Below, piece after piece: positions 1 through 64,000 of a stretch of 64,000 bases of DNA. The DNA is from Myxococcota bacterium. GTDB lineage: Bacteria; Myxococcota_A; UBA796; UBA2385. Below the pieces are notes generated by a model, which worked only from the letters and a program-made list of their open reading frames with translations, ran no database searches and had not been told where the DNA came from. Where the stretch lies: the NCBI GenBank assembly GCA_044344255.1, contig JBIJDH010000022.1, forward strand, positions 64,001-128,000, written 5' to 3'. Made by a program: the position numbers and the translations under genes. Every line of letters begins with the position of its first letter. Within the stretch, counting starts at the first letter, position 1.

Positions 1-2
1 AG

Positions 3-242
3 ACGGGCGGCACCGCGCTCGAGGCCAGCGACAAGAGCCACGAGGGCGCCGCCGGGGCCATCCTCTGCGCCGACTGCCACGGCGCCGGCCCGAACCGCGC
101 CCACAGCTTCGAGGCCACGCGCGACAACTGCGTCCTCTGCCACCAGGAGTCCCAGGCCCACGCGGGCGGCGCCGCCAGCCTCGACTGCCGGGACTGCCAC
201 CTGTCCGGCTTCCTCGCGCCTGCGGAGACCGCGGCGCGCTGA
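3..242 (+). CDS. multiheme cytochrome c, 3' part (5' end outside window)
   Basis: Manual translation of frame 3: ...ILCADCHG...NCVLCHQ...LDCRDCHL...AAR*. Three CxxCH heme motifs; TGA at 240-242. Not in the ORF track. Confidence 0.85.
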   Translation, partial: TGGTALEASDKSHEGAAGAILCADCHGAGPNRAHSFEATRDNCVLCHQESQAHAGGAASLDCRDCHLSGFLAPAETAAR

Positions 243-710
243 GAACATCCACGACGTGCAGCTCGTCGGTGAAGCCGGGTCCGTTGTCGTTGACGTGCGA
301 TCCGAGGGCCGGTATATACTGGTAAGCTCATCCACTAGGCGTGGAAGGAGTCACGAGTCCGCCCCCAAAGGGCGTTCTCAGCTTTTTCGGGACTGGCCGG
401 AAGCGACGAGGCCGCTACAGTCTCCGCGCCTTTTGAGTTGTTGTCGCACTCATTTTTGTGATTCGGACCTGAGACTCACACCAGCCACCAAGCGCTCCGG
501 TATCGCAGAGCAGTCCATCTCAGTCCGAGCTCCCTACCGCAAGCGGGGGCTCCCGAGATCCTCCGACACGGGCCACTACTCCCATTCGCCCAAGTAGAAG
601 TCGGGCAGCAGCTCCCGGATATCGAACCTGTTGCTCGAGATGGCCCGTGTAGGGCTCCGACCAGTCTTGCGCATCAAGCCTCCACATTCTGATGGTCCCC
701 TCCCCACACA

Positions 711-1340
711 TGCCGAGCCACCCGCGAGGGGTCCGCGTGGCGGCGCCTCCGGGTCGCCTTCGGGCTCAGCTCGGCGGCCGCCTGCGATCGACGCCCCCGC
801 GGCGAGGGGCCCGAGGCATCCGACGCCCCCGCGGAGCACCCCGACCCGAGCGACATGGACGACGACTGGCTCTTCGCCCCCCTCCGCGTCAATCGGATCG
901 ACCTCCGCGCGCTCTCCGAGCGGGTAGACATGCGCCGCCTCCACGCCACGCTGGCGGCCGAGTGGTACCTCGGAAACGCCGACGGGTGCGGATCGTTCTC
1001 CAACAACTACCGCCTCTACCTCCCGCCCGACGGGCCGGCGGTGCTCGCCCCCTGGGACATGGGCTCCGCCTTCCCCGAAGCGGGGCGGGACGAGGCGCTG
1101 TGGGTCGAGCCCGCCGGGAACCTCGCGGCCCTCTGCTTCGCCGATCCCGACTGCCTCCGCGAGCAGGAGGCGCGGCGGGGAGGGCTCGAGGAGACCGTCC
1201 AGCAGGCCGGCCTCGCCGAGGGCGCGGCGGCGGTCCGGGCGCGGATCCGCACCGCGGCCGAGCGAGACCCCTGGGGCGCCTGCGACCCCGACGCGGTCCA
1301 GTCGGCCCAAGCGCGGGTCCTCGAATGGTTCGACGGCTGA
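711..1340 (+). pseudogene. degenerate CotH-kinase-family lipoprotein (internal deletion, no in-frame start for signal peptide)
   Basis: Frame of ORF 855..1340 extends upstream into a signal with lipobox (WRRLRVAFGLSSAAAC). An N-terminal-type WLFAPLRVNRIDL segment abuts C-terminal CotH motifs GNADG..NNYRLY..PWDMG. ATG at 710 is one base out of frame. Confidence 0.55.
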
Positions 1341-1375
1341 GCGCTCGGCGGGCCGCTGTTTGAGGGTGTGAGGCT

Positions 1376-4156
1376 GTGCGAAGATGCTTCGATGCCCCCG
1401 AACCGCCGCCCCCACGACGCTCCGAGCCCCGAGACTCGAGCGCCGGCGCCACGAGCACCCCGACGGATCTCGGGTCTCCGCCGACGGAGGCCTGGGGGAG
1501 GGCCGCGCTGACCACCGAGATCCGGTGGAGCCGTCGCCAGCCAAGGTCGGCGGGGCTGGAAGACCGGTCGGAAGAGAGCTGGGGCTCCATCCTGGAGGAG
1601 AGCTCGCTCGTCGGCGTGTCGGCCATCGACACACTGGCTCCCGAGGCGCCGCAAGCCATCCCCCTGGGGGCCAGGCCTGGCCTCCCCCCGAACAAGCGAT
1701 CGGCGGGCGGCGCAGCCTCATCGATGGCGGATCGGTATGAAGACCACGGTCTGGTGGGCATGGGTGGCATGGGGGAGGTGCGGCGAGTCTACGACCCGTC
1801 GCTCGAACGCATGATCGCCATGAAGCTCATCCGGCGAGACCGACAACGGGATCCTCAGCAGCTTCGGCGCTTCGCCCAAGAGGCCGTGGCCACGGCGCAG
1901 CTCGCTCACCCGGGGATCGTCCCCGTTTACGAACAGGGGGTCACGGAAGATGGTCGCCCCTGGTTCACGATGCAAGAGGTCCGAGGCGAGACGCTCTCCG
2001 CGTTGATCACCCAGCTTCACTCCACCGCCAGCGCCCGCTCGCAGGGACGCCGCCCGCCGCCGCCGGGCTTCCGGCGCCTTGTCGCCGACATCGAGCGCGC
2101 CGCGCGCACCGTCTCCTTCGCACACAGCATCGGTGTGGTCCATCAGGACCTCAAGCCGGCGAACCTCCTGGTCGGCGACCACGGCGAAGTCATGGTCGTA
2201 GATTGGGGCCTCGCGCGCGCCGCGGGAGACGGGCACGGCGGAGTGCAGGGCACGCCCAGCTACATGGCCCCAGAGCAGGCCCGGGGCGCCGCCGTAGACC
2301 CCAAGACGGACGTCTACGGGCTCGGGCTCCTGCTGTGGGAGCTGTGCGCCGGCCACCCCCCTTTCCCCGGCGTTCGAGTCGAAGACGTGCTGGAGCTGCT
2401 CCGGAGGGGGGAGGTGCCCGCTCCGCCGCTCGGCCCATGGCTGATCCCCGAAGATCTCGTGACGACGATGCGAGAGGCCACAGCCACCGATCCCGCCCGG
2501 CGTCCCCGCGACGGCGCAGCCTTCGCCGACCGCCTCCGCGCATGGTTGGACGGCGAGACCGCCCGCGAGCGGGCGCGGGCCCTCGTCGAGGCTGCGATAG
2601 CGATTGGCGAGAGCGTCCGCGACCTGCGTCGACGCGCGGAGCAGCTCCGACAAGATGCCCAGCGCCGGCTGTCCGCCAGCCAGCCCTGGGAACCTGAGTC
2701 CACCCGGGCGGATGCCTGGGAAGTGGAGGATCGAGCAAACGACCTCAGTCGCCAGGTCGCAGTGGCAGAGCGCGAGGTCGAAGCCAAACTGGAGGCCGCG
2801 CTGATCCATGACCCGGACGCCCTCGACGCACACCTCCTCCTCGCCCGACGCCTCCGCTCCCAGCAGGACGGGGCTGAGCAGGAGGGCCAACCTGAGCGCG
2901 CGGCCGCTCTGGAGCTCCGCCTGCGGCGGCACCTCAACGCGCTTCCCCCCGAGCACCCGGAGCGGGTCCAGGCGGAGTCCTGGCTCCAGGGAGACGGTTG
3001 GTTGAGCCTGCTCACCGAGCCGCCCGACGCGACTGTGGAGCTGTCTACATTCGCCCTCGCCCGGCGACGCCTCTTCCCGTCGGATGGACGTCAAATCGGC
3101 ACCTCGCCGCTCGACAAGGAGCGCTTGCCGCAAGGGAGCTGGCTCCTGACCCTGCGAGCCCCGGGCAGGGTCCCGGTGAACTACCCTGTGTTCATTCGAC
3201 GACAGGCCCATTGGGACGGCCGCCACCCCGGGAGGCCTCAGGCGGAGCCCATCTACCTCCCTCGAGAGGGTGAGATCGGGCCGGACGACTGCTACGTGCC
3301 GGCTGGTTGGACCGAGCTGGGCGGTGACCCACTCGCCCCCTCCAGCTTGCCGGCCTGCCGTGTGTGGGTGGAAGGCTTCGTGATGCGACGGTTTCCGGTC
3401 ACCAACCGAGAGTACATAGAGTTCCTCAATTATCTGGTGGTGACAGGCGAGGGCGAACAGGCTGAACGGTACGCGCCACGCAGCCGCGGTGGGAGCGTCG
3501 ATGCGTGGGGAGAGCACTACTTTGGGAGGTCGAAGGACGGGACCTTCTACCTCCAGACTGACGCGGACGGAGTGACCTGGCACCCTGACTGGCCCGTGAT
3601 CATGGTGGACCACGTGGCTGCCTGGGCCTACGCCCGCTGGGTGTCGAGTCGGACAGGAAGGCCGTGGCGCCTGCCCGTCGAGGAGGAGTGGGAGAAGGCG
3701 GCCCGCGGGGTCGACCGACGTGCATGCCCCTGGGGCGACTTCGCGGACCCCACCTGGAGCAACAACCGGCGCGCCTGGCCTGGCGTCGGAAAGATGGAGG
3801 CGGTGGGCACCAGACCAAGCGACCGCAGTCTCTACGGAGTTCAGGACCTCTCCGGCAATGTGGTGGAGTGGACGGCCAGCCGAATGAGCCACACCGGGAA
3901 CACTCCCGACGGCAGCGTCGTCGAGGTCCTGGACGGCCGAAACGAGTCAGAGCAGGCTTGGCTCGGCCGATCGGCCACCTGGCGGGTGGTGGGCAAGGGG
4001 GCGTCTCGCCTACACGATCTCGCCACGGTGCGCTCGGCGTTCCGATTGGCGATGGAGCCGTGGACCAGAGCCTCGAACGTAGGAATTCGCCTGGTCTTCT
4101 CTCTGGGTTCGACCGCCCAGGCTGCGGCCATCCGCACCCCGACTCTCTCGGCCTGA
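1376..4156 (+). CDS. Ser/Thr protein kinase with C-terminal FGE-sulfatase (SUMF1-like) domain
   Basis: GMGGMGEV, HQDLKPANL, DWGLA, GTPSYMAPE kinase motifs; RFPVTN, RLPVEEEWEKAARG, DLSGNVVEW, GIRL FGE motifs. Start uncertain (alternative ATG 1724). Confidence 0.9.
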   Translation: MRRCFDAPEPPPPRRSEPRDSSAGATSTPTDLGSPPTEAWGRAALTTEIRWSRRQPRSAGLEDRSEESWGSILEESSLVGVSAIDTLAPEAPQAIPLGARPGLPPNKRSAGGAASSMADRYEDHGLVGMGGMGEVRRVYDPSLERMIAMKLIRRDRQRDPQQLRRFAQEAVATAQLAHPGIVPVYEQGVTEDGRPWFTMQEVRGETLSALITQLHSTASARSQGRRPPPPGFRRLVADIERAARTVSFAHSIGVVHQDLKPANLLVGDHGEVMVVDWGLARAAGDGHGGVQGTPSYMAPEQARGAAVDPKTDVYGLGLLLWELCAGHPPFPGVRVEDVLELLRRGEVPAPPLGPWLIPEDLVTTMREATATDPARRPRDGAAFADRLRAWLDGETARERARALVEAAIAIGESVRDLRRRAEQLRQDAQRRLSASQPWEPESTRADAWEVEDRANDLSRQVAVAEREVEAKLEAALIHDPDALDAHLLLARRLRSQQDGAEQEGQPERAAALELRLRRHLNALPPEHPERVQAESWLQGDGWLSLLTEPPDATVELSTFALARRRLFPSDGRQIGTSPLDKERLPQGSWLLTLRAPGRVPVNYPVFIRRQAHWDGRHPGRPQAEPIYLPREGEIGPDDCYVPAGWTELGGDPLAPSSLPACRVWVEGFVMRRFPVTNREYIEFLNYLVVTGEGEQAERYAPRSRGGSVDAWGEHYFGRSKDGTFYLQTDADGVTWHPDWPVIMVDHVAAWAYARWVSSRTGRPWRLPVEEEWEKAARGVDRRACPWGDFADPTWSNNRRAWPGVGKMEAVGTRPSDRSLYGVQDLSGNVVEWTASRMSHTGNTPDGSVVEVLDGRNESEQAWLGRSATWRVVGKGASRLHDLATVRSAFRLAMEPWTRASNVGIRLVFSLGSTAQAAAIRTPTLSA

Positions 4157-4280
4157 GGCGCTCGACGCGCGGCTGAGCGCCACCCCGCCCACCGCCCGCC
4201 CGCCCCGACCGCCGTCTCGCCGACACCACCCCGCCCCCGGGGTAGAGGGCCGGCTCCCCGCCGTGCAGGAAGGTCCGCCC

Positions 4281-5480
4281 ATGCGCTCTCCGCTCCGCAT
4301 CCTCGCCGGACTGTTCGTCGGCGCGCTCCTCGGCGCCTTCGTGGCGCCGCAGGCCCCCTGGCTGGTCGACTACGTGGCCAAGCCCGTGGGCGGGCTCTTC
4401 CTCCGTCTGCTGCTCGTGCTCGTGATGCCGCTGGCGGCGGCGGCGCTCGTGCTCGGGGTGACCGAGCTGCGCGGCGGCGGGCTCGCGGGGGTGGCTGGGC
4501 GGGCCTTCGGCTGGACGCTGCTGCTCACCGTCATCGGCGTGATGGTGGGCGTGACGCTCACCACCGTCGTGGCTCCCGGCGAGGGGGTGGACCGCGCCGC
4601 CCTGCCGGCCGGGGAGGCCCCCGCCGCCTACGCCGGCAACCCGGTGGACGCCTTCGTGGCGATGGTGCCCGACAACGTCATCGCCGCCGCCAGCCGGGGT
4701 GAGCTGCTCGGCGTGCTCTTCACGGCCCTGCTCTTCGGCCTCGCCCTGCGCGCCCTCGACACCCCCGCCACGCGGGCGCTGCGAGAGGGCATCCAGGGCT
4801 TCTTCGAGGTCTGCGCCAAGGGCATCGAGATGGTGATGGTGCTGGCACCCGTGGGCGTGGGCGGCCTCATCTGCACCTGGGTGGCCAAGACGGGCCTCGC
4901 CGGCCTCCTCCCGCTCGCCCAGTTCGCGGGCGTCGTGGTGGGCTCCATCCTCTTTCAGGGGGTGGTGGTCTATGGCCTGGCCTTACGCTCCGCCGGCTGG
5001 AGCCCGCTGGCCTTCTTCCGCGCGGTGGAGCCCGCCCTGGCGATGGCCTTCTCGACGGCCTCCTCGGCGGCCACCTTGCCCACCACGCTGCGGGTGGCCG
5101 AAGAGGGGCTCCAGCTCCCCTCCGAGCGCGCCCGCTTCGTGCTCACGGTGGGGGCCTCGGCCAACCAGAACGGCACGGCCCTCTTCGAGGGGGTGGCGGT
5201 GCTCTTCCTCGCCCAGCTCTATGGGGTGGAGCTCTCGCTCCCACACCAGGCCTTCATCGTCGGGGTCTCGATCCTCGCCGGGATCGGGACTGCGGGGGTG
5301 CCCGGGGCCTCGCTCCCCGTGATCGCCGCCCTGGCGAGCGCGGTGGGGGTGCCGCCGGAGTCGGTGGGGGTGCTCGTGGGCATCGACCGGCTGCTCGACA
5401 TGTGCCGCACCACGCTGAACGTGGCCGGTGACCTCGTCATCGCCGCGCTGGTGAGCCCGAGGCCCGCACCGGCGGCCTGA
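4281..5480 (+). CDS. dicarboxylate/amino acid:cation symporter (DAACS/SDF family)
   Basis: Multi-TM protein with FSTASSAATLP, NQNGTAL and DRLLDMCRTTLNV.GD motifs. Confidence 0.92.
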   Translation: MRSPLRILAGLFVGALLGAFVAPQAPWLVDYVAKPVGGLFLRLLLVLVMPLAAAALVLGVTELRGGGLAGVAGRAFGWTLLLTVIGVMVGVTLTTVVAPGEGVDRAALPAGEAPAAYAGNPVDAFVAMVPDNVIAAASRGELLGVLFTALLFGLALRALDTPATRALREGIQGFFEVCAKGIEMVMVLAPVGVGGLICTWVAKTGLAGLLPLAQFAGVVVGSILFQGVVVYGLALRSAGWSPLAFFRAVEPALAMAFSTASSAATLPTTLRVAEEGLQLPSERARFVLTVGASANQNGTALFEGVAVLFLAQLYGVELSLPHQAFIVGVSILAGIGTAGVPGASLPVIAALASAVGVPPESVGVLVGIDRLLDMCRTTLNVAGDLVIAALVSPRPAPAA

Positions 5481-5501
5481 GCCGGGCCGCCCCGCGCACC
5501 C

Positions 5502-6950
5502 TCACCAGCCCTCGAGGCCCGGCACCGCGATGTCGTCCACCCCGAGGGCGTGGGCCTCGCGGATTCCGGACATCATCGCGGCGTGGACGTTGCCATAGTA
5601 GTCAAAGACCGTGGCCTCCCCCGCGAAGCGGAGGCGCTCCCCCTCGGGCTCGCCGAGGGCGTCGAGGTCATCGTCGGTGGCGCCCACGGGGAGGAAGCTG
5701 TAGCTGCCGCCGGCGTAGGGGTCGGTCGTCCAGTGGGTGACGGCGGTGGCGGAGGGCGCGGGGATGTCCTCGCCGGTGGCCTGGGCGAGATCAGCGAGGA
5801 GGCCGTCCACCAGCGCCTCATCGGTCCAGCTACCCTGCACCTCGCGGGCGAAGCGGCCGCCGTAGAGCGCCACCATCGCGGGGCCCCCTGCGCCCTCGGA
5901 GAGGTCATAGACCTCGGGGAAGCGGCCGCTCGCGTCCTCGTCGATCATCTCGATCCCGCCGGACCACCAGGGCTCATCCCAACGGAGGACGACCTTCTCG
6001 AGGTTGCCCATGTCCACGCGCGCGATGGCCGACTGTTTACGCGCAGAGAGGGCGGGGTCGAAGCGGATGGCCCCCCGGCGGAGCACGCCCACCGGCACCG
6101 TGACCACGACGTGGCTGCCGGTGAAGACCTCGCCTGCGGCGACGACCTCCACGCCCTCATCGGTGACGGTGACGTCGGTCACGGGGTGCGAGAGCAGGGG
6201 CTCGAGCCCCTCCGCGAGGGCATCCACCATGCCGCCGTAGCCGCCGGTGGGGAAGTGATCTCCCCCCTTGAGGCCCCGCTCCTGCCAGAGCATCTCGAGG
6301 GACTGTTCATCCATGGGGCCCGAGTACTCGAGCTCGACGAACCACTGGTCGATCGCGAAGGTCGCGAGGCGGGCCTCCTGGCCGCTGAGGCCCTCGTCGT
6401 CGATGAAGGCGTCGCGCGCGTCTTCGGCGGTGGCGCGGTCGCCGAGCGCGCTCCGGAGCGCGGGGAGGGAGTCCCCAAAGTCCTCATAGTACGCGTCGAG
6501 CGAGTCCCACGCGCTGTCGCCGAGGCGGGTGTCGTTGGCCTCGTCGTAGACGTGGCTCCAGGAGGTGTGGTCCCGCTCGTAGCCGAGCTTGTTGCCGTCC
6601 ATGAAGTCGGCGACGGGGTTGTCCTCGATCCCGTGCAGCCAGGCCCCGCCGAGATCCAGGGGCGCCCCGCCCACGGACTCCGTGGAGACCCGACCGCCGA
6701 TTCGATCTCGCGCCTCGAGGACGGTGACCTCCACGCCCGCATCGTGGAGGATCCGCGCCACGGTCAGCCCCGAGACGCCAGCGCCGACGACGATCACGTG
6801 GGTGTCGGGATCTCCAGCCGGCTTGGACCCGCCGGACCGAGCCCCATCCTTGCAGCCGAACCCCGTACAGAGGACGAGCAGGCCGCCCAACCCGGGGACG
6901 GTCGCGGTGAAGCCCCTTCGATGGAGCGAGGGCAAAGAGAGGGAAGTCAA
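5502..6950 (-). CDS. flavin-dependent amine oxidase, probable Tat-exported lipoprotein
   Basis: VGAGVSGL, LEARDRIGGR, DLGGAWLHG, GSYS, FAGEAT, VHAAMMSG; N-terminal HRRGF followed by GFGC lipobox. Confidence 0.88.
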   Translation of the reverse strand: MTSLSLPSLHRRGFTATVPGLGGLLVLCTGFGCKDGARSGGSKPAGDPDTHVIVVGAGVSGLTVARILHDAGVEVTVLEARDRIGGRVSTESVGGAPLDLGGAWLHGIEDNPVADFMDGNKLGYERDHTSWSHVYDEANDTRLGDSAWDSLDAYYEDFGDSLPALRSALGDRATAEDARDAFIDDEGLSGQEARLATFAIDQWFVELEYSGPMDEQSLEMLWQERGLKGGDHFPTGGYGGMVDALAEGLEPLLSHPVTDVTVTDEGVEVVAAGEVFTGSHVVVTVPVGVLRRGAIRFDPALSARKQSAIARVDMGNLEKVVLRWDEPWWSGGIEMIDEDASGRFPEVYDLSEGAGGPAMVALYGGRFAREVQGSWTDEALVDGLLADLAQATGEDIPAPSATAVTHWTTDPYAGGSYSFLPVGATDDDLDALGEPEGERLRFAGEATVFDYYGNVHAAMMSGIREAHALGVDDIAVPGLEGW

Positions 6951-6974
6951 GCGTTGTGCCTCAATGTGTATCTC

Positions 6975-7493
6975 TCAAGAGGTATAATGGACGATCTCCC
7001 CATCGAGCTGCTGCAGGTTCTGGATCAGCCACTCGCGATCGGAGGCGTCGGCGACGGGCTCGGCGAGCTTACGGGCCGCCCGGAGGTGGTGCTGGAGGAG
7101 GGTGTCCTCTCCGGCCAGCCGCGCCGCCCTCGCCAGGGCCTCGTGGCTGAAACCCCCATAAAAGGGACCGATCTCGCGATGTTCCTCGTAGATCTTCAGC
7201 GAACGGAGCCCGTAGATTCGCGCCAGGTCGGGCGCTCCAATCACGGCGTAGACCCGCGACAACATCCAATCGGCCACGTTCATCTGCGTGGGCCCTGCAT
7301 GGCCGCCGAGGCGGATCACCTCGCCCCAGTGAAAGGCGGAGGCGTGGGCGCGGCTCAGGAGCTGCGCGTGCTGCTCCTCGCTGAGCTCCCGCTTGTCGAG
7401 CAGCTCCCAACAGCTGTTGTAGAGCTTCGCCGCGAGGATCCGGTGTTGAGCGGCCTCGACTGACTGGGGCAGATCCGGAGGCGGTGTGGGCAT
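6975..7493 (-). CDS. conserved hypothetical helical protein
   Basis: LYNSCWELL..AHASAFHW..WMLSRVYA..HEALARA pattern with normal protein composition; ATG at 7493. Confidence 0.7.
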   Translation of the reverse strand: MPTPPPDLPQSVEAAQHRILAAKLYNSCWELLDKRELSEEQHAQLLSRAHASAFHWGEVIRLGGHAGPTQMNVADWMLSRVYAVIGAPDLARIYGLRSLKIYEEHREIGPFYGGFSHEALARAARLAGEDTLLQHHLRAARKLAEPVADASDREWLIQNLQQLDGEIVHYTS

Positions 7494-7623
7494 GGTGGCT
7501 CCCTGGTTCTCCCCATCCTGAACCCGTCCCGCTTCCGCGGACAAGGCCCCCCCCTTCAGAAGGTCGCCGAGCCCCTTCGGCGAAGCCGCTGCGAGCACCC
7601 ACTCCAGTAGGACCTGAAGCGTA

Positions 7624-7655
7624 CCATTGACTCGTCAATGGAGACCCCTTAGACT
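7624..7655 (+). promoter_or_regulatory. sigma70-type promoter with overlapping palindromic operator
   Basis: TTGACT(7627-7632)-N17-TAGACT(7650-7655); perfect inverted repeat CCATTGAC-TC-GTCAATGG at 7624-7641. Confidence 0.6.
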
Positions 7656-7712
7656 CTTAGCAGCCCACCGCCTGCCCGGCGCCACCCCCGGGCCCCTGCC
7701 GCGGAGTCTCCG

Positions 7713-8207
7713 ATGTCCCTCCCAGCGCTCTCCCTCGTCCCCGATGGCGCCTCCTCCGCCCACTCTCCCGGGCCGGCCGGGCCGCGCGCGCCGATCGTGG
7801 AGGTCTCTGAGTTCTCCGACGACCTGCCCACCGACCACAGCACGGGCCACCCAACCCTCCAGGCTCGCGAGCGCAGCGACGACGATCCGACCGACCTCGG
7901 TGGGATCGACCAGCACATCGCGCTCGAGCCCGAAGAGCTGGTCATCATGCGCGAGGAGGTCGTCCGCCTCCGCCGCGCCCTCATCCAGACGGCCAACGAG
8001 ATCGAGGCCAGCCTGAACGAGATCGCCCACGCCCACGACCTCCGGCGGAAGGCCGAAGAAGAGGCGATGCTCGCGAAGCGGCGAGCCGACGCCGCCGAGG
8101 ACCGCACCCGCTCCCTCGAGCTCCGCGTCACAGCCCTCCACTCCTACGCGCAGTCATCCTGGTACAATCGCCTCTTTGGTCGCCCCTCGCTGCCCGAGAC
8201 CACCTGA
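7713..8207 (+). CDS. hypothetical coiled-coil protein
   Basis: Acidic N-terminus, heptad-rich helix, amphipathic SWYNRLFG C-terminus; GC3-rich codons. Confidence 0.7.
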   Translation: MSLPALSLVPDGASSAHSPGPAGPRAPIVEVSEFSDDLPTDHSTGHPTLQARERSDDDPTDLGGIDQHIALEPEELVIMREEVVRLRRALIQTANEIEASLNEIAHAHDLRRKAEEEAMLAKRRADAAEDRTRSLELRVTALHSYAQSSWYNRLFGRPSLPETT

Positions 8208-8243
8208 GGCGTTCGCCCGGGCTCAGTATGTACTCGCCCGACC

Positions 8244-9671
8244 TCAGTAGCCACCCGCCTTCTTGAGCTTCCGCCACAGCGTCGTGCGATCAATGCCGAG
8301 GATCCGCGCGGCCCCGGCCACATTGCCGTCGCTCTTGTCCATCGCCTTACGAATGGCGGCCTCTTCGAGCTTGGCGAGCGAGGGGTGAACGGGCTCCCGC
8401 GTGGCCACCTGGGGCAGCCCAAGGTGCTCCGGGCGGAGGGCTTGGCCGGCGGGCACGCGGATCCACGCGAGGCGGAGCACATTCTCGAGCTCCCGCACGT
8501 TGCCTCGCCACTCCCGGTCGACGAGCGCGGCGACGGCCTCGGCGCTCAGCCCCGCCGTCTGTTTCTCTCGGCCCCGCCGCGCCGACTCGGCGGCGAAGCG
8601 GGCGAGGAAGTGCTCGGCGAGCAGCGGGATGTCGTCCGGTCGGTCGCGGAGGGGCGGCACGGGGACGCGGACCCCCGCGAGGCGGTAGTAGAGGTCCTCG
8701 CGGAAGTGGCCGGCGGCCACGTCGTCGTCGATGTCACGGTTGGTGGCGGCGAGGATTCGCACATCGACGCGGCGGGGGCGGTCCTCCCCGACGCGCTGGA
8801 TCTCGCCTTGCTGCAGCACCCGGAGGAGCTTGACCTGGAGCTGCAGCGGCAGCTCGCCGACCTCGTCGAGCAGCAGGGTACCGGTGTCAGCCTCCTCAAA
8901 GCAGCCCCGCCGGTCCTGGCTGGCCCCTGTGAAGGCCCCCTTCTTGTGGCCGAAGAGCTCGCTCTCGATGAGGGAGGGGCTGAGCGCCCCACAATTGACC
9001 TTGATGTAGGGCTTCCCCATGCGGTCGCTCAGGTACTGCAGCGCGTCGGCGAAGCGCTCCTTGCCCACCCCGGACTCGCCGATGATCAGCACCGGAACAT
9101 CGTGTGGGGCCACCTGCTCCACGAGCTCGTAGAGGCCTTGCATGGGCGCCGAGCGGCCGATGATCTCGTGGAGGGAGCGGCGCTCGTGCAGGGCGGCGGT
9201 CAGCGCCACGGTCTCGGTGAGATCTCGGAAGAGCTCGATGCCAGCGAGGGCCCGACCGTCCCGCGCGCGGAGCACCAGCATGCGGGTGTCGGCCTGAACG
9301 AGGCGCGCCCCGCTGCGCCCTCGGTAGGTGACCGCGTGCCCCCCCGCGCCCCCGCGCCCCCCCTCGAGGAGGGCCGTGAGCGGGCAGGCGAGCGAACAGT
9401 CGGGGGCGTTCAAGGCCTCTCGACACAAGCAGTCGAGCGCCTCGTCGGGACCGTAGCCGAGCAGCTCCCGCGCCCGCCGGTTCATCTGCACGACCCGCCG
9501 CGTGCCGGCCTCGATCACCACCGCGCCGTCCGAGACGTGGTGGAGGAGCGCGCGGACGAGCGGGTTCGACAAGGCGAGATCGAGCTCGTCCACGTCGAGC
9601 AGGATGTCGCTCGATCGAGGCGCGTCCAGCGCCGCTGGGTCGATCGACGCGGGGTTGACGGACTTCGGCAC
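8244..9671 (-). CDS. PAS-domain sigma54-dependent enhancer-binding protein (Fis-type HTH)
   Basis: GESGVGKE, ESELFGHKKGAFTGA, LLDEVGE, FREDLYYRL, GNVRELEN, AARILGIDRTTLWRKLK; N-terminal PAS-like region with Cys cluster. Start estimated at GTG 9671. Confidence 0.92.
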   Translation of the reverse strand: MPKSVNPASIDPAALDAPRSSDILLDVDELDLALSNPLVRALLHHVSDGAVVIEAGTRRVVQMNRRARELLGYGPDEALDCLCREALNAPDCSLACPLTALLEGGRGGAGGHAVTYRGRSGARLVQADTRMLVLRARDGRALAGIELFRDLTETVALTAALHERRSLHEIIGRSAPMQGLYELVEQVAPHDVPVLIIGESGVGKERFADALQYLSDRMGKPYIKVNCGALSPSLIESELFGHKKGAFTGASQDRRGCFEEADTGTLLLDEVGELPLQLQVKLLRVLQQGEIQRVGEDRPRRVDVRILAATNRDIDDDVAAGHFREDLYYRLAGVRVPVPPLRDRPDDIPLLAEHFLARFAAESARRGREKQTAGLSAEAVAALVDREWRGNVRELENVLRLAWIRVPAGQALRPEHLGLPQVATREPVHPSLAKLEEAAIRKAMDKSDGNVAGAARILGIDRTTLWRKLKKAGGY

Positions 9672-9744
9672 GCGCGCTCCTCGGGCCCCCTCGGACGCCC
9701 GCCCCCTCAGTCTAGGCGGGCAGGCGACCGATCGCAATGACATT

Positions 9745-9761
9745 TGTTGCACTTTGCAACA
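9745..9761. promoter_or_regulatory. palindromic regulator binding site (candidate EBP site)
   Basis: Perfect inverted repeat TGTTGCA-CTT-TGCAACA between the divergent EBP and hydrolase genes. Confidence 0.65.
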
Positions 9762-9781
9762 GAACCGGGTGATGGTAGGGA

Positions 9782-10579
9782 ATGACCCCCGAGCGCCCCT
9801 CCGATCCCCCCCGCCACCGCCTCCCACCGGGCCCCCTCTTCCCCTCCGGCCTCGCCTGGACCGATGAGGGCCCCGAGGGCGGCCCGGCATACCTCTTTGT
9901 CCACGGCATGCCGGGGAGCCACCGCGACTTCCGCTGGCTGGCCCCCACCCTGCCCGGCTGCCGGCTGCTGCGGGTAGACCTGCCGGGCTTCGGCGCATCC
10001 CCCGCCGGCCCCACCCCGCTCGACGAGCGTGGCCGCGCCTCCGTCCTCCGCCCGGTCCTCGACGCCGCGGGGGTTGAGCGGGTCGTCGTCGTCGGGCACT
10101 CGATCGGCGGCGCGGTGGCGTCGGCCTTCGCGGAGATGGCCCCCGAGCGGGTCCATGCCCTCGGCCTCCTCGCCTCCGCCGGGGCGCGCGCGCACCTCGC
10201 CTTCGCCCTCTGCCCCTTCCGCCTGCTCCGCTTCGGCTACGACCGGCCGCCCCTGCGCTCCCTGGCGGCGCGGCTCACCCGACGCCTCTACACCGCCTTC
10301 GGCTTCCCCCGCTCGATGCCCGCGGCCGAGCTCGAGACCACCGTGCGCTCCGCTATCCTCGCCGACTTCCAGGCCCACGGCGCCCGCATGCGGGCCCTCC
10401 AGATCCCCACCCTCGTCGCCTGGTCAGAGGACGACCGCGTGGTGGAGCGCTCCGTCTCCCGCGGCCTCGCCGCCCTCTCGCCACCCGGCCCGCGGCTCGC
10501 CTTCCCCACCGGCGGGCACAACATCCAAAAGACGCAGGCGGTTGAGCTCGGCGCGGCCCTGCGCACGCTTTGGGGCTGA
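9782..10579 (+). CDS. alpha/beta fold hydrolase
   Basis: FVHGMPG, VDLPGFG, GHSIGG nucleophile elbow, EDDRVV, GGHN. Confidence 0.9.
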   Translation: MTPERPSDPPRHRLPPGPLFPSGLAWTDEGPEGGPAYLFVHGMPGSHRDFRWLAPTLPGCRLLRVDLPGFGASPAGPTPLDERGRASVLRPVLDAAGVERVVVVGHSIGGAVASAFAEMAPERVHALGLLASAGARAHLAFALCPFRLLRFGYDRPPLRSLAARLTRRLYTAFGFPRSMPAAELETTVRSAILADFQAHGARMRALQIPTLVAWSEDDRVVERSVSRGLAALSPPGPRLAFPTGGHNIQKTQAVELGAALRTLWG

Positions 10580-10685
10580 GCGGAGCTCCCCCATGACGGG
10601 ACCTCTGGAATTTTCTTGGCGCCCGATCACCCCGGGTTATCGCCAGCACACATCCGGCACGAGGAGCCACGCCCACCCTCCCCTC

Positions 10686-10702
10686 CGTTGCAGTCTGCAA
10701 CG
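10686..10702. promoter_or_regulatory. upstream activator sequence candidate
   Basis: CGTTGCA-GTC-TGCAACG, same core as the 9745 site, about 100 bp upstream of a sigma54 promoter. Confidence 0.65.
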
Positions 10703-10798
10703 TTGCGGTTGCAGAAGGCCACGCTGGTCCCCTCGACGGCCTCGTCCGAGCCCCGAGAAAGCCGCGGCCCCCCAACGGCGCCCCCCTCTCACCCACGA

Positions 10799-10814
10799 TG
10801 GCACGCTCCTTGCT
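10799..10814 (+). promoter_or_regulatory. sigma54 (-24/-12) promoter
   Basis: TGGCACG-CTCC-TTGCT, an exact consensus match, 30 bp before the sigma-factor ATG. Confidence 0.85.
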
Positions 10815-10843
10815 TGAATGGCGACTCCCGACCAGGAGCGACC

Positions 10844-11788
10844 ATGTTCCGCATCACCGCCGATGAAGAGCGCCAGCTCGCGCACCGCATCCGCGCCGCC
10901 GAGCAGTCCGCTCGGGCCGCCCTCGCTGGCCTCGAGCCGGCCGAGCGGGTCCTGCGCCGCCGCCCGACCCGCAATGAGCGTACCCGCGCCGGCGCGGTCG
11001 ACCGCCTGATCGAGGCCGTCGCCGCCTGTGAGGAGGACGCGCGGGTCGATCGCGAGGTGCGAGTCGGGATGAGAGAGGCCCGCCGCGCCCTCAAGCAGGC
11101 CGAGGACACCCGCTGGGAGCTGGCGATGAGCGCCCGCCGCATCGCACGCGGAGAGGCCCGCAAGCTCGCCTGCTCGCTGATGGGCGAGGAGGACCTCTGC
11201 CAGGAGGGGTACATCGGCCTGATGCGGGCAGCCAAACGTTTTGACCCTGACCGCGGCATCCGCTTCTCCACCTACGCCCGCTGGTGGGTGCGGGCACAGA
11301 TGACCCGCGCCCTCGAGACCACCGGCCGCATGGTGCGCTTGCCGGGCGGGGCCGTCGAGCAGATCCGCAACATGAGCCAGGCCGCCGAGCGCCTCGACCG
11401 CGCGGGCCTGCAGTACACCCTCGACGACCTCGCCGAAGAGGTGGGCATCGAGAAGCCGCGCGCCCAGCTCCTCCTCTCTCAGGGCGGGGTGGTGTCGATC
11501 GACCAGCAGGACGACGACGGGCTCAGCATCGGCGACCGCCTCTCCTCGAACACCCGCGCCACCAAGCCCGACGAGCTCGCCATCACCGCCCAGGCGCTGG
11601 GCAAGGTGACCGACGTCTTCGACGAGCTCCTCGACGATCGCGAGAAGTACATCATCCTCAACCACTACGGGCTCCGCGGCGCCGAGTCGCGCACGATGGC
11701 CGACATCGGCAAGTCGATGGGCCTCTCGCGCGAGCGGGTGCGGCAGATCGAGGTCGGCGCTCTGTCTCGCCTCCGCGAGGCCATCTAG
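10844..11788 (+). CDS. alternative sigma70-family factor (RpoD/SigA-like, lacking region 1.1)
   Basis: [33 protein letters not shown] (region 2), [15 protein letters not shown] (region 4); AGGAG RBS before ATG 10844. Confidence 0.93.
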
Positions 11789-11810
11789 CGCTCCGCTCAG
11801 CGGGGGCGCT
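11787..11810. terminator. possible hairpin between convergent genes
   Basis: AGCGCTCCGCT-C-AGCGGGGGCGCT imperfect stem, no U-tract. Confidence 0.3.
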
Positions 11811-13060
11811 CAGCCCGCGCCGAAGCGGAGGATGAAGCGGCTGCCGCCCCCCTCCCGGGCCTCGACCTGTACGGTGGCCCCGTGGTGATGCGCGATCTGG
11901 CGGACCAGCGCGAGGCCCAGCCCCACGCCGCCGTCGCCCTCCTTGTGGCCCGCCGGACGGTAGAAGGGCTCGAAGATCCGCTCCCGCTCGGCCTCCGGCA
12001 CCCCGGGGCCTCGGTCGGCCACGACGAGCTCGGTGGGCCGCACGGAGACCTCCGCCGCGCCGCCGCCGTGCCGCGCTGCGTTCTCGAGCAGGTTGCGCAA
12101 CAGGCGGCGGAGGAGCCGAGGGTCCCCCTGCAGGAAAGAGGGCTCACCCTCGACGGTGGCGCCCGTGCGGACGGCCTCTTCGGCGGCGAGGGCGAGGAGC
12201 TCCACGGCCTCGCTGCGCGGGGGACCGAGGACCGTGTCCAGGCGGCTCGCGAGGAGCACATCCTCGATGAGCGCGTCCAGCTCAGCCACGTCGCGGGTGG
12301 CGTCGGCCAGGAGCGCGGCGCGGGCGGCGGGCTCCGGGTCCCCGTCCAGCAGCAGCTCGAGGGCCATCCGCAAGCGGGCGAGCGGGCTCCGGAGCTCGTG
12401 GGAGGCGCTGGCCAGCACCCGCCGCTGGCCGAGGACGAGGGCCTCGATCCGCTCCGCCGCTCGGTTGAAGGCCCGCGCCAGCGCTGCGACCTCGTCGCCG
12501 CCCCGCACCGTGACCCGCGCGCCCAAGGCCCCACCACCGAAGCGCTCGACCCCCGCTTGGAGGGCCTCGAGGCGGCGGGTGATGCGCCGGGCCAGGGGGT
12601 GGCTGCCGACCACGATCGTGAGGAGCAGCACGCCCAGCACCGCAAAGAAGTGCTGGAACATCCCCGTGGTGTGGTCTCCCGGCAGGCTCACGCCCAGCCA
12701 CCGCTCGTCGCGCAGGTGGATGGCCAGCGCTCCGCGGCCCACCCACTGGACGGGGTCGGGATCGGAGACATCGGGCGCCGCTGGGGCCCCGCCCGAGCTC
12801 TGGAGGAGGCGGCCGCCCGCGTCCCACAGGCTGAGCGAGACCTGGAGCTGCGCCGCCCGGGCCGATAGCGCCGCGCCCGTGGCCGAGGGATCGGCGGGGA
12901 GATCGGCCACCACGAGCTCGGCGAGGGCCACTGACTGTCGAGGTGGCGGCCACCGGCTGGGGTCGGGGCCCGTCAGGCGCGCGGTCAGCGCGGCGGCCCC
13001 CACGCAGGCCACCGCCACCGCGATGAAGCCGACCGCGATCTGCCGCGAGAGGGAGCGCAT
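11810..13060 (-). CDS. HAMP-domain sensor histidine kinase (CpxA/RstB-like)
   Basis: Two TM segments, HAMP, SHELRSPL H-box, NLLENA, DRGPG, GVGLGL. Confidence 0.93.
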   Translation of the reverse strand: MRSLSRQIAVGFIAVAVACVGAAALTARLTGPDPSRWPPPRQSVALAELVVADLPADPSATGAALSARAAQLQVSLSLWDAGGRLLQSSGGAPAAPDVSDPDPVQWVGRGALAIHLRDERWLGVSLPGDHTTGMFQHFFAVLGVLLLTIVVGSHPLARRITRRLEALQAGVERFGGGALGARVTVRGGDEVAALARAFNRAAERIEALVLGQRRVLASASHELRSPLARLRMALELLLDGDPEPAARAALLADATRDVAELDALIEDVLLASRLDTVLGPPRSEAVELLALAAEEAVRTGATVEGEPSFLQGDPRLLRRLLRNLLENAARHGGGAAEVSVRPTELVVADRGPGVPEAERERIFEPFYRPAGHKEGDGGVGLGLALVRQIAHHHGATVQVEAREGGGSRFILRFGAG

Positions 13061-13062
13061 CC

Positions 13063-13746
13063 TCAATCTTGCCGGCTGGAGAAGAGGTAGCCCGAGCCCC
13101 GCACGGTGAGCACCCGCCGAGGCTCCTTCGGGTCGTCCTCGATCGCGGCGCGGATCCGAGAGATGTGGACGTCGACGCTGCGGTCACCGTCTCCCTCCTC
13201 CCCCGTGACCCGCTCGGAGATCTGCTCCCGCGACAAGATGCGCCCCGCGCTCTCCGCCAGCACCCGGAGGATGTCGAACTGGTGGGCCGTGAGCGGCCGG
13301 GGCTCCCCGCCCAGCGTCACCTGCCGGCCCTCCCGATCGAGCTCCAGCCGACCGAAACGAAGGGGGGCGCTGGGAGTCGCGCTGGACACCCGCCGCCGGA
13401 GCACCGCGCGGAGGCGGGCCAAGAGCTCCCGGGGCTCAAAGGGCTTCGGGAGGTAGTCGTCGGCCCCGAGCTCGAGGCCGACGATGCGGTCGGTGGGGTC
13501 ACCCCGGGCGGTGAGCATGAGCACGGGCACGTCGCTCTCCGCCCGCAGGCGCCGCAGCACCTCGAGGCCGTCCAAGTCCGGCAGCATGCCGTCGAGGATG
13601 ACCGCGTCGAAGCCGCGCCTCCCGGCCGCGAAGCCGGAGGCGCCGTTGAGGCGCTGCTCCACGGTGAAGCCCGACGCGCCGAGGTAGGTCCCGAGCATGC
13701 GCCCGAGACGCTCGTCGTCGTCGATGATCAGGATGCGGGAGCTCAA
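13063..13746 (-). CDS. OmpR/CpxR-family response regulator
   Basis: ILIIDDD, LDGMLP, LTARGD, GADDYLPKPF, winged helix SVDVHISRIR..TVRGSGY. Start estimated (TTG). Confidence 0.93.
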   Translation of the reverse strand: MSSRILIIDDDERLGRMLGTYLGASGFTVEQRLNGASGFAAGRRGFDAVILDGMLPDLDGLEVLRRLRAESDVPVLMLTARGDPTDRIVGLELGADDYLPKPFEPRELLARLRAVLRRRVSSATPSAPLRFGRLELDREGRQVTLGGEPRPLTAHQFDILRVLAESAGRILSREQISERVTGEEGDGDRSVDVHISRIRAAIEDDPKEPRRVLTVRGSGYLFSSRQD

Positions 13747-13769
13747 GGCGACGTGACCATCCGCAGAGC

Positions 13770-14423
13770 TTAGCGCGCGCGGCCGGGCCGCTCGCCTCGC
13801 TCCGACCAACCTTCGACGAGCTCCTGGCGCTGCTCGACGGTGAGGATGGCGGAGAGGCCCACCACGGCGTCGACGACGACGCGGCTGCCCTGGTCCGCGA
13901 GGGCGAGGCCGCGCTGCCGCACCCCCTCGAGGGCGGCCGGATCGACGGTCTCGGCGGAGACCGCGTCGAGCGCCTCCTCGTGCAGGTCACCCTTCTCGGC
14001 GTGGAGGGCCGCGAGGCGCGGGGCCAGGTCTCCGATGAGGGTGTCGATCTGCGCCATCTGCTCGTCGGTGGCGTCGACCCGGCCGAAGAGGTGCTCAGCG
14101 CCGCGGCTCATGTGCGACTCGATCGAGGCGGCGTCGACCTCGCCACCCCAGCCGTGGCGGCCACAGGAGCCGCCGTGGCCCATCGGACCGGCCCAGGCCC
14201 AGGAGATCGGCACGGCGATGAGGGCGAGCAGGGCGGCGCCCTTGAAGAGGCGTCGCAGGCCGCCCCGGCCGCCCCGGCTTCCCCGGTGGGCACAGCGGCC
14301 ACCGGGACCGCAGCGTCCCGCGCGCCCCTCGGGGCCGGCGCCGGGGGTGGAGTCGGCGGAGGTGGGATCGGCGGGGCTGGCAGAGGGGGTGGGGTTCTCG
14401 GAGGACATATTCTCGGAGGACAT
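13770..14423 (-). CDS. Spy/CpxP-family periplasmic protein
   Basis: Signal-like segment, ATDEQ and ILTVEQR (LTxxQ) motifs; sits upstream of the RR-HK pair. Confidence 0.8.
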   Translation of the reverse strand: MSSENMSSENPTPSASPADPTSADSTPGAGPEGRAGRCGPGGRCAHRGSRGGRGGLRRLFKGAALLALIAVPISWAWAGPMGHGGSCGRHGWGGEVDAASIESHMSRGAEHLFGRVDATDEQMAQIDTLIGDLAPRLAALHAEKGDLHEEALDAVSAETVDPAALEGVRQRGLALADQGSRVVVDAVVGLSAILTVEQRQELVEGWSERGERPGRAR

Positions 14424-14511
14424 GGGAGCTCCAGGGCTGGGTTGAGTCCACCGCGGCTCGCGGTGGCTCTCCTCACTTCGCCCCCGACCATTTCGCCCCC
14501 GTTTCGCCTCC

Positions 14512-14527
14512 GTGAAGAAGTGTGAAG
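14512..14527. promoter_or_regulatory. CpxR-like tandem binding site
   Basis: GTGAA-N5-GTGAA direct repeat with 10-bp period, about 90 bp upstream of the cpxP-like gene; resembles GTAAA-N5-GTAAA. Confidence 0.5.
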
Positions 14528-14568
14528 CGACCGTTCACCCGGGGCCGCTCCTCGGCACCAAGGGGCGA

Positions 14569-16365
14569 CTATCCGCCGAGCCGCTCCAACATCGCCGAGC
14601 AGCGGCCCTGCTCCGCTCCCTCGAGGCGCGGGCAGGCCGAGCCGAGCACCCGCCGGGCGTCCTCCCGCCGCTCGGCCTCGGCGAGCTTGGAGCCGAACCA
14701 ATAGAGGTCAGTCGGCGAGGTGCCCGGGCGGGTGGCCACCCGGAGCGCGCCGGTCCAGTCGCCCTGCTCGACGTAGATGCGGAGGCCGAGGCCGGCGATG
14801 CCGCGGTCGAGGTCGGCGTTGTCGGAGGCCGGGGCCTGGAGCGCCTCCGCGATGAGGGCGAGCGCGCCCGCCCCGTCGTTGGCCTTCTTGCGCATCAGCG
14901 CGTGGTTGTAACGCGTGACCGTGGGCACCTTCGCCCCGGTCGTCTGGGCGAAGAGGAGGTCGGACCGCCGCAGGTCGCCGAGGTCTACCGCGCAGCCGTG
15001 GCCCATCACCGACATCTTCGCCGCGTCGCCGCCCTGCAGCTTGAGCTCCTCGAGGGCGGCCCCCACGGTAGACAGGCAACCCTCGGCGTCGCCGGCCTTT
15101 CGGAGGGCGACGGCGAGGTTGTAGCGGTCGGCCGAGTCCGTCGAGCGGCCGAGGGCCTCCCGGGCCTTCGGGCCCAGGTGCTGCGGGCTCGTGGTGGCGA
15201 GCTGCCCGGCGGCCTGGAGCAAGCGGAAGTGGCCCGGCCAGCCCGCGAGCCCGCCTTCGACGGCCGCCCCGGCCTCGGCCCCCTTGCCCTGGGCGAGCCG
15301 GAGCCGGGCGGTCGCCGCGGCGAGGTTGGCCTGGTCGCCCATGCTGCCCTTGAGCTCGCCGAGCCGCTTCTCGGCGGCGGAGTAGTCTCTTGCTTCGATG
15401 AGGAAGACCACGAGCTGCCCGGCCCCGTCCCCCATCATCTCGCGGAGGCGCGCCTCGTCGGAGGCGGTGAGGATGCCCGTCATCGTCCCGTTCTGGTGCA
15501 GATCGATCCAGGGCTTCCCTTGGAGGCCCAGCGTATAGTCGGCCTTCGCCCCCGCCCGGTCCCCCGACATCTCGCGGGCGCGGCCGCGGAGGAGGAGGGC
15601 CTGCACGTCATCGGGCCGCTCCTGGAGCAGGGGCTCGAGCACGGTCTTCACCGCGGCCCAGTCATACTCATTGGCGTGATCGACCGCCTGCGCCAGCACC
15701 ACCATCCGGTCGAGCCCGAGGCGGCTGGCCACCGTGCCCACGCTGTCGACCCGCCCGCCCACCCGCGTGATGGCGGCGGCGATGAGGTCGAAGGTGGCCG
15801 CGTTCTTACAGGCGGGGAGCCGGGCCTCGGCGGTGGCGGAGTCACCCGCCTCGGCGGCGAGCTGGACCTCGAAGCAGGCGATCACCGGGTCAGGGAGCTC
15901 GGCGCGGGCGGCCTCGATGTCGGCCCGGGCGGCCGTGAGCTCGGCGGTGCGCAGGTAGACCTGCTGTAGCGTGGCGTGGGCCTCGATCGAGCCCGGATCG
16001 GCGCTCACGGCCTTCTTCGCGTAGCTCCGCGCCGCGTCGAAGTCCTGGCGCACGAAGGCGAGCTCGGACAGGGCCACCAGCAGCTCGACCTGTCCGGGGA
16101 AGGCGAGGATGGCCGCGTCGAGGGCCGCCTTGGCCTCCTCGAGCCGCCCTTGCCGCAAGAGCGTGAGCGCGAGGCCGTGCTGGGCCATCCCGCAAGAGGG
16201 GTCCCGCGCCAGCACGGACTTGAAGGCGGCCTCGGCCTCCGAGAGGCTGCTCCCGCCGAGCGCGGCGATGCCCTTGCTGTAGGCCTTCTGGTCGCGGGCC
16301 TGGGGTGCCCAGTCGGCCCGGGCGGGCGCGAGGAGGAGCGAGAGAGACAGCAGGAGGGTCCACAT
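14569..16365 (-). CDS. secreted tetratricopeptide-repeat protein
   Basis: Signal peptide MWTLLLSLSLLLAPARA; repeated TPR-like helix pairs. Confidence 0.85.
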   Translation of the reverse strand: MWTLLLSLSLLLAPARADWAPQARDQKAYSKGIAALGGSSLSEAEAAFKSVLARDPSCGMAQHGLALTLLRQGRLEEAKAALDAAILAFPGQVELLVALSELAFVRQDFDAARSYAKKAVSADPGSIEAHATLQQVYLRTAELTAARADIEAARAELPDPVIACFEVQLAAEAGDSATAEARLPACKNAATFDLIAAAITRVGGRVDSVGTVASRLGLDRMVVLAQAVDHANEYDWAAVKTVLEPLLQERPDDVQALLLRGRAREMSGDRAGAKADYTLGLQGKPWIDLHQNGTMTGILTASDEARLREMMGDGAGQLVVFLIEARDYSAAEKRLGELKGSMGDQANLAAATARLRLAQGKGAEAGAAVEGGLAGWPGHFRLLQAAGQLATTSPQHLGPKAREALGRSTDSADRYNLAVALRKAGDAEGCLSTVGAALEELKLQGGDAAKMSVMGHGCAVDLGDLRRSDLLFAQTTGAKVPTVTRYNHALMRKKANDGAGALALIAEALQAPASDNADLDRGIAGLGLRIYVEQGDWTGALRVATRPGTSPTDLYWFGSKLAEAERREDARRVLGSACPRLEGAEQGRCSAMLERLGG

Positions 16366-16534
16366 GGCGGGCTACCTCGTCCGATCAGCGGCGGGGTGGG
16401 AGGTCGACGTGGCAGTCTGACACGCGGGAGGCCGGGCCGTTCCCCCCGCGGCGCGGCGGCCTCGCCAAGGGGCTGTCAAGGGCAGGAGCCGACGCCGGGA
16501 GGCGACGACCGGGCAAGCTAGTTAGGTCCATGGG

Positions 16535-17731
16535 ATGACGCTCCCCGACCAGCTGATCCTCGAACGATTCCGATGCTTCCCAACCTGGGTCACGCTGCCG
16601 CTTAGTCCCATCACCCTGGTGTACGGCTCCAACAACTCAGGGAAGAGCGCGTTGCTCCGGTCGCTCGCCTTGCTCGGAGCGTCGCTCGAACCGAACGGGA
16701 CCACAGCCATCCGTTTGCCCGAGCAGGCGTTCCCCGGTTGCCGCTTCCAAGACCTCGCCTGGCAGGGAGATTACGGCAGCTACGCTTGGAAGCTGGGCGT
16801 ACGCTGGTCGCAGTCGGAGATTTCCGAGGCGTTGTTCACGCTCAATGGCGCAACAGACACGCCCCCCTTCATCGCCCGACTGGACTTGCGGAGCCCAGGG
16901 TCGGTCCCCCCTTGGCGAGCCATGGCCGACGAGGATCGACGGCTGATCGATCCGCGAGCCGGTACCCCGCTTCCGTTCGACGGCCTGATACCTGCCACGG
17001 ACGCCTTGGACGACCTGCGAAGTCAGCTACTGCCGCTCCGCGGAAAGGTGCGCTGGCTCGCCGGGGTGCGCCAAAAGGTCCCGAGAGTCATAGAGGCCCC
17101 CACGCAAGCGATACCGTCGATGTTCGGTGATGGAGAGGGATCCGCCCACGCCGTGGCGTTCGACTCCGACCTCCGTGAGGACGTTGCGAGTTTCTACGAA
17201 AACCTCGACTCGCCACGTCGATTGGAGGTGCACGAGTCGCCGCCACTTGGTCGTTGGCTCTCCCTCAACCCGAAGAGCCAACCGCTGTGGAGGGTCCACA
17301 TCAACGACACGGGGGAGGGGATGGCCCAGGTCCTCCCTGTGTTGACGCAGGCGGCCCTGACAGCCCGAGAGGGGGGCTTGCTCGCGGTTGAAGAGCCAGA
17401 GAGCCATCTCTACCCCTCGGCGCAGCGCACTTTGGCCCGACACATCTGCTCGCTCAGCATGCGCAACAGCTCCCCCAGGTACATCCTGGAGACTCACAGT
17501 CGCGTTTTCCTATTGGCCGTCCAATTGGAGGTCGCCAACGGATACCCTGCAGACAACGTACGAATCGTGTGGGTCGACCAGCTGCCCAGCGGACGAAGCA
17601 GCACCACGGTGCTCAAGCTACGCGATGACGGGCACCTCAGCGACGGTTGGCCTCCCTCCGCGCTGGGTGAAGACCTCGCGTTAGCGCGAGAGCTGTCGAG
17701 GTTGGGTCGTCGTCGAGAGGAGGGTCGATGA
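16535..17731 (+). CDS. ABC/AAA_21-type ATPase with DUF3696-like C-terminus
   Basis: Walker A YGSNNSGKS, signature-like GEGMAQVLPVL, Walker B EEPESHL, ETHS, C-terminal GHLSDGWP. Confidence 0.88.
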   Translation: MTLPDQLILERFRCFPTWVTLPLSPITLVYGSNNSGKSALLRSLALLGASLEPNGTTAIRLPEQAFPGCRFQDLAWQGDYGSYAWKLGVRWSQSEISEALFTLNGATDTPPFIARLDLRSPGSVPPWRAMADEDRRLIDPRAGTPLPFDGLIPATDALDDLRSQLLPLRGKVRWLAGVRQKVPRVIEAPTQAIPSMFGDGEGSAHAVAFDSDLREDVASFYENLDSPRRLEVHESPPLGRWLSLNPKSQPLWRVHINDTGEGMAQVLPVLTQAALTAREGGLLAVEEPESHLYPSAQRTLARHICSLSMRNSSPRYILETHSRVFLLAVQLEVANGYPADNVRIVWVDQLPSGRSSTTVLKLRDDGHLSDGWPPSALGEDLALARELSRLGRRREEGR

Positions 17732-18873
17732 TAATCCACCTTTCGAATGATCTGTTTGACCATCCAAACGAAACCGAGGACCGGACCCTTCGAAGATTGA
17801 TCTCGCGCATTGCAGACGATGACGATATCCACGCGCTTCTTATCGAGCCCGAAAGCGTTCCAGCGGACGAGCAAGATCCAATAAGGACGTGGATGAGTCG
17901 GCTTCACGAGTCCGACCAGCGTACATTCATTTCCTTGTGCAATCATGGGCCTCTCGTTCAACAAATGAATTACCCAGGAGCACCTTCCCATCGGCCACAC
18001 TGCTGGCGAAGGCCCGGACCGCTTGAGGTCCACGTCCAGCGAAGGGCTGGTAGCGACTGGAAGAGCCTCCACCTCTGCCTGTCGGACACTCTGGACCTCC
18101 TCCAAGAACCTATTCACCTATATCTTGAAAACGCTCGGCACGACTTCCGATTTGTACACTTTCTAGGCAGCTCTCATCACCGAGCAAGCCTATCGCGCTT
18201 AGAGACGTTGCCAGCACGAATGGTAATCCATGGAGGAGGCACCGGGGAACTTCACGGGTGGCTGCGCCCGTTGGCCGAAAAGGATAACATCAGCGCGGTT
18301 GAGATGCGCCGTATTTGGAAGAGTTGGGTCCTCTTTGACAAGGACGCAGCCGAATCCGATGCGCGACAACCGAGCGACTCTATCCTTAAGCTCATCTCTC
18401 TTTGCGAGCGGGTTTTGGCACAACACGGGGTACCCATTTCCTGGATCTGCCTCCAACGAAGAGAGATCGAGTCATACATCCCCGATGCAGGATTGCCTCG
18501 CAACACACAGAAGCGGAAAAAATTTACGCGACTCCGGGACCGTCAAGACCGGCGAGACTGGGCCTGGGCCTACGACATGAAGGGAGGATTGCGAGGCGAT
18601 TTGGTTGCATCTGTTCCCAAGGCACGGAGGGATCAGCTCAATGCGATTGGCCAAGTCCCGCAGGCACAAGAATTGAAGTCACCCTTCAACCAGCTCGATC
18701 CCACGGAACGACGGGAGCTCGCGCACGGATTCGGCAACAGCGTACTGAACGCCGCACTCACCAAGGATCCTCCTCCCGAATGGCTCGATGAGCTCGCCGC
18801 CGAGTACGACCGAGGCCCCGACTACCAGCTCCCGCGCGCCGAGCTCCTCCAATCTATATTTGACAGGATGTGA
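17728..18873 (+). CDS. putative TOPRIM/OLD-like nuclease partner of the ATPase
   Basis: LYLENARHD, HGGGTG, VLFDKD, LQRREIESYIP motif series; ATGA overlap with the ATPase gene. Confidence 0.65.
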   Translation: MIIHLSNDLFDHPNETEDRTLRRLISRIADDDDIHALLIEPESVPADEQDPIRTWMSRLHESDQRTFISLCNHGPLVQQMNYPGAPSHRPHCWRRPGPLEVHVQRRAGSDWKSLHLCLSDTLDLLQEPIHLYLENARHDFRFVHFLGSSHHRASLSRLETLPARMVIHGGGTGELHGWLRPLAEKDNISAVEMRRIWKSWVLFDKDAAESDARQPSDSILKLISLCERVLAQHGVPISWICLQRREIESYIPDAGLPRNTQKRKKFTRLRDRQDRRDWAWAYDMKGGLRGDLVASVPKARRDQLNAIGQVPQAQELKSPFNQLDPTERRELAHGFGNSVLNAALTKDPPPEWLDELAAEYDRGPDYQLPRAELLQSIFDRM

Positions 18874-18874
18874 G

Positions 18875-20512
18875 ATGAGCGAAATGCTTGAGCGGACCAG
18901 TTTTGACACGCCGACCCTCCCTCGCCTCGCGATCATCATCGCGGAACTCCAGCGTGGGGTCTACCAAATTCCGGAGTTTCAACGACCCTCCGTTTGGGAA
19001 GACGACCAAAGACTGGGACTGATGGACAGCATCGCGAAGGGTCTACCCATCGGTAGCATTTTGGTATGGAGGTCGTCAAAGCACGTGCTCCAAACCTATC
19101 CCAGCGTAGCCGGTATTCCGGTTCCGAGATCGCCCAAAGAGGTTGACAAGCGCACCTACCTGATCGACGGCCACCAGCGGATCTCAACCCTGTTCGGAGC
19201 ACTAGTTCGGCCCACTCACCCACGCACAGGTCGAGACGCCAAGCGTTGGCCGATTTACTACGAGCTTGGTACGTCCGAGAGCCCAGCATTTAAGCTTCCT
19301 CCGGTACGTGGGGAAGTGCCAGCGCACTGGCTGCCGCTGGACATCCTGCTCGACAACAGGGCACTCTTCCGGTTTCGCGAGAGGCTATTTGCGAAAGGAG
19401 AAGACGCCCGAGCGGACGAGGTGGAGCGAATTGCCAATGTTTTCAAAGACTACATCATACCCGTCGTTCCCCTCGTAACGGAAACATTGGACCTCGTGAC
19501 CGACGCATTCGTTAGGATCAACAGTCAGGGTTCCGATATGACCGAAGCACACATGCTCCGAGCATTAACCTTTCTCAAGGGTGACATCGACACTGACCGA
19601 GGGTTCAAGCGCATTCGGGAAGCGCTCGAGCCGCTCGGCTGGGGGGAAATCCCAGACCAACCGCTGGTCAACAGTCTGAAGGCGGCGCTAGACCTAGATG
19701 TGTATCGGTCCTCTGTCACCGAAGTCAACGCTGCACTCCAAGAGAATCCCACGGCGCTGCTTCGGCTGCAAAAAGCGCTTCTCGAAGCTGTGTCCCTGCT
19801 CGCCAACATCGGGGTGCGTGGCTGGGGCGCTTTGCCGTACGCCTACCAGTTCGTCACCCTCGCCGCGCTGGCCTATCGCGATCTTGGTAGTCTGCAACGC
19901 AAGGAAGGGCCGCTGCGGCAATGGTTCTGGCGAACAACATATACGGAGCATTTCACGGGACAAACGGGCGGACAGATTCGCCGCGAAATTGACGTGCTCT
20001 CGATGATGCCCGACGACGGGGAAGCGGATATCGCGAAGGGGGTTGATGTCCCGGCGCTTAGCGGAAAGTTTAGGCAGGGAACAGTGCGAATCAAGGCCTT
20101 CCTCCTCTTTCTCGCGAGCAAGCCGAGCACAACCGAGGCGCGGGAGCGTAGACAGGAGGTTCTCGCTAAACTGCTTGGTTCGGGACGAGAGCGGAGGGCA
20201 CTGTCCCTTATCATTCCGAAACTTGGGGCTATCCCCGGGAACATTGTGCTCGCCGAGCAAGTAGAATTGGGCACAATTCGAAAGACAATGACAAGCGGTC
20301 ACCTCTCTTCGGAGCAAGCTGACGAGTTTGCCGTTCAAGGGCAGTTCGCAAACGCCTCATCTCTTGAGAGTCAGCGGACTCCGCAATGGATGGAACAGCG
20401 AACTGCGGTTCTGATCGCCGATGAAGCCACCTTCATCCGCAGCTTTGGCATCTCCATCACCGCTGGGAGCGGGGCGGAGCGGCAGGACGAGGGCGACGAC
20501 GACGACGCCTGA
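18875..20512 (+). CDS. DUF262 (GmrSD N-terminal/ParB-like) domain protein
   Basis: IPEFQRPSVW, DSIAKGLPIGSILVW, LIDGHQRISTL, FVRINSQG; ATG 1 nt after the upstream stop. Confidence 0.88.
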   Translation: MSEMLERTSFDTPTLPRLAIIIAELQRGVYQIPEFQRPSVWEDDQRLGLMDSIAKGLPIGSILVWRSSKHVLQTYPSVAGIPVPRSPKEVDKRTYLIDGHQRISTLFGALVRPTHPRTGRDAKRWPIYYELGTSESPAFKLPPVRGEVPAHWLPLDILLDNRALFRFRERLFAKGEDARADEVERIANVFKDYIIPVVPLVTETLDLVTDAFVRINSQGSDMTEAHMLRALTFLKGDIDTDRGFKRIREALEPLGWGEIPDQPLVNSLKAALDLDVYRSSVTEVNAALQENPTALLRLQKALLEAVSLLANIGVRGWGALPYAYQFVTLAALAYRDLGSLQRKEGPLRQWFWRTTYTEHFTGQTGGQIRREIDVLSMMPDDGEADIAKGVDVPALSGKFRQGTVRIKAFLLFLASKPSTTEARERRQEVLAKLLGSGRERRALSLIIPKLGAIPGNIVLAEQVELGTIRKTMTSGHLSSEQADEFAVQGQFANASSLESQRTPQWMEQRTAVLIADEATFIRSFGISITAGSGAERQDEGDDDDA

Positions 20513-20617
20513 CAACCCCGCCCGAGTCGGCCCGCACTCTCCGGTGGCGTTCCCCGTTTGCCGTGGCATGTTGTCCGACCTGGACGACCGCCCTGGACGA
20601 CCGCCCCTGGAGACGAC

Positions 20618-23779
<3,162 letters not shown>

Positions 23780-23784
23780 AGCCC

Positions 23785-24195
23785 GTGCGCTCCGCCCGCG
23801 ACGCCCTGCTCGAGGCGATGATCCCCGCCCCGGGCGCCGGCCTCCCCGCGATGGCCGAGCTCAATCTCGCGCCCTTCTGGGCCCGGTTTGACGCGGTGGC
23901 GCCCCTCCCGCTCCGCCTCGGCTTCGGCGGAGTGGCGCTGCTGCTGGTCTACGCGATGCCCTGGCTCCTCGGCTTCGGCCGCCCCTGGGGGCGCCTCTCG
24001 CAGGGCGAGCGGGACCGGCTGCTCGAGCGCTGCGCCGCCTCGCCGCTGCTCGGGCCCACCCAGGACCTCGTGAAGCTCGTGGCCTGCTTCGCATACTTCG
24101 ACGACGGGCGCGTGCAAGCCACCCTGCGCGCAGGGCGGGGCCTCGACGGTCGGGGCCGCGCTCGAGCGTCTATCGGGCTCGACCCCGCCGGCTGA
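23785..24195 (+). CDS. small protein, probable partner of GMC oxidoreductase (gluconate-2-DH subunit-3-like)
   Basis: LSQGERDRLL..LVKLVACFAYF pattern; lies upstream of the GMC gene. Confidence 0.6.
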   Translation: MRSARDALLEAMIPAPGAGLPAMAELNLAPFWARFDAVAPLPLRLGFGGVALLLVYAMPWLLGFGRPWGRLSQGERDRLLERCAASPLLGPTQDLVKLVACFAYFDDGRVQATLRAGRGLDGRGRARASIGLDPAG

Positions 24196-24458
24196 GGAGG
24201 CCGGCGTCGCGCCGCCGGGCACCCCCGCGTCCGTCGAGGGGGACCGCGTCCGCCCGTCGCCGGCGCCCTCGCCCGTCCCGGGAGGCTGCGCCGCTCCATC
24301 GCGCTCGCGCTCGACGGGCGAGGGTGAGCCTGAGGCGCCATCGGGCCCCTTCCCAAGCGTCGAGCCGCAGCGTACCTTGCCGACGTGGACGCCCGCATCG
24401 CCTGCCTCGACGACCCCCACCACCCGCGCGCGCACACCACCCGGCGCGGCGCTCCCCG

Positions 24459-25958
24459 ATGAGCGCCTTTGACGGTCGTGCCCTCCGCCAGCACGCCGCG
24501 ATCGAGGCCGACGTCGTGGTCGTGGGCAGCGGCCCCGCAGGCTCCGCCGCGGCGCGCGTGCTCGCCCAGGGCGGCGCGAAGGTGGTCGTCCTCGAGGCCG
24601 GCCCGCGGGTCGCCCCCGCCGACTCCGCGCTCAGCGCCTTCGCCTCGATGGCCGCGACCTACCGCGGCCTCGGCGCCACGCTGGCCCTCGGGCGGGCCGC
24701 CACCCCCCTCGTCCAAGGCAAGATGGTGGGCGGGAGCTCCCCCATCAACGGGGCGATCTGCTGGCGCCTGCCCCGCGACGTCTACGAGGAGTGGCGGCAG
24801 GCAGACCCCGCCCTCCAAGACGAGCTCCCCTGGGAGGCGCTCGAGGCCGTCACCAATGAGGTGGAGGCGCGGCTCGACGTCGCTCCCACCGACCCCGCCG
24901 TCGCCGGGCGCAAGAACACGCTGATGGCCCAAGGAGCCGAGGCCCTCGGCCTCGCGCACCGCCCGATCCGCCGCAACGTCCAGGGATGCGAGGGCCTCGG
25001 CCGCTGCTTGCAGGGCTGCCCCGCAGGCCACAAGCGCTCCGCCGACCAGACCCTCCTCGCCGACGCCGAAGAAGCGGGGGCCGCGGTCTACGCCTCCGTG
25101 GAGGCCCGCGCGGTCACGGTGCGGCGCGGGCGGGCCACCGAGGTCGTGGCAGAGGCCGCCGGGGGCGCCAGGCTCCGCGTCTCGGCCCGCCACGCCGTCG
25201 TCCTCGCCGCGAGCGCCGTGCAGACCCCCGCCCTGCTCTTAGAGAGCGGCATCCGCCACGGCCCCGTCGGTGAGGGCTTCCAGGGCCACCCGGGGGTGTC
25301 GATGGCGGGGCGCTTCGCCGAGCCCGTACGCATGTGGGAGGGAGCCACCCAAGGCCACGAGGTCACGGGCCTCCGCGGAGAGGGCCTGAAGTTCGAGGCC
25401 CTCGGCTTCGACCTCACCCTGCTCGCGGCCCGCCTGCAGGGGTCCGGCAGCGCCTTCGCGGCCCGCCTGACCGACCTCGACCACTGGCTCGAGTGGGGGG
25501 CCGCCGTGCGCTCCACCGCGCGCGGGCGGGTGCGGGTGCTCTTCGGCCAGACCCTCGTGACATGGAGCCCCACGGCGCTCGACCTCGCCCGCTACCGCCG
25601 CGGCCTTCGTGTGCTGGGCGAGCTGATGTTCGCGGCGGGGGCCGAGTCGGTCGCGCCGGGCCTCCGCGGCTTCCCGCACCGGCTCGACCACCCGAGCGCG
25701 CTCCGCGCCCTCGAGACCGACGGCCCAGAGAGCGCCGCGGCCTACCCCGCCGTCATCACGCACATGTTCGGCACCTGCAGAATGGGCACCGCCCCCCGCC
25801 GCTCGGTCGTGCGCCTCGACACCCGCCACCACGTCGTGGAGGGCCTCTACGTCGCCGACTCCAGCATCTTCCCCACCAACATCGGGGTCAACCCGCAGAT
25901 CCCGATCATGGCCCTGGCCACGCTCTCCGCCCGCCACGTGCTGGCTCGGGCCCTCTGA
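24459..25958 (+). CDS. GMC family oxidoreductase
   Basis: VVGSGPAG, GKMVGGSSPING, C..LGRCLQGC, HMFGTCRMG, LYVADSSIFP..GVNPQIPIMALA. Confidence 0.92.
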   Translation: MSAFDGRALRQHAAIEADVVVVGSGPAGSAAARVLAQGGAKVVVLEAGPRVAPADSALSAFASMAATYRGLGATLALGRAATPLVQGKMVGGSSPINGAICWRLPRDVYEEWRQADPALQDELPWEALEAVTNEVEARLDVAPTDPAVAGRKNTLMAQGAEALGLAHRPIRRNVQGCEGLGRCLQGCPAGHKRSADQTLLADAEEAGAAVYASVEARAVTVRRGRATEVVAEAAGGARLRVSARHAVVLAASAVQTPALLLESGIRHGPVGEGFQGHPGVSMAGRFAEPVRMWEGATQGHEVTGLRGEGLKFEALGFDLTLLAARLQGSGSAFAARLTDLDHWLEWGAAVRSTARGRVRVLFGQTLVTWSPTALDLARYRRGLRVLGELMFAAGAESVAPGLRGFPHRLDHPSALRALETDGPESAAAYPAVITHMFGTCRMGTAPRRSVVRLDTRHHVVEGLYVADSSIFPTNIGVNPQIPIMALATLSARHVLARAL

Positions 25959-26011
25959 GCCCCCCGCCGAGGCTCGGCGTCGGCTACGCTCGCGGATGGA
26001 GGGCGCCCGCG

Positions 26012-26725
26012 ATGCGCGACTCAGGGAGAGGCAGCGCACGGCCCCCGCTCTTCCGCCGCCTGCCCGCCCCCGCCTCCCTCGACGAGCTGCGCGAACGCGC
26101 CGCGCTCATCGGCGGGCGCAGCCTCGCCGCCCTCGCCTGGGAGCTCGGCGCCACCGCGCCCGACGACCTCCGCCGCCACAAGGGCTGGGTGGGCCAGCTC
26201 ATCGAGGCCGCCCTCGGGGCCCCGGGCGGCGGCGCGCCCACGCCCGACCTCGCCGGTCTCGGCGTCGAGCTCAAGACCATCCCCATCGACGCGGAGGGCC
26301 GCCCGCTCGAGTCGACCTGGGTCTGCTCGGCGCCGATGGACGGCTCGATGGAGCCCACCTGGGCGGGCTCCCACGTGCGCCAGAAGCTCGCGAAGGTGCT
26401 GTGGGTGCCCATCCTCACCGAGCCTGGGGCGCCGCCGGCCGCCCGCCGGGTGGGAGAGGCCCGCCTCTGGAGCCCGAGCCCCGCCGAGGAGGCCCTCCTC
26501 CAGGCCGACTGGGAGGAGCTGGCCGAGATCATCGCCCGCGGCGAGCGCTGGCTGCTCCGGGCCGACCGCGGCCGCGTGCTCCAGCTCCGCCCCAAGGCCG
26601 CCAACCGGGAGGACAAGGTCTGGGTCGTCGATGAGGAGGGCCGCTGGATCACCGCCGTGCCCCAGGGCTTCTATCTGCGCAGCCGCTTCACCGCGGACCT
26701 CCTCACCACCCTGCGCGACCGGTAG
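26012..26725 (+). CDS. mutH: DNA mismatch repair endonuclease MutH
   Basis: KGWVGQLIE, PDLAGLGVELKTIPID..GRPLESTWVC, SHVRQKL..VLWVP, LWSPS, DWEEL, LQLRPKAAN, PQGFYL; co-linear with E. coli MutH as recalled. Confidence 0.93.
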   Translation: MRDSGRGSARPPLFRRLPAPASLDELRERAALIGGRSLAALAWELGATAPDDLRRHKGWVGQLIEAALGAPGGGAPTPDLAGLGVELKTIPIDAEGRPLESTWVCSAPMDGSMEPTWAGSHVRQKLAKVLWVPILTEPGAPPAARRVGEARLWSPSPAEEALLQADWEELAEIIARGERWLLRADRGRVLQLRPKAANREDKVWVVDEEGRWITAVPQGFYLRSRFTADLLTTLRDR

Positions 26726-26728
26726 GCT

Positions 26729-27715
26729 GTGGGAATGCACGCCACCGACGCCGACCCGCCCTCCGCCCTCCGCGTCGCGATCACGGGGGCCACGGGCTTC
26801 CTCGGCGGGCACACCACCCTCGCCCTCCAAGCGGCGGGGCACACGGTCACCGGGGTGGTGCGACGACCGGAGGCCGGGGGCTGGCTCTCGGAGCGGGGCG
26901 TGGCGCTGCGGTCTGCCGACCTCCGCGACGAGGCCTCGCTCCGCCGCGCCTTCGAGGGCTGCGCGGTGGTGGTCGCCAACGCCGCGATGAGCTCCTACAC
27001 CGGCAGCCTCGAGGAGATGGTGCGCACCAACGTGTCGGGCACCGAGGCCACGCTGCGGGCCGCCGCCGCGGCGGGTGTAGAGCGGGTGGTCTACATCTCC
27101 ACGGTCGGCCTCTATGAGACCACCACCCGGCACCCGATGGGCGAGGATCAGCCCCGCTACGGCCCGGTCAAGCGGTGGTTCGCCTGGTCACACCTGACGA
27201 CCGACTGGCGCTACTCGGTGTCGAAGGGCCTCGCGGAGGACCGCGCCTGGGCGGTGGCGGCCGAGCTCGGCCTGAGGGTGACGGTGCTGCGCCCCGGGCC
27301 CATCTACGGCTCGCGCGACCCCAAGTGGACCGCCCGCCTCCTCCGCCAGCACGCGCGGCGCGTCACCTTCGCCCCCACGCTCGGGGTGCCGCTCATCCAC
27401 GCCGGGGACGTGGCCGCCTGCGTGGTCGCCGCGGTGGAGCGCCCGGGCTGCGCCGGTCGCCCGTACAACATCGCCGGGCCGCCGGTCTCCCCCTACACCG
27501 CCCTCCGCCTGCTGCGGGCCTTGAGCGGGCGGGGGCCGCTCCTCATCCCGGTGCCGGTCCCCCTCTCGGTCCGCTACGACACCCGCGCCGCCGAGGTCGC
27601 CCTCGGCCTCCGCTGCCGGAGCCTCGAGGCGGGCCTCCGTGAAGTGCTGGAGCCGCTCCCCGCCGCCCCGCGACCGGGCGGGGCCGTTGGACCAAACCAA
27701 GCGCGGCAGCTATAA
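26729..27715 (+). CDS. NAD-dependent epimerase/dehydratase (extended SDR)
   Basis: ITGATGFLG, YSVSK (YxxxK), LRPGPIYG. Confidence 0.9.
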   Translation: MGMHATDADPPSALRVAITGATGFLGGHTTLALQAAGHTVTGVVRRPEAGGWLSERGVALRSADLRDEASLRRAFEGCAVVVANAAMSSYTGSLEEMVRTNVSGTEATLRAAAAAGVERVVYISTVGLYETTTRHPMGEDQPRYGPVKRWFAWSHLTTDWRYSVSKGLAEDRAWAVAAELGLRVTVLRPGPIYGSRDPKWTARLLRQHARRVTFAPTLGVPLIHAGDVAACVVAAVERPGCAGRPYNIAGPPVSPYTALRLLRALSGRGPLLIPVPVPLSVRYDTRAAEVALGLRCRSLEAGLREVLEPLPAAPRPGGAVGPNQARQL

Positions 27716-30631
27716 ATGCCCCCGGACGGCGACGCCTCGGCGAGAGACCCCCGCCGCCCTCGACGCCCCCCCATAGGCGCCCCCCTCCGCACGGGTCCCA
27801 CCGGAATGGCCCTCCTCCCGCCCTCTCCCTCGCTGACCGAGCACCTCTCCCTACAGTCCAAGGTCGGTGAGGGCCGCCTGGGCGCGGTCTGGCGGGCCTT
27901 CCACCGGGAGACCGGCCAGCCCGTCGCCCTCCGCGTCGTCTCGGACGCCGGGCTGGTCGATGACCGCCTCCGCCTCGCCTGGTGGCGAGAGATCCGCCAG
28001 GGCCTGACCACGCTCCACCCCTACCTCTGCACCACCTACGGCGGCGGTGTGCTCTCCGCCGACGACGCCCGGCGGACGCGGCTGCCCGAGGGCTCCCTGT
28101 GGATGGCGACCGAGTGGCTCGAGGGGCCCTCCCTGTACGGGCAGCGGCTCCCCACGCTGGAGGCCGCCCCCATCATCTCGGCGGTCCTCCGCGGCCTCGC
28201 CCACCTGCACGCCCGTGGCCTCCGCCACGGCGCCGTGCGCCTCGCCAACCTCCGCCGCCCGGGCCCCGGCGCCTTGCCGCGCCTCTGTGACGCCGGCATG
28301 GACCGAATCGAGGCGGTCATCCACGAGGGCGGCGACCTCGGCAGCATCCAGGGCCCCGTGCTGACCGACCTCCAGGCGACGGCCGAGCTCGTCGCCAACC
28401 TCATCCCGAGCCCGCGCAGCCCGGCGATCGAGCAGTGGATCACCACCGCCCGCGGCAGCCGCAGCCGACGGCCGTTCACCCACGCCGCCGACGCCCGCCT
28501 CGCCTGGGAGGCCGCCGTGGGGCCAGCCGGCCGAGCGCCCGACCGCAGCAGCCGCTCCCTGCCACGGCCGCTCCGCCTCGGGAGCCAGGAGCGCCCCTGG
28601 CCCTTGATCGGCCGGAAGACCGAGCAGGACGCGCTCATCGCCGCGCTCCGCCGCGTCCGCGCCGAGGGGCGGCCCCGGGCCGTCGTCGTCCTCGGCGCGC
28701 CCGGCGTGGGTCGCACCGCGCTCGTCCACGCGCTCTCCGTTCAGTCCGACGAGCAGGGCTTCGCGCGCTCCCTCATCGCCTTCCACGGCCCGATCACGAC
28801 GCGCTCGCACGGCCTCACCGGCATGATCGCGCGCTTCCTCGCCACCGACGGCATGGCCCCGCCCCTCTCCACCATCCGCGCCGAGTCCCGCCTCGCTGAC
28901 CTCGGCATCGAGGAGGAGATGATCCGGCGCTTCGTCCCGATGTGGGTGGAGGACGGGCGCGGCGCGATGCCCGTGAGCCCGGTCGAGCAGACCGACCTCC
29001 TGCTCAGCCTCATCAGCCGCCTCGCCGCCGACAAGCCCGTCGTCATCCGCCTCGACGAGGCCCACTGGAGCCTCGAGGCCCTCGACTTCGCCGAGCAGCT
29101 CCTCTCCCGCGCCGGTGAGCTCAACCTGCCGGTCCTCCTGCTCATCACGGTTCGCTCCGATCTCCTCTCCAAGCGGCCCGCCGAGGCCGAGCGGGTCGAC
29201 CGCCTCCGCGCCCGCCCCGAGTGTGAGACGCTCGTGCTCGAGCCCCTCGATGCGGAGGCCCAGAAGGGCATCCTCGAGGAGCTGCTGCTGTTCAGCGGGC
29301 CCACCGCCCGGCGGCTCTCCGAGGCCGCGCAGGGGAGCCCCCTCTACCTCCACGCGCTCGTGGCCGAGCTCCGCCGCCAGGGGGCGCTCACCCAGCAGAT
29401 CAGCGGCACCTGGGCCCGCGTGGACGACTCCGCTCCCCTGCCCGCCGATCTCGCCCAGATCTGGGAGCAGCGCCTCTCCCATCTCCTCGACGAGCTCGCC
29501 CCCGATCAGTCCGACGCCGTTGAGCTCGCCGCGGTCCTCGGCGGCCTGGTCGACCCCCACGAGTGGCGAGAGGTCTGCGCCAATGAGGGGGTCTCGGTAG
29601 ACCCCGGCCTCGCCGAGATGCTGCTCCACCTCGACCTCGCCACCCCCCTCTCCCGCGGCGCGCCGGGGGCCTGGTACTTCAGCCACGGCCTCGTCGTCCG
29701 CGCGATCATCCACCGCGCCGTGCGCCGCGGCAAGCTGGCCGACCACCACCGCGCCGTCGCCCGCACCCTCGAGGCGCAGGTCGAAGACAAGAGCCCCCTC
29801 CGTCAGCTCCGGCGCTTCCGACATCGCCTCGCCGCCGGTGAGCTCGACGCCGTCTTCCCGGCCGCCCTCCGCCAGGCCCGCGACCACCTCACCGGCGGGC
29901 TGCTCCGCCCGGGCCTCGAGCTCACCGACCTCCTCTCCCGCGCGGTCGAGGCCACCGAGGGGCCGAAGCAGGCCGAGCGCCGCGCCTGGATCCAGACCCT
30001 CCTCGCCGAGGCCCGCCTCGTAGAGGGCCGCCCCGACGAGGCCGCCATCCTCCTGCACCGCACCGAGATCACGGCGCGGGCCCAGGGCTGGACCCACCTC
30101 CTCGTGCTCACCCTGCTGCTGCGGGTTCGGGCCGACCGCGCCGACCGTGACGGCGACGCAGCGCGGGAGCGCCTCGCCGAGGCCGACCGCCTCCTCCAGC
30201 CCTCCGGCCCCTCCTGGCTCCGCGCCCGCACCCGCATGGCGGCGGCGCGCCAGGCCATGGCCCACGAGGACTGGGAGCAGGCCGCCGACGAGCTCGCCGA
30301 GGCCATCCCCCTCTGGGAGGAGGCCGGCGAGGCGACCGGCCTCGGCCAGTGCTGGCTCGACCTCTCCCGCCTCGCCTGGGTGGGCGGAGACCCCGCCGCG
30401 GCTCGCCGCTGGCGAGAGGCGGCCCAGCGCCACTTCGAGGCCTCCGGCGCCTGGCTGGGCCTCGCCGAGGTGCGCACTGTGGCGGGAGATCAGCTCCGCC
30501 TGCAGGGCGACCTCGCCGGGGCCCGGGCCTCCTACGCCGCCGCCCTCCGCCTCGCTGACACCATTGGGATCCCGGGCCTCTTCGAGGCGGAGGTCGGCCG
30601 CGCCCTGCTGGCCCTGTCTTCCGCAGAGTGA
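27716..30631 (+). CDS. pseudokinase-AAA(STAND-like ATPase)-TPR protein
   Basis: Degenerate kinase (GEGRLGAVW, HGAVRLANL, LCDAG), LIGR, GAPGVGRT, LDEAHW, GSPLYL, TPR-like C-terminus. Confidence 0.8.
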   Translation: MPPDGDASARDPRRPRRPPIGAPLRTGPTGMALLPPSPSLTEHLSLQSKVGEGRLGAVWRAFHRETGQPVALRVVSDAGLVDDRLRLAWWREIRQGLTTLHPYLCTTYGGGVLSADDARRTRLPEGSLWMATEWLEGPSLYGQRLPTLEAAPIISAVLRGLAHLHARGLRHGAVRLANLRRPGPGALPRLCDAGMDRIEAVIHEGGDLGSIQGPVLTDLQATAELVANLIPSPRSPAIEQWITTARGSRSRRPFTHAADARLAWEAAVGPAGRAPDRSSRSLPRPLRLGSQERPWPLIGRKTEQDALIAALRRVRAEGRPRAVVVLGAPGVGRTALVHALSVQSDEQGFARSLIAFHGPITTRSHGLTGMIARFLATDGMAPPLSTIRAESRLADLGIEEEMIRRFVPMWVEDGRGAMPVSPVEQTDLLLSLISRLAADKPVVIRLDEAHWSLEALDFAEQLLSRAGELNLPVLLLITVRSDLLSKRPAEAERVDRLRARPECETLVLEPLDAEAQKGILEELLLFSGPTARRLSEAAQGSPLYLHALVAELRRQGALTQQISGTWARVDDSAPLPADLAQIWEQRLSHLLDELAPDQSDAVELAAVLGGLVDPHEWREVCANEGVSVDPGLAEMLLHLDLATPLSRGAPGAWYFSHGLVVRAIIHRAVRRGKLADHHRAVARTLEAQVEDKSPLRQLRRFRHRLAAGELDAVFPAALRQARDHLTGGLLRPGLELTDLLSRAVEATEGPKQAERRAWIQTLLAEARLVEGRPDEAAILLHRTEITARAQGWTHLLVLTLLLRVRADRADRDGDAARERLAEADRLLQPSGPSWLRARTRMAAARQAMAHEDWEQAADELAEAIPLWEEAGEATGLGQCWLDLSRLAWVGGDPAAARRWREAAQRHFEASGAWLGLAEVRTVAGDQLRLQGDLAGARASYAAALRLADTIGIPGLFEAEVGRALLALSSAE

Positions 30632-32478
30632 GTGAAGAGCCGCAAGACGCCGGTCCCCTGGCGCCCGGCGCTGAGCTCGGCCGCTTCCGCGTGGTGGAGC
30701 TCGTGGGGGAAGGCGCGATGGCGCGGGTGTACCGGGTGCGCCACCGCGCCCTCAGCACCGAGCACGCCGTCAAGCTGCTGCGGAGCGCCGATCCGTCCCT
30801 CCGCCAGCGCCTCCTCCAGGAGGCCCGTGTCCAGGCGCGCATCCGCCACGACCACGTCGTCGCGGTCACCGACGTCCTCGAGCACGAGGGCCTGCCCGCC
30901 ATTGTCATGGAGTACGTGGCCGGCCGCTCGCTCGACCGCCGTCTCCACGAGGACGGCCCGCTGCCGCTCGACGTGGCCCGCCGTGTCTTCTCCGAGGTGC
31001 TCGACGCGGTGGGCGCCGCCCACGCGGCGGGCGTGCTCCACCGCGACCTCAAGCCGGGCAACGTCCTCCTCGCGGAAGAGGGCGAGCGCCTCATCGCGAA
31101 GGTCACCGACTTCGGCATCGCCAAGCTCGTCGCGGCCCCGGTCCGCGCCGACGAGACCCGCCACGGCGCCGCGATGGGCACCCCCGGCTACATGGCCCCC
31201 GAGCAGTGGGCCGACGCCCACTCTGTCGACGTCCGGGCCGACGTCTTCGGGCTCGGCGCGCTCTTCTACGAGTCGCTGACCGGCAAGACCCCCTTCGTCG
31301 GTCCGAGCCTCTTTACGGTGATGAAGCGCACCCTCGCGGGCGAACACGCGCCCCTCCGCGAGGGGCGCCCGGACTGCCCCCCCGCGCTGGCGGAGGCCAT
31401 CGAGCGGGCCCTTCGCCCCTCCCCCGAGGCGCGGTACCCCGACGTCGCCGCCTTCCGTCGGGCGCTCGAGGCCGCGTGGACCCAGCCCGACGTCCCCACC
31501 GAGGCCCCCGCCACGGCCCCCGAGCCCGTGGCCGAGACACCCCAGCCTGAGACCCTCCAGCCTGAGACACTCCAGCCCGAGGCGCTCGAGCCCGAGGCGC
31601 TCGAGCCCGAGCCACCCCAGCCCGAGCCTCCCGCTCGCGCGCGCCGGCCGCGCAGCCCGCTTTGGCTGGGCCTCTTTGTGCTGCCGATCGGGCTGTTGGT
31701 CTTCGCCGGCCTCTCCGCCGCCGGGGTCGCCGCCTGGTGGTGGAAGGGGGCGAGCCCGGTCCGCCGAGCCGCCGAGCCGATCGAGCCTCCCCCACCCCTC
31801 GCAGCGCCCGCGCCCCCAACCCCGGTGGTCTTCATCCCCGCCGGTGAGCTCCTCCAAGGTGAGGCCGGCCGCCCGGTGAGCGTCGCCGCCTTCCAGCTCG
31901 ACCGTTGGGAGCTGAGCGTGCTCCGTTACGACGAGTGCCACGCCGCCGGGGCCTGCAGCCGGCTCGCCGGCCCCGCTCCCACCTCCACCGAGCTGCCCGC
32001 TCGCGGCCTCTCTTGGGACCAGGCCTACACGGTCTGCGCCTACGAAGGCGGGCGACTGCCCACGGAGGCCGAGTGGGAGCGCGCGGCCGCCACCAGCCCG
32101 GAGCCCGGCCCGCGGCGAAGCTGGCCCTGGGGAGAGGCGCCCCCCGACTGTGAACACGCCCAGCACTCCGCCTGCAGCCCCCCGGGGCCCGTGGTCGTCG
32201 ACGCCCTGCCCCAGAGCGCCAGCGCCTGGGGGGTCGAGCAGCTCGCGGGCAACGTCTGGGAGTGGACCGCCAACCGGACCGCCAAGGGCCGCAGGGCCGG
32301 GCTCTTTCGCAAGGCCACAGAAGACCGCTACGCCCTCCGCGGCGGCGACTGGAGCTCGGACCCCGACGAGCTCAGCCCCACCGCCCGCCGATCCGCCGAC
32401 CACGACGATCACAGCTCCGCCTTCGGGGTGCGCTGCGCCTATGATGCCGGGGCCCAGCCCCGCCGGAGCCCCCCTTGA
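30628..32478 (+). CDS. membrane Ser/Thr kinase with C-terminal FGE-sulfatase domain
   Basis: HRDLKPGNV, DFGIAK, GTPGYMAPE, a TM helix, RLPTEAEWERAA, AGNVWEW, RGGDW, FGVRC; GTGA overlap with the previous gene. Confidence 0.92.
   Translation: MSEEPQDAGPLAPGAELGRFRVVELVGEGAMARVYRVRHRALSTEHAVKLLRSADPSLRQRLLQEARVQARIRHDHVVAVTDVLEHEGLPAIVMEYVAGRSLDRRLHEDGPLPLDVARRVFSEVLDAVGAAHAAGVLHRDLKPGNVLLAEEGERLIAKVTDFGIAKLVAAPVRADETRHGAAMGTPGYMAPEQWADAHSVDVRADVFGLGALFYESLTGKTPFVGPSLFTVMKRTLAGEHAPLREGRPDCPPALAEAIERALRPSPEARYPDVAAFRRALEAAWTQPDVPTEAPATAPEPVAETPQPETLQPETLQPEALEPEALEPEPPQPEPPARARRPRSPLWLGLFVLPIGLLVFAGLSAAGVAAWWWKGASPVRRAAEPIEPPPPLAAPAPPTPVVFIPAGELLQGEAGRPVSVAAFQLDRWELSVLRYDECHAAGACSRLAGPAPTSTELPARGLSWDQAYTVCAYEGGRLPTEAEWERAAATSPEPGPRRSWPWGEAPPDCEHAQHSACSPPGPVVVDALPQSASAWGVEQLAGNVWEWTANRTAKGRRAGLFRKATEDRYALRGGDWSSDPDELSPTARRSADHDDHSSAFGVRCAYDAGAQPRRSPP
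31534..31626 (+). repeat. 15-bp coding repeats (ETLQP/EALEP)
   Basis: GAGACCCTCCAGCCT-like units in the kinase linker. Confidence 0.75.
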
Positions 32479-32540
32479 GCACTCCTTGAGCACCCCTTGA
32501 GCAACCCTCTGCGCCCCCCTTTGAGCCCCCCTTTGAGCCC
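32471..32540 (+). repeat. short tandem CCTTGAGC repeats at the kinase stop codon
   Basis: CCTTGAGC at 32473, 32484 and 32495 (11-bp period), then two 12-bp CCCCCCTTTGAG units. Confidence 0.75.
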
Positions 32541-33129
32541 CACTGCCCTCCACCGCTGGATCCCCTGGTCCCTCGTGCTGCTGCGCCTGGTGCTGGCCCC
32601 GGTGGCCGTGGCCATCGCGTGGGCCGACCTCCCCCGCGTGATCTGGCTCGCCCAAGGCGCCGCCGCCGCCCTCTCCGACATCTACGACGGCAAGCTCGCC
32701 CGCCGCTGGGGCACCGTCACCCCGGGCCTCCGCCAAGCCGACAGCGTGGTCGACTCCATCTACGCGGTGGGGGTCGGCGTCAGCTTCCTGATCGCCGAGC
32801 CCGAGATCGCCCGCGCCCACGCGCCGGCCATCCTCCTCGTGCTGGGCCTCGAGCTCGCCCGTTACCCGCTCGACTGGCTGCGCTTCGGCCGCGGCGCGAG
32901 CTACCACGCCTGGAGCGCGCGCCTCTTCGGGATCGCGCTCATCCCGGCCACCTTCTTCGTCATGGGCTTCGGCTGGGCTGGCCCCCTCCTCTGGATCGCC
33001 CTCGCCATCGGCGTCTGGTCGGAGCTCGAGGGGGTGGCCATCTCCCTCGTGCTCCCCCGCTGGACCCACGACGTGCCGCACTTCGGCGCCGCGCTGGCCA
33101 TCCGCCGCGCCGCGAAGGGCCGCGCGTGA
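32497..33129 (+). CDS. CDP-alcohol phosphatidyltransferase family protein
   Basis: SDIYDGKLARRWG...G..ADSVVD motif; hydrophobic. Start uncertain. Confidence 0.88.
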   Translation: MSNPLRPPLSPPLSPTALHRWIPWSLVLLRLVLAPVAVAIAWADLPRVIWLAQGAAAALSDIYDGKLARRWGTVTPGLRQADSVVDSIYAVGVGVSFLIAEPEIARAHAPAILLVLGLELARYPLDWLRFGRGASYHAWSARLFGIALIPATFFVMGFGWAGPLLWIALAIGVWSELEGVAISLVLPRWTHDVPHFGAALAIRRAAKGRA

Positions 33130-33560
33130 GCGTCGGGGCGCGGCTGCTGGCCCGCTACCGCGCGCTCCCCGAGCTCCCGCGCATGGCCCTCACCGCGCTC
33201 CTCGGCGCCCTCACCGGCCTCGTGACCTACGAGATCATCTACCGGCTCAACCCCTTCGAGCCGCGCGCCACGTCGAGCTGGACGCTCTCCTTCCTGCTCG
33301 GGGTGGTCCGCCAGCACGCGCTCCACCGCTCGCTCACCTTCTCCGGCGAAGCCGAGCGCCGGGGCGCCTACTGGCCGAGCCTCGGCCGGGCCTATGTGCT
33401 CTACTCGGGCTCTCTGCTCTGGGGCACCGGCCTCTCCTACGTCCTCACCGAGGGCCTCGGGCTCCACCACCGCCTGTCCTGGCTGCTCTGCCTCCTGTCC
33501 ACGGCGGCGATCAGCCTCCTCTTCCTCAAGCGCTTCGTCTTTCGCCGCTCTGGCCCTTGA
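33126..33560 (+). CDS. GtrA-like four-TM membrane protein
   Basis: Four hydrophobic segments, LHRSLTF, KRFVF; GTGA overlap. Confidence 0.7.
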   Translation: MSVGARLLARYRALPELPRMALTALLGALTGLVTYEIIYRLNPFEPRATSSWTLSFLLGVVRQHALHRSLTFSGEAERRGAYWPSLGRAYVLYSGSLLWGTGLSYVLTEGLGLHHRLSWLLCLLSTAAISLLFLKRFVFRRSGP

Positions 33561-34308
33561 GGAGGGGGGCGTCGAGGTCGTGGAGGTCGACCCGCAGGTC
33601 ACAGGCCTCCGCGTGGCGGCCCACCAGCTCGGCGGCGAGGCGATAGGCTGGCCCCACGCGGGCCAGCATCGAGAAGGCTATGTTTCGCCGCGTGAAGGGG
33701 TCGCGGTCCCGTTCGATGAAGCGGCGGCGGGCCACCGGGTGGGGGAGCTCGACGAAGAGGCTCGTATGATCGGGGAAGTGCGGGGCATAGACCGCGCGGG
33801 ACAGGGTCCCCTCGATGATGAGCACGTCGCCCGGGTGGAGGTCCCAGCGTAAGGCCGGCGCCGGGCGCGGGTGGGCGAGGTTCCACCAGGCGACCTGAAG
33901 CTCCACCGCGGCCGATCTCCCCTCCCCGAGGCGGGCGCGGGCCTCTCGGAGGCTCTGGACGAAGGCACCGAGCCGCCGCTGGTCCAGGAAGCGCTGCGTC
34001 AGCTCGGCCTCCACGGAGGTCGCCGGAGCGCCGGAGAGGGCGAGGCGGAGGCCGCCGAGGATGGCCCGCGGGCTGCGGATCTGGGGCCCCAGGAACCAGT
34101 CGTTCTCGACCACCGCCACCTGCCGCCCCGCTGCCGAGAGGGTCGCCGACAGGCCGTGAGACAGGGTGGACTTCCCGCAGGCCGGCACCCCGTCGATCAG
34201 CAACAGGGCGAGGCCGGGGGCCGCGCGGCGGAGCAGACGCTCGCAGACCTCCTGCAACATCGAGGCATAGGCGGGCCCGGGGGGCCGCCGCTCCGTGCGC
34301 GCGGTCAT
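33526..34308 (-). CDS. uridine-kinase-like P-loop kinase
   Basis: IDGVPACGKST, ENDWF, IIEG, RFIERD. Confidence 0.7.
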   Translation of the reverse strand: MTARTERRPPGPAYASMLQEVCERLLRRAAPGLALLLIDGVPACGKSTLSHGLSATLSAAGRQVAVVENDWFLGPQIRSPRAILGGLRLALSGAPATSVEAELTQRFLDQRRLGAFVQSLREARARLGEGRSAAVELQVAWWNLAHPRPAPALRWDLHPGDVLIIEGTLSRAVYAPHFPDHTSLFVELPHPVARRRFIERDRDPFTRRNIAFSMLARVGPAYRLAAELVGRHAEACDLRVDLHDLDAPLLKGQSGERRSA

Positions 34309-35232
34309 TCAGAACGGGCCGCCCACCCGACAGGGCTCCTCATCGGCGCCGCTGCGCACGACGATGTCCTTCCAGGCGATGAGCACGCCGTCGGAGGCCC
34401 GAGACGTGGACAGGAGGTACGGCGCCACATCCACGCCGTCGAGCACGCCGTCCTCGTCATTCGTCGTCGCGGGCGGCCCCCGGTCGGCGTAGGCGGGGTG
34501 GGTTCGACAGATCTCGTCATTCAGGGCCTGATCGAAGAAGAGCTGTGAAGTGCCATAGGCCACGCCTCCCACCGTGACGGTGAAGTGGACGTGGATGGTG
34601 CGGCTGCCGTACCAACCTGGAAAGCAGGTGTTGAAGTCGACCCGGCCCCGGCTGTCCGTCGTCTGTCCGCCTCGGAAGAAACGATGCGCCACCGCGTCGG
34701 CGTCGCCGCCCGTGCACATCGGCTCGGCGTCATCCCCCGAATAGAGGCCCGCCCGCGACGTGTGCCAGACCTCCACCTTCGCGCCCACCACCGGCGCGCA
34801 GCGGGCGTCGAGCACCCGGAGGGCGAGGCGGGTGGGGAGACCATCGTAGCCCTCGCTGATGTCCTGCCGCTCCGGCGTGAGCGCGTAGCAGGGCCCGAGC
34901 GTCATCTCGCAGGTGAGGGCGCAGGCGGTCTCGGTGATGTCGGTGAAGGGGTCTGGATAGGAGGCCGCCATCGCCGCGGTGCCGCCGGTCGCCCAACCGC
35001 CGATGTCGCCGGTCTCGCCCTCGCCCTCGCCCTCGCCCTCGCCTTCACCCTCGCCTTCACCCTCTCCTCCACCTCCGCCCGGGCTCGCGGTCCCCGCGCC
35101 GCCAGACCCCTTTGCTCCGCACGCGGTGAGCGCGAGCAGCGCACCCGAGCCGCTGAGCAGGCGCCAGGCCACGAGACGACGGGTGGGGTGCCCCGAGAGG
35201 GGCTCCGGACCGACGAGGTGCTTCGGCCCCAT
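34309..35232 (-). CDS. intradiol ring-cleavage dioxygenase-like lipoprotein
   Basis: LTAC lipobox, GPCY, VEVWH..GLYS, FPGWY..RTIHVH (Tyr/Tyr/His/His iron ligands), TSQLFF. Confidence 0.88.
35015..35066 (-). repeat. 6-bp repeat encoding a (Gly-Glu)n linker
   Basis: (TCGCCC)n/(TCACCC) array. Confidence 0.8.
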
Positions 35233-35235
35233 CGC

Positions 35236-35661
35236 TCAACCGCCCGTGTCGCCGTCGCAGGCGGCTTCCAGCCCGGCGTCGACGGCCTGACAGGCCTCAG
35301 TGCCGGTGGCCACGGCCTGGCCACTCTCATCACACATGGTGTCGACGCCGCACTCGATCGAGTCGAGGTCTTTCGTGCAGGCCTCCGCCTCCGCCGAGTT
35401 CTCCGCGAACCAATCCTCCGCCCCCGGGCAGGCCGAGGCGATCTGCCCCACGAAAGACAGGCAGTCCGCCTCGCTCGAGAAGGACAGGGAGCCACCGCAC
35501 TCCGCGGCCGTCGTGTCGGCGCAGTCCTGATCGGAGTACACACGGCAGTACGCCGCGAGGTAGTCGTCGAGCAGGGCCGCGCCGTCCCCCTCGGGCTTTC
35601 CGCCGCAGGCGATCGAGAGGAGCGTGAGCAGGACAGGGAGACGGGTCAAAGTTGGCTCCAT
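35236..35661 (-). CDS. Cys-rich acidic lipoprotein
   Basis: LSIAC lipobox; about 10 Cys. Confidence 0.8.
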   Translation of the reverse strand: MEPTLTRLPVLLTLLSIACGGKPEGDGAALLDDYLAAYCRVYSDQDCADTTAAECGGSLSFSSEADCLSFVGQIASACPGAEDWFAENSAEAEACTKDLDSIECGVDTMCDESGQAVATGTEACQAVDAGLEAACDGDTGG

Positions 35662-35694
35662 CGGGGGACAAGCGGGTAGGCTCCAGCGGCGGGC

Positions 35695-37602
35695 TCAGGG
35701 ACAGACCGTGTCGCCCCAGACGTCGTCGTTGTTGTCGGAGTGGCACTCGGAGATGGCACCGTCGCCGTTCACGCGCAAGCGGAGCTGACTCACCGGCGTC
35801 GAGAGGCCGGTGAGGTTGATCTCCACGGCGTCCGAGAGCCAGCCGGAGGGCACCGTCTCGGTCCAGGTCTGGCTGTGGATCACCGTGGGCGTGCCGCCGA
35901 CGTCGGCCAGGAGCTCGACCAGGAAGGGCGTGCTGATGTCGCTCGTGCCGTTGTTCGCGACCGCGAACCAGACGGTGACGTCACCCGCCGCGCAGTTGTC
36001 GGCGCAGACGTCCATGATCCGCCCCGTGAGGTCAGGCAGGCCGCTACCCGAAACCGGGGTGATGTCGCCGGAGCGGAAATTGTTGTAGCCGGCCTCCCAG
36101 TTCTGCTCGGGGGTGCCGGGGATGGTCACGTCGTCGTTGACGTTCGTGATGCTGTAGGCGTGCTCGTTCCAGACCGGGCGGCCCGACATCCAGGTGTTGT
36201 CGGCGTCGCCCACCACCCGCACCCCCTGCTCGGAGCCCGAGTAGGCGCTGCTCGTGTAGATGATCTCGGCGTGCCCATCGTTGTCCACGTCGGCGATGGT
36301 GGGGTACTCCGAGCAGGTGGCCGAGCTGTGCTCGCTCTCCTCAAGCTTGGTGGCGCCGGTGGCCCCGTCGAAGACGAAGAGGTTGTTCTCGTCGGCGTAG
36401 ACCACCTCGGCGGCGCCGTCCCCCTCGAAGTCGAAGACCGCGCTGCCGGTGAAGCCCGACGAGTAGTCGACCGTCGCCCGCGACCAGAGCACCGAGCCGG
36501 CCGAGTTCAGCACGATGTAGACGCCCGAGCCGGCGACGCCGATGTCCGGCGTGCCGTTGCCATCGAAGTCGGCGACGGTGGGCGGCCCAGAGGTGGAGCC
36601 GGTGTAGCTGCCGCTCCAGAGCACGGTGCCGTCATCGTCCTGGAGGCGGATGGTGCCCACGTTCGAGACCACGATCTCGCCCTGGGGATCGGCGTCGAAA
36701 TTGGCCACCGCCACGAAGCCGTCGGACTGGCCATTGTACCAGATGGCGTTGCCGCTCGCGTCGTAGAGGGCGTTACCGACCACGGCCTCCTGGATGCCGT
36801 CGCCGTCGATGTCGGCGGCCACGCCCATCGCCGCGGCCCAGCCCCCGCTGAAGCCGGTGCCGGAGCCGTAGGAGCCGCGCCCACGCAAGCTGCCGTCAGA
36901 GCCGTTGAGGATGACGCTGCCGAGCAGGATCTCGACCTGCCCGTCTCCGTCGAGGTCTGCCGCGCCGACGGCGCCGCAGTAGGCGTTGCTCACGCCGGCC
37001 ACCGACCAGACGGTCTCTCCGTTGCCGCGCACGGCGAGCGTCTGGTTGACGCCGGAGCCGATCACCTCGGGGCGCCCATCCCCGGTGACGTCGGCGAGGG
37101 CGGCGGTCATCGGCTCGCTGCCCATGCTGCCCGCCCGCCAGAGCTCGGCCCCGGTGTCGCCGGCGAGCGCCACCAGCTGGCCGCCCGTGGTGGCGACGAC
37201 GACGGCGGGCATGTCGTTCTCGTCGACGAGGCCGTCGCCGTTCTCGTCGTAAATGCGCCCCACGACCGGGCTCGTGTAGGTGTCGCCCACCGCGTTGTTG
37301 CGCCACTTGATCACGGGGGTGAAGGTGCCGACCACGGGCTCGCTGGCGCAGCTCTCATCGAGCGTGGTGGCGGTGCCGGCGAAGGACTGGTCCGGGCAGG
37401 AGGCGACCTCGTCGGTGTCTCCCGGGGTCTCCTCATCCGGCTCTCCGGTGTCTTCCCCTCGGCCCGGCGGCTTCTCCCCGGCGGAGAGGCCGTTGTCGAT
37501 CGAGCAGCCGGCCAGCCCGGCGAGCCCGATGAGGAGCCCGTGGAGGGGCCCGTTGAAGAGGGAGAGTCGGAGGGGAAGGCGGGGATCAAACGCGCGGCGC
37601 AT
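35695..37602 (-). CDS. FG-GAP/VCBS beta-propeller lipoprotein with CARDB-like C-terminus
   Basis: LAGC lipobox; ADVTGDG, ADLDGDG, ADIDGDG, ADFDGNG, FDFEGDG, ADVDNDG repeats; PDL...ISECHSDNN. Confidence 0.88.
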   Translation of the reverse strand: MRRAFDPRLPLRLSLFNGPLHGLLIGLAGLAGCSIDNGLSAGEKPPGRGEDTGEPDEETPGDTDEVASCPDQSFAGTATTLDESCASEPVVGTFTPVIKWRNNAVGDTYTSPVVGRIYDENGDGLVDENDMPAVVVATTGGQLVALAGDTGAELWRAGSMGSEPMTAALADVTGDGRPEVIGSGVNQTLAVRGNGETVWSVAGVSNAYCGAVGAADLDGDGQVEILLGSVILNGSDGSLRGRGSYGSGTGFSGGWAAAMGVAADIDGDGIQEAVVGNALYDASGNAIWYNGQSDGFVAVANFDADPQGEIVVSNVGTIRLQDDDGTVLWSGSYTGSTSGPPTVADFDGNGTPDIGVAGSGVYIVLNSAGSVLWSRATVDYSSGFTGSAVFDFEGDGAAEVVYADENNLFVFDGATGATKLEESEHSSATCSEYPTIADVDNDGHAEIIYTSSAYSGSEQGVRVVGDADNTWMSGRPVWNEHAYSITNVNDDVTIPGTPEQNWEAGYNNFRSGDITPVSGSGLPDLTGRIMDVCADNCAAGDVTVWFAVANNGTSDISTPFLVELLADVGGTPTVIHSQTWTETVPSGWLSDAVEINLTGLSTPVSQLRLRVNGDGAISECHSDNNDDVWGDTVCP

Positions 37603-37752
37603 GCAGTCTCGGGCCTCGGGCGACGGGGAGCTCACCCGACAAGGTAGCAGAAGTCGACGGACCCCGGGGTCCAGGATCGAGGTCGGCGCGCGCCCGCCCG
37701 GACCACCCACCCCGGCCGCGTTAGAGAGCCCGACCTTGGAGGTCCGCGGCCC

Positions 37753-39294
37753 ATGCTCAGCCCCATCCCCCGCACCGGCGGCCGCGCGCACCCTCTCGCC
37801 CCGTCATCCCTCGCCGCGCTCGCCGCGCTCGCCGTGCTCTCCGCCTGCGGCGCCGCCGATGTCTCTCTCGCGCCCCCGCCCGCTCCGCGTGAGCCCTGCG
37901 GGGCCTCCGTGAGCCCTCCGGAGGGCTTCACCGAGCTCGCCCTCGACTCCAAGCTCGAGGGCCGCCGCTACTCGGGGCCGGACGGCGCGCAGCTCATCTT
38001 CACCTGCATCCCCAAGTGGCGCTCCGGCCCCTCCCGCCTCGAAGACCACGCGCAGGAGGTGGTAGACGAGCTCGTGATGGGCATCCCGGCCGACCAGGTC
38101 GAGGTCGCGCCGGCCGGCTCCGCCGAGGAGATCGATGGCCACCGGGTCTATGCCTTCGAGATGAGCGTGCTCAGCCCCGAGGCGCCCACCCGCTCGGCCC
38201 TGGTCTTCACCGAGCGGGCGCAGATGTACTACTGGATCCGCTACACCGCCCCCGTGGCCCAGTGGCCGGCCCAAGCCGAGAAGGTCCAGTCCGTCTTCCG
38301 CTCCTTCAAGGTGCTCGACCCGAGCGCCGACCAGGGCCCCACCCGCTGGTGGAAGAAGCGCGTGATGGCCGACCAACGCCGCTTCACGGAGGCCCGGGCG
38401 GCCTTCAAGACGCGGGTGCGTGACGGCCGTCCCTCCACCTTCTCGGGCCAACCGGCGCCGAAGCCCCCCGCCGACCTCTTCACCCTGGTCACCGTGCAGG
38501 GCCCGGTGGGCGGCCTCGCCACCTACGTCACGCCCGACCCCGGCGACGGCAAGCGGCACCCCGCGGTGGTCTGGGCGCACGGCGGGCACGGCGAGATCGG
38601 CGGCAGCGCCTGGGCCCCCGCCTCCCGGTCGAGCGACTCCTCCGGGCGGGCCCTCCGCGAGGTCGGCCTCGTGATGGCGGTGGGCTCCTGGCGGGCGGAG
38701 AACGACAACCCCGGCGACTTCGAGCTCTTCTACGGCGAGGTCGACGACCTGCTCGCGGTGCGCGACTACGTCGCCACCCTCCCCTACGTCGATCCCGACC
38801 GCATCTACCTCGCCGGCTACGGCGCCGGCGGCACCCTCGTGCTGCTCGCCGCCGCCAAGGACGACCGCTTCCGCGCCGCCTTCTCTATCGGCGGCGACCC
38901 CTGGATCGACGACTTCGAAGACTACGGCTACCTCGGCGGCATCCCCTTCGGCAGCAAGGGCGAAGGTAAGAACGAGACCGAGGCCTTCTACCGCTCGGCC
39001 GCGCCCTTCGTGGGCTCGATCCGCCGCCCCACCTGGTACATCGAGGGCAAGGCCCGCCCCGCTGGCCTCGCCCAGTGGATGGAGGACCAGGCGCGGCCGA
39101 GCGGCGTGCCCTTCACCGCGCTCATCGCCCTGCAGGCCACCCACAAGGACATCGCCGCGCCGGCGACCGAGCTCATCGCCCAGAAGATCCTCGCCGATAC
39201 GGGCCCCGAGGTGGCGATCACGCTGACGCAAGCCGAGATCGACGCCCTCGTGGTGGGCGACGCCCCCTCCGCCAAGACAGCCGCCGTCCACTGA
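37753..39294 (+). CDS. lipoprotein with prolyl-oligopeptidase-like alpha/beta hydrolase domain (nucleophile Ser absent)
   Basis: LSAC lipobox; VWAHGG, RAENDNPG.FELFYGEVDD, LPYVDPDRIYLAGYGAGG. Confidence 0.8.
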   Translation: MLSPIPRTGGRAHPLAPSSLAALAALAVLSACGAADVSLAPPPAPREPCGASVSPPEGFTELALDSKLEGRRYSGPDGAQLIFTCIPKWRSGPSRLEDHAQEVVDELVMGIPADQVEVAPAGSAEEIDGHRVYAFEMSVLSPEAPTRSALVFTERAQMYYWIRYTAPVAQWPAQAEKVQSVFRSFKVLDPSADQGPTRWWKKRVMADQRRFTEARAAFKTRVRDGRPSTFSGQPAPKPPADLFTLVTVQGPVGGLATYVTPDPGDGKRHPAVVWAHGGHGEIGGSAWAPASRSSDSSGRALREVGLVMAVGSWRAENDNPGDFELFYGEVDDLLAVRDYVATLPYVDPDRIYLAGYGAGGTLVLLAAAKDDRFRAAFSIGGDPWIDDFEDYGYLGGIPFGSKGEGKNETEAFYRSAAPFVGSIRRPTWYIEGKARPAGLAQWMEDQARPSGVPFTALIALQATHKDIAAPATELIAQKILADTGPEVAITLTQAEIDALVVGDAPSAKTAAVH

Positions 39295-39318
39295 GCCCCT
39301 CCCCCGCCGCGGCCCCGC

Positions 39319-40185
39319 TCAGCCGCCCCCGCCGCCTCCGGCACCCGCAGCGGGACCCTTGGCCTCCTTGGGCAACCAGAGCGTCGTGGCGAGGCCCGCG
39401 CGCCGGAGCGCCCGGAGGCACCACCACGTGGGGTCAAAGCCGCCGTGGAGGCCGTGGCAGGCGCTGCGCGGGTAACGGTGGTGGGCGTTGTGGTAGGCCT
39501 CGCCGAGCGTGAAGGGGGCGAGCCAGGGAACGTCCCGCGAGCCCTCGCCGGTGTCGTAGGGGGCCCGCCCGAAGGCCGCGCCGTGGCAGATCGAGTTCAC
39601 GGCCCAGCTCGAGTTGGTCAAGCAGAGGTGCAGGGCCCACAGCCAGAGCAGCCCCGCCGGCCCGGCGAGCCACCACAGGGCGCTGAGCTGCAGGGTGAAG
39701 AGGGAGACCGTCAGGAGGGGCCGCTCGAGGGCCATCAGGACACGATCCTCGCGGAGGTCCTTACAGAGCTCCAGCCAGACCGGCGGGTTCCGGCCTTGGA
39801 GGCGGCGGATGTCGTGGAGCAGCGTCAGTGCCTGCTGGCCGAAGCCCGAGGCCGCGAAGAGCAGGATCGGCAAGGCCCCCAGCCGCCGCCCGAAGGCCCG
39901 CTCGAGCAGCCAGCCGGCGTGCGCCTGGAGGAGCCCGCCGTTCACCGGGCTGTGCGGGTCTCCCGGGCCGTCGCTCTCGAGGTGGTGGTGCCGATGGAGC
40001 CCGATCCACAAGAGCGGCGGCCCCGCGTGCAGCGCCCCCAGCAGCGCGAGCGCCGCCCGCAGCGCCGGCCGCGCCGTGAAGGCCCGGTGCGTGAAGAGCC
40101 GGTGGTAGCCGAGGGTGTTGCCGAGCCCGAGCGCCACGAAGGCGGGCAGGAAGCTGGCCATCAGGAGCGCGGTCGTCGTCGTCAT
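39319..40185 (-). CDS. acyl-CoA (delta-9 type) fatty acid desaturase
   Basis: His boxes HRLFTH, HRHHH, HNAHH; DPHSP, VNSICH, GEAY. Confidence 0.92.
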   Translation of the reverse strand: MTTTTALLMASFLPAFVALGLGNTLGYHRLFTHRAFTARPALRAALALLGALHAGPPLLWIGLHRHHHLESDGPGDPHSPVNGGLLQAHAGWLLERAFGRRLGALPILLFAASGFGQQALTLLHDIRRLQGRNPPVWLELCKDLREDRVLMALERPLLTVSLFTLQLSALWWLAGPAGLLWLWALHLCLTNSSWAVNSICHGAAFGRAPYDTGEGSRDVPWLAPFTLGEAYHNAHHRYPRSACHGLHGGFDPTWWCLRALRRAGLATTLWLPKEAKGPAAGAGGGGGG

Positions 40186-40376
40186 GTGTCTCCGCCCCTC
40201 CCCGGCGGCCGGCCGGCCCCCGACCGAGCCTAAGCCGTCGGCGCCGCCCCGCCCCGTGCGCGCGCCGGCCCCTCGGATGAGCGGCCGGTGAGCGGCGCGG
40301 GGCCGATCGATGCGCGCGCGCATCCCTGTCCACGCTCGTCCCACAAACAAACGCCCGTTTTTCACGAGGGTGGCGG

Positions 40377-40392
40377 TGGCACGCACCTTGCT
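40377..40392 (+). promoter_or_regulatory. sigma54 (-24/-12) promoter of the halogenase operon
   Basis: TGGCACG-CACC-TTGCT exact consensus, about 93 bp before ATG 40485 (AGGAG RBS). Confidence 0.85.
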
Positions 40393-40484
40393 CACACCCT
40401 CTGCGACGGCGCACCGGCGCACTCTCCCTCTCCACTTTTCCCTCTCTCCATCACTCCCTCTGTCCATCCAGTCAGGAGCACACC

Positions 40485-42128
40485 ATGTCCGAGTCTATTC
40501 GAAATGTCCTCATCGTCGGCGGCGGGACCTCGGGATGGATGACGGCCGCCTATCTGCGCCGCGCCCTGCCGGCGGGCGTAGCGATCACGGTGGTCGAGTC
40601 GGACCGCGTGCCCACCATCGGGGTCGGCGAGGCCACCTTCAGCACCATCAAGCTCTTCTTCGACTACCTCGGCCTCGAGGAGCGCGAGTGGATGCCCGAG
40701 TGTAACGCCACCTACAAGATGGCCATCCGCTTCGCCGGCTGGAACGCCGAGGGCCGCGACTTCTATCACCCTTTCCAGCGGTACGAGACGGTGGACGGCT
40801 TCTCGATCGCCGACTGGTGGCTCCGCCTGCACAAGGACAAGCCCTTTGACCGCATGTGCTTCGCCATCCCCGAGCTCTGTGAGAGCAAGCGCTCGCCCCG
40901 CTTCCTCGACGGGGAGGTCTTCGACCCCACCGTGCAGCACGCCTTCCGCCGCGAGCACATCGAGCAGCAGAACATGCTCGGCGAGCACAAGATCCAGTAC
41001 CCCTATGCCTATCACTTCGACGCCGCCCTCCTCGCCCGCTTCCTGATGAAGCGCACCGTCGCCGACGGCGTCCGCCACATCCTCGACGACGTCACCCACG
41101 TCGGCCTCCGCCCGGACGGCGCCATCGGCCACATCGAGACGCAGAAGCACGGCCGCCTCGAGGCTGACCTCTACATCGACTGCACCGGCTTCGCCGGCCT
41201 GCTCATCAACAAGGCGCTCGGCACCCCCTTCATCTCGTTCAATGACACGCTCCTCTGCGATCGCGCCGTGGCGATGCAGGTCCCCGAGGACATCGAGGAC
41301 GAGGGCATTCGCCCCTACACCACCGCGACGGCCCTGTCCGCCGGCTGGGCCTGGAACATCCCGCTCTATGGCCGAAAGGGCACCGGCTACGTGTACTCGA
41401 GCCGCTTCATCAGCCCCGAGCAGGCCGAGGCCGAGCTGCGCAGCCACCTCGGCCCCGCCGCCGACGGCCTCAAGGCCAACCACATCCGCATGCGCATCGG
41501 CCGCAGCCAGGACGCTTGGGTGAAGAACTGTGTCGCCATCGGCCTCTCCAGCGGCTTCGTCGAGCCCCTGGAGTCGACCGGCATCTTCTTCATCCAGCAC
41601 GGCATCGAGCAGCTCGTCACCCACTTCCCCACCAAGGACTTCGACCCGAGCCTCATCCGCAGCTACAACCGCGGCGTCGGCGAGTGTATCGACGGCGTGC
41701 GCGACTTCCTCACGCTGCACTACTACGCCAGCACCCGCGCCGACACGCCCTTCTGGAAGGCCACGAAGGAGGTCACCATCCCCCCGGCGCTGGCCGAGCG
41801 CCTCGCCCTCTGGAAGCAGCGCCTCCCCGACGCCATGAGCATCAACCCCGCCTACCACGGCTTTGAGGCCTACTCCTACTCGGTGATGCTGCTCGGCCTC
41901 GGCTACGTGCCCGAGGGCCCCCAGCCCGCGGTCGCCGGCGCCGATCCCCGCCGGGCCGAGGCCGCCTTCGCCCGGCTGCGCGCCCGCACCCGCTCCCTCG
42001 TGGACAAGCTCCCCAGCCAGTTCGAGTACCTCAGCCACGTGAGCGAGTCCCGAGGCGAGCTCTCTCAGGGCGGGATGCGGCTCTATCGCCGCCCGGTCGG
42101 CGCCGAGCAGGCCGAGGCCCGGTCGTGA
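40485..42128 (+). CDS. flavin-dependent tryptophan halogenase (PyrH/SttH-like subgroup)
   Basis: GGGTSG, IGVGEATF, catalytic Lys in NATYKMAIRF, FYHPF, QYPYAYHFDA, WAWNIP, FVEPLESTG, YHGFEAYS. Confidence 0.95.
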   Translation: MSESIRNVLIVGGGTSGWMTAAYLRRALPAGVAITVVESDRVPTIGVGEATFSTIKLFFDYLGLEEREWMPECNATYKMAIRFAGWNAEGRDFYHPFQRYETVDGFSIADWWLRLHKDKPFDRMCFAIPELCESKRSPRFLDGEVFDPTVQHAFRREHIEQQNMLGEHKIQYPYAYHFDAALLARFLMKRTVADGVRHILDDVTHVGLRPDGAIGHIETQKHGRLEADLYIDCTGFAGLLINKALGTPFISFNDTLLCDRAVAMQVPEDIEDEGIRPYTTATALSAGWAWNIPLYGRKGTGYVYSSRFISPEQAEAELRSHLGPAADGLKANHIRMRIGRSQDAWVKNCVAIGLSSGFVEPLESTGIFFIQHGIEQLVTHFPTKDFDPSLIRSYNRGVGECIDGVRDFLTLHYYASTRADTPFWKATKEVTIPPALAERLALWKQRLPDAMSINPAYHGFEAYSYSVMLLGLGYVPEGPQPAVAGADPRRAEAAFARLRARTRSLVDKLPSQFEYLSHVSESRGELSQGGMRLYRRPVGAEQAEARS

Positions 42129-43312
42129 TCGCCGCCGACCGCGCGGTGGGCTCGGCCCGCGCTCGACAGATGCCGATGCCGCCCATCCGCGCCATCTTCG
42201 AGGCCGCCTCCCGCATGGAGGACATCGTGCGCCTCGAGGTGGGCGAGCCGGACTTCGGCCCCCCCGCCTGGCTCCGCGAGGCCCACATCGACGCGCTGCG
42301 GCGCGACAGCTCGCACTACACCTCCTTCAGCGGCCTCCTGGCCCTGCGCGAGGCCATCGCCCAGAAGCTGGCACGAGAGAACGGGATCACCCGGGACCCG
42401 GCGACCGAGATCCTCGTCACCTCGGGGGCCACCGGCGCGCTCTATCAGGCGCTCCAGGCCACCGTGGACCCGGGCGATGAGGTGCTCCTCCCGGCGCCGG
42501 GCTGGCCCCAGTACATGGCGTCTACGGCCCTCGCGGGCGGCGTGCCGGTCTTCTATCCGCTACACGCGGCCAATGGTTTCGTCCCGCGGGCCGAGGACAT
42601 TGCGCGCCTCATCACCCCGCGCACCCGCGTCCTCCTGCTCAATTCGCCCGGGAACCCGACCGGCGGCGTGATCGACGCCGCGACCCTCCAGGCGCTCGCC
42701 GCCCTCGTCCAGCAGCACAACCTCGTGCTCATCTCCGACGAGGTCTATGAGCACATCCGCTTCGACGGGGCGGCGCACCTGAGCCCGGCCGCGCTCCCGG
42801 GGATGGCCGAGCGCACCCTCACGCTCCACAGCGCGTCCAAGACCTTCGCGGTCACCGGCTGGCGCATCGGCTTCGCCGCCGGCCCCGCCGCCCACATCGG
42901 GCCGATGACGAAGATCGGCCTCTCCACCTGCACCCACCCGAGCACCCCCGCCCAGCACGCCTGTGTGGCGGCCTATCGACGGAGCGCGGAGGGGGACATC
43001 TCCCGGATGGTCGACACGCTCCGGCAGCGGCGGGACTTCCTCTGTGACAGCCTCTCCGCGATGCCCGGCCTCCGCTGCACCCGGCCCGCCGGCGCCTTCT
43101 ATGTGTTCGTGAACATCGAGGGCACCGGGCTCGACTCCGAGAGCCTCTCCTGGCACCTGCTCCGCAGCGCCGGCGTCTCGACCGTGCCCGGGGTCGGCTT
43201 TGGCCCCGGGGGAGAGGGCTTCATCCGCCTCTCCTTCGCCGCCTCGATGACCGAGCTCGAGCGGGGGGTCGAGCGGATCCACCGGGCGCTCTCCCAGCTC
43301 GCGCACGGCTGA
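42125..43312 (+). CDS. PLP-dependent class I/II aminotransferase
   Basis: GEPDF, VTSGATGAL, NSPGNPTG, SDEVYE, SASKTFAVTGWRIG (PLP Lys), FIRLSFA; GTGA overlap with the halogenase. Confidence 0.93.
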   Translation: MIAADRAVGSARARQMPMPPIRAIFEAASRMEDIVRLEVGEPDFGPPAWLREAHIDALRRDSSHYTSFSGLLALREAIAQKLARENGITRDPATEILVTSGATGALYQALQATVDPGDEVLLPAPGWPQYMASTALAGGVPVFYPLHAANGFVPRAEDIARLITPRTRVLLLNSPGNPTGGVIDAATLQALAALVQQHNLVLISDEVYEHIRFDGAAHLSPAALPGMAERTLTLHSASKTFAVTGWRIGFAAGPAAHIGPMTKIGLSTCTHPSTPAQHACVAAYRRSAEGDISRMVDTLRQRRDFLCDSLSAMPGLRCTRPAGAFYVFVNIEGTGLDSESLSWHLLRSAGVSTVPGVGFGPGGEGFIRLSFAASMTELERGVERIHRALSQLAHG

Positions 43313-43365
43313 GCGCCCTCTCGCCCCGCCCCTCTCGCCTCCTCCCCTCCGCCTCCGGAGCCGTC

Positions 43366-44502
43366 ATGTTCAGCCTCTCGCTCGACGCCACCCCCGCCTA
43401 CTCCCCTCGCTCCGCGGCCCCCTCCCTCTCCGCGCGCCTGCAAGCCGCCGCGCGGCTGGTCGACGCGCAGGACCCCGCCGCCGAGGCCGCGCTCGCGGCG
43501 CTCCGCTCCGACACGGAGGCCGCGCAGGGCCCCGAGGAGCGGCTCGCCCGCCTCTTCTTGGGTGCGCTCGAGGCGCGGCGGGCGGGCCTCGCCGCCGACC
43601 TCGGCAACCTCTACGGCGGCGGCGCCGGCCCCGCCGAGATGCTCGGCGCCTTCGAGGCCTTCGTCCAGGACACCCCGCTCGTCCGCTTTGCACACCACGC
43701 CGCCAACGCGGCCCACCTCGCGGCCATCGGCGACGCCGCCGCCGTCCGCATCATCGACGTCGGCCTCGGCTTCGGCAGCCAGTGGGAGCCCCTCCTCCAG
43801 GCCCTCGCCCGCCGCCCCGGCGGCCCGCCCGCGGTGCACCTCGTCGGCATCGACCTCCCCGCCCCCGGGGCAGACCCGGCCGCCGGGCTCACCGCGGTCG
43901 GGGCCCGCCTCGCTCGCCTCGCCGAGGGCTGCGGCGTACCCTTCACCTTCACCGCGCTCCCCGGGCGCGTCGAGGACCTGCCGCTGCCCGAAGTCGAGCC
44001 CGGCGAGCGCCTCACCATCAACGCCGCCTTCGCGCTCCACCACACCGGCCCCCTCGATCGCGACCCCACGCTGGCGCGCCTCGCGGCCACCGGCGCCCAC
44101 GCCATCGTGCTCTGCGAGCCCGAGGCGGACCACGACGCGCCGGCCTTCCCGGCCCGCCTCCGCGCCGCGCTCCGCCACTACGGGCTCGTCTTCGACGTCC
44201 TCGACCGCTGCCTCCGCGAGCGCCCGGCCGCCCGGGCCGTCATCGAGGGGCAGTTCTTCGGTCGCGAGATCCACAACGTCGTCGTCGGCGAAGGCGCCGC
44301 GCGGGTCGAACGCCACGCGCCCCACGCCGACTGGTCCCGCCGCCTCCGGGCCGCCGGCCTGTCGCCGGTCTCCCTCCGCACGAGGCCGGACAGCCAGCTC
44401 CGGCTCCCCGACGGCGTCGCGGTGGTGCCCCTGGGCTCGGCCACGGCCCTCACCGTGGATGGAGAGCCCCTGGTGGTGGTCTCGGCGTGGCAGCCGAACT
44501 GA
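43366..44502 (+). CDS. GRAS-domain protein (SCARECROW/DELLA-like, methyltransferase fold)
   Basis: PLVRFAHHAAN, VRIIDVGLGFGSQW..LLQALARRPGGPP (VHIID), EPEADH..F..RL..ALRHY..VFD (PFYRE), GREIHNVV.GEG..RVERH, C-terminal VSAW. Confidence 0.93.
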   Translation: MFSLSLDATPAYSPRSAAPSLSARLQAAARLVDAQDPAAEAALAALRSDTEAAQGPEERLARLFLGALEARRAGLAADLGNLYGGGAGPAEMLGAFEAFVQDTPLVRFAHHAANAAHLAAIGDAAAVRIIDVGLGFGSQWEPLLQALARRPGGPPAVHLVGIDLPAPGADPAAGLTAVGARLARLAEGCGVPFTFTALPGRVEDLPLPEVEPGERLTINAAFALHHTGPLDRDPTLARLAATGAHAIVLCEPEADHDAPAFPARLRAALRHYGLVFDVLDRCLRERPAARAVIEGQFFGREIHNVVVGEGAARVERHAPHADWSRRLRAAGLSPVSLRTRPDSQLRLPDGVAVVPLGSATALTVDGEPLVVVSAWQPN

Positions 44503-44565
44503 GCGGGCGCCGCTCACCTCCCACTCACGCCGGATACGCGCTCCACACCTTCGGTCTGCTCGGCC

Positions 44566-45969
44566 TCAGCCCCGCCGACGCAGCCCGAGGGCCAGCCCAA
44601 AGAGGCCGAGGCCGACGAGGCCGGTGACCGGAGCGCGAGGCGCGGAGGCACAGCCGCAGCCGGCCTTCTCCGCGGGCTCCGCGGCGCCGCCGCCATCCTC
44701 GGCGGCGCCGTCGGCCCCGTCGGCCCCGTCGGCGCCGCCCGCCCCGTCGGCGCCGTCCGCGCCGTCCGCGCCGTCGCTGCCGCCGCTGTCACCCTCCCCG
44801 CTGGTGTCACAGAGCTCGATACACTCGCGATTGGCGGTGGTGTCGTCGGCGAAGCTCAGCACCTTGTCTTCGAGGATGTTCGAGGTGTAGAAGATGAGGT
44901 CAGCGGAGGCCTGCTCGGGGGTGTAGCGCATCCGCATGCGGGTCATGAAGTGACTGTCAAAGGCCCCGACGAAGCCCAGGTCCTGGAGGTCCTGCTCGGT
45001 CGGATAGACGCCGGTGCAGGGGTTGCAGGAGGAGATGCCTCCGCTGAACTCGGTGGTCCAGCCCGCGGTGCCGGTGGCGGCCCAGGCGCTCGTGAAGCGC
45101 TCCTCGTAGAAGGCCTTGAAGTCGTCGGTGGGGGCGCCCCAGATGCAGCGGTCGGGGACGTCGAACTCTGTGTAGTTCGAGATGCCCACCTTCCCCGCCG
45201 CGCCGTCTACGATGGTGTAGATCACCATGTCCTGGCTGCCCGGGGAATTGAGCGTGGCGAGGCGAATGGGGACGGAGAAGACCTCGCTCTCATAGGAGAC
45301 CTGGAGCGGCGACAGGGACGAGCCGTCGGCCATCGCTGCGGTGTCGGCCACCTGGGCCGCGAAGAAGAAGCTGCCGGCCTCGATGTACTCGGCGAGGATA
45401 GGGTCCGCGCCGGGGGCGAGCTGGAAGCCGTGCCCGTCGAGCCACTCCTGGAGCGCGCCCGACTCCTCGGCCGAGAGGATGAAGACCCGGTACTCCCCCA
45501 CGAGGTACTCCGCGACCACGTCCACCTCGCCGTCGTCTCCGCCGCCGCCCCCGGCGCCGTCTCCGCCCTCGGCGTTGGAGGGGATGCAGCCGGCGTCCGA
45601 GACGTGGCGGGGCCCCGTGTAGCCGTCGAGGCGGGCGAAGACCTCGGCGTCGAGGGTCTTGACCTCCTCCTCGGAGGGCACCTCGGGGACCGGGAGGAGG
45701 AGCGCGAAGTCTTGCGGCTCCCCGCTCGGGTTGACCGACACCGAGAAGGTGGTGCGGTTGCCCTGTCGCACCAGGGCGAGCCGCGCGACGTCAAAGCTGA
45801 GCTGGGAGGGGGTGCCGGTGACCAGCGTGGGGCAGGCCCAGGCCGAGCCGCCCACCGCCGAGAGGGCGAGGAGGAGGGACAGGGTGAGGCGCGCGGGGCG
45901 GGGCAGGGCGGTGGGCACGGGGGCTCCGGGGCGAGGGCGAGGCCCCGAGGATAGCCGGGCGTCGCTCAA
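44566..45969 (-). CDS. DUF2330-like secreted protein with GAD linker and MYXO-CTERM-like tail
   Basis: GEPQDFALLLPVP, LQEWL..HGF, YIEAGSFFFA, VPIRL; C-terminal GCGC...LGLRRRG. Confidence 0.82.
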   Translation of the reverse strand: MSDARLSSGPRPRPGAPVPTALPRPARLTLSLLLALSAVGGSAWACPTLVTGTPSQLSFDVARLALVRQGNRTTFSVSVNPSGEPQDFALLLPVPEVPSEEEVKTLDAEVFARLDGYTGPRHVSDAGCIPSNAEGGDGAGGGGGDDGEVDVVAEYLVGEYRVFILSAEESGALQEWLDGHGFQLAPGADPILAEYIEAGSFFFAAQVADTAAMADGSSLSPLQVSYESEVFSVPIRLATLNSPGSQDMVIYTIVDGAAGKVGISNYTEFDVPDRCIWGAPTDDFKAFYEERFTSAWAATGTAGWTTEFSGGISSCNPCTGVYPTEQDLQDLGFVGAFDSHFMTRMRMRYTPEQASADLIFYTSNILEDKVLSFADDTTANRECIELCDTSGEGDSGGSDGADGADGADGAGGADGADGADGAAEDGGGAAEPAEKAGCGCASAPRAPVTGLVGLGLFGLALGLRRRG

Positions 45970-47039
45970 CCCGCCTGCGCACCCGCGTCGAGGGCCCAGC
46001 GGACAGGCGCCTCGTGCCGCCAGGGCCGGAGCTCGGCGCCCGCGCCGAAGGGCAGGCTCGGCGGCGGCGTCCAGTCGCGCCGCGTAAGGGTGACCGCCCC
46101 CTCGTTACGCGGCAGCCGATAGAAGTCGGGCCCGTTCTCGGAGGCGAAGGCCTCGAGGCGGTCGAGCGCCCCCACCGCGTCGAAGGCCTCGGCATAGAGC
46201 TCGATGCCGGCGTGGGCGGTGTAGCAGCCCGCGCAGCCGCAGATGGCCTCCTTGCGGGAGACCGCGTGCGGCGCGCTGTCGGTGCCGAGGAAGTAGCGGG
46301 AGGGCCCGCGGGTGGCGGCCTCCAGAAGGGCCTGGCGGTCGGTCTCCCGCTTGAGCACGGGGAGGCAATAATAGTGGGGCCGGACCCCGCCCACCAGCAG
46401 GTCATTCCGGTTCGCCAGCAGGTGGTGGGCGGTGAGGGTCGCCCCGACCGCGGGCCCGGCGGCGTCGACGAAGGCCACCGCGGCCGCCGTCGTGAGGTGC
46501 TCGACCACCACGCGCAGGTCGGGCAGGCGGCCCAGCAGGGGCCCAAGCACCCGCTCGAGGAAGACCCGCTCCCGGTCAAAGATGTCGATGTCGGGGTCGG
46601 TCACCTCGCCGTGTACGAGCAGCGGCAGCCCGACCCGGGCCATGTGCGCGAGCACAGGCTCGACCTGGGACAGGGACCGCACCCCGGCGGACGAATTGGT
46701 GGTGGCGCCCGCGGGATAGAGCTTCACGCCGACGATGCCCGCGGCGACCGCCTCGTCGATGTCTCCCTCTGTGGTCTCTTCGGTGAGGTAGAGGGTGAGC
46801 AGGGGCTGGAAGGGCCGCTCGGGACAGGCGGCCTGTCGGGCCCGCTCGATGCGCTCGCCATAGGCCAGGGCGTCGGCCGCCCGCCGGAGGGGCGGCAGCG
46901 TGTTCGGCATCACCACCGCCCGCACGAAGCGGCGCGCCGTGTCGCCGATGACGGCCTGGAGGGCCTCGCCGTCACGGAGGTGGAGGTGCCAGTCATCGGG
47001 GGCGCGGAGGGTGAGCCGGTCAACGGTGGGGGGCGTCAT
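45966..47039 (-). CDS. pyrC: dihydroorotase (homodimeric type)
   Basis: DDWHLHLRDG, VMPN, KLYPAGATTNS, LLVHGEVT, EHLTT, YCLPVLKR, FLGTDSAPH, CGCAG. Confidence 0.96.
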   Translation of the reverse strand: MTPPTVDRLTLRAPDDWHLHLRDGEALQAVIGDTARRFVRAVVMPNTLPPLRRAADALAYGERIERARQAACPERPFQPLLTLYLTEETTEGDIDEAVAAGIVGVKLYPAGATTNSSAGVRSLSQVEPVLAHMARVGLPLLVHGEVTDPDIDIFDRERVFLERVLGPLLGRLPDLRVVVEHLTTAAAVAFVDAAGPAVGATLTAHHLLANRNDLLVGGVRPHYYCLPVLKRETDRQALLEAATRGPSRYFLGTDSAPHAVSRKEAICGCAGCYTAHAGIELYAEAFDAVGALDRLEAFASENGPDFYRLPRNEGAVTLTRRDWTPPPSLPFGAGAELRPWRHEAPVRWALDAGAQAG

Positions 47040-48769
47040 GTCAGTCCACGGGGGTCACGGGCCTGGACCCAGGAGAGGAGCGCGAGCCCGCGGGCCCGGG
47101 GGAGCGCCGCGGCCTGGGCGCGAGAGAGGGCGGCCCGATCGACGACCGCGAGCAGCGCGGGCTCCGCGGCCAGCGCGGGGAGCGTCGCGATGAGGGCGGG
47201 CAGGGCGAGCTCGTCCGGCAGGCGGGAGAGGGAGCGGATAAAGCGCTGCAGTGCGGACTCGGCGAGGCCACCGGCGCTGGCGGCGGCGAGCCCGGCGGCC
47301 AGTCGACCGACGAGAGACGCCGCCGAGGCGACCTCTCCGCGGTGTCGGGCCTCGTCGAGGGCCCCCTCGGCCTCCTGATAGAGCCGAATGGCCGCGGCGG
47401 GCGCCCCACCCTCCGCCGTCGCCCCGGCGAGGTGGACGAGGAGCTCCGCCCGGAGCAGCGGGAGGCCCACGGTGCGGGAGAGATCGAGGGCCTCCACGAG
47501 CGCGCCAGCCGAGACGAGGGCGCGGGTGAAGAGCCGCTCGACGGGCTCTGGCCCCTGTCCGGGCAGATCGACCACCAGCGGGGCGGGCCACTCGCCGAGG
47601 GTCCGGTGCATTGCGCGGGTCGCCAGCCCGAGGTCGCCCACCGCCGCCCGGAGCAGCGCCCCATAGACCAGGGGCTCGGCCTCGGGCGGGCCCGCGGCGG
47701 CGCTCGCCTCCAGGGCCGCCGCCGCGCGCCGCGCCCGCTCGGCCTGGCCGGTGATGATCTCGAGCTGGCCGAGCGCGTAGCACCAGGCCGGCGGCACGAC
47801 ATCCTGGCGGCGGAGCGCGTCCCTCAGCGCCGGCGCGAAGGGGCGACGCCGAGTCGCCAGGGCATAGAGCGGCCGCCAGGCATAGGGCGACTGGGGCTCT
47901 GGGGGGAGAGGGTCTCTCGCCACCCGCCGGACGAACGAGTCAAAAGCAGCGACGGCGCCCTCTTCGTCTCCATAAACGAGCCGAGCCTCGAGCAGCCGAC
48001 ACAGCGCATCCGCCCCGGCGAGGCCTCCAGCGGCCGGCGCGTCCACCGCGGCCTCCCAGAGCGCGAGCGCCGCTGTGAGCGCCCCGTCGCCGAGCAGCAG
48101 CTCACCCACCTCGGCCGCGACGAGCAGGCCAGGGAGGCCCTGGGAGAGGCCGCTCCGGGCGAGGTCCAAGGCGCGGTCGGGCCGGCCCCCTGCGAGGGCC
48201 ACCGCGGCGAGGCCCCGGCGGGCGACGCGCGCGTCGTCGGGATCGGCGATCCGATCGGCGGCCGCGAGGGCGAGGGACCAGGGCGCTCCGAGGCCCGGAT
48301 AGGCGACGTCCATCGGGCAGGCCGCGCAGAGGGCCGCCAGGGCCTGGGCCCGGGGCAGCCGCCCCTCGCCGATGTGCGGGAGCAAGACGAGCGCCTCCTC
48401 CACCGCGCCGAGCCCCGCGAGGCCCGCGAAGAGCCGCGCGCGGGCAATGTCGGGGCCCATCCAGCCCGGGCGCGCCCGCCACCGCTTGGGGGCGCGGAGC
48501 CCGTCTCGGGCCAGGAGCAGGTGGCGGAGGGCCTCCCCCGGCGCCTCCCCGGTCCGAGCGGCCGTGTCGGCCATCAGGGCGTGCAGCCAGGCGCACCCAA
48601 GCGGGTCGTCGAGGTCGAGCAGCACCTCGCGCGCGAGGTCCACCGCCCCGGAGCCGAGGGCCGCGGCGCCCACCGCCTCGAGCAGCTCGGCGCGGAGCTC
48701 GGGCGGCTCGACGGTCCAGGCGAGGTCAAGGGCCTCTGTCAGCAGGCTACCGAGGGTCGACTCTGGCAT
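47036..48769 (-). CDS. hypothetical helical-repeat protein
   Basis: Long Ala/Leu-rich alpha-repeat ORF coupled to pyrC by a 4-bp overlap; start estimated. Confidence 0.65.
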   Translation of the reverse strand: MPESTLGSLLTEALDLAWTVEPPELRAELLEAVGAAALGSGAVDLAREVLLDLDDPLGCAWLHALMADTAARTGEAPGEALRHLLLARDGLRAPKRWRARPGWMGPDIARARLFAGLAGLGAVEEALVLLPHIGEGRLPRAQALAALCAACPMDVAYPGLGAPWSLALAAADRIADPDDARVARRGLAAVALAGGRPDRALDLARSGLSQGLPGLLVAAEVGELLLGDGALTAALALWEAAVDAPAAGGLAGADALCRLLEARLVYGDEEGAVAAFDSFVRRVARDPLPPEPQSPYAWRPLYALATRRRPFAPALRDALRRQDVVPPAWCYALGQLEIITGQAERARRAAAALEASAAAGPPEAEPLVYGALLRAAVGDLGLATRAMHRTLGEWPAPLVVDLPGQGPEPVERLFTRALVSAGALVEALDLSRTVGLPLLRAELLVHLAGATAEGGAPAAAIRLYQEAEGALDEARHRGEVASAASLVGRLAAGLAAASAGGLAESALQRFIRSLSRLPDELALPALIATLPALAAEPALLAVVDRAALSRAQAAALPRARGLALLSWVQARDPRGLT

Positions 48770-48849
48770 GGTCCACTCCCCTTCGGCGGCGCGCCAGCGA
48801 AACAGCCTATCTCCCCATGCCGCCCGCGGGCCACCGACCATCGCGCCCC

Positions 48850-49290
48850 TCAGCCGAGCATGCGGGCCCGGGCCGCCGCCGCGGCGGGGGCGGCCTCCGC
48901 CTCGGGCGCCTCGGGGCCCGCCTGCCGGGGCCGAAGGGGCGGGGCGCCCTCGAGGGCGGCGAGCTCTACATGGGCTCGCACCAGGGCGCTCACCTCCCGC
49001 TCGACCCCCTGGGCCTGCTCGTCCACCCGCTCGAGGCCGGCGCCGGACTCGCCGACGAGGTCGAGCTGGGCGACGTCCAAGGCCAGCGACTTGACCGCCT
49101 GCCGGAAGCCCTCGATCCGCGCCGACACCCGGTCATGGGCCGCGACGAGCGATCGCCGCTCCTGGATGCGCCGCTCGACGGCCTGGGCGTTCTGGGATCA
49201 GAGGGCCTTCGCCGCCGCGTCCTGCCCTACGGCCTGCGCAGCCCGGGCCTGCCGGGTGAGGTAGCCCCGGAGGAGGGCGCCGCCCCGCCG
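48850..49290 (-). pseudogene. coiled-coil protein remnant with in-frame TGA
   Basis: Frame of ORF 48850..49128 continues upstream as ..LLRGYLTRQARAAQAVGQDAAAKAL*SQNAQAVERRIQERR..; TGA at 49200-49198. Confidence 0.55.
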
Positions 49291-49298
49291 TCCGGGAA

Positions 49299-49356
49299 CA
49301 GAGGTCGACGGGGTCAGAGGTCGACGGGGTCAGAGGTCGACGGGGTCAGAGGTCGA
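49299..49356. repeat. 16-bp tandem repeat x3.6 duplicating the nrtR stop region
   Basis: (CAGAGGTCGACGGGGT)x3 + CAGAGGTCGA. Confidence 0.9.
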
Positions 49357-50029
49357 AGAGGAAGCCCCGCTCACAGAGCGCATCGTATCGTGTGCGGTCG
49401 AAACGATAGAGGCGCGCCGCCCGGTGGGCCACGCCCTGCTCCACGGCGCCCGTCTCGACCAGGAAATTCATGGCCTGCAGCTTCCGCCGGAAATTGCGCT
49501 TGTCGAGCGGGCGGCCGAGGATGATCTCGTAGAGCCGCTGCAGGCGGGAGAGCGGGAAGGCCTCGGGGAGGAGCTCGAAGCCCACGGGCTGGTAGCGCAC
49601 CTTGGCCTGGAGGCGCTGGAGCGCCACCGAGAGGATACGGGCGTGGTCGAAGGCGAGGGCCGGCAACCCATCGACCGGGAACCAGGCGGCGCCGCTGGCG
49701 TCGGAGGCGGCGCGCGGCACATAGGCCTCGGGGCGCACGAGACCCCAATAGGCGGTGGAGATGACCCGCCCCCGCGGGTCCCGACCGGGGTCTCCGAAGG
49801 TGTAGAGCTGCTCGAGGAAGTGGAGCCCCACGCCCGCCTCCTCGCGGAGCTCGCGCTCCACGGCGGCCTCGAGGGACTCGCCGGAGAGCACGAAGCCGCC
49901 CGGGAGGGCCCAGCTCCCGAGGAAGGGGGGGATAGCCCGCTCGATGAGCAGCACGAGCAGGCGCTCCGGCTCCGCCCCGAAGACGACCGCGTCGACCGCG
50001 AAGAGCGGAGCCTCGAAGCCCTCCTTCAC
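49346..50029 (-). CDS. nrtR: Nudix-related transcriptional regulator NrtR
   Basis: AVDAVVFG, WALPGGFV..GESL..A..REL.EE, LEQLYTFG...RDPRGR, LAFDH, wHTH LDKRNFRRK..RAARLY; GTGA overlap with nadE. Confidence 0.92.
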   Translation of the reverse strand: MKEGFEAPLFAVDAVVFGAEPERLLVLLIERAIPPFLGSWALPGGFVLSGESLEAAVERELREEAGVGLHFLEQLYTFGDPGRDPRGRVISTAYWGLVRPEAYVPRAASDASGAAWFPVDGLPALAFDHARILSVALQRLQAKVRYQPVGFELLPEAFPLSRLQRLYEIILGRPLDKRNFRRKLQAMNFLVETGAVEQGVAHRAARLYRFDRTRYDALCERGFLFDL

Positions 50030-52008
50030 TCCGCCTCCGACCGCGCCCGGAGCTGCCCGAGCTCCCGCGCGAAGCCCCCCGACAGGATGGGGAAGCGGCA
50101 CCAGGAGCGGGGGTCGAGGTTCTCGTCGTCGAGGTGAAAGGAGGGGGCGTATCGCTCGCGCTTCCACTGGTTCGTGCACCAGAGGCGGAAGAAGCGCTCT
50201 ACCCACATCGCCAGCATCGCCCGCGTGAACTGGGGGAACCAGACACAGAGCAGCCGATGGACCTCCGAGGGCTCGAGCTTGTCGCGGATGGCCGCCCGCT
50301 CGATGGCGTCGAGCACGGGATAGGGCATCAGGTCGTCCTCGTCGGTCTGGTGCCGCTCGGGCGGCCGGAGCTCGGCGGTGGGCTGGAGCGCGTTGACCAC
50401 ATCGAGGCCGGCGACCGGGCCGAGCCCCTCGGGCCCCACCGCGCCCACCCAGCGCAGCCACTCGCGGAGGTAAGCCTTGTCGATGCCGGCGATGGGCGAC
50501 AGGCCGCCGCAGGTGTCTCCGTCCATCGTCGCGTAGCCGACCGCGGCCTCGGAGCGGTTGCTGGTGGCGAGGAGGAGCTTGCCCTCGATGTTGGCGAGCA
50601 TCCAGACGCCCGGCGCGCGCACACGCGCCTGGATGTTCTGGAGCGCGATGTCGTCGGTGCGCCAGTCGAGCGGGCGGCCGAGGGTGTCGGCAACCATCCC
50701 GGTGTATCCGTCTACCAGAGCGTCGATCTTCCAGAGGTGGAAGGTGGCGCCGAGCCCCAGGGCCACGGTGCGGGCGCTGTGGAGGGTCTCCTCGGAGCTG
50801 TTCTCGGTGGCCTGATAGACCGTCGTGAGGAGGCGCGCCGTCCAGTCGGCGGGATCGGCGGGCAGGTCTTTGATGTGCCGCAGGCGATGGGCCACCCGCT
50901 CGGCGCCGATCTCCCCCACCGCGAAGCGCAGCGAGAGGGCGCAGAGCGTGGCCACCGCCGCCGAGTCGGCGCCGCCCGAGAGGGAGACCATCCAGCCCCG
51001 CGCGCGCGACTTGACGAGGTAATCAAAGAGGCCGAGGGCGACGGCGCGTGTGAAGCTCTCGAAGCGCGCCGAGGGGCCGGTGTCCCAGGACTGGCGCACC
51101 GGGACGGGGAGGGCGGGCTCGACGTCGGGCCACACGAAGGGCAGCCGCACCACCTCGTCGCCCGGGTCGCCGGGATCGCTCCGCAGGCTGGCGGTGCGGC
51201 CGCGGCTGACGCGGTTGGCCTCCACGTCCACCACCGCGGTGGTCAGATAGACCTCGTCGAAGCCGAGCGAGGGCCCGTTAGCGAGGAGCTTGCCGCCGCT
51301 GCCGATGAGGCCCGCCCCGTCGTAGAGGATGCGGCCGGCCTCGTTGCCGACGAGGTTCGCATAGAGGTAGGTGACCCCGAAGGCGCGCGAGCCATCGACC
51401 ACGAAGCGCTCGCGCACCGCTCGCTTGCCGAAGGCGAAGTGGCTGCCGCTCGGGTTGAGGAGGAAGTCAATCCCGTGCTGGGTGAGGGCGGCCCCGGGCC
51501 GCAGCGCCACCCAGGCCTCCTCACAGATCTCAAAGCCGACCCGCACGCCGCCGAGGTCAAAGAAGAGGTCGCCCATCGGGACGCCGGCCCCCTCCCCCAC
51601 CCGCGTGCGCACCCCGAGCGGCCAGGGCTTGAACCAGCGCGGCTCGTAGTGGACGCCGTCGCCGGCGAGGTGCCGCTTGGCCACGAGGCCGGCGACCCGC
51701 CCATCGACCAGCAGGGCGGCCGAGTCATAGACGGCGGCGTTCACCACCACCGGCAGGCCCACACAGACGATCATCCCACCCGTGGCGCTCGCGATCTCGC
51801 CCAGGATCTCCCAGGCCGTCCGGCTGACGAAGGGGCTGTGAAAGGCGTCCTCACAGCCGTAGCCGGTGATACACAGCTCGGGCAGCACGAGCAGGCTCAC
51901 CCCGGCGGCGCGGGCCTCGCCGATGGCGCGGAGGATGCGGGAGAGGTTGCCCGCCCAGTCGAGGGGGGTCTGATTGACGGCGGCGACGCCGACCCGAATG
52001 AGCTTCAC
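50026..52008 (-). CDS. nadE: glutamine-dependent NAD+ synthetase
   Basis: CN-hydrolase domain (LPELCITGY, YEPRWF, EICEE); SLSGGADS, QNIQARVR, TSNRSEAAVGYAT.DGD, PTAEL. Confidence 0.96.
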   Translation of the reverse strand: MKLIRVGVAAVNQTPLDWAGNLSRILRAIGEARAAGVSLLVLPELCITGYGCEDAFHSPFVSRTAWEILGEIASATGGMIVCVGLPVVVNAAVYDSAALLVDGRVAGLVAKRHLAGDGVHYEPRWFKPWPLGVRTRVGEGAGVPMGDLFFDLGGVRVGFEICEEAWVALRPGAALTQHGIDFLLNPSGSHFAFGKRAVRERFVVDGSRAFGVTYLYANLVGNEAGRILYDGAGLIGSGGKLLANGPSLGFDEVYLTTAVVDVEANRVSRGRTASLRSDPGDPGDEVVRLPFVWPDVEPALPVPVRQSWDTGPSARFESFTRAVALGLFDYLVKSRARGWMVSLSGGADSAAVATLCALSLRFAVGEIGAERVAHRLRHIKDLPADPADWTARLLTTVYQATENSSEETLHSARTVALGLGATFHLWKIDALVDGYTGMVADTLGRPLDWRTDDIALQNIQARVRAPGVWMLANIEGKLLLATSNRSEAAVGYATMDGDTCGGLSPIAGIDKAYLREWLRWVGAVGPEGLGPVAGLDVVNALQPTAELRPPERHQTDEDDLMPYPVLDAIERAAIRDKLEPSEVHRLLCVWFPQFTRAMLAMWVERFFRLWCTNQWKRERYAPSFHLDDENLDPRSWCRFPILSGGFARELGQLRARSEAE

Positions 52009-53474
52009 TGGGCACCCCCGCGGCGGAGGAGGTCATGGGTGGTGTCGGAGAGCTGGCCCTCCACGCCGACGAGATAGGGCTCGGGCGCCTCGAGGCGGCG
52101 ATGCCGGTCCGGGAGGGACTGGAGCGCCTTCGCGGCGTGATCGCGGACGGCCGACAAGCTCGGCGCCGCCGCGACCCGCTCGCCGCCGCGCAGCGCGGGG
52201 ACGAGGAGGTCTCGCTCTTCATCGGCCATGGGCAGCGTGAGGGCCTCGCCGCCGCGGCTTCGCCAGCTCGGGCACTCGGGAATTCCGGTGGGGACGTCGT
52301 AGAGGAGGTCTCCCACGAGCTGCCCGCGGAGCGCGTACCGGCGAACCTGATGCTCGCCGGGGAGGGAGATCTTGGCAGCCTCCTCGGAGCGTTTCACCCG
52401 CTGCTGCCAGGCGCCTCCCGCTCGCCGCACCGCCGAGAGCTTGTAGACCCCGCCGAGGGCCGACTGGTCTCCGCCGGTGACGAGGCGGGTGCCCACCCCG
52501 TAGATGCCGATGGGGGCGCCCTCCTTGCGGAGCGCGGCGATACGGTGCTCATCGAGGTCATTGCTGGCGACGACCTTGGCGTTCGGGAAGCCTGCAGCGT
52601 CGAGCCTCTCGCGGGCGGCGCGGGCGAGGGCGCCGAGGTCTCCCGAGTCGAGTCGCACGCCGAGCATCTCGTGGCCCTCGGCGCGGAGCTTTCGGCCCAC
52701 CTCGATCGCCCGGTCAACCCCGGTGAGGGTGTCATAGGTGTCGACCAGGAAGATGCAGTTGTTCGGCAGGGCCTCGGCGTACCGCTCGAAGGCCTCGACC
52801 TCGCTGTCGTGGGCCAGCACCCAGGAGTGGGCGTGGGTGCCTCGCACCGGGATCCCGTACAGGCGCCCGGCCAGCACGTTGCTCGTCGAGGCGCAGCCGC
52901 CCACATAGGCCGCCCGGCTCGCCGACAGACCGCCGTCGATGCCCTGGGCCCGCCGCAGGCCGAACTCGAGCACCGGCGCCCCCTCGGCGGCCAGCGCCAC
53001 CCGGGCGGCCTTGGTGGCCACGAGCGTCTGGAAATTGAGGATGGTGAGCAGGGCCGTCTCGACGAGCTGGGCCTCGATCAGCGAGCCTTTTACGCGCAGG
53101 AGGGGCTCGTGCGGAAAGACGAGGTCGCCCTCGGGGATGGCGTCGACGTCGCAGGTGAAGCGCAGGCCCCACAGGTAGTCGAGGAAGCCGGCCTCGAAGA
53201 GGGGCCGCCCGTCTGCGCCGACGAGGCCGCGGAGGTACTCGATGTCTGCCCGCTCGAAGCGGAGCTCGGTGAGGAAGTCGAGCGCGGGGCCGAGGCCGGC
53301 TGCCACCGCGAAGCTCCCGCCGAACGGAGCCTTACGGAAGTAGAGGTGAAAGATCGCCTCGTCGGACTGACGGCCGGCGCGCCAGTAGCCATAGGCCATG
53401 GTGAGCTGGTAGAGGTCTGTCAGGAGGCCGAGCGAGGGCCGGTAGAGCGCGGCTTGAGGGGAGTCGTGAGACAT
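52005..53474 (-). CDS. pncB: nicotinate phosphoribosyltransferase
   Basis: LLTDLYQLTM, EFGLRRAQG, TSNVLAG, GTHAHSW, LVDTYD, VRLDSGDL, ASNDLDE, GGVYKL. Confidence 0.96.
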   Translation of the reverse strand: MSHDSPQAALYRPSLGLLTDLYQLTMAYGYWRAGRQSDEAIFHLYFRKAPFGGSFAVAAGLGPALDFLTELRFERADIEYLRGLVGADGRPLFEAGFLDYLWGLRFTCDVDAIPEGDLVFPHEPLLRVKGSLIEAQLVETALLTILNFQTLVATKAARVALAAEGAPVLEFGLRRAQGIDGGLSASRAAYVGGCASTSNVLAGRLYGIPVRGTHAHSWVLAHDSEVEAFERYAEALPNNCIFLVDTYDTLTGVDRAIEVGRKLRAEGHEMLGVRLDSGDLGALARAARERLDAAGFPNAKVVASNDLDEHRIAALRKEGAPIGIYGVGTRLVTGGDQSALGGVYKLSAVRRAGGAWQQRVKRSEEAAKISLPGEHQVRRYALRGQLVGDLLYDVPTGIPECPSWRSRGGEALTLPMADEERDLLVPALRGGERVAAAPSLSAVRDHAAKALQSLPDRHRRLEAPEPYLVGVEGQLSDTTHDLLRRGGAQ

Positions 53475-53510
53475 GGTCGCTCCGGGCGCCGGGGGCACCG
53501 GCGGGTGATC

Positions 53511-53525
53511 GTGTCATATCGACAC
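53511..53525. promoter_or_regulatory. NrtR operator
   Basis: Palindrome GTGTC-ATATC-GACAC with the GT-N7-AC core of NrtR sites, 37 bp upstream of pncB. Confidence 0.75.
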
Positions 53526-53577
53526 CAAGCTGCCCGGTCAAGCGGGACGAGGCCCGTTCAGAGGACCTGAAGGGTTC

Positions 53578-53623
53578 TTGACACTTCTTCCAGCGCGAGA
53601 CATATTGTCATCACCCGTGACAA
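53578..53623 (+). promoter_or_regulatory. sigma70-type promoter with downstream palindrome
   Basis: TTGACA(53578)-N17-CATATT(53601); inverted repeat TTGTCA-N7-TGACAA at 53605-53623. Confidence 0.6.
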
Positions 53624-53631
53624 GGTGGCCC

Positions 53632-54990
<1,359 letters not shown>

Positions 54991-55059
54991 GCCAGCGGTC
55001 GCGGGCGCCGCTCTCCCCACAAACACAGCGGGCTCTACCTGCATGCTCCCTCCCCGCCT

Positions 55060-55260
55060 CGTGGGGGAGGTCTGGGGTGGGGGCCAACGAGCTGCTGATC
55101 GGCGCGCCGAACGCCGAGGCCGCCGGCTCCTCGCTCCATCAGGCGGGCGTGACCGGGCGCTTCCTCGGAGGCCCGAGCGGCCTCGACCCCACCGCCGTCG
55201 CCGTTATCGGCCCCGAGGTCGACTTCGCCGACTTCGGCTGGAGCCTGGGCGGCGGCGGCG
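55060..55260 (+). pseudogene. isolated FG-GAP (integrin-like) repeat remnant
   Basis: NELLIGAPNA...AG...FLGGPSGL...FGWSL with no credible start, running into the convergent gene; bounds approximate. Confidence 0.45.
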
Positions 55261-55291
55261 CGACGCGGGCCGCGCAAGTGGACCGCGCCCT

Positions 55292-56638
55292 TCAGGCCAG
55301 CATCGCCTCGACGAGGCCACCCTTGAGGCTCGGGTCACCGAAACGCTCGATCGGGGCGCCGTCGGCCTCGCGGTGCCCTGTGGCCGTGAGCAGGGTGGCG
55401 AGGAGGCGGTCGTGGGTGACACCGCCCGCGTCCACGTACTCGCCGGTCCGGAGGGTGCCTTCACCGGCGCCGGCGATCACCCAGGGCAACTGATCGTAGC
55501 GGTGGGAGCCCGTCGCCACGTCGCTCACGAAGACGGCGACAGCCGCGTCTATCACACCGTTCTCGGTGAGCCGGTCGAGCAGATAGGCGAAGACATCCAG
55601 GTGGAGTCGATTGACGTCGGCGTGCATCTCCGGGGTGGAGGAATAAGGCCCCAGGTCACCCGCGTTGACCAGCCCGTGGGTGACCTCGTGATAGGCCGGC
55701 AGCGTGAAGCCGCCGACGGTGTATCGACAGCGGTCTATCCGGTCACCGATCTGGAGCGTGGCCGCGCGGGCCTGCCCGCAATTGAGCACGAGGGCGATGA
55801 GGTCACAGTGGAGGCGCGCGACGTCGAGGGAGACGCTGTCTTCGGCGCTCTGGCCGACATGATCGGCCAGGGCCGCCTCCCGCTCGGCGGTCAAGGTGCC
55901 GCAGAGCCCCTCGAAGTCTCGCACGCTGTCGGTGTGCTGCTCGAGGCGAGTGACGTCGGCGGCGGACAGGCGCGTGTCCCGTTGGAGGTCGTGGAGCTGG
56001 TCGAGCACGAGGTCGTTGACCGACCCCCGCAGGGCCTCCCCCACGCCCCCGCCGAGCATGCGGCGGTAGACCGTCCAAGGATCGCTGTCGGCGCCCCGGA
56101 GCTGCCCGGGGCCCCGGTACGAGAGCACCTCCTCGCCGTTGTTGTCGCGGCGGCCGGCGTAGAGCGTCAGCGGCTCCCCGCCGTTGACGTCGGACTGACG
56201 GGCGATCCAATTATCAATCGACTCCCCCATGGCGTAGGTCATCAAGGTCTCGGTCAGCGGGCCGCAGCGCGCGCCGGTGAGGAGCTGATTGCCGCCGCCC
56301 GCGTGCTGATCGCTCGTCGCCTCGAAGGGATACTGGGTGCCGCGGACCAGCAGGAGGCGCTCGGCGTGAGCGGCGAGCCTGGACACGACCCGATCGGCGT
56401 TGGTGTCCGCCAGGGTGCTCCGGCTGAGGCGCCCGAGCGAGCGCGGCCAGAACCGCTCCGGCGCGTCGCCGTCCTGCTGGGCGACCCCAGAGGCGGCGCG
56501 GAGGACGACCAGGGGCGAGGCGGTCGAGGCGGGGCCCCGAGGGAGCCGACCGCAGCCGGCGAGGGAAGACAAGAAAGGAATGGGCACCGCGAGCCCGGAG
56601 GCGGCCGTCAAGAACTGGCGTCGGGTGAAGGGGGCCAT
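55292..56638 (-). CDS. DUF1552 domain protein (Tat signal)
   Basis: FTRRQFL...IPFLSSL, ESIDNWIA, SVNDLV..RLSAADVTRLEQH.DSVR..E, YHEVTH, LPWVIAG. Confidence 0.85.
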   Translation of the reverse strand: MAPFTRRQFLTAASGLAVPIPFLSSLAGCGRLPRGPASTASPLVVLRAASGVAQQDGDAPERFWPRSLGRLSRSTLADTNADRVVSRLAAHAERLLLVRGTQYPFEATSDQHAGGGNQLLTGARCGPLTETLMTYAMGESIDNWIARQSDVNGGEPLTLYAGRRDNNGEEVLSYRGPGQLRGADSDPWTVYRRMLGGGVGEALRGSVNDLVLDQLHDLQRDTRLSAADVTRLEQHTDSVRDFEGLCGTLTAEREAALADHVGQSAEDSVSLDVARLHCDLIALVLNCGQARAATLQIGDRIDRCRYTVGGFTLPAYHEVTHGLVNAGDLGPYSSTPEMHADVNRLHLDVFAYLLDRLTENGVIDAAVAVFVSDVATGSHRYDQLPWVIAGAGEGTLRTGEYVDAGGVTHDRLLATLLTATGHREADGAPIERFGDPSLKGGLVEAMLA

Positions 56639-56686
56639 GCCGGAGCTCCTCCGTTCGGATAGCCCACAGCCAGGCCAAGGTCCATC

Positions 56687-58279
56687 ATGCTCCTCCTGCT
56701 GCTGCTGTCCTGCACACCCCCGCCGGCGGACACCGCGCCCGGACATGCCTATCGACTGACCCACCGGCAATGGGAGAGCACGGTGGTCGACCTGCTCGGC
56801 CTGTCTGAGCCCAGCGGCCTGTCCGAGACCTTCGTGAGCGACCCCTCGGTGTCCACCTTCGATACGGACCCCTCCTCCCTCGCCGTGCCCCCGGTGCTGT
56901 GGTTGCAGTACCAGCTCGCGGCGGAGGCGCTGGCCGTCCGGGTGGTCGAGGAGGAGGGCCCCTACGCGGTCGTCGTCCCCGCCGGCCTCCGCCCCGACGG
57001 CCCGGCGTACACCCGCGCCGAGCGGGACGCCTGGCTGCTCGACTTCGGCGGCCGCGCCTTCCGCCGCCCCCTCGACGGTGAGGAGCTGATGCAGCTCGGA
57101 CGGCTCTTTGACGCCGGCGCCAGCGTGTTCGCCTCGGGGGATCCCTTCGTGGACGGTGTGCGGGCCGCGGTCACCGGCACCCTCCAGGCCCCGGGCTTCC
57201 TCTACCGCACCGAGGGCCTGCAGCCGGGGGGCGAGCCGGGGGAGCTCTCGCCCGAGGAGCTCGCCTCGCGGCTCTCCTATGCGCTGTGGAACACCATGCC
57301 CGACGCCGAGCTGCTCGCCGCGGCCGAGGCCGACGGGCTCGGCCCCGAGACCCTGCGGGCTCAGGCGGAGCGCCTGCTCGACGACCCGCGGGGGCACGCC
57401 GCGGTGGCCGACCTCCACCGCCAGCTCCTGCACATCGACAGCTACGCCCAGATCGTGCAGTCGAACACCACCGTCCTCGACGGCGGGGGCCACGGAGACC
57501 CGGGCGGTCCTCCCAGCCCCGAGGTGATGCAGGCCGAGGTCTACGCCTTCGTCGACGACCTCTTCTACACCGAGGGCGCCCTGCGCGACCTCCTGACGAG
57601 CCCCGACACCTTCGCCACCGGCGAGCTGGCGGCGGTCTATGGCGTCGAGGGAGTCGAGGGCCCCGAGCTCCAGCCCGTCACGCTCGACCCCACCCAGCGC
57701 GCGGGCCTGCTCACCCTGTCGGGCTTCCTCGCCTGGCAGGCCAACAGCAGCGAGCCCAACCTGATCGAGCGCGGCTACTTCATCAACGATGCGCTGCTCT
57801 GCGCCGAGGTGCCGCCGCCGCCGCCCGGCGCGACCCCGCTCCCCACCGACGCCGATGCGGAGACCCTGCGCGAGCGCGTCGAGGCCCACACATCCGGCTG
57901 CGGCGGGAGCTGCCACAACGCGCTCATCAACCCCGTCGGCTTCGCGCTCGGCCGCTATGACAAGGACGGCCGGTACGCGGAGCAGGAGGGGCGCGGCGAG
58001 GCGGCGACGCCCATCGACGCGAGCGGGAGCTACACCTTCGCCGACGGCACCTTCACCTTTGACGGCGCCGTCGAGCTCGCCGAGATCATGGCGGACCGCG
58101 AGGAGGTGCACCGCTGCTACATGGGCCACCTCACCGGCTACCTCACCGCGCGGCCGGTGGCCGAGGTGGACGGCGCCCTCCTCGACGCGCTGACCGCGAG
58201 CTCACAGGCCGATCGGCCCCTCCGCTCCCTCGTCCTCGACATCGTCACCGATCCGAGCTTCCGCAGGGTCCGCCCCTGA
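56687..58279 (+). CDS. DUF1592/DUF1588/DUF1587/DUF1595 (PSD) domain lipoprotein
   Basis: RLTHRQW..TV.DLLG, RAFRRPL, PGFLYR, ELASRLSYALW.TMPD.ELL, RAGLLT, TLRERVEAH..CGGSCH..INPVGF. Confidence 0.9.
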   Translation: MLLLLLLSCTPPPADTAPGHAYRLTHRQWESTVVDLLGLSEPSGLSETFVSDPSVSTFDTDPSSLAVPPVLWLQYQLAAEALAVRVVEEEGPYAVVVPAGLRPDGPAYTRAERDAWLLDFGGRAFRRPLDGEELMQLGRLFDAGASVFASGDPFVDGVRAAVTGTLQAPGFLYRTEGLQPGGEPGELSPEELASRLSYALWNTMPDAELLAAAEADGLGPETLRAQAERLLDDPRGHAAVADLHRQLLHIDSYAQIVQSNTTVLDGGGHGDPGGPPSPEVMQAEVYAFVDDLFYTEGALRDLLTSPDTFATGELAAVYGVEGVEGPELQPVTLDPTQRAGLLTLSGFLAWQANSSEPNLIERGYFINDALLCAEVPPPPPGATPLPTDADAETLRERVEAHTSGCGGSCHNALINPVGFALGRYDKDGRYAEQEGRGEAATPIDASGSYTFADGTFTFDGAVELAEIMADREEVHRCYMGHLTGYLTARPVAEVDGALLDALTASSQADRPLRSLVLDIVTDPSFRRVRP

Positions 58280-58347
58280 GCGCCGCGCCGCAGCCAGGAG
58301 GGACGGGCCGCCCCTCGCCGAGGCGCGGCGCCGCCCGGGGGGGCCCG

Positions 58348-60078
58348 TTGGAGGCCCGCGCGGCCACCTGGGCGGGGCCCCTCCTCGTCCAGAGCGCGCT
58401 CCTTACCCTCCTCACCACCTGGCCGATGGCGCGCTCCCCCCTCACGCAGGCCATCGGGAGCCCGGAGTCCGACACCGTCAAGCACCTCTGGACGCTCTGG
58501 TGGATGCGGGCGGAGCTGCTCGGCGGCGAGCCCGGCCAGCGCACCACCCTCATCGGCTACCCGGACGGGCTCCCGCTCTTCCCGATCGAGCCCCTGCACG
58601 GCCTGCTCTCGCTCCTCCTGCCCTTGCCGACGGTGCTGCTCTCGAACGTGCTCGCCGGCCTCGACACGCTGCTCACCGGCCTCGCGGCGGGCTGGCTGGC
58701 CACCGTGCTCGTCCCCCCGCCGCCTGCGGCCTCGGTGACCCCCGCGCTTCGGTGGCCTCGGCTCAGCCCGACCTTGCTCGCCGCGCTCGGGGCGGGCGCG
58801 CTGCTGCAGACCTCGGCCTGGGCCGCCTTCACGCTGCACGTCGGCGTGGGCGAGCTCCGCCAGCTCTGGTGGCTGCCGCTCTCGCTCGGCGCGCTCGTGC
58901 GCCTGCAACAAGCCGAGGCGCCGGCGGTTGTGGCCAAACGAGCCATCCTGGCCGGCCTCTGCCTCGCCGGAGCGGCGCTCTCCTGCTTCTACTATGGGCT
59001 GCTGCTCGGCGTCGCCGCGGTGGTGCACAGCGCCCTCACCCTGTCCGTCCGCCCCCGGCGCTGGGCGGGGCTCACCCTCTGCGCGGCGCTCGCGCTCTCG
59101 ATCGTCGTCCCCGTCGCCGGGAGCTTCAACCAGACCTACGGCGAGCAGGGCGCGGCGCCTCCGCCCGACGTCGGCGCCGACGGCGCCCTCCGCCCCGGCC
59201 TCACCCGCGATCTGCTGCACCTCGACGACCTCTGGACCCCCCGCCGCGCCGAGCGCCCCACCGCCGACCGCCAGCGCCTCGCCTACGAGGGGGGCCGCTA
59301 CATCGGCCTGCTCGGCCTCGGGCTCGCGGCAGCGGGCCTCCTCGCCCGCCCCCGCGCCGCCCTGCCCTTCGCCGCGATGGGCGCGGCGGGCCTCCTGCTC
59401 GCGCTCGGTCCCGTGCTGATCATCGGCGATGGCGCGGTGCAGGGCGCCTCCGGCCCCCTCCGCCTCCCGGGCGGGCTGCTGCTCGACGCCCTCGCCCGCC
59501 ACGCCTCCCCCATGCACTTCCCCGCCCGCTTCGCCGCCCTCGGCGCGTTGGCGGCCGCCGTGCTCGGCGGGCTCGCGATCAGCCGCTGGCGGCCCCTGGC
59601 GCTGGTCCTGCCGCTCGCCGTCGGGAACGTGCTCTACGAGGACCTCACCCCCTGGCCGCGCGCGCGCACGGCCCTCCCCGACCTCGGCGCGCTCCGGGCC
59701 CTGTCGGTCGAGGGCCCGATGGCTGATCTCTCCTTGGCGGCCACCGCCAACATCGAGCACCGCGGCCTGCTGATCGCGGCGCAGATCGCCACCGACCGCC
59801 CCACCCAGGCCGTGCCGCTCGAGCGCCTCGACCTGCGGACCGCTGGCGGCCCCGTCGGGGGCCTCGCGATCGTCGAGGCCATGCGCAGGGGTTCGGGCTG
59901 GCCGACCTCCCTCGACGTGGACGCCGCTCAGCTCTGGGCCTCGGGCTTCCGGGTGGCCTTGCTCACCGGTCCGGACAGCCAGCGGGGCTCGGGGCCGCGC
60001 CGGCTCCTGGAGGCCCAGTGGGGCGCGCCCGTGGAGGCAAAGGGAGCCGCGCTCTGGCCGATCCCCGCGCCCCGCTGA
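58348..60078 (+). CDS. multi-pass membrane protein (possible GT-C fold glycosyltransferase)
   Basis: More than 10 hydrophobic segments; DTVKHLWTLWW, GYPDG, CFYYG, YIG, PARF motifs. Confidence 0.65.
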   Translation: MEARAATWAGPLLVQSALLTLLTTWPMARSPLTQAIGSPESDTVKHLWTLWWMRAELLGGEPGQRTTLIGYPDGLPLFPIEPLHGLLSLLLPLPTVLLSNVLAGLDTLLTGLAAGWLATVLVPPPPAASVTPALRWPRLSPTLLAALGAGALLQTSAWAAFTLHVGVGELRQLWWLPLSLGALVRLQQAEAPAVVAKRAILAGLCLAGAALSCFYYGLLLGVAAVVHSALTLSVRPRRWAGLTLCAALALSIVVPVAGSFNQTYGEQGAAPPPDVGADGALRPGLTRDLLHLDDLWTPRRAERPTADRQRLAYEGGRYIGLLGLGLAAAGLLARPRAALPFAAMGAAGLLLALGPVLIIGDGAVQGASGPLRLPGGLLLDALARHASPMHFPARFAALGALAAAVLGGLAISRWRPLALVLPLAVGNVLYEDLTPWPRARTALPDLGALRALSVEGPMADLSLAATANIEHRGLLIAAQIATDRPTQAVPLERLDLRTAGGPVGGLAIVEAMRRGSGWPTSLDVDAAQLWASGFRVALLTGPDSQRGSGPRRLLEAQWGAPVEAKGAALWPIPAPR

Positions 60079-60091
60079 CCCGGCCGGCCGC

Positions 60092-60892
60092 CTACTTCGG
60101 CGCGGGGGTGGCCGCGCCCGCCGCAGGAGGGACAGCGCCTGCGGCGGGAGGGGCGCCCGCGGCGGGAGGGGCGCCCGCGGCGGGAGGGGCGCCCGCGGCG
60201 GGAGGGGCGCCTGCGGCGGGAGGGGCGCCTGCGGCGGGAGGGGCGCCCGCGGCGGGCGGCGGGGCGCCCAGGGCGCCCTGGTTGGGCGTGTCGGCCACCA
60301 TCGGCGCCGACGGATCGACCTGCCCGTTGCCCGCGGCAGGGTCCTTCGAGCCGGACCCACCGACCGCATTGGCGTCGAGCGAGATGTCGAGCACGATCGG
60401 CGTCTTGCTCAAGTCAATGGGGTTGCCGGGGTACTCCTGCATGAGGTCGGTCTGATCGGGCCCGTTACCCTCAAAGTCGAGGATGGTGGAGATCTTCACC
60501 CCGGCCGTCCCCTCAGGGAGGTAGATCTCGAAGGGCCCCGGGTTCTGGATGCGCACCACGGTCAGCGGCGCCTCGCCCTTGGTGCGGTCGGCAGTGGGAG
60601 TGTGAATGTCCATCTGGATCGCCCCCTTCGTGTAGTTGGCGATCGCGATGGTGCCCGTGATCTTGATCGCGCCCGCCGTCTTCGCGAGGGCGGCCTGGTC
60701 ATAGCTCATGCCGCCACCACCACCACCACCACCACCACCACCGGCGGCGTTGGGGTCACCCGGCTGCTGGCCCCCCATCGGGGGGGCGGTGCCGCCGACC
60801 GTCTCGACCGGCTCGGAGCAGGCGCCGAGCAGGCCGATCAGCAGGGACAAGCCGGCCAGCGGAGCAAAGGTGAGGCGACGTGCACGAGGCAT
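60092..60892 (-). CDS. lipoprotein with poly-Gly linker and (PPAAGA)n tail
   Basis: LLGAC lipobox; GPFEI..LDFEGNGPD core. Confidence 0.8.
   Translation of the reverse strand: MPRARRLTFAPLAGLSLLIGLLGACSEPVETVGGTAPPMGGQQPGDPNAAGGGGGGGGGGGMSYDQAALAKTAGAIKITGTIAIANYTKGAIQMDIHTPTADRTKGEAPLTVVRIQNPGPFEIYLPEGTAGVKISTILDFEGNGPDQTDLMQEYPGNPIDLSKTPIVLDISLDANAVGGSGSKDPAAGNGQVDPSAPMVADTPNQGALGAPPPAAGAPPAAGAPPAAGAPPAAGAPPAAGAPPAAGAPPAAGAVPPAAGAATPAPK
60113..60258 (-). repeat. 18-bp tandem repeat encoding PPAAGA (about 7-8 copies)
   Basis: GCGCC(C/T)GCGGCGGGAGGG units. Confidence 0.9.
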
Positions 60893-60990
60893 GAGGAGAC
60901 TCCGGGTGCGGCGCACGAACGGCGGCCACGGGACAGTCAAGGTGGGGGGCCGCGCGCCCGGGCTGCGCGAGCGGCCGCAGCGGGCTGAGC

Positions 60991-62814
60991 CTAAAGAGCG
61001 CGGCGGCTCCGCGCAAGCGAGGCCCCCGGCGCTCGACGGCGCCCGGTCAGGATCAACAAGAGGCCGAGGCCAGCGGCCCCGAGGCGCCCCGACCCCGCGG
61101 CCGCGCAGCTACAGCCCGGCTGCTTGCCGATGTCACCGTTGTCGATGACGATGATCGGCGAGGGCCCACCGCCGGAGCCGCCGTCTGACCCACCATCGGC
61201 GGCGCCGTCCGACCCGCCCGAGTCGGCGGAGGGCTCCGCGCTGTCGTCCTCCCCGCCCGAGTCCGGCTCCGGGGCGACCTCGTCGATCTCGCCGTCACAG
61301 TCATCGTCCACGCCGTTCCCGAGCAGCTCTTCGGGGCCGGTGCACTCCGCGGCGCAGCTCGTACAGTCCTCGGAGGGGTCACAGATGCCATTGCCGCACC
61401 ACTCCCCCACCCGGCTGAGGCGGATCGAGTCGACGGCGATGTGCTGGCTGGAGGCGACGGTGCTCGACTCATTGTCGGTCACCTTGAGGAACTGTCCACC
61501 GCCCGCGGCGAAGTGGTAGGTACCGAGCGCCTGCCAGCCGTCGACCGCGCTCTGGTCGATGGTCACGTCGCTCATCACGCCGTCTGCGTAGACGTGGTAG
61601 TCTGTGCCCGCGTGGACGTTGAAGCCCCCGCCCGTGTAGACCTCGACGAGGTAGTCCCCCTCCTCCTCAAGGTGGAGCTTCCACCAGGCCCAATTGTCGG
61701 GGTCGTCGCTCTTGAAGGCGTTCGTCCAGTAGAGGTGGCCGCCGTCGCCGGTGGTCTCGTCGCGCCAGTATTCGTCGGGGCCGAACTTCTCGAAGCAGTC
61801 GCCCTCCTCGTCGAGGCTGCCCCCAGCGGCCGGGATGAGCGAGCAGGCCCCGGCGCTCGGGCAGTGGCCAGGCCAGGCGGCGCGCCCGGAGCCCGAGCCT
61901 GCCCAGACCCCCCAGTGGTTGGCCACCGAGCGGGCCCCGCCGCCGCTGTTGTTGCCGTCGTAGTCGTTGACGTAGCCGTCCCCGTCCACCCACATCTGCG
62001 AGGAGCCGCCACCGTCCAGGTTGAAGGCTACCCAGGCCCCGAGCTGCCCCATCAGATCGGCGAGCTCGCTGCCGTACATCCCCGAAGAGTCGCTGGTGCG
62101 ACCGTCTACGACGGCGAGGATGAGAGTGCCCTTGTCAGCGGTCAGGCCCATCGCGGTGCGGGGGTGGCGGTCGCGCATGTCGGAGCGATCGGGGAAGCAG
62201 GTCGAGGCCTCGGGATCGGAGCAGGTCTCGACAAAGCCCTCCACCACGAGCTCGGGGAAGCCGCTCACGAGCGCGAGCGTGCCCACCGGCGGGTCGGGGT
62301 GCTTGTCGGTGATCTCCCAGCCGCCGCTCACGCCATAGTCGCCGAGGTTGTTCTTGACGTGGGCGCTGTGGGTGAACTCTACCCAGTCGTCGCCGAAGGC
62401 GATCCAGCCGTAGTGGCTGTAGTACCACTCCCCACTGTAGCTGCTGTCATCGCCGGTCTGGATGGAGGGCCAGGCGTTTCCGTCCCCCACCGCGTTCCCA
62501 TAGACACGGAGCGGGCTCGTCTTGTAGAAGTCGCCGTTCGTGGCCACCTGGACGCCGGCGTCAGAGGCCCAGGAGCCCGTGCTCTGCGTGCTGTCGGAGG
62601 CCTCGGTGGCCGTCACATGCACATACGAAGTGCACAGATCGACGAGGGTGACGAAGGTGTTGGTGGTGGGGCTGCTCGTCCGGTACTCTCGAAGGGTGAT
62701 CCCGGGGTAGGGCGAGCTCTCCGACTCGAGGCTCAGCGTGAGCGCCGCGGCCGGGCCACCCCAGGCGACGAGGCCGAGCAGCACAGCGCCCCGACTGGCA
62801 GAGGCGAGGCGCAT
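60991..62814 (-). CDS. phosphodiester glycosidase (NAGPA/DUF2233) with golvesin-like domain and MYXO-CTERM-like tail
   Basis: ATNGDFY, RHPRTAMG, VVDGR, AFNLDGGGS; GWQALGTYHF; GNGVDDDCDGEID; GCSC...TGRRR. Confidence 0.85.
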   Translation of the reverse strand: MRLASASRGAVLLGLVAWGGPAAALTLSLESESSPYPGITLREYRTSSPTTNTFVTLVDLCTSYVHVTATEASDSTQSTGSWASDAGVQVATNGDFYKTSPLRVYGNAVGDGNAWPSIQTGDDSSYSGEWYYSHYGWIAFGDDWVEFTHSAHVKNNLGDYGVSGGWEITDKHPDPPVGTLALVSGFPELVVEGFVETCSDPEASTCFPDRSDMRDRHPRTAMGLTADKGTLILAVVDGRTSDSSGMYGSELADLMGQLGAWVAFNLDGGGSSQMWVDGDGYVNDYDGNNSGGGARSVANHWGVWAGSGSGRAAWPGHCPSAGACSLIPAAGGSLDEEGDCFEKFGPDEYWRDETTGDGGHLYWTNAFKSDDPDNWAWWKLHLEEEGDYLVEVYTGGGFNVHAGTDYHVYADGVMSDVTIDQSAVDGWQALGTYHFAAGGGQFLKVTDNESSTVASSQHIAVDSIRLSRVGEWCGNGICDPSEDCTSCAAECTGPEELLGNGVDDDCDGEIDEVAPEPDSGGEDDSAEPSADSGGSDGAADGGSDGGSGGGPSPIIVIDNGDIGKQPGCSCAAAGSGRLGAAGLGLLLILTGRRRAPGASLARSRRAL

Positions 62815-62963
62815 CGGCGCGAAGCGCGGGCGGCTACGGGCGTCGAGACCGTGGGATCCAGGCATGGGACCTCTTCCCAGCGGCGTTAACCCGCCCGCGC
62901 CGGCGGGGGTCCCTGTTCGTCGGGGGCCGAGCGCGTTAGCCGGCACACCCCCCGGAGGCACCG

Positions 62964-63314
62964 ATGAAGGCCGAGCTGATCAAGCTCCTGCAGAAGGGCC
63001 AGACCTTCTCCGATCTCAAGTCCGCGCTGGACGGCAAGTCCATCGGCGGCGGCAAGGTCCGCATCACCGTCGACAACCGGGCCCTGCCCTACCTCGCTCA
63101 CGTCGTCGCCGGCTGGGTCGACGGCCCCCCGGGCTCGAACGTCGCCGCGGTGCTCTCGGGCGCGGACCCTGCGGGCGGCAAGTGGCGCCGCTTCTCGCTC
63201 TCCTGCAAGGGCCCCTACCGCTACGAGATCGACGTCTTCCCGACGCCCTTCACCGACGCCGCGCAGCCGCTCTCCCCCGGCATCCCCCCTGCGGGCCGCA
63301 CCGCGGCGCACTGA
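62964..63314 (+). CDS. hypothetical protein
   Basis: GGAGG RBS, ATG, strongly GC3-biased codons. Confidence 0.75.
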   Translation: MKAELIKLLQKGQTFSDLKSALDGKSIGGGKVRITVDNRALPYLAHVVAGWVDGPPGSNVAAVLSGADPAGGKWRRFSLSCKGPYRYEIDVFPTPFTDAAQPLSPGIPPAGRTAAH

Positions 63315-63418
63315 GCCGCCCAGCCCGGAGCGGCGCCCCCGGCTCGAAGCGGCCGGCATATTCGGGGCCGCTCATGGGCTCATGCTACACTACCCCCCTC
63401 GTCCCGGAAGGAGTCCTC

Positions 63419-64000
63419 GTGGCACTCAGCCTCCTGCGCCTGCTCAGCCTCGTCTCCCTGGCCACGCTGGCCCTCCCCGCCTTCGCGGGTGCCACCGCCT
63501 CTGACTTCAAGAAGGAGACGAAGAAGGGCGCCAACTACTGGAACGCCCAGGCCGCCATCGACGGCGACATGAAGACCTGCTGGATGGTGCCCGGGGAGAG
63601 CCAGAACAAGGGCGAGTGGATCATGCTCGAGGCCCCCAAGTCCAAGATCGACAAGATCGGCATGGTGGTGGGCTGGGGCAAGGATGACGCCATCTTCAAG
63701 GACTACGCCCGCGTCAAGACGGTCAACGTCATCGCCTACAAGTACGACGACGACAACAACATGGTCGAGGCCGCCCGTCAGGTCGCCACCTTCGAAGACA
63801 AGCCGGGGATGCAGGTCGTCGACATCGAAGACATGCAGATCGGTGACGAGAACTTCGGCGGCAAGGTCAAGATCGAGGTGACGGACTTCTACGAGGGCAA
63901 GGACTTCCCGAACCTCGCCGTGAGCGAGGTCCTGATGGTCCTCACCGAGTTCGACGCCAAGCCCGTGGTCAAGAGCGTCTCCTCCGAGGACGCCGGCCAC
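63419..64000 (+). CDS. secreted discoidin/F5-8-type (NADase-type glycan-binding-like) domain protein, 3' end outside window
   Basis: AAGGAG RBS, GTG 63419; manual translation MALSLLRLLSLVSLATLALPAFAGATAS..AAIDGDMKTCW..KGEWI..GW..F..YARVK..YEGKDF.NLAVSEV; open to the window end. Confidence 0.8.
   Translation, partial: MALSLLRLLSLVSLATLALPAFAGATASDFKKETKKGANYWNAQAAIDGDMKTCWMVPGESQNKGEWIMLEAPKSKIDKIGMVVGWGKDDAIFKDYARVKTVNVIAYKYDDDNNMVEAARQVATFEDKPGMQVVDIEDMQIGDENFGGKVKIEVTDFYEGKDFPNLAVSEVLMVLTEFDAKPVVKSVSSEDAGH

Follow-up and report, generated by a model that had tools for sequence, protein, structure and literature searches.

A tryptophan halogenase–aminotransferase–GRAS gene cassette behind a sigma-54 promoter in a Myxococcota genome, with a predicted halogenated and methylated tryptophan-derived product

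We analysed a 64-kb stretch of a Myxococcota genome (hereafter the window) in which three co-oriented genes lie behind a sigma-54 promoter (Table 1): the first encodes a tryptophan halogenase, the second a class I aminotransferase and the third a GRAS-domain protein. Pfam searches bear out the gene identities proposed in a preliminary description of this DNA, as well as the two bounding genes that it named, and the GTGA overlap and 53-nt gap reported there are both present. The GTG start codon of the aminotransferase gene overlaps the halogenase TGA as GTGA, an arrangement by which, judged on sequence, the aminotransferase is translationally coupled to the halogenase; the ATG of the GRAS gene lies 53 nt past the aminotransferase stop codon and 6 nt past a GGAG, and terminator-like sites were absent between the three genes. 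The desaturase probably starts at Met95 of its listed reading frame, which would place the gene at 39319–40185 and leave a divergent intergenic region of 299 nt. We scanned 9 + 21 ORFs between positions 20558 and 62961, several of which matched no family whatever, and found no NRPS, PKS, prnBCD or rebOD-type domains among them; for these ORFs, the absence of such genes claimed in the preliminary description holds. Genes for a flavin reductase, a transporter or an activator are absent from the three-gene unit itself, and the closest gene for a sigma-54 activator is 9 kb away.

Table 1. Features of the three-gene locus and its borders (positions in the window).
Feature	Coordinates	Strand or orientation	Length	Assignment
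FA_desaturase gene	39319–40467 (ORF as listed)	divergent from triad		Pfam
Palindrome, candidate UAS	40309–40324	strand not assigned	16 bp	perfect symmetry
Sigma-54 −24/−12 promoter	40377–40392	+		exact consensus
Trp halogenase gene	40485–42128	+	547 aa	Trp_halogenase PF04820, E 1.2e-146 (Pfam)
Class I aminotransferase gene	42125–43312	+	395 aa	Aminotran_1_2 PF00155, E 6.1e-70 (Pfam)
GRAS-domain gene	43366–44502	+	378 aa	GRAS PF03514, E 8.6e-64, 216 bits (Pfam)
DUF2330 gene	44566–45969	convergent to triad		Pfam

The same triad is carried by a second Myxococcota genome (G401, locus L001), in which the halogenase, aminotransferase and GRAS proteins are 87%, 84% and 77% identical to those of the window, whereas RpoB and GyrB of the two genomes are 75% and 61% identical. 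DNA similarity between L001 and the window genome is confined to L001 positions 3190–7126, equivalent to window positions 40475–44491. The flanks are unrelated: L001 has DUF7660 ahead of the triad and a kinase-WD40 gene behind it, where the window has the desaturase and DUF2330 genes. In G401, homologues of the genes that flank the triad in the window reach at best 58% and 57% identity and sit on other contigs. Because the triad is more alike than the core genes and its flanks are unrelated, the three genes seem to have moved horizontally between genomes as one unit, although strong constraint, instead of transfer, could explain part of the high identity. Each protein has a well-separated group of close relatives: seven clusters at 80–87% for the halogenase (next relative 67%), eight at 77–85% for the aminotransferase (next 58%) and nine at 67–75% for the GRAS protein (next 48%). 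Longest contigs of equal size across protein clusters (10453 in each of P0151, P0033 and P0005; 4539 in both P0154 and P0035) point to a third triad, so that three instances are known, one of them solely through these equal-sized longest contigs. The three genes are co-inherited as a unit, and the cassette is real and self-contained. Synteny elsewhere had been set as a test of the proposal that the genes act together, and that proposal gains support from the finding of triad and promoter again in L001, in a different neighbourhood and conserved above RpoB and GyrB.

The promoter, TGGCACGCACCTTGCT (= TGGCACgcaccTTGCT), matches TGGCAC-N5-TTGCW exactly and lies 93 nt ahead of the halogenase ATG; its counterpart in L001, TGGCACgacccTTGCT, occupies the equivalent position in an intergenic region that has otherwise diverged, and the consensus promoter of the earlier account is confirmed. 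Strict sigma-54 sites number 2 in the 64-kb window, where 0.01 would be expected (at least two in 0/100 shuffles), and 51 across the whole 8.18-Mb genome, which encodes rpoN (424.8 bits, cut-off 277); sigma-70-like sites were absent between 39000 and 46200. Further upstream lies the perfect palindrome GATGCGCGCGCGCATC, matched in L001 by the 18-bp palindrome GGTTGTGCGCGCACAACC at 3061–3078. At both loci 61.5 nt separate the palindrome centre from the downstream GG of the −24 element, and the sequence differences between the two palindromes preserve symmetry. When the intergenic region was shuffled 2000 times, palindromes of at least 16 bp appeared in 31 cases. The core TGYGCGCGCRCA has four copies in the 8.18-Mb genome, of which only the triad copy is followed by a strict sigma-54 site no more than 200 nt downstream. 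Sigma-54 promoters require an enhancer-binding activator, and we regard the palindrome as a candidate UAS, at which the protein activating this one would bind.

Solved structures that match the halogenase include SttH (5hy5, E 1.1e-189) and PyrH (2wet, E 4e-188), full-length matches from the same family that place the enzyme, by sequence, in the PyrH/SttH clade. The preliminary description had brought up PyrH/PrnA-type enzymes; the protein has a PyrH-like selectivity triad and falls outside the PrnA clade. It has the GxGxxG motif (12–17), K78 (K79 in SttH), H95-P96-F97, QYPYAYHF (171–178), WxWxIP (288–293) and E363, and it keeps all the catalytic and tryptophan-binding residues named in the part of PMC5071727 available to us. 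The selectivity triad is F460-E461-A462, shared by 8/8 close-clade halogenases; SttH, a Trp 6-halogenase, has L-P-P, and PyrH, the Trp 5-halogenase of pyrroindomycin, has F451-E452-T453, with Thr as third residue where Ala stands here. The enzyme is predicted to act on free L-tryptophan, and its PyrH-like triad predicts halogenation probably at C5. Unlike PyrH and SttH, it extends about 28 residues further at its C-terminus and sits in a three-gene cassette without further pathway genes.

Among solved structures, the aminotransferase is closest to the aromatic aminotransferase of Pyrococcus horikoshii (1dju, 1.8e-90) and to 1gd9, and it has SASK with K239, DEVY with D205, and R368. It reaches no NCBIfam equivalog cut-off, and the other aminotransferases of the same genome are at most 35% identical to it; by these features it is a class I (aspartate/aromatic type) PLP enzyme, present as a dedicated extra copy. 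A halogenated tryptophan ring is combined with transamination to indolepyruvate, as we propose for the triad, in the thienodolin pathway (aminotransferase ThnJ) and in the pea route to 4-Cl-IAA. The former reportedly begins from 6-chloro-Trp, made by a Trp 6-halogenase. It goes on to sulfur insertion and amide formation, and the pea route goes on to auxin, whereas the sole further enzyme here is a predicted methyltransferase of the GRAS family. ThnJ is described as deaminating tryptophan in the available text of PMC5925218, and the TAR aminotransferases PsTAR1 and PsTAR2 of pea appear with 4-Cl-Trp in that of PMC7177246.

Bacterial GRAS proteins are said to have been described by Zhang, Iyer and Aravind in 2012. 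The one encoded here aligns with the DELLA GRAS domain (E 1.1e-38), and its structure model (pLDDT 92.1) matches plant GRAS proteins at Z 39–40 (26–32% identity) and then class I methyltransferases at Z 14–18, while the methyltransferase families of Pfam gave no match even at E 10. The protein retains motif I as well as the acidic residues at the end of strand 2 and following strand 3. Across 32 GRAS sequences, G133, G135, G137, Q139 and E203 are invariant (32/32), D163 is D or E in 32/32 and N219 is kept in 30/32; H225, H226, E251, H256, R264 and H271 are further invariant residues. Plant GRAS proteins (DELLA, SCR, SHR, SCL) have the same domain but also N-terminal regulatory regions that the triad protein does not have, and those in our alignments lack parts of the SAM site, DELLA having K, G and A aligned to G135, D163 and E203. 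The methyltransferase features expected of the GRAS protein are thus upheld in its SAM-binding motifs and modelled fold, in line with an earlier in-silico view, as quoted in bioRxiv 10.1101/398883, that the GRAS domain resembles bacterial Rossmann-fold SAM methyltransferases. The model resembles SAM methyltransferases of small molecules, and sequence and model together predict a SAM-dependent enzyme of that kind, which we infer to be catalytically active. The methyltransferase matches are tied at Z 14–18, so that no single reaction type, be it C-, O- or N-methylation, stands out: BelI leads the matches outside the GRAS family (Z 17.8) and comes from a group given in the title of PMC11408123 as SAM- and metal-dependent O-methyltransferases, and others include SgvM, solved with alpha-ketoleucine (Z 15.6, Foldseek rank 47), and EgtD (Z 15.5, Foldseek ranks 15, 17 and 35).

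Taken as a whole, the probable product of the unit is a tryptophan derivative that is both halogenated and methylated. Our main reading, to which we give a probability of about 0.5, is of a self-contained, horizontally mobile cassette driven by sigma-54 and its activator. An enhancer-binding activator, likely bound at the conserved palindrome, would switch on the promoter; the halogenase would chlorinate or brominate free L-tryptophan, most likely at C5; the dedicated aminotransferase would turn halo-tryptophan into halo-indole-3-pyruvate; and the GRAS enzyme would move a methyl group from SAM onto this keto acid or a close derivative, yielding a small halogenated, methylated indole metabolite only when the activator is on. 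Substrate order is here read from family membership; halide and methylation site are predictions. The halogenated auxin-like compound named earlier as one possible product is not supported, as genes for a decarboxylase, an aldehyde dehydrogenase or a YUC-type enzyme that would lead to an auxin are not attached to the unit. If the main reading is true, it would place a bacterial relative of plant GRAS proteins in a biosynthetic setting for the first time.

A sharper version of this reading, and a tentative one, has the GRAS protein C-methylating halo-indolepyruvate at the beta carbon, after which the aminotransferase would re-aminate the product to beta-methyl-5-halo-tryptophan. A single aminotransferase with a methyltransferase is a known layout for beta-methyl amino acids: maremycin and streptonigrin (MarG, StnQ1) reportedly reach beta-methyl-Trp by pairing an aminotransferase with a keto-acid C-methyltransferase. 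For indolmycin, the available text of PMC5925218 has the aminotransferase Ind8 and the C-methyltransferase Ind1 acting on indolepyruvate. These systems and that of SgvM share with our proposal an aminotransferase and a SAM methyltransferase acting on a keto acid; they have no halogenase, whereas here one is part of the cassette, and the candidate for the proposed C-methylation belongs to PF03514, outside the methyltransferase Pfam families, unlike Ind1/SgvM-type enzymes. The match to SgvM fits this route, as would the six further invariant residues, which could hold a metal and the keto acid. However, dozens of O-, N- and S-methyltransferases match as well as SgvM, which ranks below BelI, and the invariant residues are mostly common to non-catalytic plant GRAS proteins in the DELLA alignment and may be structural.

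Somewhat more doubtful is the proposal that the halogenase and aminotransferase form the pathway by themselves, the GRAS protein being a co-transcribed ligand-binder or regulator, or methylating an unrelated target common to bacterial GRAS proteins. A halogenase accompanies GRAS at 1/65 genome loci (L001) and 0/10 metagenome loci, and the remaining 74 do not bear out a GRAS–halogenase link for bacterial GRAS proteins in general; with 64/65 and 10/10 loci free of a halogenase, the residues invariant in 32 GRAS sequences may serve a family-wide function unrelated to indoles. Most bacterial GRAS genes stand alone amid unrelated neighbours (those in 14 sampled loci were unrelated to one another), suggesting a context-independent function; plant GRAS domains work by protein binding, and GRAS is the least conserved of the three proteins between the window and L001. 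Against this, the GRAS gene is kept in all triad instances seen, inside the shared block, its SAM-binding motifs are intact, and the triad-clade substitutions T227, A244, C282 and A318, at otherwise conserved positions, fit a change of substrate. Least probable is direct methylation of halo-tryptophan by the GRAS protein (at N-alpha, the indole N or the carboxyl), with the aminotransferase supplying or recycling the amino acid or removing the product: the matches include EgtD, an amino-acid N-alpha-methyltransferase for which a structure with tryptophan also exists, and aminotransferases are reversible, but gene order and translational coupling bind the aminotransferase to the halogenase, and a dedicated paralogue inside a mobile unit is hard to explain as a housekeeping duplicate.

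Three co-oriented genes behind a sigma-54 promoter, encoding a tryptophan halogenase, a class I aminotransferase and a bacterial GRAS-domain protein, make up the cassette considered here, and the operon layout claimed in the preliminary description was confirmed in each of its elements: the GTGA at which the GTG start of the aminotransferase overlaps the TGA of the halogenase, the 53-nt gap between the end of the aminotransferase ORF and the start of the GRAS ORF, the sigma-54 motif, and the flanks, which are a divergent fatty-acid-desaturase gene upstream and a convergent DUF2330 gene downstream. The GRAS start lies 6 nt behind a GGAG, no terminator was found between the three genes, and G+C content in the window around the cassette is ~70-78%. 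A Pfam scan of the ORFs between 20558 and 62961 (9 + 21 ORFs, several without a family match) found no domains of NRPS or PKS type and none of other tryptophan-tailoring enzymes. The first 94 codons of the longest desaturase ORF resemble translated non-coding DNA; a start at Met95 (40185) is more likely, giving a predicted gene at 39319-40185 and therefore an intergenic region of 299 nt. In G401, a second Myxococcota genome, the reading of the desaturase homologue passes one TGA.

Features of the cassette and its control region in the window and in L001, the locus with the same three genes in genome G401
Feature	Location	Strand	Remarks
Sigma-54 -24/-12 motif TGGCACGCACCTTGCT	window 40377-40392	+	exact match to TGGCAC-N5-TTGCW
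Second exact sigma-54 consensus site TGGCACGCTCCTTGCT	window 10799-10814	+	several overlapping ORFs there
Perfect palindrome GATGCGCGCGCGCATC	window 40309-40324		
Perfect palindrome GGTTGTGCGCGCACAACC	L001 3061-3078		
Desaturase, longest ORF	window 39319-40467	-	overlaps sigma-54 promoter and palindrome
Trp_halogenase (PF04820) ORF	window 40485-42128	+	Pfam E 1.2e-146, 489.7 bits (cut-off 21)
Aminotran_1_2 (PF00155) ORF	window 42125-43312	+	Pfam E 6.1e-70, 236.6 bits (cut-off 19.7)
GRAS (PF03514) ORF	window 43366-44502	+	Pfam E 8.6e-64, 216.2 bits (cut-off 27)

The halogenase is matched over residues 5-519 by SttH (5hy5; 1.1e-189, 634.8 bits) and PyrH (2wet; 4e-188, 629.7 bits), and also aligns near full length with the Trp 5-halogenase 8fov, the tryptophan halogenase 6nsd and the thermophilic tryptophan halogenase 5lv9; scores for PrnA, RebH and Thal fall far below those for PyrH and SttH. 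Its flavin motif GxGxxG (GGGTSG, 12-17), the WxWxIP motif (WAWNIP, 288-293), K78 and E363 are all present, and the residues that hold tryptophan are kept (H95-P96-F97, QYPYAYHF at 171-178 and PAYHGFEAYS at 455-464). In SttH, K79 and E363 are reported as the catalytic residues and H96/P97/F98 and Y463 as the indole contacts, and the active-site stretches QFPYAYHF and PYYHGxxxYS are described as shared (PMC5071727). The sole active-site difference reported between PyrH and SttH is F451-E452-T453 against L460-P461-P462 (PMC5071727). The triad of the cassette halogenase reads F460-E461-A462, and the same F-E-A is found in 8/8 sequences of its close clade, the near relatives of the protein in the protein database. 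We predict from these residues that the enzyme acts on free tryptophan with a PyrH-like preference for C5, a prediction held with only moderate confidence because the triple swap in SttH gave just 32% 5-chloro-tryptophan with tryptophan as the substrate (PMC5071727).

Among solved structures, the cassette aminotransferase is closest to 1dju, an aromatic aminotransferase of Pyrococcus horikoshii (1.8e-90), and to subgroup Ib aspartate and prephenate aminotransferases. SASK with K239, D205 and R368 are present, and we take K239 to be the PLP-binding lysine and R368 the carboxylate-binding arginine of class I/II aminotransferases. An aromatic aminotransferase as nearest solved relative is a hint at the substrate that is only suggestive. 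The best 25 of 69 NCBIfam matches all fall below their cut-offs (the top one at 324.9 bits against 620), and since the protein lies below every listed equivalog cut-off its substrate, tryptophan and halo-tryptophan included, is not assignable by homology. The other aminotransferases of the window's genome are at most 35% identical to the cassette enzyme, which is a separate paralogue.

The third protein is covered by the GRAS profile from position 4 to 374 of 374, and it aligns with the GRAS domains of plant DELLA, SCL7, SCR and SHR. A structure model built on 32 bacterial sequences (pLDDT 92.1) matched the plant GRAS structures SHR/SCR, SCL3, SCL7 and RGA at Z 38.7-40.0 with 344-362 residues aligned, and class I SAM methyltransferases at Z 14-18 (BelI 17.8, CmoA 17.7, SgvM 15.6, EgtD 15.5 and many more); methyltransferases were also returned by Foldseek, at E ~1e-7. 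Residues G133, G135, G137, Q139 and E203 are invariant in 32/32 bacterial sequences, all of which have an acidic residue (D or E) in place of D163 of the cassette protein. In the model, motif I (D131-V-G133-L-G135-F-G137) comes after strand 1, D163 ends the strand 156-163, and E203 follows the strand 193-199. A glycine-rich loop after strand 1, together with acidic residues ending strand 2 and after strand 3, forms the usual set of SAM-contact positions of this fold; in the DELLA alignment three of the SAM-site positions of the GRAS protein are replaced by K, G and A. The cassette GRAS protein thus appears to carry what a working methyltransferase needs, and activity is predicted from its sequence and model. 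No methyltransferase Pfam family matched the protein even at E 10, and the fold matches single out no reaction type: in this comparison of folds the value of SgvM, which stands for the alpha-keto-acid beta-C-methyltransferases (SgvM, MppJ, Ind1, MarG type), is tied with those of unrelated methyltransferases. The triad clade, as we term the near relatives of the GRAS protein, is set apart from 23/23 other bacterial GRAS sequences at T227 (V, L, I or M in the others), A244 (P in 21/23 others), C282 (L in 20/23 others) and A318 (E, D or Q in the others), making these four residues candidates for substrate adaptation.

Under the most far-reaching interpretation, to which we give a probability of 0.35, the two operon partners would supply a halogenated form of indole-3-pyruvate or a halogenated tryptophan derivative, and this bacterial GRAS protein would be a functional SAM methyltransferase with that compound as its natural substrate. 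In the best-supported reading of the cassette, some signal would activate an enhancer-binding protein, upon which RpoN-RNA polymerase would transcribe the operon; the halogenase would then produce 5-halo-L-tryptophan, the coupled aminotransferase would yield 5-halo-indole-3-pyruvate, and the GRAS enzyme would methylate this compound or a close derivative. The methylation might be a beta-C-methylation followed by re-amination, copying the logic of SgvM and of indolmycin, where Ind8/Ind1 provide the precedent of an aminotransferase plus a methyltransferase (PMC5925218); it might instead be a carboxyl O-methylation resembling the enzyme group of BelI, the top non-GRAS structural match of the model, for which O-methylation is reported (PMC11408123), or an N-methylation of the amino acid, resembling EgtD. 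A halogenated auxin-like metabolite was one of the products suggested in the preliminary description, and in pea chloro-tryptophan is reported to feed into the indolepyruvate pathway (PMC7177246); the gene content does not support a halogenated auxin here, no gene for the steps after indolepyruvate being attached to the cassette.

Halogenase-plus-aminotransferase steps are already known from thienodolin and pea 4-Cl-IAA, and aminotransferase-plus-methyltransferase steps from indolmycin and other beta-methyl amino acid routes. The literature searched, which covered few subscription journals, yielded neither a description of a cassette combining halogenase, aminotransferase and GRAS genes nor a substrate, reaction or pathway context for any bacterial GRAS protein. 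What role the ancestral GRAS domain had is a question that lies behind gibberellin signalling and developmental signalling in plants. If methylation of a halogenated indole by the GRAS protein proves true, a GRAS-family enzyme would for the first time have a substrate and a pathway, and a domain later turned by plants into hormone-pathway regulators could act on an indole resembling an auxin precursor; the cassette itself would in that case be a mobile module, gated by sigma-54, for a halogenated methyl-indole signal or antimetabolite. It would add a minimal route of halo-tryptophan tailoring that dispenses with NRPS, PKS and any further cluster genes. Because the cassette is small, consisting of three genes under one promoter with a first intermediate that can be predicted, the enzymatic function of a GRAS protein becomes directly testable.

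The distribution of the triad is narrow. Our search from the GRAS side comprised 65 loci from species-representative genomes and 10 from metagenomes, and the triad recurred in L001 (a Myxococcota MAG; identities of 87, 84 and 77% for the halogenase, aminotransferase and GRAS proteins) and was absent from the other GRAS loci searched. A general bacterial link between GRAS and halogenase genes is ruled out by these counts (1/65 genome loci and 0/10 metagenome loci, several of the latter short), as is a general link between GRAS and aminotransferase genes, for which matches at E <= 1e-10 occur just in L001, L003 (27%) and L046 (29%). An unrelated PF00155 gene lies 2.8 kb downstream of the GRAS gene in L002, and the genes beside GRAS in a sample of 14 further loci show no relationship to each other. 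L002 comes from a MAG labelled Enterobacterales, and its GRAS gene is 49% identical to that of the window; its contig has 64% G+C and carries cytochrome c, GH9 and TadE-like neighbours, a composition and gene content unusual for that order, and the MAG may therefore be mislabelled.

Approached from the halogenase, homologues at E <= 1e-50 were present in 8/400 other genomes of the phylum and 0/7 of the same family, and the three best of these genomes (57%, 42% and 43% identity, tblastn) have no aminotransferase or GRAS match within ~8 kb. The close clade of the halogenase consists of 7 clusters at 80-87% identity, with the next relative at 67%; that of the aminotransferase has 8 clusters at 77-85% (next 58%), and that of the GRAS protein 9 clusters at 67-75% (next 48%). 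One member of each close clade has a longest contig of 10453, and one halogenase and one aminotransferase share the value 4539; judged by these matching values alone, a third triad (10453) and a partial fourth (4539) probably exist. The cassette looks to have been assembled from separate sources, since the next relatives of its three proteins belong to different groups.

DNA similarity between L001 and the window's genome is confined to a block that opens 10 nt ahead of the halogenase start and closes where the GRAS gene ends. The flanks of L001 are genes other than those of the window, and the best homologues in G401 of the window's flanking genes (58% and 57% identical) are on other contigs. 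RpoB is 75% and GyrB 61% identical between the two genomes. Horizontal movement of the whole triad block is the best explanation of this pattern, because three accessory enzymes match or exceed the RpoB identity in differing neighbourhoods; a vertically inherited triad that was rearranged locally is less likely, the cassette proteins equalling or exceeding RpoB in identity. Accompanied by its sigma-54 control region, the route seems to be passed between Myxococcota that are only distantly related. Elsewhere in the window, a gene for a glutamine-dependent NAD synthetase (CN_hydrolase + NAD_synthase) adjoins one for nicotinate phosphoribosyltransferase (50026-53498, minus strand) as an NAD salvage pair; the NadE query had no match in G401, hence no identity baseline was obtained from it.

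The two exact sigma-54 consensus sites of the window compare with 0.01 expected, and strict sites number 51 across the 8.18-Mb genome, which encodes RpoN; no sigma-70-like site was found at the cassette. The intergenic region of the window aligns poorly with that of L001, yet the -24/-12 motif is kept in both. Each region also holds its perfect palindrome, centred 61.5 nt upstream of the -24 GG, and the differences between the two palindromes fall at symmetric positions, as expected of a dimer binding site. A palindrome this long arose in 31/2000 shuffles of the intergenic region, and the core shared by the two has 4 copies in the genome, of which only the cassette copy adjoins a sigma-54 site. 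We take the palindrome as a candidate site at which a dedicated enhancer-binding protein would bind.

No sigma-54 activator gene is present in the cassette itself. The nearest candidate encodes an NtrC-type response regulator (Response_reg, Sigma54_activat, HTH_8) and lies 9 kb downstream (window 53578-54990, plus strand). General sigma-54 control of bacterial GRAS genes was not found: among all loci scanned other than L066-L075, the strict motif occurred in L001 only. In Sorangium cellulosum So ce56 (L006), the best sigma-54 motif between an FHA-domain sigma-54 activator gene (3236-4891) and the GRAS gene (5848-7152) has 2 mismatches, and none is suitably placed; the two genes share a strand, with the activator gene ~1 kb upstream, and the position of the GRAS gene is the same in 18 Sorangium loci (L004-L021). 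Further from the cassette, the window contains long ORFs that overlap on opposite strands (47036-48841, minus, and 47342-49264, plus; 77-79% G+C), neither with a Pfam match, and two adjoining Ser/Thr protein kinase genes (27716-32478, plus), of which one carries a fused AAA_16 ATPase domain and the other a fused FGE-sulfatase domain.

Follow-up and report, generated by a model that had tools for sequence, protein, structure and literature searches.

A bacterial GRAS-domain protein encoded with a tryptophan halogenase and an aminotransferase, and its possible role as a methyltransferase of aromatic 2-oxo acids

A GRAS-domain protein of a Myxococcota bacterium is encoded by the last gene of an operon that also codes for a tryptophan halogenase and a class I aminotransferase. 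This operon lies in a 64,000-nucleotide stretch of contig JBIJDH010000022.1 (hereafter the window, in which all positions are given), with its three genes on the forward strand. Bacterial GRAS proteins have been proposed to be small-molecule methylases, and we know of no substrate or ligand for any of them, nor of an occupant for the cavity of plant GRAS proteins. By analogy with the StnQ1/StnR pair, we propose that the GRAS protein uses SAM to methylate an aromatic 2-oxo acid, which in this operon is probably chloro-indolepyruvate, and we give this reading a probability of about one half. The first-pass annotation of the window had passed over the two genes upstream on the same strand, which are the informative part. 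The single gene is less special than it had claimed, but its neighbours make the open question of function one that an assay can address.

The first gene of the operon (40485..42128, + strand) codes for a tryptophan halogenase of the SttH/PyrH group (PF04820, E 1.2e-146), with SttH (5hy5, E 1e-189) and PyrH (2wet, E 4e-188) as its best PDB matches over the whole length. According to the available part of PMC5071727, the regioselectivity loop reads FET in PyrH and LPP in 6-halogenases, and a triple swap at this loop shifted the selectivity of SttH on tryptophan only partly. The window enzyme has F460-E461-A462 and thus matches two of the three FET residues, so that 5-halogenation is the better guess; as judged from this loop, the enzyme is probably 5-specific on tryptophan. 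The next gene (42125..43312, + strand; GTG start) overlaps the stop of the halogenase gene by four bases and codes for a class I PLP-dependent aminotransferase (PF00155, E 6e-70). Its best PDB match is 1dju, an 'aromatic aminotransferase' (E 1.8e-90); it also matches prephenate aminotransferases and scores under every NCBIfam cut-off shown. The GRAS gene (43366..44502, + strand) follows, with an ATG start preceded by GGAG at 43357-43360, and codes for 378 residues.

Upstream of the operon, a promoter-like site (40377..40392, + strand) matches exactly TGGCACG-N4-TTGCW, which we take to be the -24/-12 consensus of sigma-54. The 8.2-Mb genome has 38 such exact sites, and the chance of one is about 0.05% per 200 bases of one strand. 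Neither a sigma-70 promoter nor a terminator above chance was found at the operon. No flavin reductase, NRPS or other cluster gene lies beside the halogenase gene; a flavin reductase is encoded elsewhere in both cassette-bearing genomes searched. Elsewhere in the window, the only other exact sigma-54-type site (10799-10814) is found just upstream of a gene for a sigma-70-family sigma factor, and the segment 16535-20512, with a GC content of 0.58-0.61 vs 0.72, codes for an AAA ATPase, a GmrSD-N protein and an uncharacterized protein and is probably an acquired defence island.

The same three genes are present at a second locus (L001), with identities of 87% for the halogenase, 84% for the aminotransferase and 73% for the GRAS protein. 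Its flanks are different, and the DNA likeness to the window is limited to the three genes (40475-43290 and 43434-44491). The divergent fatty-acid desaturase gene and the convergent DUF2330 and pyrC genes that flank the operon in the window are absent from L001 and were rejected as members of the unit. An exact sigma-54-type site is found 70 bases upstream of the L001 halogenase gene in flanking DNA that is otherwise unalike. Such a site was present at only 2 of the 30 operon starts checked (L001 and L137), and it is therefore not general to GRAS operons. The L137 module (L137:1467-6094, contig G000:C31 of the window's own genome), with its sigma-54-like site near the start, codes for a HisC-like aminotransferase whose branch in the tree is close to those linked to GRAS, a ThDP enzyme and two proteins without Pfam match; it could process aromatic 2-oxo acids. 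In G454, a genome of another family of the same order, an aminotransferase gene adjoins the GRAS gene; as this locus and L001 may be one and the same, we counted the two once. The link of the halogenase to GRAS rests on two occurrences.

The cassette is rare. Of the 154 genomes of the order, 11 gave a GRAS match, as did 15 of the 401 of the phylum, and a full-length halogenase was found in 1 of the 22 genomes of the family, namely that of the window itself (G000). Such rarity is unlike that of housekeeping genes and bears on one alternative, in which the GRAS protein would be a general SAM-consuming or amino-acid methylase, its link to aminotransferases would reflect amino-acid or sulfur housekeeping such as methionine recycling, and the halogenase would be a passenger. 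Aromatic and HisC-like aminotransferases are promiscuous, and the gene contexts of bacterial GRAS vary widely, as with the GRAS-CinA pairs of Myxococcaceae, both of which would suit that role. However, the halogenase gene overlaps that of the aminotransferase, and in two genomes it accompanies the aminotransferase and GRAS genes behind a single promoter-like site; we hold the housekeeping role to be very doubtful.

The product of the third gene matches the GRAS profile PF03514 over its whole length (positions 4-374 of 374; 216 bits vs a cut-off of 27; E 8.6e-64), which bears out its identification as a full GRAS protein. The domain begins at about residue 21-24, so that only ~20 residues precede it and the long N-terminal variable region is indeed missing. 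All 15 of the 15 PDB sequence matches are plant GRAS entries, and a profile of 59 GRAS sequences matched no methyltransferase by sequence in the PDB. An AlphaFold2 model (pLDDT 93.7, from a 59-row alignment) has the helical cap and the alpha/beta core. The first-pass annotation had suggested that such a model be compared with SCR/SHR and SAM methyltransferases, and these comparisons gave Z scores of 40 and 18, respectively. The four plant GRAS structures (SHR/SCR, SCL3, SCL7 and RGA) superpose with Z 39-40 and rmsd 2.2-2.6 Å over 345-362 residues. Structure matches of ranks 5-50 are methyltransferase-fold entries, and the nearest non-GRAS folds are BelI-SAM (Z 18.5, rmsd 2.7 Å over 205 residues) and CmoA (Z 18.3), at 13-18% identity. 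As modelled, the protein is thus a bacterial GRAS-domain protein with a class I SAM-methyltransferase fold.

The gene is native to its host, as its codon usage had suggested. Its GC3 is 0.96, in line with the 0.90-0.95 of ten neighbouring genes, and it is the only GRAS copy in the genome (95% complete). Moreover, a contig from run X4, which carries no flag as a potential source of the assembly, covers 43214-46224, that is the GRAS gene, the DUF2330 gene and part of pyrC, with one difference. The host-like GC3 and this joining to downstream genes rule out contamination. The aminotransferase-GRAS junction is spanned by no contig among those listed from the sequencing runs, joints with sides of <30 bases being ignored. 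None of the RNA runs is listed as carrying the locus, one of them having given five short partial pieces only. The habitat is freshwater (20 rows from 17 studies, 3 possible sources), which has no bearing on the donor of plant GRAS.

To place the protein among its relatives, we pooled 285 GRAS domains and removed 19 of under 300 residues and 53 near-duplicates, leaving 213 rows for FastTree; an IQ-TREE analysis was run on 59 chosen rows, 14 of them plant or algal (including Spirogloea and Closterium) and 45 bacterial. In the latter tree, plants form one clade (100/100) nested in a bacterial radiation that we call clade A. Clade A also contains the window protein, the Sorangium GRAS proteins and Pontibacter-type fusions; its support is 89/96, with a bootstrap not fully settled and a root assumed among clade B, the GRAS proteins of actinobacteria, bacilli and Myxococcaceae. 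The protein had been described as highly plant-like and as belonging to the bacterial clade closest to plants. It does lie inside the radiation that contains plant GRAS, but it is not the closest to them: with a path of 1.81 to the base of the plants (1.24-1.28 for the nearest rows), it comes 20th among the 45 bacterial rows, and it is 43rd of 102 bacterial rows by a plant-only HMM. Forcing its five-row subclade and plants into one clade lowers lnL by 54 (p-AU 0.035), and we rejected it as the immediate bacterial sister of plant GRAS. By its placement in the tree, the window protein is a derived clade-A member.

The plant GRAS subdomains had been reported in order, and all the quoted motifs could be located in that order in the translation: LHRI-like ERLARLFLGALEAR at residues 58-71, VRIID/DVGLGFG at 127-137, QW..LLQALARRPGGPP at 139-155, LVGID at 159-163, FALHH at 222-226, RVERH at 313-317 and SAW at 373-375. 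The SAM-type motifs (GxGxG, an acid after the second strand and FALHH) are intact and located at strand ends in the model. Motif I, D131-x-G-x-G-x-G137 (43756..43776, + strand), follows strand beta-1 (residues 126-132). D163 (43852..43854, + strand), at what we take to be the ribose-binding position of class I methyltransferases, ends strand beta-2 (156-163), and H225-H226 (44038..44043, + strand) come after strand beta-4. Of the 64 clade-A rows, 60 retain DxGxGxG, as do 28 of 38 clade-B rows vs 9 of 111 plant rows; the corresponding counts are 63/64, 36/38 and 80/111 for the acid (D/E) at the end of beta-2, and 62/64, 37/38 and 13/111 for the HH pair. Since these motifs are conserved across bacterial rows, they are the bacterial norm, and their intactness does not set this protein apart. 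More broadly, a set of His and Glu residues (H225, H226, E251, H256, H271, E301 and H317) is near-invariant in bacteria and decays in plants. The residue preceding V202-E203, presumably the adenine-binding position, is neither acidic nor conserved. From the secondary structure of the model, NLY (81-83), GIDLP (161-165), NAAFALHH (219-226) and FFGRE (297-301) map onto the four elements that are said to line the GRAS cavity, the beta-4 loop being among the cavity-lining parts (available part of PMC5873383). The conserved bacterial set looks like a candidate active site.

Further clues to function come from the genes that accompany GRAS in other bacteria. We collected 22 clade-A loci through GRAS and not through a partner, although kin among them are not independent; six of them (L064, L065, L091, L095, L100 and L101) were of insufficient length for the tree, and no gene had been called in L092. 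As partners we counted PF00155 genes that were fused to GRAS or lay at most 3.5 kb away on its strand. Ten of the 22 loci have less than 1 kb of DNA on a side, too short to judge. Of the 10 clade-A loci that hold a fusion or have flanks long enough to use, 7 have a class I/II aminotransferase partner (L001, L002, L003, L082, L084, L086 and L108), against a background of 0.86% (0.43% same strand) in 20,000 random stretches of the window's own genome. In clade B, 2 of 31 loci have one. Furthermore, a flavin oxidase gene adjoins GRAS in L081 and L091, with L-amino-acid oxidases as best matches (E 1.5e-54 and 2.3e-37, respectively); an in-frame stop interrupts the L081 oxidase gene, and a frameshift the L091 GRAS gene, by error or decay. 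Neither an aminotransferase nor an oxidase is encoded near GRAS in L005, which represents 18 Sorangium loci, in L090 and, it appears, in L092.

Several clade-A GRAS domains are fused to the aminotransferase. A search with the GRAS half of one fusion, P0046, among proteins of 413-1315 residues gave 95 matches, the best 43 of which are PF00155-PF03514 fusions; 16 of those 43 are named Pontibacter or Botryobacter, and most of the 43 form one lineage. The fusions measure 690-760 residues, and none was found in a search for homologues among proteins of 768-2190 residues. They fall at three places in the tree, P0028, the fusion closest to the window GRAS protein (57%), being a separate lineage. Motif I and the PLP motifs of the aminotransferase are intact in all 44 fusions checked, and the LHH motif in 43 of them. 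Outside the window cassette, the fused or adjacent aminotransferases are HisC-like with intact PLP motifs, and their tree repeats two pairings of the GRAS tree, L002 with P0028 and P0046 with the Pontibacter group. The best PDB match of the L003 enzyme is a phenylalanine aminotransferase (4r2n); that of a Pontibacter fusion is a histidinol-phosphate aminotransferase, the Phe enzyme coming fourth. A search for hisD found none in G387 (94% complete) or G167 (90%), and in G241 and G000 a hisC-like gene other than the partner lies close to hisD; the partner is therefore probably not for histidine, and a role in histidine synthesis is unlikely. Weak Alliinase_C matches on some fusions were set aside as cross-matches and make no link to plant TAA1. 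These fusions are visible in public annotation. A full-text literature search turned up no description of them or of the aminotransferase link, nor do the available parts of PMC9474926, PMC10699852 and PMC13759103 mention either; Zhang 2012 and Cheng 2019, which lay outside that search, may do so.

All three kinds of partners, AspC/aromatic and HisC-like aminotransferases and L-amino-acid oxidases, yield 2-oxo acids from amino acids. An instructive parallel is StnR, which converts tryptophan to indolepyruvate; StnQ1 methylates the latter, and StnR transaminates the product back to beta-methyl-tryptophan (available part of PMC4742848). Based on this logic and on the step shared by the partners, we read the cassette as a path from tryptophan, to which the halogenase beside GRAS narrows the substrate, to chloro-tryptophan, chloro-indolepyruvate and a methylated product. 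The three genes would form one small biosynthetic unit. The halogenase would chlorinate tryptophan, probably at C5, with the help of a flavin reductase encoded elsewhere, and the aminotransferase would interconvert chloro-tryptophan and chloro-indole-3-pyruvate. The GRAS protein is predicted to bind SAM and to methylate chloro-indolepyruvate, most likely at C3 via a histidine-bound metal, in the manner of StnQ1, MarI, MppJ and SgvM; in SgvM, a zinc coordinated by H244 and H296 holds the keto acid (PMC10502145, in the part available). The predicted product would be beta-methyl-chloro-indolepyruvate or, once re-transaminated, beta-methyl-chlorotryptophan; this reading also covers methylation of these intermediates at O or N. 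More generally, clade-A GRAS proteins would act on 2-oxo acids supplied by the partner aminotransferase or L-amino-acid oxidase.

Several results count against the 2-oxo-acid methyltransferase reading: the nearest methyltransferase folds are BelI and CmoA and not the MppJ family, the GRAS profile matches no methyltransferase by sequence, the residue preceding V202-E203 is not acidic, plant GRAS domains bound neither SAM nor SAH, and Sorangium and L090 lack a nearby aminotransferase gene. CmoA converts SAM with prephenate, and phenylpyruvate is released. The GRAS protein might likewise use SAM otherwise than for methylation, in a CmoA-like reaction with prephenate whose phenylpyruvate would feed the aminotransferase, itself a match to prephenate aminotransferases, or in a SAM-dependent decarboxylation or cyclization. 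Such chemistry appears quite unlikely to us: identity to the CmoA and BelI folds is low, as given above, and it would leave unexplained both the tryptophan halogenase and the L-amino-acid oxidases, enzymes that do no more than produce 2-oxo acids.

Other neighbours of bacterial GRAS genes suggest a sensor of small molecules, which would bind the aromatic 2-oxo acid or the indole product, with or without SAM, and signal to regulators, foreshadowing the cofactor role in plants. An FHA-sigma-54 activator is encoded upstream of GRAS in Sorangium L004 and L021, Trans_reg_C proteins beside it in L023 and L031, SpoIIE phosphatases beside it in L074, L076, L077, L110, L112 and L113, and an AfsR-like BTAD/AAA/TPR protein between GRAS and the aminotransferase in L002; in L110, GRAS, SpoIIE and a HisC-like aminotransferase are all encoded on one strand. 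Plant GRAS proteins also retain the cavity without binding SAM, neither SAM nor SAH having been bound by plant GRAS domains in ITC (available part of PMC5873383). However, the regulator links are mostly in clade B, no regulator gene was found in the window cassette, and the near-invariance in bacteria of motif I, the beta-2 acid and the His/Glu set, with their decay in plants, is as expected of an active site. We consider the sensor role possible, if on the unlikely side, and prefer that of a 2-oxo-acid methyltransferase.

A few of these gene neighbourhoods deserve mention in their own right. Clade-A GRAS genes are present in 18 of 18 Sorangium loci (L004-L021); in the two that were scanned, the FHA-sigma-54 activator is upstream, and glutamate synthase genes are downstream on the opposite strand. 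The Myxococcota loci with SpoIIE listed above share a conserved operon coding for a clade-B GRAS protein, a ~180-residue protein and a SpoIIE/PP2C phosphatase, followed by two more small proteins where the locus is long enough and, in L110, by the HisC-like aminotransferase. In Myxococcaceae (L025, L027, L028, L032, L042, L050 and L055), the GRAS gene is followed by a CinA-domain gene and one for a ~135-residue protein without Pfam match. Finally, P0270 is a GRAS-TerB fusion of 521 residues, and a TerB gene (L086:223-1011) is divergent from the L086 fusion.

The GRAS regulators of plants (DELLA, SCARECROW, SHORT-ROOT and NSP1/2) reached the land-plant ancestor from bacteria. In our analyses, a tree that holds plants together with P0033, P0046, P0039, L084 and L086, a group chosen post hoc, has an lnL 1.3 above the free tree (p-AU 0.54); four of these five are aminotransferase fusions, and in the best-scoring tree obtained, fusions are the neighbours of plants. 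That one bacterial GRAS subgroup is monophyletic with plants has already been published (PMC12448838, PMC9942845, as far as available). As some fusions rank with the bacterial sequences that come closest to plants, it may have been a module of this kind that gave plants their GRAS gene. It is conceivable, if unlikely, that plants acquired one half, the methyltransferase, of an aromatic-aminotransferase module, and that the ligand of this module was indole-3-pyruvate, the auxin precursor, or a similar 2-oxo acid. In that case, aromatic keto or indole acids might still be bound in the empty cavity of plant GRAS, and the window cassette would make a chlorinated, methylated indole signal. More immediately, the recurring tie to makers of aromatic 2-oxo acids, with a halogenase pointing to tryptophan, gives a short list of candidate substrates, and the Pontibacter fusions and the three-gene cassette make the question of the substrate testable by expression and LC-MS.

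How does this system compare with those already described? Its halogenase resembles PyrH, AbeH, SttH and Th-Hal, which are its top PDB matches, with the PyrH-like FE at the regioselectivity loop; unlike them, it comes from a Myxococcota-type freshwater genome and has no flavin reductase, NRPS or cluster genes adjacent to it. Bacterial GRAS proteins and their methyltransferase fold are known (Zhang, Iyer & Aravind 2012, as cited in the available parts of PMC4279901 and PMC6770801). Like them, the window protein is a stand-alone PF03514 protein with a Rossmann methyltransferase fold and intact SAM-type motifs, present as one copy per genome. It is 41-42% identical to the 'GRAS-like transcription factor' of Sorangium, but the latter has a sigma-54 activator upstream and no aminotransferase, whereas the window protein belongs to a halogenase-aminotransferase operon. 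With the plant GRAS cofactors SHR, SCR, SCL3, SCL7 and DELLA it shares the cap, the core fold and five motifs in order; in contrast to plant proteins, it has no N-terminal variable region and retains DxGxGxG and HH (found in 9 and 13 of 111 plant rows, respectively). Lastly, as in StnQ1/StnR, MarI/MarG, MppJ and SgvM, a protein of methyltransferase fold is coupled to a PLP-dependent aminotransferase of aromatic type. As in the MppJ/SgvM group, a conserved His appears to follow beta-4, with further near-invariant His residues in the sequence (H225, H226, H256, H271 and H317), and the fold matches SgvM (Z 15.7) and MppJ (4kic; Foldseek E 1.2e-6). Unlike StnQ1, MarI, MppJ and SgvM, the window protein belongs to a different sequence family (about 15-18% identity), and its operon has no cupin epimerase and includes a halogenase. 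Its sequence matches are GRAS entries only, which led us to reject membership of the MppJ/SgvM/StnQ1 family by sequence; the likeness that we propose lies in the way these proteins would work.
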